Positions 1 through 64,000 of a DNA stretch of 64,000 nucleotides are shown here, in pieces. The first letter of the stretch is position 1. Each line of letters begins with the position of its first letter. The DNA is from Myxococcota bacterium (GTDB lineage Bacteria; Myxococcota_A; UBA796; CAJQPC01). The stretch spans positions 1 to 64,000 of the forward strand of contig DASCPX010000134.1 of NCBI GenBank assembly GCA_036012755.1. The letters are read 5' to 3'. The notes under the pieces are model-generated. The model saw only the letters and a program-made list of their open reading frames with translations, was not told the DNA's origin and ran no database searches. The translations under genes were made by a program, and so were the position numbers.

Positions 1-541
1 CAAGACCGAGGCATCGCGCCCACCGCGGAGGCTCGGCATGCAGTGCCCTGGCGAGGTCGAGGTCGACGATGCGTTCAGGGTCCAGTCCCCGGCCTCGGAG
101 CCAGTTCACGGCGCCTTCGTCCGAGGTGACGGGGTGGGCCCCATCCCAGGTGGCCTTCAAGCCGTCGAGGTGGGGGCGACCTGACGGCAGCGATGGGAAC
201 CCGATGTCCGAGAAGATGGGCATGTCGCCGGTCTCGTACGCACCCAGCGCTCCAACTACCGCCCGGCAACCCTCATTGTTGAGGTCCCGGAGCCGACTGC
301 CTCGGACCACCCAGGCGGCCAGGTCCAGCCCGTCGCCCTGAGCGCCGCAGGCATGGCAGCGCCAGCCGCGCTGGTCGGGTCGAAGGCCGATAGGAGGTCG
401 GGGGTCTGCCCTCCCGCGGCGCGTTGCGTTGCAGGCGGGACAGGGCCCGACACCGCGACGGCCGACCTGGAGGCCGACCATCCAGGCGACCTCGTTCACT
501 GGGAGTGCCCGGTAAGGAGCCCAGTCGAAACGGGGCCTCAT
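1..541 (-). CDS. Primase-type zinc-finger protein (P4-alpha/Prim_Zn_ribbon-like), 3' end runs off window
   Basis: Manual translation from ATG 541: MRPRFDWAPY...GPCPACNATRRG...GWRCHACGAQGDGLDLAAW...NWLRGRGLD; two CxxC motifs plus GDGLDL; open to window edge; absent from ORF track. Confidence 0.65.
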   Translation of the reverse strand, partial: MRPRFDWAPYRALPVNEVAWMVGLQVGRRGVGPCPACNATRRGRADPRPPIGLRPDQRGWRCHACGAQGDGLDLAAWVVRGSRLRDLNNEGCRAVVGALGAYETGDMPIFSDIGFPSLPSGRPHLDGLKATWDGAHPVTSDEGAVNWLRGRGLDPERIVDLDLARALHAEPPRWARCLGL

Positions 542-576
542 GGCGTCACCGAAGGCGCGGCGCGGCGTCCAATTCG

Positions 577-630
577 GAGGCGGTAACCGTTACCGCTTCG
601 GGCGGTCACAGGCCGGTTTGGGCCGGTAAC
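577..630. repeat. Palindrome plus phased CGGT(A/C)AC direct repeats
   Basis: GCGGTAAC-C-GTTACCGC at 580-596; CGGTAAC at 581, CGGTCAC at 603, CGGTAAC at 624 (22 and 21 nt spacing). Confidence 0.6.
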
Positions 631-677
631 CATGTTCCTGGGGGTATGTGTTTTCAGCCACTTGGACTGATTCTTCC

Positions 678-1946
678 CTACTCGATGTAGCCCAGCTTCT
701 TCAGCTCCTCCGAGGTCTCCTCGCTGAGTTCCACCCGCTCCACCAGTGGGGTCGCTTCGGTCATCGCGCGCTCCCAGGCCTCTCGGGAGGCCCGGAGGTC
801 GTGGTCCACTGCGAGCGGGACGAGCTCCTCGGGGTCATGCTCGAGGTCGAAGACACCGAAGGCGGCCTTGGCCTTGGGAGAGGGGTCCCAGATGGCCTTG
901 TACCGACCGTCCTCTGACAGCGCCAGCTTGCCCTCGCGCTGGGAGACTATGGGGGTCGTCTCGAGCGAGACGGAGAAGGTGTGGTCGACGCCGAGTTCAT
1001 CACACAAGAGCTGGGCGGTGGCGGCATTCGACACGAACTCGGGGAGCTCGGTGCGAGCTCCGGACACGAGGTAGGGCACGCTGGTGAGCGGCTCGTAGAC
1101 CCAGTAGCCGTGGCCGACCACGCCGTGCTCGCCGAGGAGCTCTCCGTGGTCGCTCGTGAGCACGATGAGGGTGTCTTCCCGGTGCTGTCCAAGGGCCTCC
1201 AGGACCTCGCCGATCCGCAGGTCGGTGTCCTCGACTACAGCCCGATAGGCCTGCTGGTAGGCCAGGCGGGCTCCAGGTTCGTTGCGCTTGGCGGCGCCGA
1301 TCTCCAGCCCCATGCGCCCCTCGAACCACTCGGCGTCCAGGCCGTGCTCCTCCTGAGCCTCCGCCGAGGGCTTCAGCGGACTGTGGGGCCCGAGGAAGTG
1401 CAGGTAGGCGAAGTGACGGCCCCCTGGGGTCCAGTGCTTGACCACCAGCCCGCGGAACTCCTTCGCGAGCACCTTGTCGCTGACGCGGCGCCAGGCGTCG
1501 AAGCCTCGGTCGAAGCCGAGCTCCTCGGCGAGGTAGCCGTTGCTGTAGAGCCCGTCGGTGCGGAAGCCCTCTGCGGCGAGCACCTCGGACAACAGCGGCA
1601 TGTCCGGGAGCAGCGGGTAGCGACCCAGCTTGCCGGTGGGCAGGTCGAAGCCGTGGGAGCGCACATCAGCGCCGGTGAAGAGCGAGACGACGCTGGGAAC
1701 GGTCCAGGTCCCGCTGCTCCACGCGCGGGCCGATCGCTGCTGCCCGAGGCTGTCGATGTTCGGGGTATCGGCCTCTGCGAGCACGTCGGCTCGGAGGGTG
1801 TCGATCACGATGAGCACCGCGTTTCTCGGCGGGTCCTTCCGGAGCGTGCGGGCCGGGCTGGGGGGAGCCTCGGGGCCCACGTCCGGGCCCGGTTCCGCCT
1901 CCAGCGGAGCCTCCGGAGTGCAGCAGAGAAGCCACAACAGCGCCAT
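678..1946 (-). CDS. Sulfatase-like hydrolase/transferase (alkaline phosphatase superfamily), probable lipoprotein
   Basis: IVIDTLRAD, WTVPSVVSLFTG, GPHSP, TSDHGE, GHG motifs; C-terminal LKKLGY. Confidence 0.85.
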   Translation of the reverse strand: MALLWLLCCTPEAPLEAEPGPDVGPEAPPSPARTLRKDPPRNAVLIVIDTLRADVLAEADTPNIDSLGQQRSARAWSSGTWTVPSVVSLFTGADVRSHGFDLPTGKLGRYPLLPDMPLLSEVLAAEGFRTDGLYSNGYLAEELGFDRGFDAWRRVSDKVLAKEFRGLVVKHWTPGGRHFAYLHFLGPHSPLKPSAEAQEEHGLDAEWFEGRMGLEIGAAKRNEPGARLAYQQAYRAVVEDTDLRIGEVLEALGQHREDTLIVLTSDHGELLGEHGVVGHGYWVYEPLTSVPYLVSGARTELPEFVSNAATAQLLCDELGVDHTFSVSLETTPIVSQREGKLALSEDGRYKAIWDPSPKAKAAFGVFDLEHDPEELVPLAVDHDLRASREAWERAMTEATPLVERVELSEETSEELKKLGYIE

Positions 1947-1952
1947 CGTCGC

Positions 1953-1970
1953 GTCCTAACGCGTTAGAAC
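1953..1970. promoter_or_regulatory. Palindrome in short divergent intergenic region
   Basis: CTAACGCGTTAG perfect 12-bp palindrome at 1956-1967 between divergent starts 1946 and 2002. Confidence 0.35.
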
Positions 1971-2001
1971 GAGCGTCCCTCCAGACCGGCAGAGGCACGA
2001 C

Positions 2002-3174
2002 ATGTCGGACATGCAGGCACTTACCTTCGACCGCTCGCGAGAGGTGTGGGAGACCTCGACCGGCCTGGTCAAGGAGCGCATTCCCCTCTCCGAGCTCACC
2101 GATCCGCACGGGGTGGACCGCTCGAGCGTGATCATCGAGGTGATGTACGCCGGCTTCTGCGGGAGCGACCGTGGCATCTGGTCACGCAAGGCCTTCGGCG
2201 ACATGATCCACGACAGCCTCGATCGGCAAGGAAAGGACAAGCGCGTCGTCGGCCACGAGCTCCTGGGCCGCATCGTCGAGGTCGGGAGCCGCGTCACCGC
2301 CAAGTACCGCCTGAAGCCCGGGGACATCGTCTCGACCGAGTCCCACATCGTCTGTGGAACATGCCACCAGTGCCGCATCGGTGCCCAGCACGTCTGCGCA
2401 CGCGACAGGATCATCGGCATCTCCATGGACGGCTGCTTCGCCGACTTCCTGAAGCTCCCCGCGAAGGCCCTGTGGCCGACCGACACCTCGAGGATCCGGC
2501 CAGAGGTCGCCGCGGTCCAGGAGCCCTTCGGGAATGCCGTCCACGCCTGCCAGGCGGCTGACCTGCGTGGCCTCAGGATCGCCATCCTCGGCTGCGGCAC
2601 CATCGGGCTCTTCGCGCTCCTCATCGCCCGGGGACTCGGGGCCGGCCGCATCATCGGCATCGAGCCGAACCCGAAGCACGCGGACATGGCGCGCAGGCTG
2701 GGCTGTGACGCCGTGATCCAGCCCTCCTTGCCTCCGAAGGACAAGCCATGGGCCTCTGATCCGGATCTCCATCAGCAGGTCATGGACCTGACCGACGGGG
2801 TCGGGGTGGACGTGGCGCTGGAGATGGCGGGCCACAACTCCTCGCTCAACAACGCCCTGCGCATCACCCGCCGCGGAGGCGACATCGTGGCCTTCGGGGT
2901 CCAGAACGGCGAAGCGACCATCGAGAACGCCCACCGTGTGGTGATGAACGGCCTCCGCATCCATGGCGTCGTGGGGCGCCAGATCTTTGGCACCTGGGAG
3001 ATCACGAAGACCCTCCTGGAGTCCCGCAGCAACGGCATCGCGGACGCCGTGTGGGACGTCATCCTCAACAGGGGCGAGGGCACCATCGTGGACATCGACG
3101 CCTGGGAGAAGGCGTCTTTCGAACAGACGATTCGGAACAACCCCAAGGTGATCCTGCGCTTCGCTGGCTCCTGA
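2002..3174 (+). CDS. tdh: L-threonine 3-dehydrogenase (zinc alcohol dehydrogenase family)
   Basis: GFCGSD, GHE, CGTCHQC...C, EPFGNAVH, GCGTIG motifs; kbl lies 3 kb downstream. Confidence 0.8.
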   Translation: MSDMQALTFDRSREVWETSTGLVKERIPLSELTDPHGVDRSSVIIEVMYAGFCGSDRGIWSRKAFGDMIHDSLDRQGKDKRVVGHELLGRIVEVGSRVTAKYRLKPGDIVSTESHIVCGTCHQCRIGAQHVCARDRIIGISMDGCFADFLKLPAKALWPTDTSRIRPEVAAVQEPFGNAVHACQAADLRGLRIAILGCGTIGLFALLIARGLGAGRIIGIEPNPKHADMARRLGCDAVIQPSLPPKDKPWASDPDLHQQVMDLTDGVGVDVALEMAGHNSSLNNALRITRRGGDIVAFGVQNGEATIENAHRVVMNGLRIHGVVGRQIFGTWEITKTLLESRSNGIADAVWDVILNRGEGTIVDIDAWEKASFEQTIRNNPKVILRFAGS

Positions 3175-3190
3175 GACTATGCTCGGTGGC

Positions 3191-4289
3191 GTGTCCGATC
3201 CAGGACTGACCAGCGACGTCGAGCAGGCCGTCCTCACGGGGAGCCCCGACGAGACCATGAAGGCCGCAGCGGTCATTCGAGAGGGGCTGGCAGAGGACGA
3301 CCCGCGGCAGGAGCATGCCGAGCTGTTGGAGGGCCACGCCCTTCGCCTGGGTGGACACCTGGACCAGGCCGAGGCGGTCCTGCGACCCCTGGCGCGCAGC
3401 GCGGCGAGCGACTCCGTCCGCATCCGAGCGAGCTCGACGTTGGCCTGGGTCCTGCGACAGCAGCGACGGCTCGACGACGCGATCTCCGTCCTCCAGCAGG
3501 TCGTTGACCTGGTCCTCGACGGCGGGCGGCGGGAACGGGCCAGCTGGTCTCATCAGCTCGCGAGCTGCCTGCTCTTCGCTGGTCGACTCGACGAAGCCGA
3601 GCTCGCTGCGCGGATGGGCCTCAAGGGAGCCGAGCCCATCTCGCAGGCCTTCCTCTTCGAGGTCATCGGCCGCATCCACCGAGCGCGGGGTGAGCTCAGC
3701 GCCGCCGAGGCCCGACTGGAAGACGCCGCGGATCTGGGCGGACTCCGGCGCGAAGGAGCCCGCTGCCTGCGCGCTGGTCTCGCTCGGGGACGTCGCGAGG
3801 GACCAGGGACGCTTCGACGTCGCGCAGGCCCGCTTCGAGGAGGCGCGGGAGGCCAGCCGCTCCCTCGACGAGTCCCACTTCGAGATCGGCCCACCGACCT
3901 TCAACCTCGGGCTGCTCGCCCTCGATCGAGGCGATCTCGAGACCGCGGCGGGGGAGTTCCGGAGTGCGCTGGAGCTGTTCGAGCGAGATGGTCGCAGCTT
4001 CTTCGCGGCGACCTCGCACCTCGGGTTGGCCGCGGTGGCCTCTGGGCGAATCGAACCGGCGCTGTGCAAGGAGCACGCCGAGGCGGCGCTCGCGGGGCTG
4101 CGCGGCTTCGGTTTCTACCACCGGGACGTGCTCGCGATGGCTGTCCGGACGGTCCGTGGCCCCGGCGCACGGGACCAGCGCGAGCTGTGGACCCTCGTGC
4201 TGGCGCAGGCCATGGGTCTTGGCGACGAGGCCATCGCGGCGGAGGCCCGCACCGCTTGGTTCTCTGCGCGGACGCCCCAGGCCCCGTAG
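3191..4289 (+). CDS. Tetratricopeptide-repeat protein with apparent frameshift near 3730
   Basis: TPR-like helices in the frame of ORF 3179 up to EDAA, continuing in the frame of ORF 3315 (WADSG...LGDVARDQGRFDVA...NLGLLALDRGDL); GTG 3191 lies 7 nt after TATGCT. Confidence 0.65.
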
Positions 4290-5991
4290 GCGTAGCCCCG
4301 CTCTCTCGCCGCCGAGAGCCCGGCGACCATGGCGTCGAGCTGCGAGGCGCTCGTGGGCTGGGGTGAGGCGATGACGGCGTAGGTGGGGATGTCTGCCACG
4401 AGGACCGGATCCAGCTCGTCGGGCCGGTCCTCGAGCCAGAGCACGTAGCGATAGACGTCCGACCACATCTGGCCCGCGGGGACATCTTCGAAGGCCGCGG
4501 AGCGGTCGCTCATCCCGTCGCTCGCAGCCACGAGGGCGCGGGTGTCGGTCAGCCCCCAGTCGTAGTCGGCGCCCGCCGCCAGCTCCAGCGCCTCGGCTGG
4601 CCGTCCGTCCGCGAGCGAGATGAGGGCCAGGCTGCTCGGGTCCTCGATGAGCCCGCCCTCCCCCGGGGTGGCGCCGATGTGCTGGAGGTAGTGACGCTGA
4701 TCGAGGTGGCCCTCGGCCAGCCTCGAGAAGCGTGCCTCTTCGACCTCGACACCGGCGAGCTGGGCGAAGCGCAGCCACTCGCGGAGGTACTCGTAGCGGT
4801 CCGCCGGGGCCATCTCGTCCATCGCCTGATCGAGGGCCTCGAAGGCCTCGTCGTAGCGACCGGCGTCGCCCAGCCGCAGGCTCCGCTCCTGATCGACGAG
4901 GGGGTGCTCCAGTGCCGCGGCGACCTCCAGGAGCTCGAGCGCGCCGGGGGTTCCGCGCTCGATGGCCCGTGCCATGAAGAGCGCACTGAGGGGGGTCGGA
5001 TTGTATGTGTACTCGGCCGTGTACCAATCGAGGGTGTTGTGCCTGCCCCAGGCGGCCTGGAACCAGAGGTTGGCGTCGATGTCGTCGAGGTGGGCCTTGA
5101 CATAAGAGGTGGGAGAGGTGTCTCGCTTCGTCTGGATCGTTGTCCAGGAGGAACTCGCGCGCCCAGGCGCTCTGGGGCTTCAGGTGCAGGGTTCGCTCCG
5201 CATAGGCGATCGCGGCCTCTGGTCCCTCGTAGTCGAGGATCGTGCGCTTGTCCGTGCCCGCGCTGCTCGTGGTGAGATCCTCGGGGGGATCCTCGAAGGG
5301 GTAGTCGACCCGCTCCATGATCTGTATCGGTTCAACGCCGACGTAGACGTCCTCCGGAGGAATCTGATTCGAGCTGAGGCTGTACCAGACCTGTCCGCGG
5401 TAGAGCACCGCCCGCCCGTTGGGATTCACCACGATCTGGTTCAGTCCCCACTCCAGCGACAGGGTCGAGGAGAGGATCTCGATTTCGCCGGCGTAGGCCT
5501 CGATGTCGTGCTCGCCGACGAAGACGGGGGTCATGCCGAGCCAGAGACCCAGGATCCCACCCGTGGGCACCAGCGCCAACAGCCCAACGCCTCCGGCCGC
5601 GCCGAGCCGAGCGCGCGCCGCGATCCGACCCCGGGACCTGAGCCGAGCAGCCCTGCAGGTGGGGACCCGTACAAAGCCACGAGGCGGCCCCGGTCCCGAA
5701 CACCGAGGCGGTCGTGACGATCCAGGCCTCCCCGTGAGCGAGTGAGAGGACCACCGTGCGTCCCATCGCGAGCCGGGGGTACTCGCCAGGCCCCAGGGGC
5801 TGGATCCAGATGTCGACGCGGTCCAGAGCCTGCTGCTGCTGCTGGGCTCGGGAGCGGTCGCGCTCGGCGGGCAGGTGCTTCATCAGCGCCGCGTGAGCGT
5901 CGAGGATGCGTCCCGACTCGTAGAGCGCCTTCACCTCCCGCGGGAAGAGCCCGGGATCCTGCTCTTCGGCTGCGAAGTCGTCGAGTGTCAT
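4115..5991 (-). CDS. Hypothetical membrane-anchored helical-repeat protein, apparent frameshifts near 5580 and 5110
   Basis: Protein-like segments join across three frames (ORFs 5332..6096, 3696..5579, 4115..4975); repair gives TM segment RRRWLLALVPTGGILGLWLG; 3' end uncertain because it overlaps the TPR gene. Confidence 0.5.
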
Positions 5992-6049
5992 GGGCACTGC
6001 TATTGCGCCGCGCGATACCGGATAGGTCAGGCCACCCGAGGAGGTCCCA

Positions 6050-7243
6050 GTGTACGCACCCTTGCAAGAGAAGCTGAAGGCCGAGCTCGCGAGCATCCGA
6101 GATGCCGGGCTCTACAAGGACGAGCGCGTCATCGTCAGCTCGCAGGCGGCCGCGATCCGCGTCGCAGACGGGCAGGAGGTGCTGAACTTCTGCGCGAACA
6201 ACTACCTGGGCCTGTCCGATGACGAGCGGCTCATCGCCGCGGCTCGGCGGACCATGGACGACCACGGCTTCGGGCTCTCCAGCGTGCGCTTCATCTGCGG
6301 CACCCAGGACATCCACAAGGAGCTCGAGAGCAAGATCTCGACCTTCCTCCAGACCGACGACACCATCCTCTACACCAGCTGCTTCGACGCCAACGGCGGG
6401 CTCTTCGAGACCCTCTGCGGCCCAGAGGACGCCATCATCAGCGACCAGCTCAACCACGCCTCGATCATCGACGGCGTGCGGCTCTGCAAGGCGAAGCGCT
6501 ACCGCTTCCTGCACGACGACATGGCGGACCTCGAGAAGCAGCTCCAGCAGGCCGAAGCGGACGGTGCTCGCATCAAGCTGGTAGCCACCGACGGCGCGTT
6601 CTCGATGGACGGGACCATCGCCAACCTCGAGGGCATCTGCGACCTCGCCGACCGCTACGAAGCCCTCGTGATGGTCGACGACTCCCACGCCACGGGCTTC
6701 CTCGGCAAGACCGGGCGCGGCAGCATCGAGCACCGGGGCGTGATGGGACGGGTGGACGTCATCACCTCGACCCTGGGCAAGGCCCTCGGCGGGGCCTCCG
6801 GCGGCTTCACCACCGGACGCCGGGAGATCGTCGAGATCCTCCGCCAGCGGTCCCGGCCCTACCTCTTCTCGAACTCCGTTGCCCCCGCGATCGTCGGCGC
6901 CGCCATCGAGGTCTTCGACATCCTGTCGGCCTCGACAGAGTTGCGCGACAAGCTCGAGAGGAACACGCAGTACTTCCGCGACGGCATGACCGAGGCAGGC
7001 TTCGCAATCACCCCCGGCGACCACCCCATCGTGCCCATCATGCTCGGCGAGGCTCGGCTGGCCTCCGGCATGGCCGACGCGCTGCTGGCAGAGGGCATCT
7101 ACGTCATCGGGTTCTCATACCCGGTCGTTCCGAAGGGCCAGGCCCGCATCCGGGTGCAGCTCTCGGCTGGTCACGACAAGGCACACCTCGACCGCGCCAT
7201 CGCAGCGTTCTCCAAGATCGGTCGCGCAATGGGCGTCATCTGA
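6050..7243 (+). CDS. kbl: Glycine C-acetyltransferase (2-amino-3-ketobutyrate CoA ligase)
   Basis: [68 protein letters not shown]. Confidence 0.95.
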
Positions 7244-7256
7244 GACCGGGTCCGAC

Positions 7257-8606
7257 TCAGGGGGCCAGGGCGTAGAGATCCTCGACGAAGGTCGTGTGCC
7301 CGAGCAGGCGCTTGCGGCCCGGCCAGTAGACGTCCCAGACGACCTCTCCCTCGGGCGTGATCTCCCGGAGCCGCGTCGCGCTGCCGTAGTTGTGCAGCGT
7401 GTTCCCGTTGTCCAGCCGCCAGGCTTCGCCGGCTGTCTCGCCGTGGACCCCCTCGCCCTCGCCAAAGGACCACACCATGTGCAGGGTCTCTCCGTCCTCG
7501 TCGATCTCGTACTCTCGAACCTCTGTCTCGTAGCTCGCTGATTCCAGGGACAGCAAGAGCGTGCCCTCGTCCGTGATCGTCGGGCCGTGCTGCCAGCTGA
7601 ACTTGGACTGTATGGGATCGAAGTCCCAGCTGTCAGCCATGCGCCCCCAGGCCGCGAGCGTCTCGCCGGTGGCGTGATCGATGCGCACCACCTCGCTCGT
7701 CATGAAGAACGAGAAGAGGAAGGTGTCGGTCTCCTCGTGCCACCACAGCGAGTTCGACTGGCACTCCGCCTGCGCGCCCATCTCCGAGTGGAAGTCGTCG
7801 CAGTCCCAGATCGTGTCCTGCGACCCGTCGGGGTTGATGCGCTCGAGCGTCTCGGAGTTGCCCTGGGCCCGCCCGTACGCGATGCTTCCGTCCGGGAGGT
7901 CGATGAAGGGGTGATGCAGCCCTGGCGCTTCGACGACGTCGACGACCGTCCCATCGATCTTCATGCGGACGATCTGTGAGCCGCGCCCCTCGTCCCAGTC
8001 CGCCCAGTACGTGGAGTGGTCGAGCATCAGCTCGTCCCCGGCCCGGTTCGTCTGGCAGTAGATGGTCCAGTCGTTGCCGGGTGTCTGGCGGGCCCAGACC
8101 ACGCGGCCTTGCCGGTCCATGATGAAGGTCCAGTAGACACCGCCGACCCAGCCCCCGGGCTTCTCGTTCATGCAGCCGAGGATGTAGTCGGCTCCAGTGT
8201 CCAGCTTGTCTGACACGGAGGTCTCTACCTCTGGTATCGGGAGACCGTCTGGCATGGACGCCGTCGTGATCGTCTGTGCATCCCCGGTCTGTGGTCCATC
8301 CCCGAAGTCGTTGACCAGGCGGACCTCTACGGTGGCTTCGTAGGGCACACCGAGGACGAGCTGCTCCACCTCGCCGATGGCGAGCTCCCGCTGGGGGGTC
8401 GTGGACCACTCCTCGCCTTCGAAGCGATACTCGAGCTGACCGGAGGCTTCGACCTGTTGGCTCCAGCTCGCGACCACGATCGATTCGTACTCGTCGTGGA
8501 GACGAAGCTCGATCGAGGCGAGCTCGGGGACGATCACTTCGGGGGTGCCGGTGTCATCGGCTGGTTCGCCTTTGCAGGCGAAGAGGGCTGCCAGCAGCAG
8601 GGTCAC
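7257..8606 (-). CDS. Arylsulfotransferase (ASST)-like beta-propeller lipoprotein
   Basis: LFAC lipobox; MDRQGRVVW, HHPF, SNSL, WQHGP, GEAWRLDNGNTL; AGGAG 9 nt before GTG 8606. Confidence 0.7.
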   Translation of the reverse strand: MTLLLAALFACKGEPADDTGTPEVIVPELASIELRLHDEYESIVVASWSQQVEASGQLEYRFEGEEWSTTPQRELAIGEVEQLVLGVPYEATVEVRLVNDFGDGPQTGDAQTITTASMPDGLPIPEVETSVSDKLDTGADYILGCMNEKPGGWVGGVYWTFIMDRQGRVVWARQTPGNDWTIYCQTNRAGDELMLDHSTYWADWDEGRGSQIVRMKIDGTVVDVVEAPGLHHPFIDLPDGSIAYGRAQGNSETLERINPDGSQDTIWDCDDFHSEMGAQAECQSNSLWWHEETDTFLFSFFMTSEVVRIDHATGETLAAWGRMADSWDFDPIQSKFSWQHGPTITDEGTLLLSLESASYETEVREYEIDEDGETLHMVWSFGEGEGVHGETAGEAWRLDNGNTLHNYGSATRLREITPEGEVVWDVYWPGRKRLLGHTTFVEDLYALAP

Positions 8607-8653
8607 AAGCAATGTCTCCTCGGAGGTGGGGCGGCACAAGATATATGGTGTCC

Positions 8654-9556
8654 ATGCTCCTGTCGCTCATCGCCTGCGCCGGTCAGACCCTGGAGCTCCA
8701 GGACGGACAGAACTACGCCTACACCGGCGAGATGACGGTGCCCACCGTGCCCACCGCCAGCGGGGTGGACATCGAGCTCTGCTGGGACCAGCTGAGCTCG
8801 GATCTGGCCTGCCACGACCTCGACGCTGCGGAGGACATCGATCTGTTGGCGCTCATCCGCTTCCCCCACCTCTCGGAGGAGGAGGTCGAGCTGGGCATCT
8901 CGAACGATGACCTCACACAGTCACAGCTGGACGGCTATGTCGCGCTGGAGACATCTGGAGAGACCTGCGCGAGCCTCGCCGCCTTCGACTTCTTCGGCAC
9001 GCCGATCGACGTGCCGGCCCAGTACAACAGCGAGGGCGGCACCTACCTCCTGATGCTGTCGACCGGGACGACGCCGGGCCAGGGAGCCCGCATGCTGACC
9101 TTCCTCGACCCGACCACCGACAGCGACGTCACGCGTGTGGACGTCGGTGACGGCTGTGGGCTCCTGGACTTCTCTGCCGATCTCGGCTCGCTGAACCAGG
9201 TCCCGGTCGAGCCGGAGGGCCCCTGGACGGTCGACTGGTCCGCGGTCACGACAAACGGCGCGGGGAACGACTTCGAGCCCGGGCACGTCGATCAGGTGAC
9301 CGTCGGGTTCTACGAGGGCCTCACCACAGCCGACCTGGAGGCCCGGTTCCTCGACCTGGAGCTCATCGCCACGAAGCAGTGGACGCTCCAGCTCACAGAG
9401 GTCCGCAGCTTCGTCGAGCTCGGCGACGCGACCAGCGACGGCCAGCCACTGTCGAGCCTCGACGGCGAGGGCGCCTGGATCCTCGCCTTGCGGTGCAGCA
9501 CCTGCTCGAACCCGGCGCCCTTGTTCCTGACCGTCCTGGCACCGGAGGCCGAGTGA
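8654..9556 (+). CDS. Hypothetical lipoprotein
   Basis: MLLSLIAC start, acidic ORF with strong GC3 bias, C-terminal LRCSTCSNPAP; stop overlaps next GTG. Confidence 0.7.
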   Translation: MLLSLIACAGQTLELQDGQNYAYTGEMTVPTVPTASGVDIELCWDQLSSDLACHDLDAAEDIDLLALIRFPHLSEEEVELGISNDDLTQSQLDGYVALETSGETCASLAAFDFFGTPIDVPAQYNSEGGTYLLMLSTGTTPGQGARMLTFLDPTTDSDVTRVDVGDGCGLLDFSADLGSLNQVPVEPEGPWTVDWSAVTTNGAGNDFEPGHVDQVTVGFYEGLTTADLEARFLDLELIATKQWTLQLTEVRSFVELGDATSDGQPLSSLDGEGAWILALRCSTCSNPAPLFLTVLAPEAE

Positions 9557-10815
9557 TCTGGCTGCTGGCATGCGGAAGCGGAATCCACGACGTCGACGCC
9601 GTGCTCTCAGAGGACATCCACACGGTGCTGACGGTGAGCTGGGCGACCGACGAGCCGACCCAGGGCCATGTCGAGTACTGGACTGACGGTGACCCGGCAC
9701 AGACGGGTCTGACGGAGCTCGGGACCGAGCACCAGGCGACGTTGTTCGCGCCGGCGGACACGACGGTCTCGTTCAAGATCGTCGTGCCAGAGGGGCGCGG
9801 AGACGAGAGCGGAACGACCACCGCGGAGACCGGCGCCCTGCCGCTGGACCTGCCGATCCTCGAGCTCTCGGGCCAGGCCCATGATGCGTTCATGACGGTC
9901 CCGCTCATCGGCCAGGTGACGGGGCCCTTGATCCTCGACGGAGCGGGGAACATCCTCTGGTACCACCTCGACGACCGGGGCCTCGACGTCTACCGCGCGC
10001 GGTTGTCCCTCGATGGCGAGAGCCTGCTCTACAACGCCGCCAGCGTCAGCGGGAATCCCGACGAAGGCTCTGAGCTCGTTCGCATCTCCCTGGACGGCTC
10101 CAGCGTGGAGACCGTGAGCGTGCCGCTGCTCGCCCACGACTTCGTCGAGCTCCCGGATGGCACGATCGCGGCCATGGTCGTGGAGTACCGGGACTACGAG
10201 GGCGAGGCCCTTCGGGGCGACAGCATCGTCGAGATCGCCCCAGATGGCACACAGACAACCGTGTGGAGCAGCTGGGACTGCTGGGACGTGGAAGAGACCC
10301 TCGACGACCCCGATCTGGGCTGGACCTTCGCCAACGCCTTGGACTACCACGACGGCGGCTACCTGCTGGGCATGCGCAACTTCAGCAGCATCGCCCGCAT
10401 CGACCGGGACGGCACCTGTGACTGGGTCTTCGGGCGGACCGGGGCGACCTTCGAGGCCGCGGACGGCTCCGCGACCTTCCTGCACCAGCACCAGTTCGAG
10501 CTCTTCGACGGTCGCCTGCTCGTCTTCGACAACGAGGGCCTCGCCGGTAGCCAGTCCAGGGTGCTGGAGTACGACTTCGACCCCGACGCCGGGCTGGCGG
10601 AGGAGATCTGGAGCTACAGTCCCACGCCCAGCATCTACAGCTTCGTCCTTGGCGACGTGGCGCGCATGGACGACGGGGACACGCTGGTGACCTGGTCCGC
10701 GTCGGGTCAGATCGACAGGGTCACGGCGGACGGCGAGGCCACCTGGACCTTGAACACGCCGGTGGGCTACGTGCTCGGATTCGACACGGTCTCGACGAGC
10801 CTCTACCCGCAGTGA
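9553..10815 (+). CDS. Arylsulfotransferase (ASST)-like lipoprotein with N-terminal Fn3-like region
   Basis: GTGA-coupled start MIWLLAC; AHDFVELPDG, FANAL, MRNFSSI, HQHQF, FDN, GDVARMDDGDTL. Confidence 0.75.
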   Translation: MIWLLACGSGIHDVDAVLSEDIHTVLTVSWATDEPTQGHVEYWTDGDPAQTGLTELGTEHQATLFAPADTTVSFKIVVPEGRGDESGTTTAETGALPLDLPILELSGQAHDAFMTVPLIGQVTGPLILDGAGNILWYHLDDRGLDVYRARLSLDGESLLYNAASVSGNPDEGSELVRISLDGSSVETVSVPLLAHDFVELPDGTIAAMVVEYRDYEGEALRGDSIVEIAPDGTQTTVWSSWDCWDVEETLDDPDLGWTFANALDYHDGGYLLGMRNFSSIARIDRDGTCDWVFGRTGATFEAADGSATFLHQHQFELFDGRLLVFDNEGLAGSQSRVLEYDFDPDAGLAEEIWSYSPTPSIYSFVLGDVARMDDGDTLVTWSASGQIDRVTADGEATWTLNTPVGYVLGFDTVSTSLYPQ

Positions 10816-12164
10816 TCCTGCTCGTCGCGAGCGCCCAGGCCGCTGGGTATTACGCCAGCGAGGGCGGCATCAGGGCCACCGGGCGCGCAGGTGCCTTCGT
10901 CGCCGGCGCCGATGATCTCTCCGCACAGACCTACAACCCGGCCGCGCTCTCACGGATCGATCGCCAGCTGACCTTCCAGCTGGCCGGAGTGCACCAGCAG
11001 GTGGTCTTCGACCGGGCGGACGAGGACGAACTGTCCTTCGACCCGGTCAGAAACGGCGCGGCGCCGATGCCCATCCCGGCCCTGGGCTTCGCCTTCAGCC
11101 CGCTCTCCAGGCTGACTTTGGCCATCGGCGCATACACACCCTACGCCCCCCGCTTTGCCTTCCCGGACGCGGGCCCCCAGCGCTTCACCCTGGTCGACTC
11201 GGTCGTGCTCAGCGGCAACGTCGGTCCCAGCGCCGCGTGGTCCTTTCGCGACCTGCACGTCGGCGCCGGTGTCGCCTGGACCTTCGTCTCGGTCGAGCAG
11301 AGCCTCGTCAGTCACGTGGCACCCCTGCAGTTCGCCCCAGAGGACAACCCGGACTACGACGTCGCGGTCTCCCTCGATCTGCTCGATCCCTTCGAGATCA
11401 CCTGGAACGCGGGCCTGTTGTACGACCGCGAGCGCTTCGCCGTCGGTCTCTCCTACACACCGCCGGTGCACTTCGAGCCGACCGGCACCCTGACCGCTGA
11501 CTTCAGCCGGAACACCTACTACGTGGGCGACAACGACCTGGGCAAGATCATCGCGAATCCGACGGCGACCGACGGGGACGTGGGCCTCGAGGTCGTGTTG
11601 CCGAGGGTCGTGCGCGCCGGGGTGCTCCTGCGACCCCATCCCAGGGTCGATGTCGAGGCCGACCTGGTGTGGGAGCAGTGGTCGTCGATGCCCACGCTGG
11701 AGGTCCAGGACCTCGACCTGGTGATCGAGACGGAGATGGCAGAGGACGTGCTGCTCGATGGGACCGTGTCGCTTCCTGGGGAGATGCAGGACGCCTGGGC
11801 GCTGAGGGTCGGGGGCCAGTTCGAGGCCACGCCGCGCTTCGACGTCCGCGCCGGGCTCTCCTACGAGACCTCGGCGGTGGCCCCGGAGTACCGCTCGGTC
11901 TTTCTACCCGACGGAAACGAGATCGGCTACGGACTCGGCGGCAGCCTCGGTATCAACGACGTGCTCGCCCTGGATCTGGCATGGTCGCAGGCCTTCGTTC
12001 CTGGTCACGAGCTCGATCCCTCCTGGGTCTACCAGGTACAGATCGACCCCAGCTCCGGCGAGGTCGGCGCTGGCAAGCGTGTCGGAGGGGGTACCTTCCG
12101 CTCGACCACATCGATGTTCGGCCTCGGGCTGAACTGGACTCCCCAACGCGAGGACCCCACATGA
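10812..12164 (+). CDS. OmpP1/FadL/TodX family outer membrane transport protein
   Basis: GRAGAFVAGADDLSAQTYNPAAL hatch motif, amphipathic beta strands, RAGLSYETS..P, PD motif. Confidence 0.85.
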   Translation: MILLVASAQAAGYYASEGGIRATGRAGAFVAGADDLSAQTYNPAALSRIDRQLTFQLAGVHQQVVFDRADEDELSFDPVRNGAAPMPIPALGFAFSPLSRLTLAIGAYTPYAPRFAFPDAGPQRFTLVDSVVLSGNVGPSAAWSFRDLHVGAGVAWTFVSVEQSLVSHVAPLQFAPEDNPDYDVAVSLDLLDPFEITWNAGLLYDRERFAVGLSYTPPVHFEPTGTLTADFSRNTYYVGDNDLGKIIANPTATDGDVGLEVVLPRVVRAGVLLRPHPRVDVEADLVWEQWSSMPTLEVQDLDLVIETEMAEDVLLDGTVSLPGEMQDAWALRVGGQFEATPRFDVRAGLSYETSAVAPEYRSVFLPDGNEIGYGLGGSLGINDVLALDLAWSQAFVPGHELDPSWVYQVQIDPSSGEVGAGKRVGGGTFRSTTSMFGLGLNWTPQREDPT

Positions 12165-12673
12165 TCCTGCTCTTTGCCTGCATCGGAGAGGGTGAGCCCG
12201 TCGACAGCGTCCCCGACGAGGCAGACACCGACACCGACACCGACGCCGACACCGACGCGGGCAACTCCGCGCTGACCGGGCGGCTGGGCGAGGCCCTCGT
12301 CGACACCGACTACCTCGGCACGGAGACGCTCTACTTCGTCGCCGACGAGGGCGCTGGAGAGGACCTCTGCCGCGTCTCCTACACGATGACCTCCACCGGT
12401 GCCCGCACGGACTGCAGCGACTGCGAGTGGGCCTTCGACCTCGTGCTGAGCGACCCCGTGGCCGAGACGGACGTGGGCTGCAGCGACCTGGACGTGGACC
12501 CGGCCGCCCTGGACGGAACCACGGTCTCCTATGGCTACACCTCCGAGTACGTAGGCCACGGCAAGGTGCTCTTCGTCGAGCAGGACGCGGTCTGGACCGC
12601 CGTGTCCTTCGCCACCTACGAAGCCCCGAACTTCGACTACGACTGGGAGTCGGGGTTCGTCGAGTACCGATGA
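12161..12673 (+). CDS. Hypothetical lipoprotein with DT-repeat linker
   Basis: ATGA-coupled start MILLFAC; DTDTDTDADTD; CSDCEWAF motif. Confidence 0.75.
   Translation: MILLFACIGEGEPVDSVPDEADTDTDTDADTDAGNSALTGRLGEALVDTDYLGTETLYFVADEGAGEDLCRVSYTMTSTGARTDCSDCEWAFDLVLSDPVAETDVGCSDLDVDPAALDGTTVSYGYTSEYVGHGKVLFVEQDAVWTAVSFATYEAPNFDYDWESGFVEYR
12224..12259 (+). repeat. GACACC/GACGCC hexamer repeat encoding (D-T/A)n
   Basis: gacaccgacaccgacaccgacgccgacaccgacgcg. Confidence 0.8.
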
Positions 12674-12706
12674 GCAAGCCGCCGTTGTGCCCGCGGCTCG
12701 TTGGCG

Positions 12707-14442
12707 TCACGGATGCCGGTTGTAGAAGATGCCGATGACGTCTTGGTCCGTGTGCGCCCCCGCGTCGAGCTCTATGCCCACATGCGGGTCGCCTGCGATC
12801 AGCTCGTCGAAGCCATCTCCATCGAGGTCCTCGGCCACCACGTTCGGCCCGGAGTAGTTCCGATAGCAAAGCCACGCTCCGTCGTGGTCGATCCGCCGGG
12901 GCCAGTCGGCGAGGTCCAGCAGACCCGTCGTGGGGATGCCTGAGGGTGCCAGGAACGAGAGGCCATCCGCCCCGCACACGACGAGGTCGGGCTCCGTGCC
13001 TCCGAAGTCGCCCCGAGCCATGCCCACAATGCCAGCGCTGGATGAAGTGGAGCTGACGATGCGGCCATTCGCGTCATGGTAGGTGCTCACCCCGCCCGCC
13101 CAGAGGTCGGTGAAGACATCCACCCGCCCCCCCCACGTCTGACCGTCGAGGATGATGTTCCCGGTCTCGTCATAGAACCCGACCTCGCCGTGTCCATCAC
13201 CGTCGAGATCGCCCAGGCTCAGCGTAGTACGCGGATCTCCACCCTTGCCCGAGTCCGTGTAGTCCTCGGCCCAGTAGAACACCGTCGAAGTCGCAATATC
13301 TTCAACGAGCTTCCCGTCTTCCAAGCGATCAGCCTCCACCAGGTAGACGCGGTCCCACGTCGCGATGGCCAAGCTCGCATGACCGGTCCCCTGCAAGTCC
13401 GGCAGGAGCGCAATCTCAAAGCCGAGGTAGTTCGCCTCGTCCATCTCGACGATTGCCCGAGCATCGGTCATGAACTGAACGCCCCCGGCAGAGAGCTGCG
13501 ACCAGTCCACGACGTTCACCCGGCCGTAGTTCCCGTTGACCCAATGCTCCCCGAGGATGAGCTCCTCGATGCCGTCTCCGTCGACGTCCACGACCGCATA
13601 GGCACTGCTTTGGCCGGAGGTTGCCCGTTCCAGGCTGAAGATGCCAACAAGCGCATCGGCCCCGCTGAGCGGTGACCCCGTCGCGAGGTCGGCGGCGGAC
13701 AGAATGAACACGAAATCGGCGTTCTCCCCCCTCCTGATCCCGCTTGCGGAGACGATGACGTCCTCGACGCCGTCTCCGTCGACATCAGGAACGGCCCCCG
13801 GCCTGTACGTGGCCCACCACCCCCATGGCTCCTGATCCTCGGTGTGGTCGAAGACTGCCCAGGCACTGTCGAGCCCGTAGCCGCCGTAGTCGACATCTGA
13901 CGGCAGGATCGCCAAGCCCAGGCCGGCGGGCGCGGCAATGTCACGGACACCGTCGCCATCGATGTCGGGAATCACACCGATTCCGTTATCTGAGAGGCCG
14001 GTCCACAGACCCTCCGGGTCGTTCCAGTCGAGCTCGTTTCCTTCCCAGAGCACATCCGCATCCCAGGTGGTCATCACGTCCCAATCGGCCAAGCCATCAC
14101 AGTTCTCGTCCCGGTAGGTGTCCGGGAGTTCGGTGGCATCCGGCGACACCTCGGGGTCGAGGTCGTCGCAGTCCGCCCCACCAACCGCTGACGACTCCCA
14201 TCCGTCCCCGTCCGCATCGGTGACATCGGACCCGTCGCAGTCCTGGTCGATGCCGTCGTAGGGCACCTCCTCGGCGCCCGGGTGGACCGTGGGATCCGAG
14301 TCGTCGCAGTCGTCGTCGGTGTGGCCATCGCCGTCCGGGTCCCGGAGTTCGCTGTCGGGGTCGCGCTGTCCACCGCGGCGGGCCCGGTGTCGTCGAGGCC
14401 TTTCGAGCAGGCGGCGAGTACGAGCCAGGCTGAGACACCCAT
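12707..14442 (-). CDS. MopE-type repeat plus FG-GAP-like repeat lipoprotein, apparent frameshift at 14357-14360
   Basis: MGVSAWLVLAAC start; one extra base in the 4-nt homopolymer joins to DPDGDG..DCDDSDPTVHPGAEEVPYDGIDQDCDG and several DxDGDG repeats. Confidence 0.75.
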
Positions 14443-14544
14443 GTCGCCACCGTAGACGAGGTGGCAGACATCGAGCGTCGAATCGACGGCTTGGCCGGCC
14501 CGCCGACGATGCGCCCAGCGTGCTGGGTGGCTGGGCCGACGGGA

Positions 14545-14580
14545 GACCCACGTGGGTCAGAAATGTCATGGAAATGTCAA
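14545..14580. promoter_or_regulatory. Palindrome plus Pho-box-like tandem repeat
   Basis: GACCCACGTGGGTC at 14545-14558; GAAATGTCA at 14560 and 14571 (11-bp period). Confidence 0.4.
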
Positions 14581-14776
14581 GGCGGTGCCTGGCCGTTTGA
14601 CGGTTTCGGGGGCCTCGAAGTGACCCGGTCCTCGGTCTCCGCTGGCAAGGGTCTCGAGGGCTCTGTACGGCCCCTGAGCCGTCGCGATCGCGTCGTTTCG
14701 ACCGCGACCTCGCGAAGCGACGAGTTCGGGCCGTCAGGAGCGCCGCGCGAGGCGCTAAAACCCTGATGTTAAAGGA

Positions 14777-15006
14777 CTAGTACAACTTCAGGGGGAACCC
14801 ATGGTCGCTCGGATCGATCCCACGCTCGCACTCCACGAAGCCATCCGTGGGCTCGAAGGTGACCGTGACGCCGGTCTGCATGCCCGGGGGAACCAGGACA
14901 GACATCAGCGACCCGGACTCGAAAGGGGAGCCCTCGTCGCTCGTGTAGATACGGACACCGAGTCGCCGACCGCCACCGGCTCGAAGTCGACCCATGCTGG
15001 CGTCAC
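14777..15006 (-). pseudogene. Remnant of a choice-of-anchor D/ASH-type Ig-like domain gene
   Basis: VTPAWVDFEPVAVGDSVSV in one frame, then SPF...VPPGMQTGVTVTFEPT in another; no convincing start. Confidence 0.4.
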
Positions 15007-15169
15007 GGCCTCTGGAGGGAATCTACGCGCGGCGAGCGGACTTCGTGACAAACAACAGGACGGCTGGAGGATCGGTGTTCCAACGTTGGGACAGCCGACG
15101 GCGAGCGTCAGAGTTTCCGCTGTTGATGAAGTCGGCAGAAAACTGCCGATTTGGATCCCAACAACGGCG

Positions 15170-16066
15170 CTACAAGAAGCGCCCGACGCCCTCTTCACCC
15201 CCGCCCTCGCCATCGGCGAAGCGGTACTGCGTATCGACGAGGCCGTCGATGCGCTCCATCACGATGTCCGTGATCGCTCTGAAGGGCTGGGCGTGGAGCT
15301 GGCCCGCCTCACGTGAGAGCGGCACGAAGTCCTCGCGCACCCTGTGTGGGGCGAGCTCCGGGCCGTCGACCTCGAGGGGCTCGCCGAAGCGGTAGACGAT
15401 GCGTCCTCCCTTCGAGAAGGGCGAGTTGCCCGGGTAGCAGAGGTCCGAGCCAGAGCAGCCCACCGGCACGATGGGGGCGCCGAGGTGCTGGGCGAACTGG
15501 GCCAGGCCGATGTGCCCGCGTGACAGCCGCCTGCTGCGAGTCCCCTGTGGGAAGACCAGCAGGTGGAGTCGCTTGTCGTGCAGCGCCGAGCGGTTCAGGC
15601 GGGCGACCTCGCGCATCAGGGCCTGGAACTGTCCCTCGAGGTCGTCGGCCTCTCCCGCGTCGAGGCGGTCGCGCAGGGCCCGGTATTCCTCGGGGCTCGC
15701 GTCTCTTCCCAGCTCGCGCCTGAGCCTGGTCGCCACGAGGTAGCCGCGGGAGGGCAGGGGGATGTTGTTCGTCGAGGACAGGAACCACGCCAGCAGCGGG
15801 TTCTCGAAGTACTTGCCCTTCACCCAGGTGGCAGTGAAGCGTCCGCCGAGCTGGCACATCCGCCACTGCAGCGGCCAGTAGTTGAAGCGGTCTGTGTGGT
15901 TCATCGCGATGAACACGCCGCGGTCCTGGGGGAGCTTGTCGTAGCCCTCCAGCACGATCTCCGTCCGCCGCGGAAAGGCGTAGTCGAAGCGCAGACCGAG
16001 CTGGCCGACCAGGAGCTGGCCAACGGGGCGCTCGGACAGCTCTGTGCGTTCCAGGCGGGCGAGCAT
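15170..16066 (-). CDS. Lysophospholipid acyltransferase (PlsC family)
   Basis: AMNHTDRFN, VFPQGTRS, APIVPVG, YRFGEPL. Confidence 0.85.
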   Translation of the reverse strand: MLARLERTELSERPVGQLLVGQLGLRFDYAFPRRTEIVLEGYDKLPQDRGVFIAMNHTDRFNYWPLQWRMCQLGGRFTATWVKGKYFENPLLAWFLSSTNNIPLPSRGYLVATRLRRELGRDASPEEYRALRDRLDAGEADDLEGQFQALMREVARLNRSALHDKRLHLLVFPQGTRSRRLSRGHIGLAQFAQHLGAPIVPVGCSGSDLCYPGNSPFSKGGRIVYRFGEPLEVDGPELAPHRVREDFVPLSREAGQLHAQPFRAITDIVMERIDGLVDTQYRFADGEGGGEEGVGRFL

Positions 16067-16073
16067 GACCGGG

Positions 16074-17804
16074 CTACTCGCGGGACTCGTCCAGCGCGAG
16101 GCAGAGCTCGGCGAGGCGGAAGGGCTTGCTCACGAAGCCGAGCGCGCCGGCGTCGATGCAGGCCTGGACCTTCTCTTCGCGCGCGAAGCCGCTCATCATC
16201 AGGACTGGCAGGTCCGGGTGGCGGTGCTTGAGCCGCTGGAGCACCTCCTCGCCGCCGAGCCCGGGCATGCCGATGTCCAACAAGACGAGCTCGATGCCCT
16301 CGAGCTTGTCCGCCATGCGCAAGGCCTCGAGGCCGTCAGCGGCCGAGTGCACGACGACGTCGTGCGAACCCAGGAGCGAGGCGAGGGAGTGGCGGACCGC
16401 GTCGTTGTCCTCGACGAGCAGGACCGAGCCGGGGAGGTCGATGACCTCGTCGTCGTCGAAGATGCGCGTGACCGTCGTGCCGCGCTCGTAGACCGGCAAC
16501 AGGACGCGAAAGAGGGTCCCGGCTTCCGGCGAGGACTGCACCTGGATCGTACCGCCGTAGCTCTGCACGAGCCCACGGACCAGCGCAAGCCCGGTCACGG
16601 GTCGCTGGCTGGCGTGGCGGGTGAAGGGCTGGAAGAGCCGGCCCTGGATGCTCGTGGGGATGCCGACGCCGTCGTCCTCGATGTCCAGGATGGCGTCGCC
16701 GTCCAGCTCGTGGCCCCGGAACCAGATCTCGCCTTCGAGTCCCACGGCGCGGATCGCGTTCACCCCGAGCTGGTGGAGGATCTTGATGACGCCGCTGGGG
16801 TCCGCGATGACACGCACCGAGCCGAGGCCGTTCTCGCAGCGCACGGTGACCCCGGAGGGCGCCGCCTCTGCGAGGCGCTCGACCACGCGGGCGAGCAGGT
16901 TGCCCAGGTTGACCGGCCCGTGCTCGAGCTCCTCGCGGCGGCCAAGGTGCAGCATGTCCCGGGTGGCCCGGCGGCTCTTCCTCAGGGCCTTCTCTGCGTC
17001 GACGAGGGCCTCTGCGGCGTGCCCGTGGACCGCCGGGAGGCTGTCGAGGGCGCTGGCGATGACGGTCAGCGCGTCGTTGATGTCGTGGGCCATCGAGCCG
17101 GCGAGCAGGCTGAGCTCGGCGACCTCCTTGCGCGCCTGGGCGCGGAAGACCCCGAGGAGCTCGCGCTCCCTGGTGATGCTGCGGCAGAGCAGGAGCGCAC
17201 CCTGTCCCGCCAGGGGCTCCAGCTGGGCTTCGTAGGCCCGGGGGCCCTGCGGACCCAAGAGGCGCACGTCGCCGACGACCGACTCGCCCCCCATCGCGCG
17301 GCCGAGCCCGGAGGCGACCCAGTCCCGGTCCTCTGGGTCGATGAGCCCGAGCACCCCGGTCGGATCCCCGAGCAGGCGCCGCTCGGCGACGCCGGTGGCC
17401 CGTGTCACCGCCGCGTTGACCCGAAGCACACGCCGCTCCTTGCCGAAGACGACGATCAGGCTGTGGAGGGCTTCCAGGACCGCCTGCATCTGGTTGCGCT
17501 CGTCGCGCAGAGCTGTCAGCGTCGTGGCCCGCTCGGACATGTCCCGCAGGGCCACGAAGATCATGGCGCCGTGCTGGGAAGTGCTGCTCTCGAGCTCCGC
17601 GATGCCCCCGTCGAGGCGTCTCCAGACGCCCATCTTCAGGCCGTCCTGGTCTCGCTCCTTTCCTGCCCGCAGCCGGGCGACGTTCGACCCGACGGGGTCC
17701 CCGCCGAGGAGGTGCTGGGCGATCCGGTTGGCGTAGACGACGCGTCCATCGGCGTCCAGTTGGAGGATGCCGTCCGGAAGCAGCTCGAGAGTGCCCTGGC
17801 CCAC
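16074..17804 (-). CDS. Hybrid sensor histidine kinase/response regulator with PAS domains
   Basis: PAS-like DGILQLDADGRVVYAN; AHDIND H-box; N, DDGVG and FQPF boxes; receiver LLVEDN..LLDIGMP..SKPF. Confidence 0.9.
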   Translation of the reverse strand: MGQGTLELLPDGILQLDADGRVVYANRIAQHLLGGDPVGSNVARLRAGKERDQDGLKMGVWRRLDGGIAELESSTSQHGAMIFVALRDMSERATTLTALRDERNQMQAVLEALHSLIVVFGKERRVLRVNAAVTRATGVAERRLLGDPTGVLGLIDPEDRDWVASGLGRAMGGESVVGDVRLLGPQGPRAYEAQLEPLAGQGALLLCRSITRERELLGVFRAQARKEVAELSLLAGSMAHDINDALTVIASALDSLPAVHGHAAEALVDAEKALRKSRRATRDMLHLGRREELEHGPVNLGNLLARVVERLAEAAPSGVTVRCENGLGSVRVIADPSGVIKILHQLGVNAIRAVGLEGEIWFRGHELDGDAILDIEDDGVGIPTSIQGRLFQPFTRHASQRPVTGLALVRGLVQSYGGTIQVQSSPEAGTLFRVLLPVYERGTTVTRIFDDDEVIDLPGSVLLVEDNDAVRHSLASLLGSHDVVVHSAADGLEALRMADKLEGIELVLLDIGMPGLGGEEVLQRLKHRHPDLPVLMMSGFAREEKVQACIDAGALGFVSKPFRLAELCLALDESRE

Positions 17805-17862
17805 CGCCGGGAGCCTACCAGAGCCCGTCGCGAAAGGCCTTTCATCGAGATAACCGCGGCCC

Positions 17863-20175
17863 GTGGACCGAAAGCTCTATTCGACCTGCGCGGCGCTGTT
17901 CCTCATCAGCTTCGGTCTCGTTCTCTTCGAGCTGTTGCTCACCCGGCTCTTCGGGGTCGTGCTCTTCGCGCAGTTCGCCCACCTCGCGCTCGCGCTCGCG
18001 CTGCTGGGCATCGGTGTCGGCTCGGTGGCCCAGCACCTCTGGCCGCAGCTGGTCCCCGAAGAGGGCCTCGAGCGCCGCCTCGGCTGGATCGCCCTGGCCC
18101 AGGCAGCGCTCACGGTCGCGGCTGTCGTGGCCACCCTCAGCCTGCCCGTGGTCACGCAGTTCGAGGTCCCGCCGGAGTCCTACCAGGAGCGCTCGGCCAT
18201 CAAGGACGACCTGCTGGACCCCTTCTGGTTCGCCGTGCTGTTGCCGATCCTGGCGCTCCCCTTCACGGCTGCAGGCCTGGCCTTCTCCGGGGTCTTCCAG
18301 CGCCTCCGCCACAAGATCGGTGTGCTCTACGGGGCCGATCTCGTCGGTGGCGCGTGTGGCGCGGTCGTCTTCCTGCCCCTGCTCGGTGTCATGGCCGGAC
18401 CCGACACGGTCTTTCCGATCGTCGCGGCCCTGGGCATCGCCGCGGCCGTCTGCTTCTGGGCATCCGGTGCTCGAAGAGGACTCGTCGTCGCCTGCCTCGT
18501 CGCTGTGCTGGGCATCGGCGCCACGGCCACGGGCATGTCCGAGGTCGAGCTCCTGCGGGTGCGCTACGCGGCTGGCTACAGCGAGGACGGCGTCGTCTAC
18601 ACCAAGTGGACGCCGCTGGTTCGGCTGTCGGTCTACGAGGCAGAGCGCGCGGACCTGGTCCTCCTCGACAACTCGAGCGCGTCGGAGATCGCCAAGGAAC
18701 CCGGGCGGGTCGACGAGCTCGCTCAGGAAGCCAACCGGGCGCTGGTCTACGAGCTGCACGAGCCCGACGAGGGGCGCGTCGCCATCCTCGCGGCCTCCGC
18801 CGGACCAGAGGTCGCCTGTGCACGACGGGCCGGCTTCCACGACATCGACGCCATCGACGTCGTCGGCGACATCTTCGACCTCGTGCGTGAGCGTCACCCC
18901 GACAACCCGGTCAATCCCTACCTCGACCCAGAAGTGCAGACCCTCGGGATCGATGGCCGCGCCGCGATCCTCCACGCAGAGCAGCCCTACGTCATCATCC
19001 ACATGGTGCACGCCAACCTGTGGTCCTCGGCCGGGTTGCTGAGCAACGCGTGGTCCCCCTCCCTGCTGGAGACCGTAGAGGCCTTCGAGACCTACCTCGA
19101 CATGCTCGAGGACGGCGGCACGATCAGCTTCGGCCGCGGCAGCCAGACGCCCCAGCTGGTGAGATCCGCAGCTGTTGCCCTGAGGCGGCGGGGCGTCGAG
19201 GAGCCCTATCGGCACATCGCGGTCCTTGGAGGGGGCGCGAGCGTGATGCTGCTCAAGAAGGAAGCGTGGACCCCGGAGGAGACCGCGGAGCTGCTGGAGG
19301 CGATCCCGTCGTTCCGCAGATCGGTGCTGGTCGGCGACCCCCGGGTCGAACCGGAGAGGCCCCTGTGGTGGGGCAAGCGGATGACCGACGACCGCCCCTA
19401 CCTCGACGATCCGGGCATGGTCGGGCGGCACTTGAAGATGGCCCTCCGCCACTCCACGGGCGAGGAAGAAGAGCCGCTGACGGCGCTCTACCGCAGCGTC
19501 GTCATCCAGGTGGCCTTCGTCCTGGTCGCCGGGCTGCTGTTCATCTTCCTACCGATGCTGCGGCGTGGTCCCACCGAGCTCCGCGGCGTGCGCTTCGTCG
19601 GTCTCGGGCTGCTCTACGTCTCGGGCCTGGGCTACGGCTACCTCGCGGTCGAGACCGTGCTCATCCACGAGCTGGTGCTCTTCGTCGGGCACCCGACCTA
19701 CGCCGTCACCATCGTCATCCTCTCCATGCTCCTGTCCTCGGGCATCGGCTCGGTGCTGGCGGGTCGCGTGGATTCGCAGAGGCTCCTGCGCACGCTCCGC
19801 GTCGTGCTCGTCGGTGTGCTGGGACTCGGCGCCATCCAGGCCTGGGTCGTGCCAGGGCTGCTCTACGACCACGCCCTGGGTCTGTCGCCGGTGCTGCGGA
19901 TGGTCGTCGTGGGTCTGGCCGTCGCGCCGCTGGGGCTCCTGATGGGCATGCCCTTCCCCCTCGCCATGCGCCTGCTCCCACGAGAAGCCGGGGGCATCGT
20001 GCCCTGGGCATGGGCGCTCAATGGCTGGACCAGCGTCGTCGCGGGTCTCGCGACGGTGCTGCTGAGCCGCATCGAGGGCTATGACGTCGCCTTCTCCGTG
20101 GCGCTCGGCGCCTACGTGCTGGCCCTGGCGCTGGCTGGGTTCCTGCCCCGCCTGAGGAGAGCTCAGTCCAGGTAG
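17863..20175 (+). CDS. Spermidine synthase-like/SAM-fold integral membrane protein
   Basis: Many TM helices flanking a soluble domain; LYGADLVG, DGRA, ETVEAF, TDDRPY, LFVGHPTYA, GMPFP, WAWALNG. Confidence 0.75.
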   Translation: MDRKLYSTCAALFLISFGLVLFELLLTRLFGVVLFAQFAHLALALALLGIGVGSVAQHLWPQLVPEEGLERRLGWIALAQAALTVAAVVATLSLPVVTQFEVPPESYQERSAIKDDLLDPFWFAVLLPILALPFTAAGLAFSGVFQRLRHKIGVLYGADLVGGACGAVVFLPLLGVMAGPDTVFPIVAALGIAAAVCFWASGARRGLVVACLVAVLGIGATATGMSEVELLRVRYAAGYSEDGVVYTKWTPLVRLSVYEAERADLVLLDNSSASEIAKEPGRVDELAQEANRALVYELHEPDEGRVAILAASAGPEVACARRAGFHDIDAIDVVGDIFDLVRERHPDNPVNPYLDPEVQTLGIDGRAAILHAEQPYVIIHMVHANLWSSAGLLSNAWSPSLLETVEAFETYLDMLEDGGTISFGRGSQTPQLVRSAAVALRRRGVEEPYRHIAVLGGGASVMLLKKEAWTPEETAELLEAIPSFRRSVLVGDPRVEPERPLWWGKRMTDDRPYLDDPGMVGRHLKMALRHSTGEEEEPLTALYRSVVIQVAFVLVAGLLFIFLPMLRRGPTELRGVRFVGLGLLYVSGLGYGYLAVETVLIHELVLFVGHPTYAVTIVILSMLLSSGIGSVLAGRVDSQRLLRTLRVVLVGVLGLGAIQAWVVPGLLYDHALGLSPVLRMVVVGLAVAPLGLLMGMPFPLAMRLLPREAGGIVPWAWALNGWTSVVAGLATVLLSRIEGYDVAFSVALGAYVLALALAGFLPRLRRAQSR

Positions 20176-22550
20176 CCCAGCGCCCTCAGCTCGTCCTCGC
20201 GCTCCGGCGTGACGCCCGGCATGGCCTGGAGGCTCGGCGCCGGCACCCACGTGGCGCCGACCTTCACCGCTCGGCTGCCGTCCCCGAGCTGGAGGAAGGT
20301 CTCTGCGCGCCCCCTGAGCTGGACCTCGCCTTCGCCCTCGTAGCTGACCTCGCGGGTCTCCCGATAGCGCGTGACGACGAGCTCGAGTCCCCGGGGATCC
20401 CTCACGTCCGCGGGCAGGGCGTAGATCTCTCGGGGGACCTGCCGCTCCGAGGAGTCGATGTGGAGCTCCCCGTCCACCAGCTTCGGTGAGGCCAGGGAGT
20501 CCAGCGGGTCGTAGCCGGACCAGGCCGCGGAGAAGCCAGCGGGGTGCCTGAGCACAAGCGACATCGGCGAGGACATGACGCGCTTGTTCGTCCTCTTCAT
20601 CCCGATGCGCCAGGCCGCGTGTACAGGCCGACCCAGGGCCTCTGCGAGCTCGGCGGCAAGCTCCGCCGATCGCTCGGGAGAGGGCCGCTGCGGCTCCTTC
20701 TCCGCCGGATCGACCGCGAGGTCGTAGAGGCGCTCGCCCGCGGCGCTGAGCACCCACTTCTGCTGTCGGGTGAGCAGGCCCCACTCGTCGGTCCCGTAGA
20801 GCAGGTAGCCGAAGCCCAATGCCCGCTCTCGGAGGGGGTCGAGGTCATCGAGCAGCGAGGCGCCGTCGAGGTCGTCGTAGGGCAACTCGAGCGCGTCGAG
20901 GATGGTCGGTGTGATGTCGAGCAGGCTCACGGGGACATCGCTCCGCCCGGATTCGACCCCCGGGCCACGGACCATCAGGGGGACCCTGAGAAGCTCGTCG
21001 TGCAGTGTGTGTCCGTGCTCGAAGGAGCCGTGCTCCCAGAACTCCTCGCCGTGGTCGCTGTAGAAGACCACCAGATCGTCGTCGTCGAGGACGGCCAGGA
21101 GCCGCTGCAGCTCGTGGTCGAGGTACCTGACGTTCTGACGGTAGCGCGCGCGAACGTAGGGCTTGGCCTCCTCGCGGCGGGCGGCGCTCAGGGTCTGGAT
21201 CTCGCCGCGGGACATGCCCTCGGACAGCCCCACGGGGGGTTCGGGTGCCCACATCGAGCGGAAGGGCTCCGGCTCCCTGTAGGGCATGTGGGGCTCCATC
21301 AGGTGGACCATGAGCAGCACGTCGCGGTCGCGCCAGGCCTTCAGAGACCCCAGCGCCCGGTCGATCTGCGTGCGGACCGGAGAGACGAAGCCGTAGGCAT
21401 AGCGGGACCAGGCGCCGCCCATGCCGAAGGGGGTGTCGAGGAAGGCGTTGCCCACGACGCCGTGGGTCAGGAAGCCCTCCCTCGCCAGCCGTGCGGGCAG
21501 GTTGTCCTCTGGATCCCAGTGGTCTGGGTGTCGCCCGGACAAGGCGGTGCGGGCCGATGGCAGGGTCCACGGCGCCGATGATCGAGCCTGCTCGAAGACG
21601 AGCGCCTCGGCGGCCCAGGCGTCGATGTTCGGGCTGTCCTCGGCCGAGGCCCCATAGACCCCGAGCGCATCGACGCGGAGGGTGTCGACGAAGATGAGCA
21701 CGACGCGCCTGGGGTCCTCTTTCGGTGTGTAGAGCGCGGGCTCTTCCAGGAAGACGTAGTCGAGGTCGTCGCTGTCGCCCCCGTCGACCCGCAGCCGCAA
21801 GTCCACCCGCTCGCCGGCGTGCTCCGAGACGTCGATGCGGACACGCCGCCGGTGCCCGCCGTGCTCCAGCGCCAGCTGGTGAGTGATCTCTCCGTCGACC
21901 TCCAGCACCACGGTGGCGCCGTCACTCCTGGGGCCGAGGACCCACGGCGGGTCGAAGATGGTCGCCTCGAAGCCCACCACGCCGCGCTCGGGGACGAGCA
22001 CGTCCTCCCAGGTCAGCGCGGTCGGGGCGGGCATGAAGAGACCGCGAAATGCGTCCTGGCCCGGCTGCAGGCTGCCGGTGACGAACTCTTCGGGCTTTAG
22101 CCCGGACTCGGCGAAGTTGAGGCGTCTCTCCTTGTCGGTGGCGCGCTGGTAGTGGAGGGAGGCGTCCTCCGGCGGGCCCGCATCCTTGTCCCGTCGTACA
22201 CGCACGAGCTCCTCGCGCACGCTCCACGTGTTCACCGGCAAGGGATCGTCGTCGCTGACGCGGTCGTAGCGAGAGGTCGAGCCGTCGAACATCAGCTTGA
22301 GGCGCTGGGGGCGCTTCCTGGTGGAGTGGCCGAAGTCGATGTGCGACACGGGCAGGTCCGTGCGCCACTCGACCACGCCGTCGTCGTCCCTTCCGACCAC
22401 CCACCCCGAGAGCGGGACCTCGACCGGCGTCGCCTCGCCTCCCGGGCGGCTGGAGTCGGGGAGGTCCTCGATACTGAAGTCGATCCCCCGGGACAGGGGC
22501 ACGACGCCGGGTTCTCCGGGTTGGTCGCAGGCGATGAGCGCTAGCAGCAC
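20163..22550 (-). CDS. Sulfatase-like hydrolase/transferase lipoprotein
   Basis: MLLALIAC; VDTLRVD, PWTLPSAR, EPHMPY, SDHGEEFWEHGSFEHGH, LRALGY. Confidence 0.85.
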   Translation of the reverse strand: MLLALIACDQPGEPGVVPLSRGIDFSIEDLPDSSRPGGEATPVEVPLSGWVVGRDDDGVVEWRTDLPVSHIDFGHSTRKRPQRLKLMFDGSTSRYDRVSDDDPLPVNTWSVREELVRVRRDKDAGPPEDASLHYQRATDKERRLNFAESGLKPEEFVTGSLQPGQDAFRGLFMPAPTALTWEDVLVPERGVVGFEATIFDPPWVLGPRSDGATVVLEVDGEITHQLALEHGGHRRRVRIDVSEHAGERVDLRLRVDGGDSDDLDYVFLEEPALYTPKEDPRRVVLIFVDTLRVDALGVYGASAEDSPNIDAWAAEALVFEQARSSAPWTLPSARTALSGRHPDHWDPEDNLPARLAREGFLTHGVVGNAFLDTPFGMGGAWSRYAYGFVSPVRTQIDRALGSLKAWRDRDVLLMVHLMEPHMPYREPEPFRSMWAPEPPVGLSEGMSRGEIQTLSAARREEAKPYVRARYRQNVRYLDHELQRLLAVLDDDDLVVFYSDHGEEFWEHGSFEHGHTLHDELLRVPLMVRGPGVESGRSDVPVSLLDITPTILDALELPYDDLDGASLLDDLDPLRERALGFGYLLYGTDEWGLLTRQQKWVLSAAGERLYDLAVDPAEKEPQRPSPERSAELAAELAEALGRPVHAAWRIGMKRTNKRVMSSPMSLVLRHPAGFSAAWSGYDPLDSLASPKLVDGELHIDSSERQVPREIYALPADVRDPRGLELVVTRYRETREVSYEGEGEVQLRGRAETFLQLGDGSRAVKVGATWVPAPSLQAMPGVTPEREDELRALGYLD

Positions 22551-22629
22551 CGCGCCGACCTAACCTCATCCGGCTCATCTTGACCGCAGCCCACTCGGTG
22601 AGCAGTTAGCTGGCCGCGCGGAGATACCC

Positions 22630-23949
22630 ATGCTCGATCCCAAGCTCGTCGAGAACGACCCGGAGCTCGTGCGCGCGGCCCTGACCCTGCGGAATGCCGA
22701 CGAGGGCGCGCTCGCGACCCTGGAGCGCGTAGCCGAGATCAACGGCCGCCGGCGTGCTGTCATCCAAGAGGGCGACGCCTGCCGTGCCCTGCGCAACGAG
22801 CTCAGCCCGCAGATCGGGCAGCTCTACCGGGGTGGGCGAGGCGGCGAGGCCACCGCGCTGAAGACCCGGGTCGCCGACGCCAGCCAGAAGGCCAAGGCGC
22901 TGGAGACCGAGCAGGCGGAGCTCGAGGCCGAGCGTGACGCGCTGCTGTTGGCCCTGCCCAACCTGGTCGATGCCCGGGTCACTCCCGGCAAGGGCGAAGA
23001 GGACAACGTCGAGGTCCGCAGCTGGGGCGTGAAGCCCGCGCTGGACTTCGAGCCCAGGACCCACGACGAGCTAGGCGCTGCCTTGCAGATCCTCGACTTC
23101 GAGCGGGGCGCGAAGCTCAGCGGCGCGCGCTTCACGGTGCTCCGAGGAGTCGGCGCGAAGCTCGAGCGTGGCCTGGTGAACCTCTTCCTCCACATGGCGG
23201 AGGAGCGCGACTACACAGAGGTGATGGTCCCCTACATCGTGTGGCGGGACACGATGGCGGGAACTGGCCAGCTGCCCAAGTTCGAAGACGATCTGTTCAA
23301 GCTGAGCGACCCGCTCAACGGCCAGGACGGCTTCCTGATCCCGACGGCCGAGGTGCCGGTCACGAACCTCCACCGAGACGAGATCCTCGAAGAGGACGAC
23401 CTGCCCATCGCGTATGCCTGCTTCACCCCCTGCTTCAGGGCCGAGGCCGGCAGCTACGGAAAGGACACCAAGGGCCTGATTCGCCAGCACCAGTTCCACA
23501 AGGTCGAGCTCGTCCGCATCGCCAGGCCAGAGGACGGCGACGACCAGCACGAGCTGCTCACGAAGCACGCAGAGGAAGTGCTCCAGGCCCTCGGTCTGCC
23601 CTACCGGGTCATGAGGCTGTGCGGGGGCGATCTCGGCTTCAGCGCTCGCCACTGCTACGACCTCGAGGTCTGGCTGCCGGGCCAGGGCAAGTACCGTGAG
23701 ATCAGCAGCTGCAGCACCTTCGGTGACTTCCAGGCTCGCCGGATGAAGCTGCGCTATCGCCCGAACCCGGTCGACGGAAAGAAGCAGAAAGCACGCCTGG
23801 CGACGACCATCAATGGCAGCGCATTGGCGGTCGGGCGAACCCTGGTTGCGATCCTCGAAAACTACCAGCAAGCTGACGGAAGCATAGTGATTCCGGAGGT
23901 CCTGAGGCCCTTCGTGGGCGGCCTTGACCGCATCGCGGCGGGAGATTAG
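22630..23949 (+). CDS. serS: Serine--tRNA ligase
   Basis: N-terminal coiled coil; GTGQLPKF, IPTAEVP, FRAEAGS, RQHQFHKVEL, EISSCS, NGSALAVGR. Confidence 0.97.
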   Translation: MLDPKLVENDPELVRAALTLRNADEGALATLERVAEINGRRRAVIQEGDACRALRNELSPQIGQLYRGGRGGEATALKTRVADASQKAKALETEQAELEAERDALLLALPNLVDARVTPGKGEEDNVEVRSWGVKPALDFEPRTHDELGAALQILDFERGAKLSGARFTVLRGVGAKLERGLVNLFLHMAEERDYTEVMVPYIVWRDTMAGTGQLPKFEDDLFKLSDPLNGQDGFLIPTAEVPVTNLHRDEILEEDDLPIAYACFTPCFRAEAGSYGKDTKGLIRQHQFHKVELVRIARPEDGDDQHELLTKHAEEVLQALGLPYRVMRLCGGDLGFSARHCYDLEVWLPGQGKYREISSCSTFGDFQARRMKLRYRPNPVDGKKQKARLATTINGSALAVGRTLVAILENYQQADGSIVIPEVLRPFVGGLDRIAAGD

Positions 23950-23976
23950 TTCTGCGGGGCTCGCCGCCCACCATCT

Positions 23977-24061
23977 GGAGGCGTGGCCGAGTGGTCGAAG
24001 GCGTCGGTCTTGAAAACCGATGACCCTCACGGGTCCGTGGGTTCGAATCCCACCGCCTCCT
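23977..24061 (+). tRNA. tRNA-Ser (TGA)
   Basis: GGAGGCG/CGCCTCC acceptor stem, TCGGT-CT-TGA-AA-ACCGA anticodon arm, long variable arm, GTTCGAATC; CCA not encoded. Confidence 0.95.
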
Positions 24062-24079
24062 TTGTTCTTTTCAGGTTCT

Positions 24080-24171
24080 GGAGACGTGACCGAGTGGCTG
24101 AAGGTGCATGATTGCTAATCATGTGAGTGGGGAAACTTGCTCCGAGGGTTCGAATCCCTCCGTCTCCGCCA
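24080..24171 (+). tRNA. tRNA-Ser (GCT)
   Basis: GGAGACG/CGTCTCC acceptor, CATGA-TT-GCT-AA-TCATG anticodon arm, long variable arm, ends GCCA. Confidence 0.95.
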
Positions 24172-24184
24172 TCCCGTCTCGTGC

Positions 24185-24258
24185 GCACCCATAGCTCAAT
24201 TGGATAGAGCGTCGGACTACGGATCCGAAGGTTAGGGGTTCGATTCCTCTTGGGTGTA
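24185..24258 (+). tRNA. tRNA-Arg (ACG)
   Basis: GCACCCA/TGGGTGT acceptor, TCGGA-CT-ACG-GA-TCCGA anticodon arm, GTTCGATTC T-loop. Confidence 0.95.
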
Positions 24259-24261
24259 CCC

Positions 24262-24304
24262 GAAGCCCCGCAGCCTCCACCGGTTGCGGGGCTTCTTCCT
24301 TTCC
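24262..24304 (+). terminator. Rho-independent terminator after serS-tRNA operon
   Basis: GAAGCCCCGCAGCC-TCCACC-GGTTGCGGGGCTTC hairpin followed by TTCCTTT. Confidence 0.8.
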
Positions 24305-24308
24305 AGGT

Positions 24309-25013
24309 CTACTCCCCGTTTCGCTCCACCGTGGTCTCGCCGCCCAGGTCGGCAGCCCAGGCCAGTGCCGCCCGGGCGTGCTCGGGGTCGAGCGTGCCCA
24401 CTATCGGTTGGACTCCACGCTCCAGGAGCCACCCGATGGACTCCCGCGCGTCGAGGCGGCCGCCGTCGAGTGGACGCGAGGCCTGGAAGAGCACGCCGTG
24501 TTCCCTGCAGAAGGGGAGGATCTCCGCCTCGACGGACCGCTGACCCGAGTTGTACTCGGCCTGGACCACCTCGAGCGTGACACCCTCCTCGCCCGCGACG
24601 CGCCAGGCCTCTCGGAGCTGCCCGAGGTCGTGGTTGGAGACCCCGATACCCTCCGCTCGCCCGGAGTGGACCAATGCGGCCAGCTCGCGGATCCAGGCGC
24701 TGTTGTCGCGCACCTCGACCGGGAAGTGGAGCAGGCAGAGCCGGACCGAGCTCGCCTGCAGTCGAGCCAGCGAGGCGTCCAGGGCATCGGCCACCGAGCT
24801 GGGGCGCCTCCAGGGGTGGGGCATCACCTTGGTCGCGACGAGGGGCTCGCCAGCCAGGGCGCGCTCCGAGCGTCCGAGCCCGTAGACCTCTGCGGTGTCG
24901 AAGAGCACCGGGCCGCCCTCGGTCCACGCGGCCCGCACGGCCCGCACGGCCTCGCCTGGCCGGTAGCGATTGGTCCCGGCGGCGATGGGTCCCAGGGGGA
25001 GGGGAGCAGACAC
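24309..25013 (-). CDS. Aldo/keto reductase (short)
   Basis: FDTAEVYG.G.SE, VATK, LHFP, IGVSN, VQAEYN motifs. Confidence 0.85.
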   Translation of the reverse strand: MSAPLPLGPIAAGTNRYRPGEAVRAVRAAWTEGGPVLFDTAEVYGLGRSERALAGEPLVATKVMPHPWRRPSSVADALDASLARLQASSVRLCLLHFPVEVRDNSAWIRELAALVHSGRAEGIGVSNHDLGQLREAWRVAGEEGVTLEVVQAEYNSGQRSVEAEILPFCREHGVLFQASRPLDGGRLDARESIGWLLERGVQPIVGTLDPEHARAALAWAADLGGETTVERNGE

Positions 25014-25030
25014 GTGAGCTATTGTCAGCC

Positions 25031-26029
25031 ATGGCCTCTGTCGCGCGGCGAATCGCGTACTCCGCAGTCGTCGCGTTAGCCCTGACCCCCGTGCTGGTCG
25101 AGATCGGCGTGCGCGTCTGGGACCCTACGCCACGGCGCATGGTGATCCGTCCCGGCCCGGAGCTCGTCGTCGAGCGCGTGCAGGGCACCCCCCTGTGGTG
25201 GGCGCCGGAGGATGCCCCGCGCCTGCGCGAGCCCGAGTGCGAGGGCGACCGCCGCGTGCTCATCGTCGGCGACTCGATCCTGAAGGGCTGGGGAGTGCCC
25301 GTGGAGGAGTCCTGGTCCGTCCTCTGGCGCGAAGAGGCGCGTGAGGACGGTCTCTGCGTGCACAACTACGCCTCTCCTGGCTACGGCCACGCCGAGGAGT
25401 GGGCGCTGACGCAGGAGTACGTTCCGCAGCTCGAGCCGGATCTGCTCGTCTACGAGGTCTACGCGCTGGCCCACCCCGACCACGCGGACGTCCAGCGCAT
25501 GGTGGGGGGAACCATCTTCGATCTGCGCGGCCTTCGTGTCGGTCCCGACGGCGCGCCCCGGGTCTTCGCCGTGCCGGCTTCGCTGAATCACTGGCTCTTC
25601 GCCAACTCCTACGCCTACCAGTACATCAACCTCGCAGCCGGTTCACCCTCGGCGACCGTCGGCAGCTTCGTTCCAGCGGTGCCGCCCGAGACCCTGCAGC
25701 GGGTGGCGGACTTCGCCCTCGAGCAGGGGGTGGAGGTCGCCTTCGTGCTCTGCCACCGCCTCGACATCGCCTTTCCCTTCCTCGTCGACGCCCCCCCCCC
25801 TCGCCTGACGGGGGCTCGGGAGGTCGCGGAGAACAACGCCCACGTCCACCTCGTCGACACCGCGGAGCTCCTCGCGGATCAGGACGTCACGGCCGTGCGC
25901 CTCGACGAGTGCTGCCACTTCAACAAGCGAGGTCAGCGCCTGCTCGCCGAGCGGCTCGGCGCCGCGCTGGAGGCTCACATCCCCGGGCAGACGCCGGGCC
26001 TGAGTCCGAGCTCCGGCGCGTTGCGGTAG
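25031..26029 (+). CDS. SGNH/GDSL hydrolase family protein, N-terminal membrane anchor
   Basis: IVGDSI, NYASPGY, PDL, DECCHFNKRGQ. Confidence 0.8.
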   Translation: MASVARRIAYSAVVALALTPVLVEIGVRVWDPTPRRMVIRPGPELVVERVQGTPLWWAPEDAPRLREPECEGDRRVLIVGDSILKGWGVPVEESWSVLWREEAREDGLCVHNYASPGYGHAEEWALTQEYVPQLEPDLLVYEVYALAHPDHADVQRMVGGTIFDLRGLRVGPDGAPRVFAVPASLNHWLFANSYAYQYINLAAGSPSATVGSFVPAVPPETLQRVADFALEQGVEVAFVLCHRLDIAFPFLVDAPPPRLTGAREVAENNAHVHLVDTAELLADQDVTAVRLDECCHFNKRGQRLLAERLGAALEAHIPGQTPGLSPSSGALR

Positions 26030-27687
26030 ATCCGGCCAGGAGAGGTCCGCTGCACCTTCAGGCGCGGATCCGGTTCCAGCCGGAAGAGGTGGATGCCGTC
26101 CCCGGAGGCCACCGGAGGGCCGAGGGTCTCTTCGAGCTCGACCAGCTCGTCCTCGGCGTCGACGTGGGGAGCGACCCAGGTCTCGTGGTAGGCGAGCCAG
26201 GCGAAGCCGTGGCCCTCGATGCAGGAGATGGTGTCGGGCCAGCTCTCGCTCACACCGAGCATCACCTCGCGCATGCCGTCGAAGGCGGTCGAGCCGAGGT
26301 TGATCGCGACCGGCAGTGGTTGCTCGTGAGAGGTCTGGGCGAGGAAGATCGCGCCCGGAGCGAGCGCCCGACCGTCTCGCACCCGGGGGACCTCGACCAG
26401 CGGTCCGTCGACGAGGTCGTAGAGCCCTGGAACAGAGGCCGGCGCTGTTCCGACGAGGAGGGGAACGGGCAGGGAGAGCCCCCGCTCGATGGTCCAGCCG
26501 ACGAGCAATCCCGCGGCTAGCCACCACCGGGGCCACCGTGCGAGGAGCGCCGCCACTCCCACGGCTGCCAGTGGACCGAAGGCGCCGACCTGCTGCCAGA
26601 CCGGCGGGATCGCTCCGTAGGTCGGCACGAAGGCCGAGAACAGAGCGAACAGCGGGTTCGGGACTCCGACTCCGCCAAGGGTAGAGCCCGTCGCCAGCAG
26701 CGCCATCAGCACTCCGACCGCGACGACGACCCGCACGTCGAAGCGCCCCGCCCAGGCGCCGGCGAGGCCGGCCAACAGCGGGATCCAGCCCAGGTAGACG
26801 AGCTTGTGGAGGCGATCACCGACCAGCGTCGTCCCCATGTCGCGGGACACGGTCACCGGGTCGAGCAGGGTGGCGAAGGTGGCCACGTCGGGGGTGTGTC
26901 GAAGACCCAGGGAGAGCTCGGTGCGTCCAGGCTGGATCGACGCGGACCAGGGATCCGTGGCCGCCGCGTGGACCAGCGCGTAGACCGCGATGAGCCCGAC
27001 ACAGACGGCCAGGAGCGTCGCCGCCAGCGGGATCCAGTGGGTCTGCTGGCGGCCTCTGAGCGCCCAGATCGGGAAGCTCAGCAACAGCACAACGACGCAG
27101 AAGACGCCGTAGACCTGGCAGCCGGCGGTGGTCACGGCCACCGCCACCGCGGCGCCCAGACCCCAGCGCCACGAGCCGTCACGGGCCGCCTTCAGCAGGC
27201 CGAGGACGAGGAGTGGAAAGACCCAGACGGTCAGGCGCTCGTGCACGCCGCTCTCGAGGGCGTAGCCGTAGAGGTAGGGCGCGCTCTGGGCGAAGAGCCC
27301 GGCGAAGGTCGCGCCCAGCCTGCTGCCGGTGAGCTCTACCGCCAGGCGGTAGGTGGCGGCGCCGATCAACAGGAAGCTCAGGAGGATCCAGAGGTTCGCC
27401 GCTGCCACCGGACCAAGCGCGAAGGCGACCGGGCTCATCAGCAGAGCCGGGACGAGCATCACGTCGAGGAGGTTGGCCCCGCCCGGCGCGTTCAGGAATG
27501 GCGTCTCGAAGAGGTGACCCTCGGCGAGCACGGCGGGAGCGTGCCAGAAGGACCATGCGTGCTTGTAGACATCGCCGTAGTCGTCCCCGGGGAGCGCGCT
27601 GCGAAGGCTTGCCAGGACACGGGCCAGGGGAAGGGCAGCGCCGAGGAACAGCGCCCCCCAGGGTCCAAAGCGCCGAAGCGGGCTCAG
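25975..27687 (-). CDS. Polytopic membrane protein, GT-C/YfhO-like; probable CTG start
   Basis: Frame is open 52 codons upstream of the ORF-track start (27531) to a CTGA overlap; includes GDVYKHAWSFW, LNAPGG, APYL, AQTSHEQPL. Confidence 0.65.
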   Translation of the reverse strand: MSPLRRFGPWGALFLGAALPLARVLASLRSALPGDDYGDVYKHAWSFWHAPAVLAEGHLFETPFLNAPGGANLLDVMLVPALLMSPVAFALGPVAAANLWILLSFLLIGAATYRLAVELTGSRLGATFAGLFAQSAPYLYGYALESGVHERLTVWVFPLLVLGLLKAARDGSWRWGLGAAVAVAVTTAGCQVYGVFCVVVLLLSFPIWALRGRQQTHWIPLAATLLAVCVGLIAVYALVHAAATDPWSASIQPGRTELSLGLRHTPDVATFATLLDPVTVSRDMGTTLVGDRLHKLVYLGWIPLLAGLAGAWAGRFDVRVVVAVGVLMALLATGSTLGGVGVPNPLFALFSAFVPTYGAIPPVWQQVGAFGPLAAVGVAALLARWPRWWLAAGLLVGWTIERGLSLPVPLLVGTAPASVPGLYDLVDGPLVEVPRVRDGRALAPGAIFLAQTSHEQPLPVAINLGSTAFDGMREVMLGVSESWPDTISCIEGHGFAWLAYHETWVAPHVDAEDELVELEETLGPPVASGDGIHLFRLEPDPRLKVQRTSPGRIYRNAPELGLRPGVCPGM

Positions 27688-29159
27688 GGCGCCAACACGA
27701 GGTAGGCCGCACCCCTCTCGGCGTCATGGCCGTAGGCCCCGATGAGGAGGTCGTCTCTTCCGTCGCCGTCGATGTCCCCGGGCCCTGTCACGGAGGCCCC
27801 CGCGCGGTCGCCGTCGGTCTCGCTGTGGAAGAGCTGGTCGGCCTCGTCGAGCGAGTACGTGCCCGTGGGGCCGAGGCCCGCGGCGTACCACAGGTAGGCG
27901 GTGCCGCCCTGGTCGCCGGTGAAGAGCGCGCCGAAGATCAGGTCGTCGAGTCCATCGCCGTCGACATCGCCGGCAGAGTCGAGCGCGTCGCCGCTGTAGT
28001 CGTTGGGGGCCGAGCCGTCGAAGACCAGGTCCGCGGCGCTGATGTCGTAGGTGCCGGGCTCGGGCAGCGCCGCCCCGTAGAAGAGGTAGGTGTGGCCAGC
28101 GCTGCTCGCCGATCCGAAGGGGCCATGGGCTCCGACCAGGAAGTCGGCGAGTCCGTCCCCGTCGACATCGCCGGCGCCTGCGACCGCGCGGCCGAGCGAG
28201 GCCCGCTCCTCCATGCCGTCCCAGGAGTAGTCGAGGTCCGCGGCCGAACCGTCCGCCAGGCCCCCGAGCGAGAGGTAGGCGCGCCCCTGGTTGAGCTCGT
28301 CGCCGTTGTAGGTCCAGGCGCCAATCAGCACGTCCCCGAGCCCGTCGCCGTCGACGTCTCCGACCCCGGCGACGTCCATGCCCATGTTGTCCGCGACCGC
28401 CTCGCCGAGCGCGCAGGAGCTGGCCACGTCTCCGAGGGGGCCGCTCTGGAGCGCGGCGCCGCTGATCTGGCAGACACGTCCTCGCTGGTTGTCCCAACCC
28501 ATCGAGCCGACGAGGAGGTCGTCTTCGCCGTCCCCATCGAGGTCCTCGCCCCCGTCGATGGACCGACCGACGAACTCGAACTCCTCCTCGCCACGCACGA
28601 TGATGTCGGCCTCGGCCAGCGGATGGGAGCCGGGGGTGATGCTCGCGCCGAGCACGACATAGGCCGAGCCGGCCTGGTAGGCATCGCCGCTGTAGTACGA
28701 GCTGATGAAGAGGTCGGCGAGCCCGTCGCCGTCGATGTCTCCTGCCGGGGAGATGTCGCGCCCGGCGTGGTCGTCCTGGCCCTCGCCGTACCACTTGGAG
28801 GACACCTCCGCGATGTTCGTGGACAGCCCGCCCGAGATGTCCGTGGCTGTCACCAGGTAGACCTTGCCGGCGTCTTCATCCCCCTCGTCGTCGTAGCGAC
28901 CGGTCATCAGCAGATCGGGGCGTCCATCCCCGTCGACGTCACCGACCCCCGCCACGCGCCACCCGAACCAGTCCGCGGCGTTGAAGCCGGTGCCTTCCCT
29001 GCTCTCTCCCAGGAAGACGTGATCGGCGTCAGCGAGCTGCTCGGAGAAGACCGACTCTGCCGAGTCCGACACCGAGTCCGACACGCTGTCCACCGGGACG
29101 GACTCCGGCAGGCTGCGCGGCGGCTGGTCGGGGGCAGGGCACGCGAGGAGCAGAAGCAC
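27684..29159 (-). CDS. FG-GAP/integrin-alpha repeat lipoprotein
   Basis: MLLLLAC; seven GDxDGDGxxDLxxGA-type repeats. Confidence 0.9.
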   Translation of the reverse strand: MLLLLACPAPDQPPRSLPESVPVDSVSDSVSDSAESVFSEQLADADHVFLGESREGTGFNAADWFGWRVAGVGDVDGDGRPDLLMTGRYDDEGDEDAGKVYLVTATDISGGLSTNIAEVSSKWYGEGQDDHAGRDISPAGDIDGDGLADLFISSYYSGDAYQAGSAYVVLGASITPGSHPLAEADIIVRGEEEFEFVGRSIDGGEDLDGDGEDDLLVGSMGWDNQRGRVCQISGAALQSGPLGDVASSCALGEAVADNMGMDVAGVGDVDGDGLGDVLIGAWTYNGDELNQGRAYLSLGGLADGSAADLDYSWDGMEERASLGRAVAGAGDVDGDGLADFLVGAHGPFGSASSAGHTYLFYGAALPEPGTYDISAADLVFDGSAPNDYSGDALDSAGDVDGDGLDDLIFGALFTGDQGGTAYLWYAAGLGPTGTYSLDEADQLFHSETDGDRAGASVTGPGDIDGDGRDDLLIGAYGHDAERGAAYLVLAP

Positions 29160-29167
29160 GAGACAGC

Positions 29168-30316
29168 CTAGCGGCCGGCGAGGGCGTCGTCGACCACCGG
29201 CGCGAGCACTTCTGCCACCGCGCGGTGCCCGCCGACGCTGTAGTGGACGACGTCTATGTAGTGCTCAGGTGGTTCGAGGCCCCCGCCCTCGGCCCGCAGC
29301 GCCGCGTTGACGTCGGCCAGCGCGACCCCTTCGTCCTCTGCCACGGTCCTGATGATCTCTACGGTGGCGCGGTCCGCGCGGAGCGGCAGCGGGTCGGTGT
29401 CCCTCAGCTCGTCCAGGATCTCTGCGTCGGCGTCGAGGACCGCTTCGAGCCAGGCGATGTCCCGGCAGTCCTTGTCTTCGGCCGAGAGCGCGTCCTGATC
29501 GACCCCCGAGAAGTCCCAGTCGGGGGACCTGCCACTGAGCCCCAGCCGCCGGAGCGCCGCCGGACACTCCCACTCGGTCGTCGGCTGCCAGGGGTTCGAG
29601 GCCACCGTCGCCAGCACGACCTCTGCGCCGGTCTCCTTTGCCACGCGCACGATGCGGCGGAGTCGCTCCTCGAAGTGTCTCCGGACCTGCTCACGCCGTT
29701 CGGCGTCGACCGTCCAGAGACCCTGCGCCTCGGGGGTCGGGATCGGGAACTCGTTCGGCGCGAGGAGCACCTCGAGCCACTGAAAGAGAGCGAGGTTCCC
29801 GAGGGTCCCGCGCGCCTTGTGCGTCAGGACCGAGCGGAGGTCCCCGTAGCGATGGAAGAACACGGCGTTGCCGAGGTCGTTGTGCCCCGTGTAGAGCACG
29901 ATGACGTCTGGCTGGAGCACCCCAGCGGCCTCCACGATGCCGACGAGGTGACCGGTGTCCAGGCCTGGCCCGCCGAGGTTGCGGACCTCGACCCCGAGCA
30001 GCTCGGCGAGCACCCCCGGCATCTCCTGGTCCAGCCGCAGGCGCTCGGTGCCACCCCCGTGGACGCTGCTGCCGCCGAACATCAACACGCGCGGCCCCGA
30101 CTTCTCCAGGGGGATCGGCGCCACGGGGAAGGGGCCCTGGTAGTTGGGGACGAGCGTGCCGTCGGACTCCGTGAAGGGAGCCCGGTTGCCGTCCGGCATC
30201 GTCACCACCAGCGTCGGCTCGGGTGGGTCGCCGGCCAGTCGGAGGACTCCCTCGATCGACAGGAGAAGGAGCGCAGCAGTGAGCAGGCCGAGCCCCAGCT
30301 TCCGTCGGGCCCTCAC
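29168..30316 (-). CDS. SGNH/GDSL hydrolase family protein, membrane anchored
   Basis: FGGSSVHG, NLGGPG, YTGHND, IDVVHYSVGGH. Confidence 0.8.
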   Translation of the reverse strand: MRARRKLGLGLLTAALLLLSIEGVLRLAGDPPEPTLVVTMPDGNRAPFTESDGTLVPNYQGPFPVAPIPLEKSGPRVLMFGGSSVHGGGTERLRLDQEMPGVLAELLGVEVRNLGGPGLDTGHLVGIVEAAGVLQPDVIVLYTGHNDLGNAVFFHRYGDLRSVLTHKARGTLGNLALFQWLEVLLAPNEFPIPTPEAQGLWTVDAERREQVRRHFEERLRRIVRVAKETGAEVVLATVASNPWQPTTEWECPAALRRLGLSGRSPDWDFSGVDQDALSAEDKDCRDIAWLEAVLDADAEILDELRDTDPLPLRADRATVEIIRTVAEDEGVALADVNAALRAEGGGLEPPEHYIDVVHYSVGGHRAVAEVLAPVVDDALAGR

Positions 30317-31122
30317 CCCCCGGGGTCCTCCGGGGGAGGCTCGGCGGGAGGCTCCCCTGGTGGCGCGAGATCAGACGGTGGCGCGTCCATCGGCGGCGCG
30401 ACCAGCGGATCGACCTGGGCGCCGTCCGGCGGTCCCAAGGCTTCCCCGGGAGGTCCACCAGGTCCTCCAGCTCCATCCGGTCCGCCAGGTGCTCCACCGG
30501 GTGCTCCGCCTGGTCCACCGGGTGCTCCGCCTTGTCCGCCAGGTGCCCCGCCTTGTCCGCCGGGTGCTCCACCGGGTGCTCCACCGGGTGCTCCACCGGG
30601 TGCTCCACCGGGTGCTCCACCGGGTGCTCCACCCTGAGCTCCGGTCGGTCCGCCTTGTCCGCCGAGCTGCTTCGCCAGTGTGCCGAACTCCGTGTCGTCG
30701 CTGATGTTCAGCTCGATGCCGTCTATGTCGTGCCCTCCGACGTCGAGGCCGCCTGGGACGACAGCGACCGGATCGGCGCCGATCGGCCCGGAGCCCGTCG
30801 TGTCGATGTAGGCGACGAGGTGCAGCGATCCGGTCTGCTCCGGCACGCGCACGCTGAAGGGGCCTGGCTCGCCGAGGGGGGCGGTGTGCACGAGGCGGAT
30901 GTTGCCGTCCTGGTCCGCGAGCAGGTCCATCCGCAGCTCGCCCTTCTGCTCGCTCTGGACCGTGACGGTGCCGGAGAGGGTGACGCCTTCGCCCTCCTGG
31001 AGGTCGAAGCGGACGTCCTCTCGGACATAGTCTTGTGTCGTCGTGCCGCCGCCCAGCTCAACGGTTCCCTGGGTGTCCGCAGGGAGGCAGGCGATCGATA
31101 GGAGCGAGAAGAGAGAGAGCAT
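30313..31122 (-). CDS. Hypothetical lipoprotein with Gly/Pro-rich GGAP tail
   Basis: MLSLFSLLSIAC; globular N-half followed by a low-complexity tail. Confidence 0.75.
   Translation of the reverse strand: MLSLFSLLSIACLPADTQGTVELGGGTTTQDYVREDVRFDLQEGEGVTLSGTVTVQSEQKGELRMDLLADQDGNIRLVHTAPLGEPGPFSVRVPEQTGSLHLVAYIDTTGSGPIGADPVAVVPGGLDVGGHDIDGIELNISDDTEFGTLAKQLGGQGGPTGAQGGAPGGAPGGAPGGAPGGAPGGAPGGQGGAPGGQGGAPGGPGGAPGGAPGGPDGAGGPGGPPGEALGPPDGAQVDPLVAPPMDAPPSDLAPPGEPPAEPPPEDPGG
30560..30631. repeat. 12-bp tandem repeat x6 (encodes GGAP)
   Basis: Six perfect copies of CCGGGTGCTCCA, flanked by degenerate copies. Confidence 0.9.
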
Positions 31123-31134
31123 GTGACCAATCTA

Positions 31135-32886
31135 TCAAGGTGCCGCTGCGGGCAACTCGACCTCTGCGAGCTTGCAGCGCATCCGTGATGGGATCGCCTG
31201 TGTCTCGGGAACCCACAGGGCCAGCGTGGAGGTGTCGACGATCGGGGTCCCCAGGGCTGCCGTCAGGAGCCACGAGAGCTGGACGTGGGCGTCGGGGAGC
31301 CGGTCCCGATGAAGCACGACCGCGGCGTAGCCCTGCTCGACGAGGCGGTTCTCGTCCCAGGCTCCGCACTCGCGGACCTCGTGGCCGAAGTCGCTGCGGT
31401 CCGGCGCCTCGCCCTCCTGCACCTGGACGACCACGCCGAGGGCCTGCTGCACGATCCAGCTCTGGCTCCGAGCGTCCTCGATCTCCTGGGACTCGGCGAT
31501 CGGGCGGCCGTGAGCCAGCTGCCACACCATGTAGAAGTCGTCGAGTGGGAGCTGGAGCACTGCTCCATCCGGGAGCTCGGCCAGGGCCTCCAACAGGTCC
31601 TCTGGCGGGTGCGGATCGAAGGAATCACCCTGGACGCCAGCGGGCCGCCGATCGGCTCCGTGGTCGATCGCGACGCCCATGAGCAGCAGGACGAAGAGCT
31701 GGTAGCGGAGCCGAGGGAGTCGCTCGAGGAGCTCCCTCAGCGCGATCCCGCCAGCCAGTGCGAGGGGGAAGCTGACCCAGATGCCCAGCCGGCACCAGCC
31801 CCAGATGAAGCGCAGCGGTGGAATGAGCCGCTCGACCCACCAGGCCGGGAGGCGCATCGGGTCGTCCAAGAGCTCACCGGGTTCCTGGGTCCAGACGAGG
31901 AAGGGCCCGAGGCTCAGCGCGAGCATCACCAGGGCGAGTACGTACCAGGGCCGCGCTCGGGGAGAGCGGACTGCCCCCACGGTCCCTGCGAGGAGGAGCA
32001 GGACGCCCGGGTAGGCTGCGAGGTCGGCGCCAGGCAAGCCCTGCACATTCCCGATGAAGGGAAGCAGCAGCTGTGGCGGCGTGCAGATGCCCATGTGGGC
32101 GCTCACCCGCTGCTCCTCTCCGAGGATCGGAGGAGGGTGGTCCAGCAAGGCAGCCAGGGCAGGCAGCACCGGGAGCACTGCCGCGATGGCGACCGCGGCC
32201 AGCACACCGAGTCGGCGGGGCCAGCTCCCAGAGCCCCCTCGGGCCAGCCACAGGGCGAGGGGTGGTTCGAACAGCAGGAGCCACGAGGCGAGGTACCAGC
32301 CGCCCAGCGCGACAGCGGCGAGCGTGAGGCCCGCGCCCAGTGCGTGCCACCACCGCCCGTCCTGATCCAGGGCGCGGCAGAGGAGGAAGAGGTGGAGCGG
32401 GAGACCCATGCCCGGGAGCATCTCTGTGCGGCCGAGGTAGGGCGTCGCGAGCAGATAGGGTGTGGTCGCGACCGCGAAGGCGACAAAGAGCGCCGGCAGG
32501 CCCGGCCCTGCGATCCGGCGACCGAGCAGCCAGCCTCCGAGACCTCCGATGACCGTCCACGCGACGTGGACGAGGTTGTAGCCGAGGATGGCCCCCTCCA
32601 CGCCTCCGACGACCCCCCAGGCGGGAAGGAAGAAGAGCAGGTTCACCGGGTCCATCAGGTGGCGCGTGTACCCGCTGGGGTGATCGAGCTCCAGGTGGGC
32701 GACGAAGGGGCCCCACTCGCCGATGTGCTCGGCGGTACCCCAGAGACCCCAGAAGTGGCGAGGCGCCTCTGAGCGGACCGCGCCTATCACCAGCCCGAAC
32801 GGGTCAGGGGCGATGGGGCGAAGCATGAGCAGCACCGCGGCCGCCAGCACCGCCAGCAGGAGCAGCCGCTCGACGCGCTCAGTCAA
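31135..32886 (-). CDS. Polytopic membrane protein, GT-C/YfhO-like
   Basis: SEAPRHFWGLW, LDHPSG, TPYL, LSLGP, WQLAHGRPI; many TM helices. Confidence 0.7.
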   Translation of the reverse strand: MTERVERLLLLAVLAAAVLLMLRPIAPDPFGLVIGAVRSEAPRHFWGLWGTAEHIGEWGPFVAHLELDHPSGYTRHLMDPVNLLFFLPAWGVVGGVEGAILGYNLVHVAWTVIGGLGGWLLGRRIAGPGLPALFVAFAVATTPYLLATPYLGRTEMLPGMGLPLHLFLLCRALDQDGRWWHALGAGLTLAAVALGGWYLASWLLLFEPPLALWLARGGSGSWPRRLGVLAAVAIAAVLPVLPALAALLDHPPPILGEEQRVSAHMGICTPPQLLLPFIGNVQGLPGADLAAYPGVLLLLAGTVGAVRSPRARPWYVLALVMLALSLGPFLVWTQEPGELLDDPMRLPAWWVERLIPPLRFIWGWCRLGIWVSFPLALAGGIALRELLERLPRLRYQLFVLLLMGVAIDHGADRRPAGVQGDSFDPHPPEDLLEALAELPDGAVLQLPLDDFYMVWQLAHGRPIAESQEIEDARSQSWIVQQALGVVVQVQEGEAPDRSDFGHEVRECGAWDENRLVEQGYAAVVLHRDRLPDAHVQLSWLLTAALGTPIVDTSTLALWVPETQAIPSRMRCKLAEVELPAAAP

Positions 32887-33376
32887 GGCGCAGCGCGTCG
32901 ACCTGTGCCTGGAGCTCTTCGGCGGCGACGCCGGCCGCCGCGAGGCGCTCCAGAGCTTCGTGCTCGGCCAGCAGGAACCGAGCCGCCTCGTTCACCGGTG
33001 GAGCCCCGGGATCGAGGGCCTCTGCCGTGCTCGCCAGCTCGTGACAGGTGGCGGCCAGCTCGCCCTCCGAGCCCTCGGCGGCCACCGACCACAGCCCGGC
33101 GGCCTCGCTCAGGTGGGTCCGCAGCTCCGAGGAGCCGTCGTCGATCTCGTCCTTCGGGGGTTCGAAGCGGGGAACGTCGATGGGGATCTCATCGACCACG
33201 CCCTCTTTCAGGGGCGGGAGGGCATCAGGACCTGGCGGTGGGAGCTCGCCGCTGGGCATGTCGTCCGGTGCGGGCCCGCCCTGTGGCTGGTCGTCGCCGG
33301 GCGAGAGGTAGAGCACGCCGTAGCCCACCGCGACTCCGGCGATGAAGGTGACCAAGGTCGTCGCGCGGGAAGCGAT
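32879..33376 (-). CDS. Hypothetical membrane-anchored protein (start uncertain: ATC 33376 or TTG 33355)
   Basis: Single TM segment, then Pro/acidic linker and helical domain; AGGAGG 5 nt before ATC. Confidence 0.6.
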   Translation of the reverse strand: MASRATTLVTFIAGVAVGYGVLYLSPGDDQPQGGPAPDDMPSGELPPPGPDALPPLKEGVVDEIPIDVPRFEPPKDEIDDGSSELRTHLSEAAGLWSVAAEGSEGELAATCHELASTAEALDPGAPPVNEAARFLLAEHEALERLAAAGVAAEELQAQVDALRLD

Positions 33377-33386
33377 CGCGCCCTCC

Positions 33387-35093
33387 TCAGAGCTGCGGGA
33401 CCTCCGCGACGCCGTCGAGGGCCCAGAGGACGACCATGGGTCCATCCCAGAAGGGCTCGCCGAGGTACGCGGTGGTCGCGTCTATGGCGCGGAGATCGTG
33501 CTCGATCTCGCGGTTGGGGTACATCATCACATAGTGGTAGCCGCCGGAGTCCTCCAGCGTCCACGGCTCGCGAGCTGGTCTGTAGGCCTCTTCGCCGTGC
33601 CAGATGCGCTGGAGGTCCACCCACAGCGGCACCTGGACCCGGCGCTGGTCGTAGCCCTCTGTGCGCACACCGCTCATCTGCCAGGCGACGCCGCCGTCGA
33701 TCGGCTGGCGGTGGTAGATCTGCCAGCCCAGCAGGGAGTTGGGGTGTGTGGCGAGGGGGGCCTGGAGGATCGGCCGCTCGCCCTCGAGCCGCGCCAGCGC
33801 GTGGAAGATCTCTGGCACCTGCGCTGGCGACTGCATCTGGTGTGGCGCCCTCAGACCGCCGCGGAGGATCAGGTTGGCCTCAGAGGCCTGCAGGAGCGCG
33901 AAGGCGCCGGCCACCCAGCGTGGACGTGGCAGCCTGGGGACCGCCCACGCCGCGACCATGGCCGCAGCGCCGTAGCTGACGGCCTGCCAGCGATAGGGCC
34001 ACCAGAACCGAGGCCAGCCCGGCAGATGGTTCAGCAAGGCCTGGGGCAGGCGGACGCCCATGCGGTCGCCCAGTCGCAGCGGCACCGAAGGAGCGGACAG
34101 GAGCTCCGGCCCCGCGGCCAGGAGCGCCGCGGCGAGCCCGAGGCCCGCGAGCCAGCGCACGGGGCCTTTGCCGCGCCAGGCCCCGAAGAGCAAGAGCGGA
34201 ACGACCACCACGGGCAGGCGGTTGCTGGGCTCGTGGAAGTTCTCGGACAGGGCGCCCAGGTAGGAGCCAGGGAAGGTGAAGGCGTGGCTCATCTGCAGCA
34301 TCAGCGGGTCCGCGTGGTCCTGCGCGACGCCCTCGTAGTGCTGCGGATTCTCGAGGTAGCCCTGGATGACGGGCACCATGAAGGGGGCTGACAGCAGCAC
34401 GCCTCCGACGCCGACCACGGCGAAGTCCAGGAACTTCGCCCGGGTCATCGTCCGTGTCACCCCGTGCCCGACGGCGAGCAGGATGGTGAGCACGCCCAGG
34501 AAGTAGCCGTAGAACCAGTAGATGGTGGCCGAGGCGGCCAGGCTCCCGATGCAGATGGCCCGGCCTCTCCAGCTCCCAGGCTCTCGCGCGAGCAGCACCA
34601 GCCCGCCGAGGTAGACCACCAGGGGTGCCCAGAGGGCCTGCTGGGGGCGCCCGAAGCTGCTCTCGCAGAAGGAGTAGGCGCTCGTCGCCCCGAACACCAG
34701 GCCGACCACGGCGCCGAGCCATGACCCCGAGACCACCCGGCCCGCCCAGGCGCAGGCCAGGCCGTTGAGCACGAGGATGCAGAACAGCATCACGTTCATC
34801 GCTTCGATCGGCTCGAACAGCAGCGCAACCGGCAGGAACAGGGCCTCGAGCGTGAAGCTCCAGAGCACCAGGCGTGTGTCCTGCCCCTCGGGCCAGTTCA
34901 GCTGGCTGCAGAAGAAGGGCGACTCCCCGGCGACGAGCGACTCGGCGACGACCGTGGGCCACCAGATGCCGACCGTGGTGTCCGGGTGGTCGATCGGCGC
35001 GCCGACGTGGGTCGCCGTCTGCAGGATGGCCGGGAAGGTGGCGAGCGCCGCGAGGGCGAGGGCCAGCACCGCCAGGGCGAGCCAGGTCTTCAC
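33387..35093 (-). CDS. Polytopic membrane protein, GT-C/YfhO-like
   Basis: HPDTTVGIWW, LNWPEG, SAYS, LAAGP, PYRW, WQIYHRQPI. Confidence 0.7.
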   Translation of the reverse strand: MKTWLALAVLALALAALATFPAILQTATHVGAPIDHPDTTVGIWWPTVVAESLVAGESPFFCSQLNWPEGQDTRLVLWSFTLEALFLPVALLFEPIEAMNVMLFCILVLNGLACAWAGRVVSGSWLGAVVGLVFGATSAYSFCESSFGRPQQALWAPLVVYLGGLVLLAREPGSWRGRAICIGSLAASATIYWFYGYFLGVLTILLAVGHGVTRTMTRAKFLDFAVVGVGGVLLSAPFMVPVIQGYLENPQHYEGVAQDHADPLMLQMSHAFTFPGSYLGALSENFHEPSNRLPVVVVPLLLFGAWRGKGPVRWLAGLGLAAALLAAGPELLSAPSVPLRLGDRMGVRLPQALLNHLPGWPRFWWPYRWQAVSYGAAAMVAAWAVPRLPRPRWVAGAFALLQASEANLILRGGLRAPHQMQSPAQVPEIFHALARLEGERPILQAPLATHPNSLLGWQIYHRQPIDGGVAWQMSGVRTEGYDQRRVQVPLWVDLQRIWHGEEAYRPAREPWTLEDSGGYHYVMMYPNREIEHDLRAIDATTAYLGEPFWDGPMVVLWALDGVAEVPQL

Positions 35094-35148
35094 GCGGAGA
35101 TCGTCTGCGAGGCCCTTCACCCTTGCACTCTGCTCTATCGTCCGAGGC

Positions 35149-36267
35149 ATGTCCTCGTCCGGAACAGGAAATCGGCGTCGCTGGCTGTTTCGCGGCCTGG
35201 GGATCTTCGCGGCGCCCCTGGTCGCCCTGTTGCTCGTCGAGGGGGGCGCTCGGGTCCTGGCCGCACCCGCCCAGGCCGAGCTGACCTTCAACGCGCCGGA
35301 CAACGCCCCCGACGGCCTCTACGTCAACAGCCACGAGCTCGGCCACCGACCGACGCCGGGCTTCGAGGGTGTCAGCATCTCCCCTGGCTACCGCGTCGAC
35401 GTGCGGGTCAACAGCCTCGGACTCCGAGGCCCCGAGCCCGGTCCCGACGAAGGTCTCGAGCGCTGGCTGGTGACGGGCGATTCCTTCACCTTCGCGGTGC
35501 AGGTGGACGAGGAACAGACCTTCACGGCCTTGTTGGCCGAGGGGCGCGAGACCTTCAACGGAGGCGCGGACGGCTACGGCACCTGGCAGGTGCTCCGCCA
35601 GTACCGCATGCTCGACGACGAGCTGGGGCTCGATGGCTTGCTCGTGGTGTTCTTCACCGGCAACGACCTCCACGACAACGAGCGGCGCTCCATGGTGCTG
35701 CACGACGCGGAGCGGAGGCCGGACGGGAGCCCGATGCCCAGCTTCCGCACCCCATGGTGGCGGCGGCTGTTGTCCCAACACTCCTACCTCCATGCCCGGT
35801 GGAAGGTGGTCCAGCGCACCCGCGCGCTCGAGAGCGGGCAGGGGCCCGATCGGCAGCGGTGGGCCCGGGAGCTGGCCATCTTCACCGAGAGCGGCCAGCG
35901 GGACCTGGACAACCTGCTGAAGACGACCCGACCCCTGCTGGCCGAGCTGTCGCGCGAGACCTCGGAGCGGGGCGACGAGCTGCTGGTCGCGGTGTCTCCG
36001 CCGGGCTTCGCGGTGGATCCGACCCGCACGGCCGCAGCGTTCTCGCTGGTCGGCCACGACCCGGAGACGGCGACCCCCCGGGCGCCGACCGACGCGGTGT
36101 TGGCGGAGCTCGATGCGCTGTCCGTGCCTTCCTGTGACCTCCATGCTCCGCTGGATACGGCCATCTCAGCGGGAACCCGGGCCTACTTCGACTTCGACGG
36201 TCACTGGACGCCAGAGGGGCACCGGATCGTCGCGGACGCGCTCGAAGCCTGTCTGCAAGGGCCCTGA
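35149..36267 (+). CDS. SGNH hydrolase, AlgX/AlgJ-like
   Basis: VNSLGLRG, TGDSFTF, GYGTWQ, TGNDLHDN, FDGHWTPEGH. Confidence 0.8.
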   Translation: MSSSGTGNRRRWLFRGLGIFAAPLVALLLVEGGARVLAAPAQAELTFNAPDNAPDGLYVNSHELGHRPTPGFEGVSISPGYRVDVRVNSLGLRGPEPGPDEGLERWLVTGDSFTFAVQVDEEQTFTALLAEGRETFNGGADGYGTWQVLRQYRMLDDELGLDGLLVVFFTGNDLHDNERRSMVLHDAERRPDGSPMPSFRTPWWRRLLSQHSYLHARWKVVQRTRALESGQGPDRQRWARELAIFTESGQRDLDNLLKTTRPLLAELSRETSERGDELLVAVSPPGFAVDPTRTAAAFSLVGHDPETATPRAPTDAVLAELDALSVPSCDLHAPLDTAISAGTRAYFDFDGHWTPEGHRIVADALEACLQGP

Positions 36268-36274
36268 ATCGGCA

Positions 36275-38155
36275 GTGCGCTCGGCCCCGCTGCTGTTGGC
36301 CCTCTGCGGCGCCTCGCTCGGCTGGGGAGGGGTGATCTGCGGCGAGCGTCTGCGCCTCGAAGCTGGCCCGCCTTCAGCCCGCACCGACCACCCAGAGACC
36401 CCGCTGGCGCGCTCCCAGGGCGAGGGAGCCGCCCTGCCTGGGACCGGCTGGCCGCTGGCGGATCACGGCATGTGGACCCTCCGGGATTCGTCGGGGGTGA
36501 AGGCGCGACTGAGCCTTCCCCCCGGCGCCAGGGTCGAGCTGGTCCTGGCCCGCCGCCACGGCCAGGACGCCTTGATCCTCAGCCGGACCGGCGAGGCCGT
36601 CACGCGACTCGTCCGCAGCCAGGGAGGGCGCACCTGGGAGCTCGAGTGTGATGGCACCCTGCCCCCACCACCGGAGGGTGTGTTCGAGGTCGCGCTGTCC
36701 CAGGATGGCGAAGTGTCCGCCGGCATCGACGGCTCCGAGGTGCGGTGCGCACAGGCAGCTCCTGCGGTGCGCGACCTCCGCCTCGGAACGGGAATGGCGC
36801 GGGTCTCCTTCCTGGAGGTCAACGACGAGATCGCGCCCGGGCCGGCCTGGGGCCTGCGGCTGCTCGGCGCGGCCCTGGGGGCGATCCTGTTGGGAGGGCT
36901 CGGCTTGCTGAGGCGGAGTCGTGCGGCGCTGGTCGCCACGCCGCTGTTGTTCTGCGCCCCGCTGGCCTACGGCGACCTGGCCTCCTGGCTGCAGGCGGCG
37001 CGCATCCAGACGAGCCTTCCGATCACCTGGGCCTTGCTCCTGCCCCTGGTCTTCGCCTCGGTCCTGGTTGCCGGCGCCTGGGTGCTCGACTCGGCGCGCA
37101 GGGGGCGGCGCTTGCTCGCCGCAGTCCCGGCCCTGGCGCTCGGGGCCTTGCCGCTGGTCTGGAACCCGACCGCCGGGGCCTTCACCCTGTTGCTCTCCGC
37201 CTGCCTGGCTTTGTTGATCTGGGCCAACGCCAGGCGCCTGCGCGGCTTCAACCTGATCAGCCTCGCCTGCGTGCTCGCCGCGGTGGTCTGCGCCGAGGCG
37301 GCAATCCGCGCCACGCCCACCGGGGCCTCCTGGGGTGGGTTGTCCGCCCGCGAGACCGCCGAGCTGGACCGGGACTTCGTCGAGCTGGAGGAGAAGCGAG
37401 AGCACCGCGACTGGCCCGACAAGCACTACCCGGTCGTTCCCACTCCTCGAGACGGCCGCATCCGTGTGGTCGCCTTCGGAGGGAGCAGCACTGGCGGGGC
37501 CTTCGTCAACGACGACCTCGACGAGTTCTACCCAGCCGAGCTCGAGCTGCGCCTCGGAGGGGTGGCCCAGGTCGTGAACCAGGGGGTCGGCGGGTGGACC
37601 ACCCTCCACATTCGCCGCTACCTGGAGACCCGCGTCGAAGAGGTCGACCCCGACATCGCCATCCTCTACGTCGGCCACAACGACCTGCTCACCCAAGTGC
37701 GGGTGCCTTACGCCGAGGCCTTCGCCCAGTGGCAGCGAGAGGGCCTCGCGTCCCGGATCTCCGGCCTGCTCGCGGACTTCCGCCTGTACCAGGGTCTGCG
37801 CTTCGGTGTCGGCGCGCTGATGGGCAACGCCCGGGCGGTGGCGGTGCCCCTGGACGACGCGCGGGACAACCTGGAGGCCATCCTCGCTGTCTTCGCCGAG
37901 CGGGGCACACGCAGCCTGCTCGTGCGAGAGGCCATCTCGTTGGAGCGCGGAGCGCTGAACCCCTATGGCGAGCTGCTCGCCGAGCTCGCGTCCGACCGGC
38001 CGGACGTTCGCAGCCTCGACGCGGCGTCGCTCCTCGAGGACCCAGCCCGGAGCAGGATGTTCGTGGACAACGTGCACTTGACCCGCGGCGGCCACGGGGT
38101 CCTGGCCCAGGCCCTCGTCGATGAGCTCCGGGCCAGCGGCTGGCTGAACGAGTGA
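36275..38155 (+). CDS. Membrane protein with C-terminal SGNH/GDSL hydrolase domain
   Basis: Central TM block; FGGSSTGG, NQGVGG, YVGHND, VDNVHLTRGGH. Confidence 0.8.
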   Translation: MRSAPLLLALCGASLGWGGVICGERLRLEAGPPSARTDHPETPLARSQGEGAALPGTGWPLADHGMWTLRDSSGVKARLSLPPGARVELVLARRHGQDALILSRTGEAVTRLVRSQGGRTWELECDGTLPPPPEGVFEVALSQDGEVSAGIDGSEVRCAQAAPAVRDLRLGTGMARVSFLEVNDEIAPGPAWGLRLLGAALGAILLGGLGLLRRSRAALVATPLLFCAPLAYGDLASWLQAARIQTSLPITWALLLPLVFASVLVAGAWVLDSARRGRRLLAAVPALALGALPLVWNPTAGAFTLLLSACLALLIWANARRLRGFNLISLACVLAAVVCAEAAIRATPTGASWGGLSARETAELDRDFVELEEKREHRDWPDKHYPVVPTPRDGRIRVVAFGGSSTGGAFVNDDLDEFYPAELELRLGGVAQVVNQGVGGWTTLHIRRYLETRVEEVDPDIAILYVGHNDLLTQVRVPYAEAFAQWQREGLASRISGLLADFRLYQGLRFGVGALMGNARAVAVPLDDARDNLEAILAVFAERGTRSLLVREAISLERGALNPYGELLAELASDRPDVRSLDAASLLEDPARSRMFVDNVHLTRGGHGVLAQALVDELRASGWLNE

Positions 38156-39810
38156 CACGCGAGCGCTTCCTGGCCCCGCTGGTCGCCTGCGGCGCGACGC
38201 TGGTGCTGACGGCGCTGCTCTTCTGGCCTCTGCCGTTGGAGCTGGCCACGTCCCAGCCGGACAGCGCCTTCACCGGTGGTCAGACCTGGGGCATGAGCCA
38301 CATCGCCCGAATGCTCGTCGGGGACTTGCCCCTGTCCACGCGGACCCTGCACCTCGGCTTCCCTCAGGAGACGAAGGCCCAGTTCCTGGGCTGGGTGCCC
38401 GCCCTGCTCGCCACGCCGCTGCAGCCGCTGCTGGGACCCATCGCCTCCTTCAACATCCTGCTCTTGATCTCCCCGGTCTTCGCGACCGCAGCTGCCTACG
38501 TCTGGCTGCGCAAGAGCACCGCGGCGGAGCGCTGGACCGCCGCCCTGGGCGCGTTGTTGTACGCGAGCTGCCCATACCTGCTGAGCAACATCGCCTCCTG
38601 CAACCTGGACAAGATCCAGATCTGGTTCTACCCGGCCTGGCTGGCGCTGGCGTGGTGGATGCTCTCGAGCAGGCGCGGCTGGTGGGCGCTGCCGGTCTTT
38701 ACGCTCCTGGGCTCGGCGATGGTCTTCACCGAGCCCTACCCAGCCCTGTTCCTGCCCTTGTTCGCCGGCCCGCTGCTCCTGGGCCGGGCGGTCCTCGAGC
38801 GCTCCTGGCGTGTCGCCGTTCGATCCCTGGCCGCGCTGGCGAGCACCGGCCTGGGCATGCTGCCCGCGCATGCCTACTACACGCGTGGGTCCATTCACGA
38901 CCGGAACATGCTCTTCGAGCCCGCGGCTGTCCTTCGACACCAGACGCCGCCAGCGCTGCAGGAGCCCGTGGCCACCTTCGAGAACCTCTTGTTCGGCCCT
39001 GGCGGAGGCGTCCCGGAGCCCACCGACAACGTCCACGCCTGCACGATCGGGCTCGCCCTGCTCGTCGCCGTCCTGCTGCTCTGTTGGCGACCAGCCCGGG
39101 GTCGCGGGACGGGCCTGGCGTTGACCCTGCTGGGGCTCGTCATAGCCCTCGGCCCCCAGCTCATGGTCGGCGGCCAGTGGCGTCTCGAGCCGCTGACGCA
39201 GCACCCCTTCTACCTGCCCATGGAGCTCCTGGAGCGCGCCGGCTACCCCCTGGTCCTGGGCGGCCAGTACTACCGCGCCGCGCCGGTGGTCTTCCTCGGC
39301 GTGGTCACCCTGTTGTGCGCCGGCCTGTCCCTTCGATCACCCAGGATCCGCCTGGCTGCGTGGAGCCTCGTCCCGCTCTCCCTTGCCCAGGGGCTCTGGA
39401 CCACCGGCCCCCACTGGCCCCATCCAATCAGGCCGATCGCCAGCCTCCCGCTGCTCGAGCAGCTCGCCGAACTGGGCGAGATCTCCGACGGGGTCGTGGT
39501 GCTCCCGCTGGCCGTGGACCAGGTGGAGTACGGGCGGCGGGCCTCGGCTGCCGCGGTCTACCGACACCCGAGCACCGTCGTGCTGCGCCACATCCTGTTG
39601 CCCGAGATGATGGGGCATTTCCCCTGGGCTATCGCGCTGCAGGAGGATGGCGTCGTCGTGTACCGGCAGGAGGGTTTCCGCTACGCGCTCTTCTACAAGC
39701 ATGACGTCTCGAACACAGATCCCCACTGGCTTGGCTACGAGGCCCACGCCGGAATGCTCGGAGAGCCGATCCTCGAAGACGAGGAGATCGCTGTCTTCGA
39801 GATCAGGTGA
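38152..39810 (+). CDS. Polytopic membrane protein, GT-C/YfhO-like
   Basis: GTGA-coupled start; QTWGMSH, LGFPQE, CPYL, IALGP, YYRA; paralogous to three neighbours. Confidence 0.7.
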   Translation: MTRERFLAPLVACGATLVLTALLFWPLPLELATSQPDSAFTGGQTWGMSHIARMLVGDLPLSTRTLHLGFPQETKAQFLGWVPALLATPLQPLLGPIASFNILLLISPVFATAAAYVWLRKSTAAERWTAALGALLYASCPYLLSNIASCNLDKIQIWFYPAWLALAWWMLSSRRGWWALPVFTLLGSAMVFTEPYPALFLPLFAGPLLLGRAVLERSWRVAVRSLAALASTGLGMLPAHAYYTRGSIHDRNMLFEPAAVLRHQTPPALQEPVATFENLLFGPGGGVPEPTDNVHACTIGLALLVAVLLLCWRPARGRGTGLALTLLGLVIALGPQLMVGGQWRLEPLTQHPFYLPMELLERAGYPLVLGGQYYRAAPVVFLGVVTLLCAGLSLRSPRIRLAAWSLVPLSLAQGLWTTGPHWPHPIRPIASLPLLEQLAELGEISDGVVVLPLAVDQVEYGRRASAAAVYRHPSTVVLRHILLPEMMGHFPWAIALQEDGVVVYRQEGFRYALFYKHDVSNTDPHWLGYEAHAGMLGEPILEDEEIAVFEIR

Positions 39811-40018
39811 GTCCACCCCGCACAGTTCGGTCAGGCCGGGCAATACCGTCCACTGCCGGAGGGTGCGTGGCCTTGTCCATAGCCGAAGACAGCCATTTCG
39901 ATGACCGGAACCGGCCATTTTCTGGCTCACACTATCTGTGTGATTTCCAGTAGTTGTCGGCCTGCATTGGATGTCCGGACCAGGGGGTACGGTCTGGGTA
40001 GCAGAGGAACAACCACGA

Positions 40019-40336
40019 ATGCAGGGAACCCGAGCCCAACAGGGTCTGCGACGCCTCTGTGGCGCCTTGCTGGTTCACGCCGCGGTGGAGGTGCTCATCT
40101 GGCGGGAACCGGAAGACGGGCCGGTCCAGACGGTCTTCGTCGAGCGCGACGGGCTCCAGATCCTGGCCCGGGCCATCGACCTCCGGACGATTCGAGTCCG
40201 GGCTCGAAGGATCGACGACCCGCCGGGCAACGAGGACCACCTCTTCGACACCGTGGTCCCCGAGTGGCCAGGGCAGCGCGAGAGCTGGGCCAACCGCCAG
40301 GCGATGCTCATGGTGCGCTTCGTCTCGAGAGACTGA
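40019..40336 (+). CDS. Hypothetical protein
   Basis: GAGGA upstream of ATG; GC3-biased codons; converges on next gene. Confidence 0.55.
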   Translation: MQGTRAQQGLRRLCGALLVHAAVEVLIWREPEDGPVQTVFVERDGLQILARAIDLRTIRVRARRIDDPPGNEDHLFDTVVPEWPGQRESWANRQAMLMVRFVSRD

Positions 40337-40338
40337 TG

Positions 40339-40965
40339 TCAGGACCCCCAGATCTCCAGCCACTCCGGGTCCGGGTTGAAGAAGAGCACCTCGACATGAT
40401 CGAGGTGGGAGGTCGCATTGAACTCCGAGCGGGCGATGTGGGTCGAGATGGCGCCGGTGATCACGTGCTGTCTCGGGCTCGGATCGTCGGGGCACTGCTC
40501 GAAGCGGATGCGGACCCTTGGCGGCCGTGGGATCTCGCTCACGAAGGCGGCGACGCGCACGCAGGTGCGCTTCACCGCTTGGGGCGACATGTGCTGGAGC
40601 ACGACGGTCAGTGGCACACCCGGCGAAGTGTCCGGCTCGAGGCGCACGTTGTTCCCGAAGCCGAAGCCGCGGGCGTGGGCCAGGATGCGACCGCGGGACA
40701 GCGGGAGCTCCCTCCGCTCCGGGGGCTGCTCCTTCTTCGGCCGCCTGCCGGAGTGACGCTTGGGGCCTTCCTCGGGCTTCGCCAGCAGGCCTCGGGCGAT
40801 GTCGATGCCCACGAGCGCCAGCCCCAGACCGACCAGCACGGCCCAGGCGGAGGTGTGAGGGACCGCCTCCACGAAGTCCAGCGCCAGCGCCGTCTCGCGG
40901 TCGATGACGGTGAAGTACCCGACGACCGCGCCTACGACGATGAGCAGGATTCCAAGCGCCTTCAT
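40339..40965 (-). CDS. Hypothetical membrane protein (2 TM plus soluble domain)
   Basis: Two hydrophobic N-terminal helices; normal codon bias. Confidence 0.7.
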   Translation of the reverse strand: MKALGILLIVVGAVVGYFTVIDRETALALDFVEAVPHTSAWAVLVGLGLALVGIDIARGLLAKPEEGPKRHSGRRPKKEQPPERRELPLSRGRILAHARGFGFGNNVRLEPDTSPGVPLTVVLQHMSPQAVKRTCVRVAAFVSEIPRPPRVRIRFEQCPDDPSPRQHVITGAISTHIARSEFNATSHLDHVEVLFFNPDPEWLEIWGS

Positions 40966-40977
40966 GGCGGCCCCACT

Positions 40978-41598
40978 CTACCCGGAGAGGAGCTCGCCGA
41001 GGTGTGTCACGAGGCTCTCGACGACCCCGTCCCACTCGGGCGCCACGCCACGCTCGCCTGCCATCGAGGTCATGATCCCGGCAGTGAGGCCGCAAGGATT
41101 GATGCGTCCGAACCAGGCCAGATCGGGATCGACGTTGAGGGCGAGACCGTGCCAGCAGACCCACCGGCGGCAGGCGATGCCGACGCTCGCGACCTTGCGC
41201 TCGCCGATCCATGCCCCTGTGTTGCGGGCATCGCGAGTCGCTCCCAGGCCGAAGTCGGCGCAGGTGCGGATGCAGGCCTCTTCGAGGTTCCAGAGGTGGC
41301 GATGCAGGTCACGCCTGCCCTCTGGCAGCTGCACGATCGGGTAGGCCACCAGCTGGCCTGGGCCGTGCCAGGTGACGTCGCCACCGCGCTCCACGGCGAT
41401 GACGTCCATGTCCCCTGGGGCGAGCACGTTCGAGGCGCTCGACCTACGCCGGCCCAAGGTGATGACCGGACTGTGCTCGACCAGCAGCAGGGTGTCTGGG
41501 ATCTGCCCGGCGATGCGCGCCGCGAGGAGCTCCTCCTGTCGGGCATGCGCGAGGGCGTAGGGAACGCCCCGACCGAGATCCTCGATGATCAGAGGCAA
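40978..41598 (-). CDS. lipB: Lipoyl(octanoyl) transferase
   Basis: LLVEHSPVITLGR, RGGDVTWHGPGQLVAYP, KVASVGI, HGLALNV, INPCGL; start TTG 41598 or CTG 41592. Confidence 0.93.
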   Translation of the reverse strand: MPLIIEDLGRGVPYALAHARQEELLAARIAGQIPDTLLLVEHSPVITLGRRRSSASNVLAPGDMDVIAVERGGDVTWHGPGQLVAYPIVQLPEGRRDLHRHLWNLEEACIRTCADFGLGATRDARNTGAWIGERKVASVGIACRRWVCWHGLALNVDPDLAWFGRINPCGLTAGIMTSMAGERGVAPEWDGVVESLVTHLGELLSG

Positions 41599-42155
41599 GC
41601 GAGGACATCGTGGTAGACGTCCTCGACGGACTGCCCGGCGTCGACGCGCACGACGCGCTGCCCCCCTGCGACGAGCAAGGCCAGGGCTCGCTCGTAGGAG
41701 TCGCGTATCGCTGTCAGCTTCTCCAGGGACTCGAAGCGATCCCGCACCCCCCCGCGAGCGTCGATTCGCGCCAGGCAGCCTTCGACCGAGAGCTCCAGGA
41801 AGACCGTCACGTCCGGGGCGCGGAAGGCGGAGTTCAGCTGCCAGACATGCTCCAGCGGCGCAGCGAGGCTCTGGTAGGCGAGGGAGGAGGCCACGTAGCG
41901 GTCCGTGACCACGGACTTGCCCGCGGCCAGCAGGGGCTCGATCTCGCGCTCGAGGTGGTCCCGGCGATCGGCGGCGAAGAGGTAGGGCAGGACCCCCTCT
42001 CCGAGCATCTCTGCGTCGGCCAGCGCCGCCCGGATCAGCTGGCCTATCGGGCCGGTCGAGGGCTCGCAGGTCTCGTGGGCACCCAGCGCGGAGCAGAGCA
42101 GGCGGACCTGGGTGGTACCGCCGGAGCCGTCGAGTCCTTCGATCGCAACGAACAT
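41589..42155 (-). CDS. tmk: dTMP kinase
   Basis: IEGLDGSGGTTQ, EP, LFAADR, TDRYVASSLAYQ, PD, DRFE. Confidence 0.88.
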   Translation of the reverse strand: MFVAIEGLDGSGGTTQVRLLCSALGAHETCEPSTGPIGQLIRAALADAEMLGEGVLPYLFAADRRDHLEREIEPLLAAGKSVVTDRYVASSLAYQSLAAPLEHVWQLNSAFRAPDVTVFLELSVEGCLARIDARGGVRDRFESLEKLTAIRDSYERALALLVAGGQRVVRVDAGQSVEDVYHDVLACL

Positions 42156-42177
42156 GCGATTGGCTAACCTTGCGCTG

Positions 42178-43461
42178 ATGCTTCCGTTCTGTGCCTTTCT
42201 CTCCGCGTCCCCCGTCCACCATCAGCCCCGAGGGCTCGCGCCCGCCCCGGACACCGGCGAGACGTGCTGGGGCCAGCTGGGCGGGAGCCAGCTCACCAGT
42301 GAGCACTTCGCCATCGAGTGGGCGACCGGCACGATCGCCTCCGAGACCGCGCAGGAGGTGCTGGACCACTTCGAGGAGGCCTGGGACTTCCAGGTCGAAG
42401 AGCAGGGATGGCTCTCTCCGGTGGGCAGCGAGGACTACCTCCTCCTGATCCAGCTCAGCTCCGGCAGCGGCACGGCCTACACCTATGGGAGCGAGTGCCC
42501 GGATGGCCGCGAGATGGCGGTCTTCCAGCTCTACGTCGACGAGCCCGACCTCGCGAGCCTCAGCGCCCACGAGTTCAACCACGGCGTCCAGGGAGCCTAC
42601 GGCTTCGCCCACGAGCCCTGGTTCTGGGAGGCCACTGCGACCTGGGTGCAGTGGCACGCTGTTCCCTCCGAGGGAGCCTGGGTCGAGGACCTCATCCGGC
42701 GTGGCTACCTGAGACAGCCGCGCTTCGGCTTGACCCGCTCCGATCGCGACAACGACGACCACGCAGCCCACCAGTACGGGATGGCGCTGTTCATCGAGAG
42801 CCTTCCCGAGGGCATGGTCCAGGACCTCTGGACCAGCTCCCTCGGCCGCGACGAGGTCTTCGCCTGGCCAATCTCGGAGGCCTTCTCGGAGATCGGCGAG
42901 GACCTCGACGAGCACTACCTCACCTTCGTCGAGGCCGCCGCCACCGAGCAGCTGGGCGTCGACATGCCGGAGGCGACCTCCGCCCTCGCCCAGCTCCCGA
43001 CCGAGACCAAGGCACCGGACGGCTTCTGGCCGGAGACCCGCGGCCAGTCCTTCTTCCACCTGGACAAGGCGGCGGTCGACCCGGACCATGGTGACGTCGC
43101 GCTCATGGTCGACCTGGACCCCGAGGGAGACTTCGCGGGCTTCCTCGTGGCCCAGCGCGAGGGCGCCTGGGAGGTCCAGGACATCGAGTTCCTCGACGGT
43201 GTCGGCGAGGTGGTGCTCGATGACCTCTCGACGACGGACCAGGGCGCCTGGCTGGTGCTCACGCCGCTGGCTGGTGAGCTGGAGCAGTGGCTGTGGTTGC
43301 TCACCGCCGAGGGCGTGGGAGACCCGCCGGAGAACGCGCCCCGTCAGTCCAGCGGGGCCAGCTTCGAAGACGCGGGGGGCTGCGGTCTCGGGCCGATCCT
43401 GCCAGGCGGCGCCTGGGTCGTCGGGCTCCTGCTGCTCAGGCGGCGACCTCGAAGCGCATGA
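42178..43461 (+). CDS. Putative zinc metalloprotease (HExxH) with MYXO-CTERM-like sorting tail
   Basis: AHEFNHGVQ, WFWEATATW, HQYG; C-terminal GGCG..hydrophobic..RRRPR. Confidence 0.7.
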   Translation: MLPFCAFLSASPVHHQPRGLAPAPDTGETCWGQLGGSQLTSEHFAIEWATGTIASETAQEVLDHFEEAWDFQVEEQGWLSPVGSEDYLLLIQLSSGSGTAYTYGSECPDGREMAVFQLYVDEPDLASLSAHEFNHGVQGAYGFAHEPWFWEATATWVQWHAVPSEGAWVEDLIRRGYLRQPRFGLTRSDRDNDDHAAHQYGMALFIESLPEGMVQDLWTSSLGRDEVFAWPISEAFSEIGEDLDEHYLTFVEAAATEQLGVDMPEATSALAQLPTETKAPDGFWPETRGQSFFHLDKAAVDPDHGDVALMVDLDPEGDFAGFLVAQREGAWEVQDIEFLDGVGEVVLDDLSTTDQGAWLVLTPLAGELEQWLWLLTAEGVGDPPENAPRQSSGASFEDAGGCGLGPILPGGAWVVGLLLLRRRPRSA

Positions 43462-43873
43462 GACGCTCGACTTCGCGCAGAGCGCCGATGGCCTCTGCCA
43501 TCACGACTCCGCGGTCGAGCACGCCGACCAGCCGACGATTGGCGTCGACCACGGGCAGCTGCTCCAGGTCGAGCACGTTCATCATCATCGCTGGAGACGA
43601 CAGCGGGTCACCCGGGCGACAGACCGCCGGCACGTCCTGCATGCACTCGGAGACCGGCGCCTCGAGCCCCGGGTCGTCGAGGAGCTGACCGTAGACCCCG
43701 CCGTCGACCTGGTCGAGGATGGCGTCGCGGTGGATGACGCCCACCAGGCGCCCCTCGAAGGTCACTGGCAGCGACTCGAGCTCCTCCAGCTGCATCGCGA
43801 CCAGGGCGTTCTTCAAGGACCGGGTCGGCGAGGTGGTGACGGGAGCGGTTTCCATGCTGCGGGAGACGACCAT
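43436..43873 (-). CDS. CBS domain pair protein
   Basis: LPV..GRLVGVI and LPVVD..LVGVL repeats; AGAGG RBS. Confidence 0.85.
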   Translation of the reverse strand: MVVSRSMETAPVTTSPTRSLKNALVAMQLEELESLPVTFEGRLVGVIHRDAILDQVDGGVYGQLLDDPGLEAPVSECMQDVPAVCRPGDPLSSPAMMMNVLDLEQLPVVDANRRLVGVLDRGVVMAEAIGALREVERLMRFEVAA

Positions 43874-43938
43874 CTGTTGACCTCTTGGGTGTCGTCTCGG
43901 ACCGCGGCTCGCTGCCCTTGAGCGGAATACGCGGTGAG

Positions 43939-45942
43939 ATGACCCTCTCGCTGTTCCTCTTCTCTTTCTCCCAGGCACGCGCCGACGACATCCCCTTGAT
44001 TCCACGAGAGGTGCTCTTCGGCAATCCAGACCGCGTCCAGCCCCGGGTGTCCCCCGATGGCGAGCACCTCGCCTTCCTCGCCCCACACCAGGACGTGCTG
44101 AACGTCTGGGTCGCACCCCTGGACGAGCTCTCGGCTGCGACGCCGCTCACAAGCGTGACCGAGCGGCCCATTCGCAGCTTCTCCTGGGCCGAGACCAGCG
44201 AGCACGTCCTGTACTCCCTCGACAGCGGCGGGGACGAGGACTTCCACGTCTTCAGCCAGGCCATCGTCGGGGGACCCGCCCTCGACCTGAGCCCCTACGA
44301 CGACGTCACCGCGTTCATCCAGCAGACCTCGCCGGATGACCCCACCCACGTGCTGATCGGCATGAACGATCGAAAGGCCCGCCTCCACGACCTCTACCTC
44401 GTGGACATCACCAGCGCGGAGCGCGTGCGGGTCGAGAAGAACAAGGGCTACCTCGGCTTCGTCACGGACGACGCCTTCAACGTGCGCCTCGCGACGAAGT
44501 TCCGCCTCGACGGGGGCATCGAGACCTTCGTCAAGAACGACAAGGGGAAGTGGGAGTCCTACGACGTCGTCGGCATGGAGGACTCACTGACCACCCAGCA
44601 CCTCGGCTTCGATCGCGAGGGCACGACCCTCTACAGCATCGACAGCCGGGATCGGGGGACAGCCGCGCTCTATGCCACGGACCTCGCCACAGGTGAGCGC
44701 AGTCTGCTCCACGAGGACGATCGCGCCGACATCTCCGACGCGATGGTCAACCCCAGCACCTACGTCATCGAGGCGGTCGCGGTCACCTACGAGAAGACCG
44801 AGTGGACCGTGCTCGACGAGGGCATCGCAGGGGACCTCGCCTTCCTCGACCGTGTCGACGACGGCGAGCTCGAGGTGGTCAGCCGAAGCTCCACGGACGA
44901 AGACTGGATCGTCGCCTTCACGGACGACGACGGCCCGGTCCAGTACTGGCACTACGACCGGGCCGAGGGCCACACGCGCTACCTCTTCTCCAACCGCTCG
45001 GAGCTGGACACACTCCAGCTCGCTCCGATGCATCCGCTTGTCATCGAGGCTCGGGACGGCCTGGAGCTCGTCTCGTACCTGACCCTTCCCGTTGGCACGG
45101 ACGCCGACGGCGACGGTGTCCCGGAGACCTCGCTGCCGATGGTTCTCCTGGTCCACGGTGGGCCCTGGGCCCGGGACCACTGGGGCTATCACAGCTACCA
45201 CCAGTGGCTGGCCAACCGCGGCTATGCCGTGCTGTCGGTGAACTTCCGCGGCTCGACCGGGCTGGGCAAGGACCACCTCAACGCCGGCAACCTCGAGTGG
45301 GCCGGCAAGATGCACGATGACCTGATCGACGCGGTGGACTGGGCGGTGGAGGAGGGCATCGCCACGGAAGACGAGGTCGCGATCATGGGGGGCAGCTACG
45401 GCGGCTACGCCACCTTGGTGGGCCTGACGTTCACGCCAGAGGTCTTCGCCTGCGGGGTCGACATCGTCGGTCCGTCGAACATCGTGACGCTGCTCGAGAC
45501 GATCCCGCCCTACTGGAAGCCGGCCATCGAGCTCTTCGCGAAGCGGGTCGGAGACCACCGCACCAAGGAGGGCGAGGCCTTCCTCCAACAGCGCTCACCC
45601 CTGACCCATGTAGACGAGATCGTTCGACCTCTCCTGATCGCCCAGGGTGCCAACGACCCACGGGTGAAGCAGTCCGAGTCGGACCAGATCGTCGAGGCGA
45701 TGCAGGCTCGCGACATCCCGGTCACCTACGTGCTCTACCCGGACGAGGGGCATGGCTTCGCCAACGAGCCAAACCGCATCTCCTTCGCCGCGGTGAGCGA
45801 GGCCTTCCTCGCCGAGCACCTCGGCGGTCGATCCGAGCCCATCGGTGATGCCTTCGGAGAGTCCTCGATCACGGTCCCCGCTGGAGCGGAGCTGGTTCCA
45901 GGGGTGAGCGAAGCCCTGCCGTCCCCCGAGGAGTCGGAGTAG
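43939..45942 (+). CDS. S9 family (prolyl oligopeptidase-like) peptidase
   Basis: VHGGPW, NFRGSTG, GGSYGG, GANDPRV, DEGHGF. Confidence 0.93.
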   Translation: MTLSLFLFSFSQARADDIPLIPREVLFGNPDRVQPRVSPDGEHLAFLAPHQDVLNVWVAPLDELSAATPLTSVTERPIRSFSWAETSEHVLYSLDSGGDEDFHVFSQAIVGGPALDLSPYDDVTAFIQQTSPDDPTHVLIGMNDRKARLHDLYLVDITSAERVRVEKNKGYLGFVTDDAFNVRLATKFRLDGGIETFVKNDKGKWESYDVVGMEDSLTTQHLGFDREGTTLYSIDSRDRGTAALYATDLATGERSLLHEDDRADISDAMVNPSTYVIEAVAVTYEKTEWTVLDEGIAGDLAFLDRVDDGELEVVSRSSTDEDWIVAFTDDDGPVQYWHYDRAEGHTRYLFSNRSELDTLQLAPMHPLVIEARDGLELVSYLTLPVGTDADGDGVPETSLPMVLLVHGGPWARDHWGYHSYHQWLANRGYAVLSVNFRGSTGLGKDHLNAGNLEWAGKMHDDLIDAVDWAVEEGIATEDEVAIMGGSYGGYATLVGLTFTPEVFACGVDIVGPSNIVTLLETIPPYWKPAIELFAKRVGDHRTKEGEAFLQQRSPLTHVDEIVRPLLIAQGANDPRVKQSESDQIVEAMQARDIPVTYVLYPDEGHGFANEPNRISFAAVSEAFLAEHLGGRSEPIGDAFGESSITVPAGAELVPGVSEALPSPEESE

Positions 45943-45952
45943 CCTGGTACAG

Positions 45953-46312
45953 ATGCACAACACGATTCGAAACACCCTGTTGGTCACCATCCTCCTCACG
46001 GTCACCTGGCTCGGCTGGCGCTTCGTCAACACCACGACCGACGCTTTGGAGGGCACGCAGGAGGTGCTCGAGGTCGACATGCTGTCCGAGCGCGCGACTG
46101 ACAAGGCTCGCGCCAAGGCGGCCGAGTGCGACGCTGGCGACGGGAACGCCTGCGGGGCCCTTTGGAGCTGGCACGAGCTCGGGAAGGAGGGTCTGCAGAA
46201 GGACATCAGGACCCACAGACGTCTGTGTCGAAAGGCCTGCGAAGGCGGCGACCAGTCCGCATGCAAGGAGTGGGAAGAGGGCAACAAAAACTGCCCGATG
46301 GGCTCGACCTGA
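45953..46312 (+). CDS. Small membrane-anchored Cys-rich protein with Sel1-like repeats
   Basis: TM segment then CDAGDGNAC and KACEGGDQSAC. Confidence 0.65.
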   Translation: MHNTIRNTLLVTILLTVTWLGWRFVNTTTDALEGTQEVLEVDMLSERATDKARAKAAECDAGDGNACGALWSWHELGKEGLQKDIRTHRRLCRKACEGGDQSACKEWEEGNKNCPMGST

Positions 46313-46315
46313 GGA

Positions 46316-46732
46316 CTACTCTACGGCCAACAGCTCGATGTCGAAGAGCAGGGTCGAGTAGGGCGGGATCGGTCCGGCGCCCTTGACCCCGTAGCCGAGC
46401 TCTGGCGGGACCATCAGCCTGCGATGCCCGCCGACACGCATCCCGGCCACCCCGAGGTCCCAGCCTCGGATGACCTCGCCTGCGCCGAGATCGAACGAAA
46501 ATGGGGCGTTACGCGCATACGAGGAGTCGACCACCGTGCCGTCCCCGAGCGTCAGCGAGTAGTGCACCGTCACGGCCTGGCCTGGCTCGGCCATAGCCCC
46601 TTCGCCGACCCGCACGTCCGTGATCAGCATGCCGTCTTCTGTGAGGACCGCGTTGTCCGGGATCACGGTCCGAGGCACAGGCGGGGCCTTTGGAGGACAA
46701 CCCAGGAGTCCCAGGATCAAGCACAGACTCAC
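46316..46732 (-). CDS. FKBP-type peptidyl-prolyl isomerase, lipoprotein
   Basis: VTVHY, DSS, VIRGWD.GV.GM.VG, PPELGYG, IPP.STL.FDIELL; GTGA overlap with lpdA. Confidence 0.92.
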   Translation of the reverse strand: MSLCLILGLLGCPPKAPPVPRTVIPDNAVLTEDGMLITDVRVGEGAMAEPGQAVTVHYSLTLGDGTVVDSSYARNAPFSFDLGAGEVIRGWDLGVAGMRVGGHRRLMVPPELGYGVKGAGPIPPYSTLLFDIELLAVE

Positions 46733-48135
46733 TTGTTCATCACGTGGATGGCCTCTCCTCGAGCGTGCTTTGCTGCCTCCATGAGGGCCTCGCCGAGGGT
46801 CGGGTGGGGGTGGATGGTGAGCCCGATGTCGAGGGCCTCTGCCTGCATCTCGCAGGCGAGCGAAGCCTCGGAGATCAGGTCCGAGGCGTGGGGTCCGATG
46901 ATCGTGACACCAAGCAGCCGCTCGGTCGCGGCGTCGAGGATGACCTTCACGAAGCCATCCGTCTCCCCGGTCGTCATTGCCCGACCGACCGCGGCGAAGG
47001 GCATCTTGCCGACCTTGATGTCGAGGCCCTTGGCCCGGGCGTCGTGCTCCATTATCCCAGCGGTCGCGATCTCCGGGTCGGTGAAGACCACCGCCGGGAC
47101 CTGGATGTAGTCGAGCGCGATCTTGTGTCCGGCGATGACCTCTGCGCAGATCTCTCCTTCGTGCGTGGCCTTGTGCGCCAGCATCGGGGCTCCGGCGACG
47201 TCGCCGATGGCGTACACCCCCGCCACGCTGGTCCGACACTGCTCGTCGATCTTGATGAAGCGTCCGTCCAGCTCGATCTCGCCGAGGGTCTCGAGCCCGA
47301 GCTCCTCTGTGTTCGGGGAGCGCCCCACGGTCACCAGGACGCGGTCGCACTCCAGTGACTTCGCCCCCTTGGGGGTCTCGATGTTCACCACGGCGCAGCC
47401 GTCGCCCTCTTCCCAGCCCAGGGCCTTGCTCTTCACGAAGGTGGTGATCTTCGACTTCTTCAGCTTGCGCTTGATCAGGCGGATCCCGTCTGGGTCGAAG
47501 GCCGGCAGCACGGACTCGGCCATCTCGACGACCGTGACGTCACAGCCGACCTTGTGCAGCATCTGGCCCAGCTCGAGGCCGATGTAGCCGCCGCCGATGA
47601 CCACGAGGCGTTCTGGGACGGTCTCCAGCGCGAGCGCATCGCGAGAGGACATGATGCGCAGCTCGCTGAAGTCGAAGCCCGGGATCTGGATGGGACGGGA
47701 GCCCGTCGCGATGACGATGTGCTCTGCTTCGACGCGCACCTCGCCATCATCGGTCTTCACGACCAGCTTGCCGGGACCGTCGAAGCGCGCGGTGCCCACC
47801 AGGCGGTCGGCCCCGTTGTTCTTCAGCAGTGTCTGGACCCCGGCCGTGAGCTTCTTCACGATGCCGCCCTTCCACTTCTGGAGCTTCTTCATGTCCAGGC
47901 TGACGTCACCGGACACCGAGATGCCGATGTCGCCGGCGCGCTGGATCTCCTCGAAGCGCTTGCCCGCCGTGATGAGGGCCTTGCTGGGGATGCACCCGAC
48001 GTTCAGACAGACACCACCCCAGAACTCCTTCTCGATGATCAGCGTCTTCACACCCAGCTGCGCGAGGCGGATGGCGCAGGGATAGCCGCCGGGGCCGGCG
48101 CCGATCACCACGGCCGTGTACTTGCGAGTCTCCAC
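46729..48135 (-). CDS. lpdA: Dihydrolipoyl dehydrogenase (E3)
   Basis: GAGPGGY, GGVCLNVGCIPSK, GGGYIGLE, AIGD, MLAHKA, HPHPTLGE. Confidence 0.95.
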   Translation of the reverse strand: METRKYTAVVIGAGPGGYPCAIRLAQLGVKTLIIEKEFWGGVCLNVGCIPSKALITAGKRFEEIQRAGDIGISVSGDVSLDMKKLQKWKGGIVKKLTAGVQTLLKNNGADRLVGTARFDGPGKLVVKTDDGEVRVEAEHIVIATGSRPIQIPGFDFSELRIMSSRDALALETVPERLVVIGGGYIGLELGQMLHKVGCDVTVVEMAESVLPAFDPDGIRLIKRKLKKSKITTFVKSKALGWEEGDGCAVVNIETPKGAKSLECDRVLVTVGRSPNTEELGLETLGEIELDGRFIKIDEQCRTSVAGVYAIGDVAGAPMLAHKATHEGEICAEVIAGHKIALDYIQVPAVVFTDPEIATAGIMEHDARAKGLDIKVGKMPFAAVGRAMTTGETDGFVKVILDAATERLLGVTIIGPHASDLISEASLACEMQAEALDIGLTIHPHPTLGEALMEAAKHARGEAIHVMNK

Positions 48136-48148
48136 TACTCCTCCCAGA

Positions 48149-48826
48149 TCAGCTGATCAGGTTCGCTTCGTTTGGCTCGGTCTCCGTGAGCTCGTCGTAG
48201 GCCCGCGCCAGCGGGTCCTCTCCCTGGATGAGCCGCGCCTCGATGAAGCGGGGTCCGCCGGCTGCCCGCGCGTCCGTGACGGCGGAGAGCACCTCTGTGA
48301 TCAGACCCCCGTCCACCGCGCGGGCTTGCATCCCGAACGCCAGGGCATGGGCCGACAGGGGCCCGGCCAGCTGGCGGGCCAGCGGCGAGTCCGGGTGCTC
48401 CAGGTTCCACGAGTGGGCCAGGAAGATGACCCGCAGCTTGTGCAGGGAAGCGAGGTTCAACGCCTCGTGGAAGGCTCCGTAGCTCGCGCTCCCCTGCCCG
48501 ATGAAACACAGGACAGCGGCGTCCTGGTCGCGCAGTGCCATCGCGAGGCCGCAGGCATGGAGCATGCGCGCGGCGGGCGCACTCGAGACCGGAGTGATCC
48601 GGTAGGGGCGCGCTCCGGACCCCGGATCGAGCAGGCGGTCGCGGGGGCAGTCTCGGAGGACCCCGCCAGCGCGCTCGCGCAGGCCGGGCACGACCCAGTC
48701 CTTGCGCTCGATACCCAGGAAGCCACCGGCGATGACCGCCTCGAGGCCGCGGAGGGGCACGGACCCCTGCTGGCTGAGCCAGTCGCCCACCTCTCGAACT
48801 TCGTGCAGGGCCGCTCGCATCGACAT
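48149..48826 (-). CDS. 2-oxoacid dehydrogenase E1 alpha-like protein, degenerate
   Basis: GLEA, HACGLAMAL, FIGQGSASYGAFHEALNLA, VDG, PRFIEA; only 225 aa; ThDP motif altered. Confidence 0.8.
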   Translation of the reverse strand: MSMRAALHEVREVGDWLSQQGSVPLRGLEAVIAGGFLGIERKDWVVPGLRERAGGVLRDCPRDRLLDPGSGARPYRITPVSSAPAARMLHACGLAMALRDQDAAVLCFIGQGSASYGAFHEALNLASLHKLRVIFLAHSWNLEHPDSPLARQLAGPLSAHALAFGMQARAVDGGLITEVLSAVTDARAAGGPRFIEARLIQGEDPLARAYDELTETEPNEANLIS

Positions 48827-49990
48827 CTACAGGTGCTCCCAGAACAGGGTCTCGGGGGCTTCCAGGATCTCCTTGAGCGCCGTGGTCCAGCGTGCCGCCA
48901 CCGCCCCGTCGATGATGCGGTGGTCGAAGCTGGAGGACAGATACAGCATCTTGCGGACGACGATCTGGCCGCCTCGCACGACCGGCCGCTCATGGATGCG
49001 GTTCACGCCGAGGATGGCGACCTCTGGGTGGTTGAGGATCGGCGTCGCGAACATGCCGCCGAAGGCCCCGACCGAGGTGATGGTGAAGGTGCCTCCGCTC
49101 AGCTCGTCGAGGCTGACCGTGCCAGCGCGGGTGCGCTCCGTGAGGTCCGCGATCCGCGCCGCGAGTTCCAGCACGGAGAGCCTCTCCACGCTCTTCACGA
49201 CCGGGACGAACAGCCCCCGCGGTGTGTCCGTGGCGATGCCGATGTTGACGTCGCCCTCGACGACCAGGGTCAGGGGATCCTCTTCGACGTTGGCGTTGAC
49301 GTTCGGGAACTCGCGAAAGGTCATCACCAGCGCCTTCATCAAGAAGGGCAGGAAGGTGAGCTTGATGCCGCGCTCGGCCGCCCGCGGCTTGAGCCGACGC
49401 CGCATGTCGTCCAGCGAGGTCATGTCGACCTCGTCGACGTAGGTGAAGTGCGGCGCCGTGAAGCGGCTCTTCACCATCTGCTCGGCGATCTTGCGCCGCA
49501 GTCCGATGATCTCGATGCGCTGTCGCTTGCCCGTCGGCGGGGCCTTGGCCTGGGCCACCGCCACGGGCGCCCGGACGAACTGCTGGAGGTCCTTTTGCAA
49601 CACCCGGCCACCCTTGCCGGAGCCCGGAACGCGGCCGAGGTCGACCTCCAGCTCACGAGCCCGACGCCGGACCGCTGGCGTGGCGACGGCCTTGCCGGAG
49701 ACGACTGGCGGGCTGGCCTTGGGAGCGATGGGCTGCGGGCTGGCCTCGGCTGAGCCGTTCGTGTCGATCTCTGCGAGGGGCGCGTGGACCTTGATCACGT
49801 CACCCGGCTCGCCGTGGAGCAGGTGGACCCTGCCACCCTTCGGCGTGCTGATCTCCACGGTCGCTTTGTCCGTCATGATCTCGCAGACCGGCTGATCGAC
49901 GGCGATGACGTCGCCCTGTTCGACAAGCCACTGGACGATCTCGCCCTCGACGACGCCCTCGCCGATCTCGGGAAGCTCGAAGGTGAACAT
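48827..49990 (-). CDS. Dihydrolipoamide acyltransferase (E2)
   Basis: Lipoyl domain MTDKA, subunit-binding ATPAVRRRA..GSGKGGRV, catalytic FDHRIIDG. Confidence 0.93.
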   Translation of the reverse strand: MFTFELPEIGEGVVEGEIVQWLVEQGDVIAVDQPVCEIMTDKATVEISTPKGGRVHLLHGEPGDVIKVHAPLAEIDTNGSAEASPQPIAPKASPPVVSGKAVATPAVRRRARELEVDLGRVPGSGKGGRVLQKDLQQFVRAPVAVAQAKAPPTGKRQRIEIIGLRRKIAEQMVKSRFTAPHFTYVDEVDMTSLDDMRRRLKPRAAERGIKLTFLPFLMKALVMTFREFPNVNANVEEDPLTLVVEGDVNIGIATDTPRGLFVPVVKSVERLSVLELAARIADLTERTRAGTVSLDELSGGTFTITSVGAFGGMFATPILNHPEVAILGVNRIHERPVVRGGQIVVRKMLYLSSSFDHRIIDGAVAARWTTALKEILEAPETLFWEHL

Positions 49991-49999
49991 CAGCTGACC

Positions 50000-50848
50000 T
50001 CAGTAGGTGACGGAGGCGACGGAGGCCTCGACGATCGACGTGATCTCGACGTCCGCCCGTCTCGGCGGGGACTCGAGGTAGAGAAAACACTCGGCACAGA
50101 GCACGCCCAGGGCCCGCGCTGCGTAGGCCTCCGAGCCCGAGACGAGGACCACACGAGCCGTGCGGCGGACCGAAGCCGACAGCCGCTCCAGCTCCAGGGG
50201 CCACAAGCTGCGCAGGTCGACGACCTCGGCGGAGATGCCTGAGCTGCCGAGCTCTTCCGCGGCGGCGAGGGCCACCGGGATCCCGCCCCCATAGGCGAAC
50301 AGGGAGATGTCCTCGCCCTTGCTCTGGAGCTCCGAGCCGCTGCTGGCGTAGAGGCTGCGCGCCTCCAGGACGACCGTCGGGCGGGTGGACTCGAGCGCCT
50401 CCATCAACATGGCGGCGGCATCGGCGGCGTGAGACGGGGCGACGACGTCGAGGCCATCGAAGCCCGCGACGAGACTCTCTGGGTGCTCGCCCGGGGAGCC
50501 GGGGAGATCGCCGTAGGGTGTGCGGACGACCAGGGGCACGGTGAACTCGGAAGAGCCAGCGGAGATGGCGCTGGCTTCCTGGACGAGCTGCTGAAACGCC
50601 CGGGGCAGTCCGCCGGTCAGCTCCACCACCGGCCGCTTGCCTCCCAGGGCGAGGCCGACCGCCAGGCCGACGACACCGGCTTCGGACAGGGGGGTGTCCA
50701 CGACGCGCCCGGGGAACTCCTCCGCGAGCCCGGTGGTCGTCCCGTGCAGGCCGCCCAGCCGGCCGACGCTCTCGCCCAAGAGCAGGACGCGGTCGTCCTC
50801 GGCCATCGCCGCGCGCAGGGTCTCTCGGATGGTCGTGGCGGCGTTCAA
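50000..50848 (-). CDS. 2-oxoacid dehydrogenase E1 beta-like protein, degenerate
   Basis: TTGA overlap with lipA; LLGESVG..GG, DTPLSE, RPVVE, VVDLRSLWPL. Confidence 0.85.
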   Translation of the reverse strand: MNAATTIRETLRAAMAEDDRVLLLGESVGRLGGLHGTTTGLAEEFPGRVVDTPLSEAGVVGLAVGLALGGKRPVVELTGGLPRAFQQLVQEASAISAGSSEFTVPLVVRTPYGDLPGSPGEHPESLVAGFDGLDVVAPSHAADAAAMLMEALESTRPTVVLEARSLYASSGSELQSKGEDISLFAYGGGIPVALAAAEELGSSGISAEVVDLRSLWPLELERLSASVRRTARVVLVSGSEAYAARALGVLCAECFLYLESPPRRADVEITSIVEASVASVTY

Positions 50849-51741
50849 GAGGCTGTCCCCTTCTGGACGATCTCGCGGATGAAGTACTCGCCGGCCCGGT
50901 AGCTGCTGCGAACGAGCGGGCCGCTGGCGACGTAGTCGAAGCCCAGGGCCAGGCCCTGCTGCTCGTACCAATCGAAGGTCTCGGGGGTCACGAACTCGCG
51001 CACGGGGAGGTGTCTCGCAGAGGGCTGCAGGTACTGCCCGACCGTCAGGAAGTCGACGCCGGTTTCGCGGAGGTCGTGCATGGCTTGGAGCACCTCTGCG
51101 GGTCTCTCGCCGTGGCCGACCTGGATCGAGGACTTCGTGTGGCCCCGAGCGTGCCGCAGCACGTCGAGGGACTGCTGGTAGCTGGCGCGCGGGTCCCGCA
51201 CAGTGGCGCTGAGGCGCTCTACGCACTCGATGTTGTGGGCGAAGACCGTCGGCTCCGCGTCGAGCACGACGTCGACGAGGTCCGTGCGGCCGCTGAAGTC
51301 GGGGGTGAGTACTTCGACCATGGTCTTGGGGGATGCCTCGTGAACCGCATGGATGCAAGCGGCGAAGTGGCCGGCGCCCTGGTCCGCGAGGTCATCGCGG
51401 TTGACGCTGGTCAGCACCACGTAGTCGAGGGAGAGCTCCAGGATTGCGCGGGCGACGTGTTCTGGCTCGTCGGTTTGCAGCGGCGGCCCGATCCGGCGGG
51501 TGTTCACCGCGCAGAAGCGGCAACCGCGCGTGCAGATCTCGCCCATGAGCATGAAGGTGGCCGTTCCGCCGCCCCAACACTCGCCGGTGTTCGGGCACAT
51601 CGCCTCCTCGCAGACGGTGTGGAGCCCGAGCTCTCTCGCGCGGGTCTTCAACCGCCGGTAGCGCTCCTGGCGCGCGCCCGTCGGGAGCTTGACCTTCAGC
51701 CAGGGGGGCTTCCGCACGACCTGCTCCGGGTGGCAGGCCAT
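50845..51741 (-). CDS. lipA: Lipoyl synthase
   Basis: CEEAMCPNTGEC, CTRGCRFC, LTSVNRDDL, HNIE, GQYLQP, VRSSY. Confidence 0.95.
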   Translation of the reverse strand: MACHPEQVVRKPPWLKVKLPTGARQERYRRLKTRARELGLHTVCEEAMCPNTGECWGGGTATFMLMGEICTRGCRFCAVNTRRIGPPLQTDEPEHVARAILELSLDYVVLTSVNRDDLADQGAGHFAACIHAVHEASPKTMVEVLTPDFSGRTDLVDVVLDAEPTVFAHNIECVERLSATVRDPRASYQQSLDVLRHARGHTKSSIQVGHGERPAEVLQAMHDLRETGVDFLTVGQYLQPSARHLPVREFVTPETFDWYEQQGLALGFDYVASGPLVRSSYRAGEYFIREIVQKGTAS

Positions 51742-51774
51742 CTAACTCGGCACCCTGGGGTAGGCTGCCTCGCG

Positions 51775-53331
51775 ATGGCGCAAGATGGCATGGAGATCCT
51801 CGATCTCATCCCCGACGTCGCGATCCGCGTCGAGGGCGGGAAGATCGTCCACCTGAACACCGCCGCGACGGAGTTCGTCGGTGAGGCCTCGGTCGGCCAG
51901 TGCGCAGAGGACGTCCTCCCCATCGCCGCGCTCGATGCCCTCGACAGGATGGACCCGGAGCCCGCCGCCTGTCGCCACCTCGACGGAACCAACCGCGTGG
52001 TGCACTGGCGGGTGAGCCGGTTTGGCGGAGGTCAGCTGCTGCTGGGACGAGACGTGACGGGGCAGGTCGAAGCGACCACGGCGCTGGAGCTCCAGATGCG
52101 CCGCCTCGAAGCCCTCCACAGCATCACGCTCGCCGTCGCGCGGGGCGAGGACATCGGCTCCATCTGCGACATCGCCTTCCGCAGCCTGGCGCCCATCGTG
52201 TCCATCGTCCGAGGGGGCGTGGCGGCGCTGGAGGGCAACGATCTCCGCGTCTTCTACCACTGGAACAGGGGCCACTCGGTCCTCGGAGACCGCCGCACCG
52301 TGCGAACGGACCAGACGCCCTCCCACAGCTGCATCGTCAGGCGCATGCCGGTCCAGATGCGCACGACCGGCTCGGCCGCGTTGCGCTGGCGCCAGTTCCG
52401 CAGCCTGCAACGGGCCGGTGTCCGCGCTGTGCTCTACACGCCGCTCATCGGCGGGGATCGCATCTTCGGGCTCATCAGCCTGGGAACCGGCGACCTCGCC
52501 GGCTTCTCCCCAGAGGACATCGAGGCCGTCAGCGAGGTCGCAGCTCAGATCTCCGCGGCCATGGAGCGCAGCCAGCTGCTCGCTCGCATCGAGGGCAACA
52601 CCGAGGAGCTGGAGAGGGCTGTCGAGGAGCGCACTGCGGAGCTGGAGCGCACCACCGAGCAGCTCGTCCACGCGGCGAAGCTCTCTACCCTAGGTGAGCT
52701 GGCCGCCGGCCTCGCCCACGAGCTGAGCCAGCCGATCAGCGTCGTCAGCGGCCACATCGAGCTCCTCAGAGACGACGACGTGCCAGAGGACCGAGAGCAG
52801 CGCGTCCTCGAGATCATGGGGGGCGCTGTCGAGCGCATGGGGGCGCTGACGAAGAAGCTCACGAACTACGCCAAGGCGCAGCCAGAGGCGATCGAGCCCT
52901 TCGATCTCCGAGTCGCGGTCGACATGGCGCTGGAGCTCTCCGACCACGTGGAGAAGAACGTCGAGGTCCGGTGGGAGCGCCCTCCCTTCCCCGTCGAGGC
53001 CCTTGGCGACGTGCACCGCATCGAGCAGGTCCTCATCAACCTCCTCACCAACGCGCAGCAGGCCACCGCCGATGCCGGCGGATCGGTCGTCGAGATCGTC
53101 ATGGGCGCCTCGGAAGACGGGCGGGCCTGGGTCGTCGTCCAGGACGAGGGCCCTGGCGTCCCGCTCGATACGGGCAATCGCATCTTCGACCCCTTCTTCA
53201 CGACGCGGAAGGGTGGCACGGGGCTGGGCCTCGCCATCTCCGCCCGCATCGTGCAGGAGCACGGCGGCAGCCTCGCGCTGGAGCGGAGCGAGCAAGGAGC
53301 CCGCTTCCGCATGGTGCTCAATCAGGCCTGA
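51775..53331 (+). CDS. Sensor histidine kinase (PAS-GAF-HisKA-HATPase)
   Basis: GELAAGLAHELSQP, QVLINLLTNA, DEGPG, FDPFFTT, GTGLGL. Confidence 0.92.
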   Translation: MAQDGMEILDLIPDVAIRVEGGKIVHLNTAATEFVGEASVGQCAEDVLPIAALDALDRMDPEPAACRHLDGTNRVVHWRVSRFGGGQLLLGRDVTGQVEATTALELQMRRLEALHSITLAVARGEDIGSICDIAFRSLAPIVSIVRGGVAALEGNDLRVFYHWNRGHSVLGDRRTVRTDQTPSHSCIVRRMPVQMRTTGSAALRWRQFRSLQRAGVRAVLYTPLIGGDRIFGLISLGTGDLAGFSPEDIEAVSEVAAQISAAMERSQLLARIEGNTEELERAVEERTAELERTTEQLVHAAKLSTLGELAAGLAHELSQPISVVSGHIELLRDDDVPEDREQRVLEIMGGAVERMGALTKKLTNYAKAQPEAIEPFDLRVAVDMALELSDHVEKNVEVRWERPPFPVEALGDVHRIEQVLINLLTNAQQATADAGGSVVEIVMGASEDGRAWVVVQDEGPGVPLDTGNRIFDPFFTTRKGGTGLGLAISARIVQEHGGSLALERSEQGARFRMVLNQA

Positions 53332-55826
53332 CGGCGCCTGCGGACCAGGGCCAGGCCGAGGAGCCCGAACAGGGCGACACCACCGGCGGGGGTGCTGGTG
53401 GTGCAGCTGCAGCCGCCTCCCTTGTCGCCACCGTCGAGACCGGAGTCGCCGAACCCCGTGTCGCACCAGTCCCAGACGTCGGGGTCCTCGTCGTCGCAGT
53501 CGGCGTCGACGCCGTAGCCGTCGAGATCCTGGTCGTCGTCGTTGTCGTCGCAGTTCTGGTCGATGCCGTCGTACCAGGTCTCTTCGGCGTCGGGGTTGAT
53601 GTCCGAGTTGCTGTCGTCACAGTCGTCGCCGTCGTCGCCGCCGTCGAAGCCGTCACCGTCCTGGTCGTACTCGTCCGCCTCGTCGCAGTCGGTGACAATC
53701 CCGTCGTAGGGGGTATCCGGCGCGCCTGGGTAGGTGTCGGCGTCCGCGTCGTCACAGTCGTCGCCGCCGTAGGTCGCCGAGTCGTGGCCGTCCCCGTCGG
53801 CGTCGTAGTCCGAAGCCTCGTCGCAGTTCGAGTCGATGTCGTCGTACCAGGTGTCCTCTGCGTCCGGGTTGATGTCGGGGTCGTCGTCGTCGCAGTCGTC
53901 CCCGTCGGGGCACAGCTCGGAGAGGAAGCCGTCGGCGTCCACGTCGCACCAGTCGCTGCCGTCGCAGTCCTGGTCGATCCCGTCGTATGGGGTCTCCGCG
54001 GCGCCGGGGTAGCTGCCGGCGTCGTTGTCGTCGCAGTCGGTGTCGTCGGTCACGTAGTTGGAGGGCTGGTCGCACTCCACATCGCTGACATCAGGGTCGC
54101 CGAAGCCGTCCGAGTCGTTGTCCGCATACCAGGTGGTCGCGTCGACCGCGTCGTCCTCGTCGATGTCGCCCTCGCAGTCGTTGTCGATGCCGTCGCAGTA
54201 CTCCTTGGCGCCGGGGTAGGCCCTGGCGGCGGTGTCGTCGCAGTCGTCTCCGCCAACGACCGACGCGTCACCATCCCAGCCGCCGCTGTCCTGCGTGCAC
54301 TCGACGTAGCCGTCGCCGTCGTCGTCGGTCTCGTCGCCAGGGATCGAGCCGTCGCAGTCGTTGTCCTGCCCGTCGCAGAGCTCCGCGGCGCCGGTGTAGA
54401 CGGTGGCGTCGCCGTCGTCGCAGTCGTCCGTGTTGTCCGCCTCGCCCACGTCCGAGCAGTCCAGGTCGCTGGAGGTGACGTGGTCGGTGTCGCCGTAGCC
54501 ATCGCCGTCGTCGTCGGTGTAGCAGGTCTCCTCGTCGTCGCAGTCGCTGTCGACGCCGTCGGCGATGCCCTCTCTCTCGCCTGGGTTGATGCTGCTGTCC
54601 GAGTCGTCGCAGTCGGTGCCAGCCGTGACGTCTCCGCTGGCATCTGCGTCGCCGTAGTCGTCGCCGTCGGCATCGGTCATGCAGTCGGTGGCCGAGTCGC
54701 TGGGCGCTGCCCCGGGGTAGGTGTCCGCGTCGCTGTCGAGGCAGTCGGTGTCGTCCGAGACGTAGCCGCTGGGCTGGTCGCAGTCGTCCTGGGAGTCGCT
54801 CGCGTCGCCATAGCCGTCCGAGTCGTCATCCGCGTACCAGGTGTCCTCGTCGACGGCGCCTTCGTCCACCGTGCCATCACAGTCGTCGTCGTCCCCGTCG
54901 CAGTACTCGTCCGCGCCTGGGTAGATCGTGGCGTCGTCGTCGTCGCAGTCGTCCCCGCCGCAGACCTCTGCGAGCACCCCGTCGCCGTCGGCGTCGCAGA
55001 TCGAGCAGAGATCGGCCTCCACCTGGATCTCGGACTGGGCGCCGGACTCGGTGTCCGAGAGGGTCACGAGGAGGGCGAAGCTGGTGCTGTCCCCCGCTGC
55101 GATGGTGCTGACGTCGTGGCGCCAGTGCATCGTGTAGTCCCCCGAGGCGCTGCTTTCGTCCGTGAGGGTGGCGTCGGCGTCCATCTCCCAGCCGCTGCTG
55201 TGACCGTACTCGTCGCCGGTCTGGCAGCCGTAGAAGCCGACCGTGTACCCGGACGAGGTCCCGATCGACTGCACCATGTCGTCCGAGCCGTCTCCGTCGA
55301 GGTCCTCGACCGAGTTGTAGGTGTTGTAGTTCGAGCTGTACCCGCCGCAGCCCCCGGCGTCGGGATCCGGGTCGATGGCGTGCACGAACTGGAGGTCGCT
55401 CACGTCGCTCGTGCCCGTGTTCTCCACGATGTACTGGACCGACATGACCGTGCCGGAGACCTCCCAGTACTCGATCTTGGTGATCTCCAGATCCCCCGCC
55501 GTCCACTCGTAGACCGAGACCATCTCCGTGCTCGTGGACAGATCGGTCTCGCTGTCGACCGTGAGCGTCGCGCCGTAGTAGCTGTTGGCGTAGTAGTCGT
55601 AGCTGGAGCCACCCTGGTCGTACATGAAGGCGACGTGCGACCAGGGAGTGCCCGGGTAGGTGAAGTCGCAGAAAGAGGTCGCGGTCCCGGTGCTGTCGTA
55701 CTCCAGCCCCTCGCCGAGGCTGCCGCTGTAGTCGTTCCAGGCGCCGTTGTCGTCGTAGGTCGCCTGGATGTAGTCGCCGGTCAGGGACTGGGCGGCCAGT
55801 GCTGGGAGCACGAGAGCGAACAGCAT
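53322..55826 (-). CDS. Secreted MopE-type (DCDD..PGA.E.CDG.D.DCDG) repeat protein with MYXO-CTERM-like tail
   Basis: More than ten Asp/Cys repeats; C-terminal KGGGCSCTT..hydrophobic..RRRR. Confidence 0.9.
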   Translation of the reverse strand: MLFALVLPALAAQSLTGDYIQATYDDNGAWNDYSGSLGEGLEYDSTGTATSFCDFTYPGTPWSHVAFMYDQGGSSYDYYANSYYGATLTVDSETDLSTSTEMVSVYEWTAGDLEITKIEYWEVSGTVMSVQYIVENTGTSDVSDLQFVHAIDPDPDAGGCGGYSSNYNTYNSVEDLDGDGSDDMVQSIGTSSGYTVGFYGCQTGDEYGHSSGWEMDADATLTDESSASGDYTMHWRHDVSTIAAGDSTSFALLVTLSDTESGAQSEIQVEADLCSICDADGDGVLAEVCGGDDCDDDDATIYPGADEYCDGDDDDCDGTVDEGAVDEDTWYADDDSDGYGDASDSQDDCDQPSGYVSDDTDCLDSDADTYPGAAPSDSATDCMTDADGDDYGDADASGDVTAGTDCDDSDSSINPGEREGIADGVDSDCDDEETCYTDDDGDGYGDTDHVTSSDLDCSDVGEADNTDDCDDGDATVYTGAAELCDGQDNDCDGSIPGDETDDDGDGYVECTQDSGGWDGDASVVGGDDCDDTAARAYPGAKEYCDGIDNDCEGDIDEDDAVDATTWYADNDSDGFGDPDVSDVECDQPSNYVTDDTDCDDNDAGSYPGAAETPYDGIDQDCDGSDWCDVDADGFLSELCPDGDDCDDDDPDINPDAEDTWYDDIDSNCDEASDYDADGDGHDSATYGGDDCDDADADTYPGAPDTPYDGIVTDCDEADEYDQDGDGFDGGDDGDDCDDSNSDINPDAEETWYDGIDQNCDDNDDDQDLDGYGVDADCDDEDPDVWDWCDTGFGDSGLDGGDKGGGCSCTTSTPAGGVALFGLLGLALVRRRRQA

Positions 55827-55963
55827 GGGGACATCTCCAAGTTTGGTGGGCGGAGCCTAGCAGACTTCGGTGGGATCGGCTGGAGTTGGCACGCTTGTTG
55901 CGTCCGGCCGGGGGTGACAGGCCCTTCGCGGTGTGACACGTGGGTAGGCACTGAGGTGTATCG

Positions 55964-56812
55964 ATGCTCCTGCTTCTCGTGGCCTGCGGAATGGACCCTC
56001 TCGGCGGCGTGCCGGACAACGCTGTGCGCGGTCGCGTCTGTGACCCTGCCAACTCCCTCGGCGTGGTGGGCGCCGAGGTCAGCTCCGGCGACGCCGGGAC
56101 CGTCACGGAGCCCGGCGGCGTCTTCCTGCTCGAGGGGCTCGCCGACGGCGAGCACACGCTGATGGTCGAGAAGGGTCGCTTCAGCACGATGATCGACGTG
56201 GAGCTCGACGGTGTCGGTGTCGACCTGGACGAAGCCTGCCTCGACGCTGGCTCGGTCGCGGTCGCCTTGATCCGTGGCGGAGCGGACGATGTCGGTGTCG
56301 TGCTGGACGAGCTCGGCATCACATACGACAGCTACGAGGACGCCCAGCTGTTGCGCGACAGGGACTCGCTGCTCCAGTACGACGTGCTCCTGTTGCCTTC
56401 CGGCATCGAGGACACCTGGACGGAGCAGGAGCAGGCCACGGGCAAGGTGCTCGAGGACTTCCTGGTCGAGGGAGGCAGCGTCTACGCCTCTGGAGCCAGC
56501 TCCGATCTCGTCGACGCCGCCATCTCAGAGGACGTCGAGTTCATCGCGCTGGACCGCGGGTCCATGCTTCGGACCAAGGTCCTCGACGACAACATGCGCA
56601 AGCACCTGGGCTCCTCCGACGCCACCGTCGAGGCCACGAGCTGGACCGCGATGGCCACGACCGATGGCCGCGTGCTGCTGCAGGCCGACGCGCCGATCGC
56701 CGCGACGCTGGATGTCGGCGAGGGACGCCTCACATACACGAGCTTCCACTACGGTCCGGACGTCAACGAGGACACCTGGATGCTGCTCGAAGAGATGCTG
56801 CTGTCGCTCTGA
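55964..56812 (+). CDS. Lipoprotein with carboxypeptidase-regulatory-like N-domain and GATase-like C-domain
   Basis: MLLLLVAC; VRGRVCDP..VVGAEV..G.F.LEGL; YDVLLLP, FLVEGGSVY, GEGRLTYTSFH. Confidence 0.6.
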   Translation: MLLLLVACGMDPLGGVPDNAVRGRVCDPANSLGVVGAEVSSGDAGTVTEPGGVFLLEGLADGEHTLMVEKGRFSTMIDVELDGVGVDLDEACLDAGSVAVALIRGGADDVGVVLDELGITYDSYEDAQLLRDRDSLLQYDVLLLPSGIEDTWTEQEQATGKVLEDFLVEGGSVYASGASSDLVDAAISEDVEFIALDRGSMLRTKVLDDNMRKHLGSSDATVEATSWTAMATTDGRVLLQADAPIAATLDVGEGRLTYTSFHYGPDVNEDTWMLLEEMLLSL

Positions 56813-56815
56813 TCG

Positions 56816-58357
56816 ATGAGCCTGCTGCTCGCGCTGGCCTGCAGCGACCCGAAGCCTCCGAACGTCCTCGTCGTCACCTTCGACACGACGCGGGCGGACC
56901 ACGTCGACCTCGTCGGTCAGGGCACGCCGAGTTGGAAGGGGCTGGCCACTACCGGGCGGGTCTTCACCGACGCGTACACCCCCGCTCCGGTCACGCTGCC
57001 GGCGCACGTGAGCCTGTGGACCGGGCTCGACCCCGACGAGCACGGGGTGCGCGCCAACGGCCTCTACCAGGCGCCAGGGGAGCTGGAGTTCCTCTCCGAG
57101 AGGCTCCGTGCCGCGGGGTGGTCGACCGGCGCGGTCGTGGGCGCGCTGCCGCTTCACTCCCAGTTCGGCACGGACCAGGGCTTCGATCACTTCGACGACG
57201 AGGGGCTCTCCGTCACGGAGCGGCCCTTCGACCCGGAGCGCGACGCCACCGCAGTGACCGACGCGGCGCTGGCGATGCTGCCCGAGCTCGAGCCGCCGTA
57301 TCTGTTGTGGGTCCACTACTTCGACCCGCACCTCCCATGGGCCGAGAGCTACTCGGCGGAGATCCGAGAGGCGGACGAGGAGCTCGGTCGGTTGCTCGAA
57401 CACATAGACGACAACACGCTGATCGTGGCGACGGCAGACCACGGAGAGGGCCTCGGCGACCACGGTGAGCGGACCCACGGATACCTGCTCCATCGCGCCA
57501 CGCTGCACGTTCCCCTGGTGCTGTCGGGGCCGGGAGTCACCCACGGCGTGGAGCGTCGACGGGTGAGCCTCACGGATGTTCCGGCGATGGTCATGCACCA
57601 CCTCGATGGCTCCACCTGGGAGCCCGAGGACAGGCCTCTCTACGCCGAGTCCGAGATGCCGATGGCGGTGGGAGCCGCGCCGATCCAGTCGCTCTTCGTC
57701 GGAGACGCCCGCATCGTGCGGACCACGAGGGACCGGCTCTTCATCGGCGCCGAGGAGACCCCGAGCGAGGACCCCGAGCTCCTCGCCGAGCTGGGCGCGC
57801 TGCTCGACGAGCGCCCGATGGGGACCGCGAAGAGGGCGACGCTGGAGGAGCAGACCCGTGTGGAGCTGGAGGCCCTGGGCTACCTCATGTCGCGGGATGA
57901 CCGCGGGCTCGACATCTACGAGCACCTCGACCGGATCGAGTCTCCCCAGCGCATTCCGCCAGAGGTCCTCGCCGATCCCGCGCTCCTGGCGACCTTCCTG
58001 GCTCGGAACCCGGACCCTCACAGCTGGGCAGAGGCCCTCTCGAGGACCTCGTCGAGCCAGGTGGCGCCTCACCTGGATGCCGCTTCGGCGCTCTTCCCCG
58101 ATGACCTGCTCATCCAGGCGCTCGTGGCCTGGCACGGCCCCTCTGATGAGGCCCTGGAGCGCGTGCTCGCAGACCAGGGTCCGCTCCGGAGACGCTCCCC
58201 CGCCGTCCTGGTCATCGCCTCCGAAGCGGCCCTGAAGCTGGACCGCGACGACGACGCCCGCCGGCTATGTGAGGAGCTCGACGGGCAGGTCTTCTTCGAG
58301 CCGGACCTGCTCCAGCGGCAGGCTCGACTGCGACAGCAGCTAGAAAGTCATCCTTAG
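56816..58357 (+). CDS. Sulfatase-like hydrolase/transferase lipoprotein
   Basis: MSLLLALAC; FDTTRAD, VTLPAHVSLWTG, FDPHLP, ADHGEGLGDHGE.THG, LEALGY. Confidence 0.85.
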   Translation: MSLLLALACSDPKPPNVLVVTFDTTRADHVDLVGQGTPSWKGLATTGRVFTDAYTPAPVTLPAHVSLWTGLDPDEHGVRANGLYQAPGELEFLSERLRAAGWSTGAVVGALPLHSQFGTDQGFDHFDDEGLSVTERPFDPERDATAVTDAALAMLPELEPPYLLWVHYFDPHLPWAESYSAEIREADEELGRLLEHIDDNTLIVATADHGEGLGDHGERTHGYLLHRATLHVPLVLSGPGVTHGVERRRVSLTDVPAMVMHHLDGSTWEPEDRPLYAESEMPMAVGAAPIQSLFVGDARIVRTTRDRLFIGAEETPSEDPELLAELGALLDERPMGTAKRATLEEQTRVELEALGYLMSRDDRGLDIYEHLDRIESPQRIPPEVLADPALLATFLARNPDPHSWAEALSRTSSSQVAPHLDAASALFPDDLLIQALVAWHGPSDEALERVLADQGPLRRRSPAVLVIASEAALKLDRDDDARRLCEELDGQVFFEPDLLQRQARLRQQLESHP

Positions 58358-58906
58358 ACCACCGCGGGCCAGGAAGCCCTTCTGGTGGACGTCTCCGAGC
58401 TCCTCGTGCTCTGTCGGCGTGAGCCAGCCGTAGCCGAACTCCACGCCGGCACGCAGGCCCACCCGGCGATCAACGAGGATCACGTCGAAGCCGCCCACGG
58501 CGAGCCCTCCGAAGTCCATCGCCGAGCCCCTGATGGGCACGCCCAGGTCGTCCTCGGTGTCGTCGTCGAGGCGCGTCCGGGACCACAGGAGGCTGCCTTG
58601 AGCGAGCACATAGGGCTCGATGCGCCACAACCTGTAGATGTCGGCGCGGAGGCCGATGTCCCACTGGTCGCTGCCGCGGCGAAGCTCCAGCGCCGTCTCG
58701 TCGGGCAACGACAGCTGTTCGACGACGCGACGGTGATGCCAGGTGAGCACAGTGCTGAGGCGGGGATTCAGATCGACGCCGATGCGCACACCGGGAGCGT
58801 GGACACGGTCCTTCTCGAGCTCCAGCCCGTCGTGCTGGGTGTGACTCATGACGTCGAAGCCGACGTCGACGTCCGCTGCGAGTGCAGTCGCGATCAAGAG
58901 CATCAT
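58340..58906 (-). CDS. Small outer membrane beta-barrel protein
   Basis: Alternating beta strands, EPYV, C-terminal GGLRMTF. Confidence 0.7.
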   Translation of the reverse strand: MMLLIATALAADVDVGFDVMSHTQHDGLELEKDRVHAPGVRIGVDLNPRLSTVLTWHHRRVVEQLSLPDETALELRRGSDQWDIGLRADIYRLWRIEPYVLAQGSLLWSRTRLDDDTEDDLGVPIRGSAMDFGGLAVGGFDVILVDRRVGLRAGVEFGYGWLTPTEHEELGDVHQKGFLARGGLRMTF

Positions 58907-60399
58907 GGCGTCCTCCTCGCCAGGGTGTCGTCCGGGAAGACCCCCACAGCGGCGAAGTCCTCCAGCACGACCTGCTCTCCTGGAGAGAGCGGGTCGATGA
59001 GCGTCACAGCGCCCAGCGGACTGTCGTGTGCGATCCAGAAGCGCCCGTCACCCAGGGTGCCCAGCTTCAGCGGCGGGGCGGCCATCTCGATGATCATCGG
59101 CGGCTGCGGCTCGGACAGGTCGATGAGCAGCGCCTCGTCATCGTCCTCCAGCAGGACCAGCGCGTAGGTGGTGAACTCCGTCGCGATCAGGCCGAGCTCC
59201 AGGGGCACACCCTCGAGCACCAGGTTGCGGGCCTCGTCGTCGTCCAGCTCCAGGACCGCCAGGCCATAGCGGGCGTCCGCATAGGCAGCGACTTCATCGG
59301 TCCAGGAGGCCGTCTCCGGCATCATCAGGCCGACGCCGTAGCGCCCGCTGGGGTCGACCCAGGCCTCTGAGACCCGGTTCGCCACGACGTACTCGGTGAT
59401 CTGTTGGGTCTCCAGGTCGATGGCGTAGACATCGTGCCCGGCGCCGTCGGCGTCGAAGGCCAGCACGACGCCATCACCGTCGACGAGGGTCTCGGGGCGC
59501 TCGTCGGTCTCCAGCGCGGACCGCGTGAAGCCGTCGTGGAACAACAGGTCCACCTGCCGGCGGCTCTTGTAGGCCACGACCGTGCAGTCGCAGTCTTCGT
59601 CCACCACCAGCGCCGTTGGCTCGCCGTCGAGATCCTCGAGATCGATGCTCGGATCGACGAGGTCGATCTTGTAGAGCAGGTCTTCGCCGCTGATGCCGAC
59701 CAGCCCGTAGTTGCCGTCCGGGGTCAATGCAGCGATCGTCGGATCGATCTCCTGGTCCGCGTCCAGCGTGAGGTCGTAGCGGACCTTCACCTTCAGCTCG
59801 TCGAGATCGACCAGCACGGCGCTGGACCGGGACAACACCATCGCCGCCTTGCCGTTCGGCATGAACAGAATGTTCCCGGGCGCGAAGCCGACCGTGACGC
59901 TCGCGCTGTCCCCGGTCTCCAGGTCGATGAGGAAGACGCTGTCCAGGTCTGCCACCCGGTCCACCGAGGAGCCCGCGGGCGGGCCGTCCAGGTAGAGCAC
60001 GGCGAAGGCGCCGTCGGGGGACAGGGCCACGCCGTCGAGGTGGCCTGGGACGTCGATCGAGAGATCGAGTCCCTCTGCGCTCAGGATCCCGAGCTCGTAG
60101 TCGATGCCAAGGTCCTCTTCTTCGCAGTCGCGCTCCAGCTCGATCTCCGGGTCCTGGCAGACGACCCACGAGCTGAAGACGAGCACGCGCTCGCCTCCGG
60201 GCACGGGCACCAGGCGGTTGGGCGAGGCGCCGTCGAGGTCGACGAGCTTGGGCTCGCTGGACTCGGAGAGGGTCATCAGCGCCCCCCCTTGGGGGAGCAT
60301 CACGTACAGACGATCTCCGACCACCTCGATGTCGGGGTCCCAGAGCTGCGCGTCGATTTCATGGTGTTGGCCACAGGCCAGTGTCAACAGAAGAGACAT
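58903..60399 (-). CDS. Beta-propeller (YncE/WD40-like) lipoprotein
   Basis: MSLLLTLAC; repeated (S/T)PDG.a-type blades. Confidence 0.7.
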   Translation of the reverse strand: MSLLLTLACGQHHEIDAQLWDPDIEVVGDRLYVMLPQGGALMTLSESSEPKLVDLDGASPNRLVPVPGGERVLVFSSWVVCQDPEIELERDCEEEDLGIDYELGILSAEGLDLSIDVPGHLDGVALSPDGAFAVLYLDGPPAGSSVDRVADLDSVFLIDLETGDSASVTVGFAPGNILFMPNGKAAMVLSRSSAVLVDLDELKVKVRYDLTLDADQEIDPTIAALTPDGNYGLVGISGEDLLYKIDLVDPSIDLEDLDGEPTALVVDEDCDCTVVAYKSRRQVDLLFHDGFTRSALETDERPETLVDGDGVVLAFDADGAGHDVYAIDLETQQITEYVVANRVSEAWVDPSGRYGVGLMMPETASWTDEVAAYADARYGLAVLELDDDEARNLVLEGVPLELGLIATEFTTYALVLLEDDDEALLIDLSEPQPPMIIEMAAPPLKLGTLGDGRFWIAHDSPLGAVTLIDPLSPGEQVVLEDFAAVGVFPDDTLARRTP

Positions 60400-61970
60400 C
60401 AGTCCTCCTCCACTTCGATGCCGGCGTTCAGCTCGAAGCCGGTGATTGTCTTCAACGAATCCGTCTCCGGGTCGTAGAAGCTGATTCGACCCAGATCGTG
60501 TTGTTGACTGGCGAAGGCCCAGTTCATCTCGGGCAGCGTGCCGACGAAGACGGGATCGGACTTCAGCTCCACCTCGTCGATGAGCAGGCTGCCGTAGTCC
60601 AGGATCTCCAGGTAGGCCTCGTCCTCCATGATGAAGTAGCCCTTCTCTCCGTCTTCACTGTGCGCGAAGGCGATGGGCTCCGCTGGCAGGGAGTAGTCGT
60701 TCGCTCGGAAGCTCGAGAGCTCGACCATCGTGAGTCCGTGCAGGTCCTCGTAGCCGGGGTCCATGTCGTCACTGTTGGCCGAGTCGTGCAGGATCAACGC
60801 TGTCTGGCCGGTGGGATCGACGCCGACCGCCGCTACCGGCTTGGGCAACGGGTGGAGGTCGAACTCGCCGGTCTCCGGGTCCCAGGAGGTGAACCGGGAA
60901 ACCCCGGACGCCGTGCTGAACAACAGCGCCGGGCCCCCGTCGCTGGAGAACGCGATCGAGCCGACGACCTCGCCCTCGGGCATTTGCAGGATCTCGGGAG
61001 CCGCGGTGGGGTCGGCGAGATCGTAGAGCCACAGCTCTCCAGCGCCTCGAGCGACCGCCACGGCGAAGGCGCCGTCTGGAGTCAGGTCCAGATCGGTGGG
61101 GCCGGCTCCGACGACCAGGTCGGTGGCGTCCAGATCGACCAGGTCGACCAGGACCAGCTTCGCGGCGTCCTTCTGGCGCAACAGCGCGTAGCGACCGTCC
61201 GGGTCGAGCACGAGCTCTTCGGTCTGGGGTGGGTCGACCTCGTCACCGATCGAGATGAGCTCGATGTCGAGGGGATCCGCCGTGAGGTCGACGATGCCGA
61301 CCCAGGCGTCCCCGAGCACGACGGCGGTGGTGGCGTCGCTGGTGAAGGCCACATCGCGGGGCTGGAAGCCGAGGGCCATCGCCGTGTGCTCGCCGCTGGC
61401 GACCTCGACGAAGGAGGCCTCCTTCACCGAGTAGGCCCCAGAGCTGCTGCCCTCGTCCTCGATGCCCATGGCGTTGTAGCAGACCGCCCAGGCGCCGTCG
61501 GGAGACAGCTCGAAGGTGTCGAGGTTTGGCCGCAGCTCGACCCTGGTCTCTTCCAGGGTGCTCGCGGGCAGGATCGACAGGTCGTCCGAGCCCGCGTTGT
61601 AGGTCAGGGCGTAGAGGTAGTCCGGCGTCGTGAGCACCTGCTCGGGGCGCTCGCCCACCGGAGCGGTGAGCACGTCGAGGGCAGGCACGCCGATGCGCGT
61701 GACCGTGTCGCGGTCCGGGTTGGCCACGAACACGAAGGTGGGCGCCGGAGCAGGGGCCATCGCAAAGAAGGCGTCCTCCTCTTCGCTCGGCAGGTTGTCC
61801 GTGTCGGAGTCGGAGTCCGTGTCCGAGTCCGCGTCGGAGTCCCAGTCGCCAGCGTTGCAAGCATTGGCACCGCTGTCCCAGATAGCGGCCGCATCTGCAG
61901 AGTAGAGCGACTGGTCTGCTGAGCACGCCACGAGCAGGCAGAGTCCCAGGGCGGTCGTAACGACCCGCAT
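60399..61970 (-). CDS. Beta-propeller (YncE-like) lipoprotein with DS/DT linker
   Basis: GGAGGAG RBS; LLVAC; DSDADSDTDSDSDTD; VFVANP..DTV, PVGERP, SPDG/TPDG blades. Confidence 0.75.
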   Translation of the reverse strand: MRVVTTALGLCLLVACSADQSLYSADAAAIWDSGANACNAGDWDSDADSDTDSDSDTDNLPSEEEDAFFAMAPAPAPTFVFVANPDRDTVTRIGVPALDVLTAPVGERPEQVLTTPDYLYALTYNAGSDDLSILPASTLEETRVELRPNLDTFELSPDGAWAVCYNAMGIEDEGSSSGAYSVKEASFVEVASGEHTAMALGFQPRDVAFTSDATTAVVLGDAWVGIVDLTADPLDIELISIGDEVDPPQTEELVLDPDGRYALLRQKDAAKLVLVDLVDLDATDLVVGAGPTDLDLTPDGAFAVAVARGAGELWLYDLADPTAAPEILQMPEGEVVGSIAFSSDGGPALLFSTASGVSRFTSWDPETGEFDLHPLPKPVAAVGVDPTGQTALILHDSANSDDMDPGYEDLHGLTMVELSSFRANDYSLPAEPIAFAHSEDGEKGYFIMEDEAYLEILDYGSLLIDEVELKSDPVFVGTLPEMNWAFASQQHDLGRISFYDPETDSLKTITGFELNAGIEVEED

Positions 61971-62058
61971 GTCTCCTCCCATGTGGAACCTGCCCTGGCC
62001 GACCAGTGTAGTCAGGATGGCCCTTGCTCGCTGGGAATCCGTGTGCACCTTCGCCGCC

Positions 62059-63264
62059 ATGTCGAAGACTCGCGATATGAAGCTGCTCCAGGCCAACTCG
62101 GTTCTCGAGCGCTTCCGCAACGCCACCTACAAGCTGGACAACATGGTCCGCGGCCTGCAGCTGGCGAAGGACGCCCAGGGCCTGCCGCGCATCGTCGCGC
62201 TGGCCAGCGTCGTGGGAAACGTCCTGGACGTGCTGCTGCCGAGCAACGACACCCTGGAGCTGCTGGCCGAGCTGGGCTGGGTGCGCGCCGCGCGTCACTC
62301 GGGTGTGCTGAAGCTCGTGCGCAAGCTGCTCGAGGCCCAGTGCGCTCCGGAGCGCATCCGCGTGCCGTCGACCTACCACGGCGAGCAGCCGGCGACGCTG
62401 TCGGTCTGGTACGAAGAGGGCGAGCCCGTCGTGGTCATCGCTCGCCTCTACAACGAGGACACGCTGCTCGAGAAGCGCCCGGGGACCGTGGCACGCCTCC
62501 TCGGCGAGGCCTGGTCAGATGCCCCGGCGTGGGCGGTGGAGGTCACCCGCTCCCTCACCGGTGACGACCGCTACGAGCTCGTTCCCCTGCGCGAGGTCGA
62601 GGCCCCGGTCGGCCCCCAGGCCGAGGAGCTGCGCCGCTGGCTGAAGCGACCCTCGACAGGGACCCGCGTCGTGCTCATCGTCGGACCCACCGGCGCGGGC
62701 AAGACCACCCTGGCGCGGACCGCGCTCGGTGAGGTGCGCACGCTGCAGATCCCGGCGAACCTGGGCCACCGAGCTGCCCTGGAGCTCGCGGCGCTGATGC
62801 GTCCGGGTGTGCTCCTGCTCGACGACCTGGTCCTCGGAGAGGGACTCGACGCTGGCTTCGCGGCGCTGTTGGACCGTCTGCACGGCCACGTGCCGCTGGT
62901 GCTCGCGACCCTGATGGACGACTCCCTGACCGCCGAGTCGGCCCGCCGTCCGGGTGCTCTCTACTGGCCGGGGATGCGCGCCGGTCGCCTGGACCGCGTG
63001 GTCTTCCTGGCGCCCCCGGAGCTCGCGGCGCGCAAGGCCATCCTCGCCCACTACGGCCTGGTCTCGAACGAGGTGGCCGAGCTGTCCGCGGGCCTGACCG
63101 GCGCATTCCTCCAGGAGCTGGCCCGCCGCATCCGAGAGGAGCCGGGCACGGTCGCGGAGCACGTCGCCCAGCTGCGGGCCCAGGCTCCTGCGAGCTTCAC
63201 CCGGGCGGCACCCGAGAGCCCCGAGACTGCGCTGACCGAGCTCTTCGAGAAGCGCGGAGCCTGA
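62059..63264 (+). CDS. AAA family ATPase
   Basis: Walker A GPTGAGKT, Walker B LLLDD, SRH-like MRAGRLD; start uncertain. Confidence 0.8.
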   Translation: MSKTRDMKLLQANSVLERFRNATYKLDNMVRGLQLAKDAQGLPRIVALASVVGNVLDVLLPSNDTLELLAELGWVRAARHSGVLKLVRKLLEAQCAPERIRVPSTYHGEQPATLSVWYEEGEPVVVIARLYNEDTLLEKRPGTVARLLGEAWSDAPAWAVEVTRSLTGDDRYELVPLREVEAPVGPQAEELRRWLKRPSTGTRVVLIVGPTGAGKTTLARTALGEVRTLQIPANLGHRAALELAALMRPGVLLLDDLVLGEGLDAGFAALLDRLHGHVPLVLATLMDDSLTAESARRPGALYWPGMRAGRLDRVVFLAPPELAARKAILAHYGLVSNEVAELSAGLTGAFLQELARRIREEPGTVAEHVAQLRAQAPASFTRAAPESPETALTELFEKRGA

Positions 63265-63267
63265 GCC

Positions 63268-64000
63268 TCAGGGGCGCTGGTAGACGCCGTAGAGGGTGGC
63301 GAGGTACTCGGCCGTCTCGCCCTCTCCCCAGAAGGCACCGTAGAGCGTCGTGCCGCTGCGAGAGAAGGCGAAGTAGTCGTCGAAGAGGTGGTTCATCGCC
63401 TGGTCCTCGACCCCCTCGCCGGAGATCCGCGAATCCTCGGTCACCACGACCTCGCCCAGCGTGAGGCTCTCGTAGGTGCCGGCGTAGAAGCTGCCGTCGC
63501 GGGCCGGGTAGTCGCCGAGTGCAAGGTCCTCGAGGCCGACGAAGATCTCGGTGGCCTCCATGGCGGCGTACCAGGGCGAGTGGGCATCGCTGTTGTAGAG
63601 CACCGCGACCGCGAAGCCCTCGTCGGGGGCGACGACGACGTAGGAGAGCCAGCCCGCGACACCTCCGGAGTGGTTGTAGAGCGTCGGTCCCCGAGCCGTG
63701 TCTCGGAAGAGGTTGTAGCCGTGGGTCTGCTCCGGGAAGTGCCCGGTGGGTGTGTGGGCCTCTCGGAGCAGGGCCCAGCTCTCTTCGGACAGCGGCGCGC
63801 CGTCCTCTGAGTGGGCCAGCCCCCAGATCGCGAGGTCGCTGGCGCTGCCCCAGGCCCCGCCCATCGGGCCGTAGTAGCCGGTCGGCAGGTAGTAGTCGGT
63901 GGGTGCGATGGGATCGACGTCCCACCAGGTCGTGTTGCCCCAGGCGAAGTCTCCGTCGTCCTCGACCGCTTCTGCATCCAGGGTCGCCCGGCTCATCCCG
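63268..64000 (-). CDS. Serine hydrolase (beta-lactamase class C-like), 5' part outside window
   Basis: GM..AT, PMGGAWGSASDLA.W, YG, HSGGVAGW. Confidence 0.75.
   Translation of the reverse strand, partial: GMSRATLDAEAVEDDGDFAWGNTTWWDVDPIAPTDYYLPTGYYGPMGGAWGSASDLAIWGLAHSEDGAPLSEESWALLREAHTPTGHFPEQTHGYNLFRDTARGPTLYNHSGGVAGWLSYVVVAPDEGFAVAVLYNSDAHSPWYAAMEATEIFVGLEDLALGDYPARDGSFYAGTYESLTLGEVVVTEDSRISGEGVEDQAMNHLFDDYFAFSRSGTTLYGAFWGEGETAEYLATLYGVYQRP

Follow-up and report, generated by a model that had tools for sequence, protein, structure and literature searches.

The 64-kb window (the whole stretch of DNA that was analysed), from an uncultured myxobacterium, raises the question of how proteins with extracytoplasmic domains could be exported behind N-termini of only 6–11 uncharged residues. 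Nine lipobox-type and three signal peptidase I (SPase I)-like N-termini of this kind had been picked out from the letters of the DNA, and all 12 translate as claimed at their coordinates and are confirmed, the start at 8654 alone being ambiguous among them. The predicted signals of the window are the following.

1920..1946, minus strand: 8-9-residue signal with a Cys-Cys end, sulfatase-family protein (678-1946)
8574..8606, minus strand: probable 11-residue lipoprotein signal, second arylsulfotransferase-like protein (7257-8606); alternative starts would place Cys at 13 or 22
8654..8677, plus strand: probable 8-residue lipoprotein signal with ambiguous start (gene 8654-9556)
9553..9573, plus strand: 7-residue lipoprotein signal (GTG, Cys7), arylsulfotransferase-family protein, PF05935 (gene 9553-10815)
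10812..10841, plus strand: 10-residue SPase I-type signal, FadL/OmpP1 outer-membrane barrel, PF03349 (gene 10812-12164)
12161..12181, plus strand: 7-residue lipoprotein signal (Cys7), no Pfam family (gene 12161-12673); ATGA overlap with the fadL stop
22527..22550, minus strand: 8-residue lipoprotein signal, sulfatase-family protein (20163-22550)
29139..29159, minus strand: 7-residue lipoprotein signal, FG-GAP repeat protein (27684-29159)
55794..55826, minus strand: 11-residue SPase I-type signal, MopE-repeat protein (53322-55826)
55964..55987, plus strand: 8-residue lipoprotein signal (gene 55964-56812)
56816..56842, plus strand: 9-residue lipoprotein signal, sulfatase (56816-58357)
58877..58906, minus strand: 10-residue SPase I-type signal, 188-aa protein (58340-58906)
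60373..60399, minus strand: 9-residue lipoprotein signal (gene 58903-60399)

Start codons and homologues of the window proteins

The sequence-only reading held that several starts are fixed by their surroundings, and this was borne out. At 9553, 10812 and 12161 a GTGA or ATGA overlaps the stop of the preceding gene, and the alternative starts of 9553 and 12161 sit at least 20 codons within that gene. An in-frame stop lies two codons upstream of 56816 and four codons upstream of 1946, 22550 and 55964, in each case with no ATG, GTG or TTG between; likewise, no in-frame ATG, GTG or TTG was found over the 36 codons from 29159 or the 86 codons from 60399 to the previous stop, and the latter start overlaps the upstream stop. 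GTG is the start codon at 9553, 10812, 22550 and 29159. The start at 8654 is unconstrained because further in-frame starts lie 2, 3 and 14 codons upstream, which would place Cys at 8, 10, 11 or 22, and a scan of 8400-8800 for sigma-70 promoters found none. The lipobox at 1946 is atypical (L-L-C-C). An Rfam scan returned three tRNAs only. The proposed extracytoplasmic nature of the cargo is supported by the domain families (PF05935 arylsulfotransferase, PF03349 FadL, sulfatase and MopE).

Homologues of two window proteins have the same Cys or mature N-terminus, but an ordinary basic signal ahead of it. Judged by eye, most of 120 homologues of the arylsulfotransferase (9553) have a lipobox-type Cys ahead of the mature domain, and K/R is present in 70 of the 73 relatives whose first Cys falls at 13–30. 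Among the FadL relatives, 49 of 100 scored carry 8–14 uncharged residues ahead of the same mature N-terminus, and basic signals of 20–41 residues occur in all 14 distant relatives that were scored; a weak alignment pairs residue 11 of the window FadL (10812) with the first residue of mature E. coli FadL.

Lipoprotein and SPase I-type signals across the genome

A genome-wide count of first-Cys positions extends the claim of short, charge-free lipoprotein signals well beyond the window. Among 2,812 independently constrained starts, 444 carry lipoprotein signals, and Cys is found at 7–11 in 350 of these; K/R is absent from 341 of the 350 (control: 1 of 4,160) and present in 9. Ultrashort signals are the majority form of lipoprotein signal in this genome and not an exception. 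The Cys position peaks at 7–9, with few at 13–15. At 1,314 starts overlapping a stop, a lipobox-like first Cys was found at 7, 8 and 9 in 56, 61 and 41 cases, compared with 4, 2 and 3 at 4,416 internal ATG, GTG or TTG codons. Cys lies at a median position of 8 where the start is leaderless or coupled, and of 10 where a Shine-Dalgarno (SD) motif leads it. K/R at residue 2 was found in 3 of 138 coupled short lipoproteins versus 249 of 947 other coupled genes (p 3e-13), a depletion that also holds against other polar residues (p 3e-4). The mature N-terminal regions are acidic, with a mean net charge of -4.9 over 30 residues. Expression level was considered as a reason for the shortening and dropped, as the codon-bias score of short (n=332) and canonical (n=40) lipoproteins gave p=0.18 with a crude reference set.

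If the true starts lay upstream, through rare start codons, read-through or a frameshift from the upstream gene, the proteins would have a normal n-region and the short signals would be an annotation artefact. An upstream start yielding a 15-35-residue signal with K/R does exist for 99 of 878 short candidates, and the ambiguity at 8654 is of this kind. Against this stand 427 of 1,028 lipobox candidates in the genome for which no in-frame ATG, GTG or TTG could place Cys beyond residue 11, and 192 candidates in which Cys lies at most 16 codons (at most 10 in 45 of them) from an in-frame stop, whichever codon initiates. Promoter and SD motifs are moreover phased to the short starts: of the 605 non-coupled ones, 100 have a -10-like TANNNT at -13/-12 and 82 have GGAG at -10/-9. 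The same short N-termini recur in homologues whose starts were called independently. The stop-bounded set largely refutes an artefact, which we regard as very improbable.

The PROSITE lipoprotein rule expects Cys at about 15–35, a position from which 350 of the 444 constrained lipoprotein signals deviate. As in the canonical Sec/SPase II signal of the E. coli Lpp type, a lipobox (L-[AS]-[GA]-C in the part of PMC9360617 available to us) with an invariant +1 Cys follows a hydrophobic run; the difference lies in the Cys at 7–11 and the missing basic n-region. Short signals also lack the Arg of a Tat signal, and Tat-like N-termini occur at 6 of the 2,812 constrained starts.

The SPase I-type signals are equally shortened. 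Among 269 short hydrophobic N-termini, an A-x-A ends at 9, 10, 11, 12 and 13 in 25, 23, 46, 18 and 22 cases, the respective control counts being 0, 0, 1, 1 and 0 of 77. These signals share with canonical ones a hydrophobic core, the A-x-A, outer-membrane and periplasmic cargo (FadL, BamD, MopE) and the presence of S26 signal peptidases, but comprise about 9–14 residues in total, without charge or a distinct n-region, the absence of charge following by definition from the selection of this class as uncharged. Their mean hydropathy falls to about 0 by residue 11-12, short of a membrane-spanning h-region. BamD was uninformative as a test lipoprotein, since in most of the class it carries, judged by eye, an SPase I-type signal. 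Because the SPase I and SPase II types became short in concert, the change more likely lies in a step common to both, Sec targeting and gating.

The export machinery within and outside the order

The short signals are a lineage-wide trait that varies by degrees within one Myxococcota order, with 9 of 154 genomes being extreme; by rule, 63 of 164 signals inside the order are short compared with 4 of 50 outside, where Myxococcota signals are already fairly short (about 13–20 residues) and carry one Arg.

The sequence-only reading had implied an unusual mode of recognition by Sec, Lgt and LspA, of which the Lgt and LspA part was not supported. Searches found five Lgt, two LspA and one Lnt over the cut-off in the genome; the motifs with the catalytic Asp pair of LspA could be aligned, as could one of the five Lgt to the E. 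coli enzyme, including the arginines that we take to be catalytic, and both proteins align normally with solved structures. Together with LepB, this makes a complete and, in the enzymes aligned, ordinary-looking set. Expansion of Lgt was rejected as a cause, since 2–7 copies occur in 40 of 40 genomes including other classes, as was expansion of LspA (0–3 copies across 28 genomes); neither copy number is unusual for the phylum. The stub might nevertheless be processed non-classically, remaining as an uncleaved N-terminal anchor or having its Cys acylated by an agent other than Lgt. In the LspA model described in the accessible part of PMC9360617, the signal helix enters between TM2 and TM4, and a 6-residue stub offers little helix. 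However, L-L-[AGS]-C and A-x-A are retained where homologues with normal signals are processed, the mature N-terminus of FadL directly follows the stub and Lgt, LspA and Lnt are all encoded, so that we consider this improbable.

In SecY and SecA, substitutions are found throughout the order. The SecY pore-ring residue I187 is Ala or Ser in 28 of 28 order genomes and Ile or Met in 26 of 28 outside, and F192 is Thr, Ala or Ser in 28 of 28 and Phe, Met or Tyr in 27 of 28, respectively. At SecA position L372, all 17 order genomes have Tyr, whereas the 14 outside all have Leu, Val or Ile. L372, which presumably has a role in the SecA signal-peptide groove, adjoins the PrlD site A373, which itself is kept; a further PrlD site, A488, is Gly in the genome G000 and Ser in G014. 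At the thresholds used, 11 columns of SecY, 14 of SecA and 4 of Ffh are diagnostic of the order, and because descent alone gives any order diagnostic columns, the substitutions count as one phylogenetic event and not as a correlation. They are insufficient alone for short signals: G161 and G020, two genomes of the order, have the SecY as well as the SecA substitutions, although none of the 7 and none of the 11 signals in their respective 100-kb samples is short; the outgroup G289 has Ser at SecY 187, yet signals of 13–20 residues (4 lipoproteins in 60 kb). On a SecY tree covering 22 of the 28 rows (G473, G477, G478, G071, G176 and G002 were left out), the four extreme rows in it require two changes, and gains are not distinguishable from losses.

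A standard Sec machine might simply tolerate very hydrophobic stubs ahead of acidic mature domains, the shortening being drift and the SecY and SecA substitutions incidental. The gradation of the trait among genomes with identical substitutions and the moderately short signals of Myxococcota outside the order are consistent with this, as are the acidic mature regions. Extreme genomes are also marked by no radical change in SecY, SecA or Ffh relative to mild ones, only conservative or poorly aligned columns being different. Against it, short signals are near-absent outside the order, and simple tolerance does not predict the active depletion of K/R at residue 2; we regard this explanation as unlikely. 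A dedicated accessory factor or other route (an altered SRP, YidC or an unknown chaperone) that recognises an uncharged fMet-hydrophobic stub would fit the strongly stereotyped Cys position and the Ffh M-domain loop, which differs between order and outgroups. Classical signals persist in Pal of G000 (basic, 17 residues) and in a minority class, which would suit the coexistence of two classes. However, G000 has one SecY, one SecA and one Ffh, no duplicate machinery was found there, and twin-arginine-like motifs are rare, which leaves such a factor with a small probability.

Proposed export route and its meaning

The reading that we put forward, with about an even chance of being correct, is that these are functional Sec signals reduced to stubs and exported by a naturally Prl-like translocase. 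The signal would consist of fMet, 4–7 hydrophobic residues and a processing motif, either a lipobox for Lgt, LspA and Lnt or an A-x-A for LepB. Proteins would take the SecA-SecYEG route, with much of the targeting information probably supplied by the mature domain, and the translocase would be easily triggered through the exchange of the SecY pore-ring Ile for Ala or Ser and the Tyr beside the PrlD site of SecA. Since the helix of a 6-8-residue stub (about 9–12 Å) cannot span the bilayer, the stub is probably not tethered at the cytoplasmic face in the manner of a classical loop; more likely, it would move through the lateral gate, or along it, to reach the outer leaflet and show its motif to the peptidases. 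Once proofreading was relaxed, new ATG, GTG or TTG starts in Leu/Val/Met-rich h-regions could have deleted n-regions gene by gene, with the loss going furthest in leaderless and translationally coupled genes.

In E. coli, prlA and prlD changes in the SecY pore ring and the SecA Stem lower signal dependence (PMC3101351, PMC2171872, PMC4826270, bioRxiv 10.1101/2021.08.31.458331, each available in part). The same regions are changed here, but the E. coli alleles are laboratory alleles at the neighbouring sites I191, I278, I408 and A373, whereas the changes at I187/F192 and L372 are natural, fixed in the order and known from sequence alone. According to the available text of PMC2171872, I187 belongs to the SecY isoleucine ring where prlA sites cluster, and is not among the prlA sites listed there; bulkier residues at SecA A373 give Prl phenotypes (bioRxiv 10.1101/2021.08.31.458331, in part). 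In the literature consulted, neither I187A/S nor L372Y is named as a Prl allele, and searches on I187 or L372 gave nothing usable. Mature domains bear their own targeting signals (Chatzi et al. 2017, PMC5412566, available in part), which offer a weakly signalled protein a route to SecA; the E. coli translocase still depends on the signal peptide as its trigger, a function that would here fall to a 6-8-residue stub. We infer that the short-signal proteins are exported and lipidated and that the SecY and SecA substitutions have a causal role.

More specifically, and as a tentative proposal that is somewhat short of probable, the order may have fixed a natural Prl-type translocase (SecY I187A/S and F192T/A/S; SecA L372Y), which let several lineages strip the n-region and most of the h-region from most of a very large lipoproteome (about 1 gene in 6). 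Passage would then occur N-terminus first and not as an N-in loop, with the stub as the only handle for Lgt/LspA or LepB.

No paper on the short-signal trait was found in our literature searches. Prediction rules are built on the tripartite signal with a basic n-region, which is regarded as near-universal, and envelope proteomes of the order are probably under-annotated. With about 80% of the constrained lipoprotein signals predicted to comprise 6–10 uncharged residues, this free-living lineage would redefine how short a natural signal can be. Protein secretion engineering could make use of minimal signals or of a relaxed translocase, and the graded series of 154 genomes together with the three substitutions may provide material on the purpose of the n-region, on obligatory loop insertion and on proofreading by the translocase.

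Short signals in the window and in the whole genome

All twelve short N-termini listed in the sequence-only reading were found at their window coordinates, the start at 8654 being ambiguous. The start codons at 9553, 10812 and 12161 overlap the stop of the upstream gene, those at 56816, 1946, 22550 and 55964 have an in-frame stop 2–4 codons upstream, so that no extension from ATG, GTG or TTG is possible, and at 29159 and 60399 none of these codons occurs back to the in-frame stop. Pfam matches were obtained for 8 of 11 window proteins (arylsulfotransferase, sulfatase, FG-GAP, carboxypeptidase-regulatory-like domain, FadL barrel). Two arylsulfotransferase-like lipoproteins, divergently placed, cluster at 7257–12673 with a FadL barrel and two lipoproteins of no known function; together with three sulfatase lipoproteins elsewhere in the window, this cluster hints at scavenging of sulfate esters or lipids. 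Three consecutive tRNA genes (23977–24258, + strand) lie directly 3' of a 439-aa gene (22630–23949).

For the genome containing the window (G000; 6.73 Mb, 68% GC, 96% complete), genes were called with a custom hexamer model and 5,629 were kept. Constrained starts were picked blind to Cys: each either overlaps an upstream stop or is the earliest start available no more than 8 codons after an in-frame stop. Lipobox-type signals followed 444 of 2,812 constrained starts, and the genome-wide census of first-Cys positions, proposed earlier as a check, placed Cys at residue 7, 8, 9, 10 or 11 in 76, 130, 82, 40 and 22 of them (350/444). Lys and Arg were absent from 341 of these 350 signals and present in 58 of the 94 longer ones, and internal starts, used as controls, gave a short lipobox-type signal once in 4,160. 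A looser rule returned a very large candidate lipoproteome of 1,028 among the 5,629 genes. No in-frame ATG, GTG or TTG would place Cys beyond residue 11 in 427 of these, and in 192 an in-frame stop lies no more than 16 codons from Cys; a possible canonical upstream start exists for 99 of 878 short candidates, which counts against their shortness. Mature N-termini of the candidate lipoproteins are acidic: over 30 residues their net charge averages -4.9, and it is below zero in 93%.

The short starts are phased with initiation signals: among 605 non-coupled short starts, TANNNT stands at -13/-12 in 100, against no more than 1 at any position in controls, and 82 have GGAG at -10/-9. TANNNT occurs 12–13 nt upstream of many starts in this genome, about 570 of 5,533 genes having a start so preceded close to the best-scoring one, and this placement suggests that leaderless translation is common. 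SPase I-type signals are as short as those of lipoproteins. In 269 short hydrophobic N-termini, a class that includes some missed lipoproteins and cytosolic enzymes, A-x-A ends at residue 9, 10, 11, 12 or 13 in 25, 23, 46, 18 and 22 cases (controls 0, 0, 1, 1 and 0 of 77).

Relatives, homologues and cargo

Named matches point to Myxococcota. A 21-base pattern describing a stop-coupled 7-residue lipoprotein start had 42 matches in G000 and 19 in a member of the family, and each of the remaining 399 of 401 phylum genomes had 0–7. Within the order (154 genomes), nine genomes of two families had 15–56 matches and the others 0–7, and counts varied from 0 to 25 in one genus of the second family. Since coupling and codon use both affect this pattern, 17 relatives were also sampled directly, 16 of them over 100 kb each and one over 60 kb. 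In 13 order genomes, 63 of 164 lipoproteins had a rule-based short signal (range 0/11 to 7/9), versus 4 of 50 in four genomes outside, where one of the 50 was stop-bounded at 11 or fewer residues. The strictest pattern, searched over all genome contigs, returned at least 116 stretches; among the matches listed, those at plausible gene starts, judged by eye, came from 14 genomes. From pattern counts and direct samples, the trait therefore varies by degrees across the order and reaches its extreme in several lineages, in keeping with the earlier claim of lineage-wide short signals. On the SecY tree, two changes were required for the four extreme rows present, with 6 of 28 rows missing and gains indistinguishable from losses. 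As sequence features, the short signals are securely real, genome-wide and lineage-wide.

The 9553 protein had 593 homologue matches, and among the 120 listed, Cys fell within the first 45 residues in 118 (median position 16). Listed homologues with the first Cys at 13–30, among them Polyangiaceae and Nannocystaceae, carried Lys or Arg in 70 of 73 cases; of the three closest listed relatives, two had an uncharged signal with Cys at 7–8. For FadL (10812; 112 matches, 100 scorable), 8–14 uncharged residues preceded a shared mature N-terminus in 49, and all 14 distant relatives scored had a 20–41-residue signal containing Lys or Arg. In a weak alignment, mature E. coli FadL begins (residue 1) opposite residue 11 of the window FadL. 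Both homologue patterns thus indicate that the processing site is conserved and only the leader shortened.

The proposal that the cargo is extracytoplasmic agreed with Pfam results for 145 short candidates (of 878 in all), which came from the 20 regions of 20 kb where they are densest and were searched over their first 330 residues: 63 had a match, two of which, an ABC-2 permease and RpiB, were clear false positives by inspection. The other domains included family-5 solute-binding protein, L,D-transpeptidase, M15 peptidases, c-type cytochrome, MopE-repeat (15 proteins), FG-GAP, Ig-like, CotH, subtilase and sulfatase. In sets picked by domain motif and not by N-terminus, short lipoboxes headed 17 of 29 MopE-repeat, 22 of 34 FG-GAP and 3 of 17 multi-CxxCH proteins; most other MopE proteins had SPase I-type stubs of 9–12 residues, judged by eye. 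A minority with classical signals persists, as shown by Pal of G000, which retains a basic signal of 17 residues. Pal (L398, L399, L400) has a classical basic signal of 14–17 residues where most lipoproteins have lost theirs. BamD (L131–L159) apparently has an SPase I-type signal and no lipobox in most genomes of the class; a Cys is kept in a few of them and in the two genomes from other classes.

Judged from these sequences, the short signals would act like Sec/SPase II and Sec/SPase I signals, and export and lipidation of the proteins are likely. The short lipobox signals depart from the Sec/SPase II definition, as given in PMC9360617, in n-region and length features, and the A-x-A stubs depart likewise from Sec/SPase I signals (for the class-labelling rules of SignalP 6, see PMC9287161). 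No published description of such short signals was found in a literature search with little coverage of subscription journals, matches being on Tat, archaea or unrelated subjects; one may nevertheless exist in print. The accessible part of PMC11495043, on the taxa, does not mention lipoproteins.

Processing enzymes and translocase

Profile searches of G000 returned five Lgt, two LspA, one Lnt over the cut-off and three S26 peptidases. The suggested unusual recognition by Lgt and LspA found no support: both occur in the usual copy numbers for the phylum, and LspA and one checked Lgt align with solved structures through conserved motifs. An lspA-lspA-lgt-lgt tandem run (L003/L007, G000:C59:100000-102591) is accompanied by three further lgt genes elsewhere, and multiple lgt copies (2–7) occur phylum-wide.

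G000 has one SecY, one SecA and two strong SRP54-family matches, of which one was shown to be Ffh. At the SecY position that aligns with E. coli I187, all 28 order genomes have Ala or Ser, and 28 outside have Ile (23), Met (3), Ser (1) or Thr (1). The F192 position is Thr, Ala or Ser in 28/28 versus Phe, Met or Tyr in 27/28 outside. I187 is the fourth isoleucine-ring member, and prlA mutations, which relax the translocase, are known at I191, I278 and I408 (Cannon et al., PMC2171872). These three are all kept in G000. The SecA position aligned to L372 (numbering inferred from a 2fsf alignment, offset 8) is Tyr in 17/17 order genomes and Leu, Val or Ile in 14/14 outside. Presumably, L372 lines the signal-peptide groove of SecA. 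It adjoins the PrlD site A373, where Val, Ile or Phe gives Prl phenotypes (bioRxiv 10.1101/2021.08.31.458331); at another PrlD site, A488, G000 has Gly and G014, a further genome compared, has Ser. The inspection for lineage-specific changes that had been advised thus pointed to SecY and SecA and left LspA and the one checked Lgt ordinary.

I187 and F192 are two of 11 order-diagnostic SecY columns and L372 is one of 14 in SecA, and these columns represent one evolutionary event. The substitutions are insufficient for short signals, as seen in the order genomes G161 and G020 and the outgroup G289. G289 (L307, L413–L415) acquired Ser at SecY 187 independently and has ordinary-length signals in its 60-kb sample. 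Comparing genomes extreme in short signals with milder ones, we found nothing radical that separates them in SecY, SecA or Ffh. In the Ffh M-domain loop (L011, L416–L445), order and outgroups differ, the outgroup Pro and Gly being replaced. Second SecA-like copies occur in G018, G286, G206 and G116, all outside the order.

A possible route to short signals

Since SPase I and SPase II signals have both been shortened, the change is most simply placed at the Sec step that they share. A permissive translocase combined with mature-domain targeting (PMC5412566) would be triggered by a minimal hydrophobic stub. A 6–8-residue helix spans 9–12 Å at 1.5 Å per residue, so the stub would hardly serve as a classical N-in anchor except in an extended form or in a thinned membrane. 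Where the ATGA overlap permits Lys or Arg at residue 2, they occur in 3 of 138 coupled short lipoproteins versus 249 of 947 others, and are also low relative to Ser, Thr and Asn in the former (p 3e-4); this depletion would fit an N-terminus that must enter or cross the membrane.

Leaderless and coupled starts have a median Cys position of 8, with Cys at 11 or before in 145/159 and 183/214, and SD-led starts a median of 10 (220/353), with 302 candidates left without an assigned type. New start codons would arise within h-regions of longer signals, and strongest shortening in leaderless and coupled starts may fit such an origin. We consider the chances about even that a Prl-like translocase explains the short signals, and this explanation offers a testable lead.

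Follow-up and report, generated by a model that had tools for sequence, protein, structure and literature searches.

The E1α and E1β proteins encoded in a 2-oxoacid dehydrogenase operon of this member of the Myxococcota are folded E1 subunits, maintained by selection, that lack the cofactor-binding and catalytic residues, and this holds across one bacterial order. The 2-oxoacid dehydrogenase complexes are textbook three-enzyme machines. Here, genes labelled as active E1 subunits require a corrected annotation, the likely catalyst being encoded elsewhere; catalysis has probably moved to a stand-alone fused E1 that carries all the catalytic motifs.

The window is the whole stretch of 64,000 nucleotides that was analysed. 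Six genes at positions 46316-51741, all on the minus strand, form a block in the order lipA-E1beta-E2-E1alpha-lpdA-FKBP. The gaps between them range from -4 to 13 bases and there are zero frameshifts, so the order, coordinates, tight coupling and unbroken frames given in a preliminary description of this DNA stand. The third-position GC content (GC3) is 0.88-0.91 across the five large genes. LipA, E2 and E3 are intact, again as first described. The lipoyl synthase gene lipA (50845..51741) scores 369 bits against TIGR00510 (cut-off 310) and encodes both cysteine clusters and an RSSY motif; the E1β gene starts with TTG and overlaps its stop codon. The E2 acyltransferase (48827..49990; Pfam PF00364, PF02817 and PF00198), for which the nearest solved structure is 3DUF_I, comprises a lipoyl domain with Lys42 in the sequence TDKA, a domain for peripheral-subunit binding and a catalytic domain in which DHRIIDG and the catalytic histidine are retained. 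The E3 gene, lpdA (46729..48135), scores 547 bits against TIGR01350 (cut-off 409) and its product keeps CLNVGC and HPHPT. It is the sole full-length E3 found by tblastn of the genome. An FKBP-type isomerase (46316..46720; PF00254) completes the block. We considered it as a conserved member of the system and rejected this; among the 38 relatives' loci read it adjoins the operon in only one, from the same genus, and it therefore lies outside the system. A lipB-type octanoyltransferase gene (40978..41604, minus strand; PF21948), loosely linked downstream together with tmk, is 4.7 kb from the operon, close to the 5 kb first estimated, and falls inside the retrieved stretch for 12 of 38 relatives' loci.

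The E1α gene (48149..48826, minus strand) encodes 225 residues and lacks the C-terminal third of the subunit. In active E1 the Mg2+ and diphosphate of the cofactor are held by a GDG...NN motif that includes Asp173 and Asn202 (PMC2663715). Alignment to Geobacillus 1W85 places GQG (residues 110-112) at Gly172-Asp173-Gly174 and AHSW (137-140) at Asn201-Asn202, leaving Gln111 and Trp140 where the motif should be, and IEARLIQGEDPL, from residue 195, takes the place of the Arg267..His271 loop. The losses reported earlier are thus real, and they are not peculiar to this genome. Motif counts were made over 48 dead α, 36 dead β and 20 fused E1 sequences. Asn202 and His271 are kept in 0/48 α sequences, all 48 lack the outer His271 loop, and Asp173 survives in a single sequence, itself without Gly172. 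The orthologues are shortened to 182-230 residues. Arg103 is kept in 47/48, and the central helix, G-x-F-x-E-A-L-N, is retained with Glu121 in 47/48. There are also conserved residues that none of 29 live α subunits has, namely Gly48 (47/48), Arg52 (45/48), Pro74 (43/48), Pro84 (42/48) and Arg87 (47/48). These, with Tyr75 next to Pro74, are placed near the former cofactor site, and Pro84 occupies the position of Ile144, the NH of which binds the cofactor (PMC2663715). The old pocket is now surrounded by conserved arginines at 50, 52 and 87 and by Glu56 of the β subunit. The AlphaFold2 model has a pLDDT of 92.8, and the top Foldseek matches are E1 chains, with a TM-score of 0.80 to 3DV0. The protein occupies the slot of a second α subunit and has the L-R-E of that type (the leucine in 24/48), and on the tree it groups with dead first α subunits on long branches; an origin from either is compatible with the AU test (p 0.19 and 0.11).

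The E1β gene (50000..50848, minus strand) encodes 282 residues without equivalents of Gln81, Phe82, Phe85 and His128. It has ELTGG at residue 76 in place of EIQFF and no HSQ motif, as previously noted; to this we add that Glu56, the equivalent of the cofactor-activating Glu59, had been overlooked and is kept. This position is Glu in 18 and Asp in 17 of 36 orthologues (35/36). Gln81 and Phe85 are each kept in 0/36. HMMER aligns His122 of this protein with His128, and that column holds histidine in 3/36. Core residues are retained, and the fold is well predicted (AlphaFold2 pLDDT 93.9; Foldseek TM-score 0.92 to 1UM9_B). The protein also keeps Phe255-x-x-Leu258-Glu259-x-Pro261 and a terminal tyrosine. 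An L-x-x-L-E-x-P sequence is found in every dead β, and the terminal residue is aromatic in 29/36, compared with 0/20 for the fused E1. The column of Glu285 is kept in 36/36 dead β, 17/17 live β subunits from operons and 0/20 fused E1. In the Geobacillus E1 the L-E-x-P motif, with Glu285, and Phe324 form what we take to be the surface on which the E2 binding domain docks. The helix bearing the motif may persist for β-β contact alone, a counterpoint to the adaptor role considered below. At a threshold of at least 80%, no His, Cys, Asp or Lys is newly conserved in either chain.

Comparison of orthologues and of dN/dS ratios had been proposed as a check, and gave a consistent answer. Over 13 genomes ω is 0.086 for the dead α and 0.154 for the dead β, against 0.060-0.071 for E2, E3 and LipA (E2 0.070); pairwise values range from 0.06 to 0.52. 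The α value is near that of the enzymes, while selection on the β subunit is roughly two times more relaxed than on E2 or E3. Identity drops to 27-50% order-wide. The dead α is present in 51/52 relatives from six families, and a frameshift occurs in just one of the loci read (G004). Strain-specific decay is rejected, since the orthologues share the loss of motifs and purifying selection acts on them. The earlier suggestion of a retained pseudo-enzyme is supported by motif loss in orthologues, purifying selection and an intact fold; of the two roles then offered, scaffold and regulator, we favour a scaffold or adaptor. A scan of a genome collection by DNA patterns returned a single locus, a plasmid search returned distant E2s only, and literature searches on a dead E1 returned nothing relevant.

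Where is the active E1? A search for a canonical E1 elsewhere, also proposed at the outset, located an orphan E1 (G000:C129:85574-87772) in which α and β are fused and which has no E2 of its own. Asp173, Asn202, His271, Glu59, Gln81 and His128 are kept in 20/20 such sequences. Its closest solved relatives are branched-chain E1 structures and its homologues are named 2-oxoisovalerate dehydrogenase, with no NCBIfam cut-off reached; branched-chain 2-oxoacids are the likely candidates for its substrates. The other possibility raised initially, a lipoyl complex that does something other than oxoacid decarboxylation, is unlikely because the genome encodes this E1 with all catalytic motifs and without a partner E2, and because the lpdA of the operon is the one full-length E3 found. 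The fused E1 lacks L-E-x-P (0/20), with the alignment gappy near Glu285 of its β part. It ends in an R-x-F-x-x tail, with Arg at position -5 in 53/54 and Phe at -3 in 52/54 close homologues, and is preceded by a poorly conserved linker some 13 residues long. Such a tail might pack against its own fused E1, or associate with E2 or with E3; this too is a counterpoint to the adaptor proposal.

The fused E1 occurs in 52/52 relatives of the six families and in 0/8 genomes of family f2, which is without the dead pair. Outside the order a dead α is found in 18/19 genomes with a fused E1, whereas genomes without this E1 clade have a live α in that slot in 30/32 cases. There are exceptions. One genome (G285, 97% complete) has a fused E1 but no dead α was seen, and its live β keeps the motif; in another (G272, 91% complete) there is a dead α and no fused E1 was found. 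The fused E1 has a sister clade within the phylum in which the enzyme is split. Three genomes have a dead α beside this split sister, the β subunit of which, read in one case (L189), lacks the R-x-F-x-x tail, and the α slot is empty in 5/9 genomes read that have the split sister. Co-occurrence, tested over only four independent pairs, fell short of significance (p 0.125). We caution that G285, G272, the three split-sister genomes, the small number of independent pairs and the gappy alignment at Glu285 all count against an adaptor. Across the phylum there are lineages with a dead α, a live β and a second live α, which may be intermediates, and a fully dead pair is found in at least two lineages.

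We give an even chance to the proposal that the dead pair is a non-catalytic adaptor, docking on the E2 binding domain and holding the separately encoded fused E1 as the decarboxylase. The two chains would assemble as an α2β2 tetramer and bind the E2 domain through Glu259 and the terminal aromatic residue of β, in the manner presumed for Glu285 and Phe324 of the Geobacillus enzyme. The fused E1 would be held on this tetramer, most simply through its tail, R-x-F-x-x-COOH, lodged in the remodelled pocket; the tail arginine may pair with Glu56 of β and the terminal carboxylate with Arg50, Arg52 and Arg87 of α. LipA and LipB would lipoylate the E2 lipoyl domain, which would then receive its acyl group at the fused E1 and be returned to the oxidised state by E3. 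More tentatively, and with the balance of probability somewhat against it, the emptied thiamine pocket of an E1-derived pseudo-enzyme may be a peptide receptor for the tail of a foreign E1, making the pair a fourth subunit type, one that plugs an acquired enzyme into a resident E2 core.

Could the pair instead regulate? It might dock on E2 and compete with E3 for the binding domain, the arginine-rich pocket binding a small anion (2-oxoacid, acyl-CoA, nucleotide or thiamine phosphate) rather than a peptide, and the fused E1 reaching E2 otherwise. Arg50, Arg52, Arg87 and Glu56 would suit any anion, E3 docking is a plausible control point because one E3 serves every complex of the genome, and G285 carries a fused E1 without a dead α. 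This reading, pocket and route included, is nevertheless unlikely; it leaves unexplained both the absence of the docking motif from the fused E1 and the gain of a tail of fixed length, and with the pair co-translated with E2 separate control is not apparent. We likewise doubt, and rather strongly, a hybrid in which one fused chain and one dead αβ unit make a tetramer-like E1 in which one site is live and the other dead, with the E2 dock provided by the dead half. The retained central helix of α (Glu121) and core residues of β are in keeping with it, and the lineages with a dead α, a live β and a second live α suggest mixed tetramers. However, the fused β sequence differs where two β C-terminal domains would meet, the fused chain would have to build its active site within one chain, and the new pocket residues of α would not be needed.

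The relaxation of β, the low identities across the order and the empty α slots of split-sister genomes fit a structural relic, left after the fused E1 took catalysis over, that makes no contact with that enzyme and serves only to space or stabilise the E2 core or the binding of E3. Against this, ω for α lies near the values of the enzymes, residues absent from live α subunits have been gained and conserved, and only the one frameshifted locus was seen; we give the relic a slim chance. That the pair is still an enzyme, binding thiamine diphosphate in a new way or performing new chemistry on the lipoyl arm, is very improbable. The conserved acidic residue at Glu59 and Arg103 speak for it, but the Mg2+ ligands, His271 loop and Phe85 are gone, proline replaces Ile144, the His128 column is unconserved, and neither chain offers a new catalytic candidate among conserved His, Cys, Asp or Lys.

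Should the adaptor proposal prove correct, a selected, dead subunit derived from E1 would represent a new architecture, a clear instance of a cofactor pocket converted to binding, and a way of connecting an acquired enzyme to a complex already in place, with its steps preserved in the phylum. To our knowledge the non-catalytic additions to these complexes derive from E2. The closest known systems are the heterotetrameric E1 enzymes, the Geobacillus pyruvate dehydrogenase E1 with E2 binding domain (1W85, 3DV0) and the Thermus and human branched-chain enzymes (1UM9, 1DTW), which give the best sequence matches and share the fold of both chains. The dead pair resembles them also in its operon with E2 and E3 and in the L-E-x-P and terminal aromatic of β, and differs in having no Asp173, Asn202, His271 loop, Gln81, Phe85 or His128 and in an α of only 182-230 residues. 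In Myxococcus xanthus EsgAB (MXAN_4564-4565) is a branched-chain E1 locus, according to PMC4320627; the fused E1, which among solved structures is nearest to branched-chain E1 and has its split sister clade in the phylum, is one gene where EsgAB is two. In eukaryotic pyruvate dehydrogenase E3BP (protein X) is a non-catalytic subunit paralogue that recruits a peripheral enzyme, as described in PMC9681731 and PMC8146983. E3BP comes from E2 and recruits E3, whereas both chains of the dead pair come from E1, which sets the pair apart from the E3BP type, and would recruit another E1; the likeness is one of analogy and not homology.

The six genes of the operon (lipA, E1beta, E2, E1alpha, lpdA encoding E3, and FKBP) lie tightly spaced on the minus strand at 46316-51741, where the preliminary description had placed them. 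E2, E3 and LipA, which it considered intact, all carry their catalytic motifs, and LipA and E3 pass curated cut-offs. Its reading of the alpha subunit (alpha*) is borne out by alignment to Geobacillus E1 (1W85, the numbering used for canonical residues): Asp173 is replaced by Gln111, Asn202 by Trp140, the His271 loop is gone and the C-terminus is some 100 residues short. For the beta subunit (beta*) the loss of Gln81, Phe82 and Phe85 stands, and so does the absence of the HSQ motif, with one refinement: His122 of this beta* can be aligned with His128, a position that is not conserved (His in 3/36 orthologs). The equivalent of Glu59 is retained as Glu56. Roles in E1 for Asp173, Asn202, His271, His128, Glu59, Phe85, Tyr102 and Ile144 are described in PMC2663715.

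Elsewhere the same genome (96% complete) encodes a 733-residue alpha-beta E1 fusion on contig C129 (85574-87772) with neither E2 nor E3 adjoining. About 25 residues are inserted into its beta portion, its C-terminal tail is conserved, and its nearest structures are branched-chain E1s. The genome's three E1_dh matches are this fused E1, alpha* and SucA beside SucB. Since SucA is paired with SucB, and an aceE-aceF pair on contig C179 accounts for pyruvate, one catalytic partner is left for the operon E2, and the fused E1 is likely to be that partner. The lpdA of the window is the only full-length E3 found. Homologs come under a mixture of source names, Myxococcota and Deltaproteobacteria among them. 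The genome also encodes two stand-alone E2-like catalytic domains (C160, 64891-66039; C70, 78820-79848) that keep DHR..DG and have no lipoyl domain. Where contig C81 begins (226-573), the C-terminal part of SucB occurs a second time in short form, possibly a duplicate or assembly remnant.

Among 60 relatives, all 52 genomes from six families have an ortholog of the fused E1 (62-75% identity), and none of eight from family f2 does; the two f2 loci read contain an ordinary live E1-E1-E2-E3 operon. Alpha* accompanies the fused E1 in 51 of these 52 genomes (the locus was read for 45, and six were judged from match rows, two of these partial); the one genome without is 78% complete. E2 directly precedes alpha* at 36 of 38 loci, while the remaining two begin at contig ends, and one locus (in genome G004) carries a frameshift in alpha*. 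When 301 genomes of the phylum were searched with a profile, the alpha* family appeared within a single bacterial order only, the nine weaker matches outside it being live alphas.

The orthologs likewise lack the motifs. In 48 alpha* sequences (setting aside two, one truncated and the other the frameshifted G004 copy) Asn202 and His271 never occur and Asp173 once, with Arg103 in 47. In 36 beta* sequences (less one partial and one unextracted) Gln81 and Phe85 are absent and position 59 is Glu or Asp in 35. All 36 carry FxxLExP, whose Glu259 aligns to Glu285 of Geobacillus E1beta, a residue that binds the E2 domain together with Phe324; a terminal aromatic is present in 29. Neither feature is seen in 20 fused E1 sequences, the alignment of which is gappy in that region. 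According to PMC2663715, E1 binds one E2 binding domain on its two-fold axis. Alpha* has also gained Gly48, Arg52, Pro74, Pro84 and Arg87, each conserved in 42-47 of 48 sequences and seen in none of 29 live alphas; they adjoin Tyr102-Arg103 and Ile144-Gln147 in the lining of the cofactor site. At the C-terminus of the fused E1 a variable linker is followed by PPR[FYW]Fxx, with the arginine at -5 in 53/54 close and 6/12 distant homologs. The constant spacing of the tail residues from the C-terminus suggests that one protein or another has a pocket recognising the carboxylate. The emptied cofactor pocket of the pair may grip this tail, a possibility examined through conservation.

Elsewhere in the phylum the wider operon consists of lipA, alpha1, beta, E2, alpha2, E3 and lipB. 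The 19 genomes outside the order with a fused E1 comprise 15 with a dead alpha1 and live beta, three (family f52) with both dead and one (G285) in which no dead alpha was seen. The f52 loci (L169, L193, L265) represent a second lineage with both subunits dead beside E2, in genomes that also have the fused E1; there Glu59 is also lost and Glu285 is Asp. In three f8 genomes an alpha2 gene lies within about 1-4 kb of the fused E1. A split sister E1 occurs in 26 genomes, nine of which were read (alpha slot dead in three, empty in five, live in one); of 32 genomes with neither form, the slot is live in 30, empty in one and dead in one. Among the loci behind these counts, 40 were picked non-randomly from 99 matches, by score and family spread. 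An independent-pairs test on the beta tree, with four pairs only, gives the same direction in 3.5 on average and the opposite never (p 0.125). In two genomes alpha2 is decaying as well, its His loop lost (L163, 4899-6230; L165, 6799-7974), perhaps an intermediate on the way to complete inactivity. Six loci (L215, L216, L221, L212, L237, L167) have one beta common to two live-looking E1alpha genes, possibly a two-substrate or mixed E1.

Very probably catalysis lies with the fused E1, and the dead pair has been retained as a pseudo-enzyme. In the proposed dN/dS comparison, a codon model fitted to 13 genomes of the family, omega is 0.086 for alpha* and 0.154 for beta*, alongside 0.070 for E2, 0.071 for E3 and 0.060 for LipA; pairwise values (13 comparisons) span 0.06-0.47 for alpha* and 0.16-0.52 for beta*. 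The predicted models have pLDDT of 92.8 (alpha*) and 93.9 (beta*), with E1 chains as best structural matches.

The favoured mechanism, at about even odds, is that the fused E1 took over catalysis, replacing the operon's own E1, and that the dead pair would have stayed as a putative link between it and E2. Among the rivals, a dead pair acting as sensor or competitor is unlikely, a hybrid, half-dead E1 and a structural relic are each somewhat less likely still, and residual catalysis is very improbable.

Two other genes of the window, both on the minus strand, deserve mention. A thymidylate kinase (41589-42155), the only one found in the genome, passes TIGR00041 with GLDGSGGTT and lacks the Walker A lysine, as do 13 of 13 copies read across the order. 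A large acidic secreted protein (53322-55826) has many DCDD repeats and a C-terminal sorting-like tail.

The dead E1 pair in a 2-oxoacid dehydrogenase operon is real and conserved, a variant of a known complex. The literature searched, with most subscription journals outside its coverage, yielded no account of a dead E1. EsgAB is named a branched-chain E1 in PMC4320627, and the nearest concept to the dead pair is E3BP (PMC9681731, PMC8146983).
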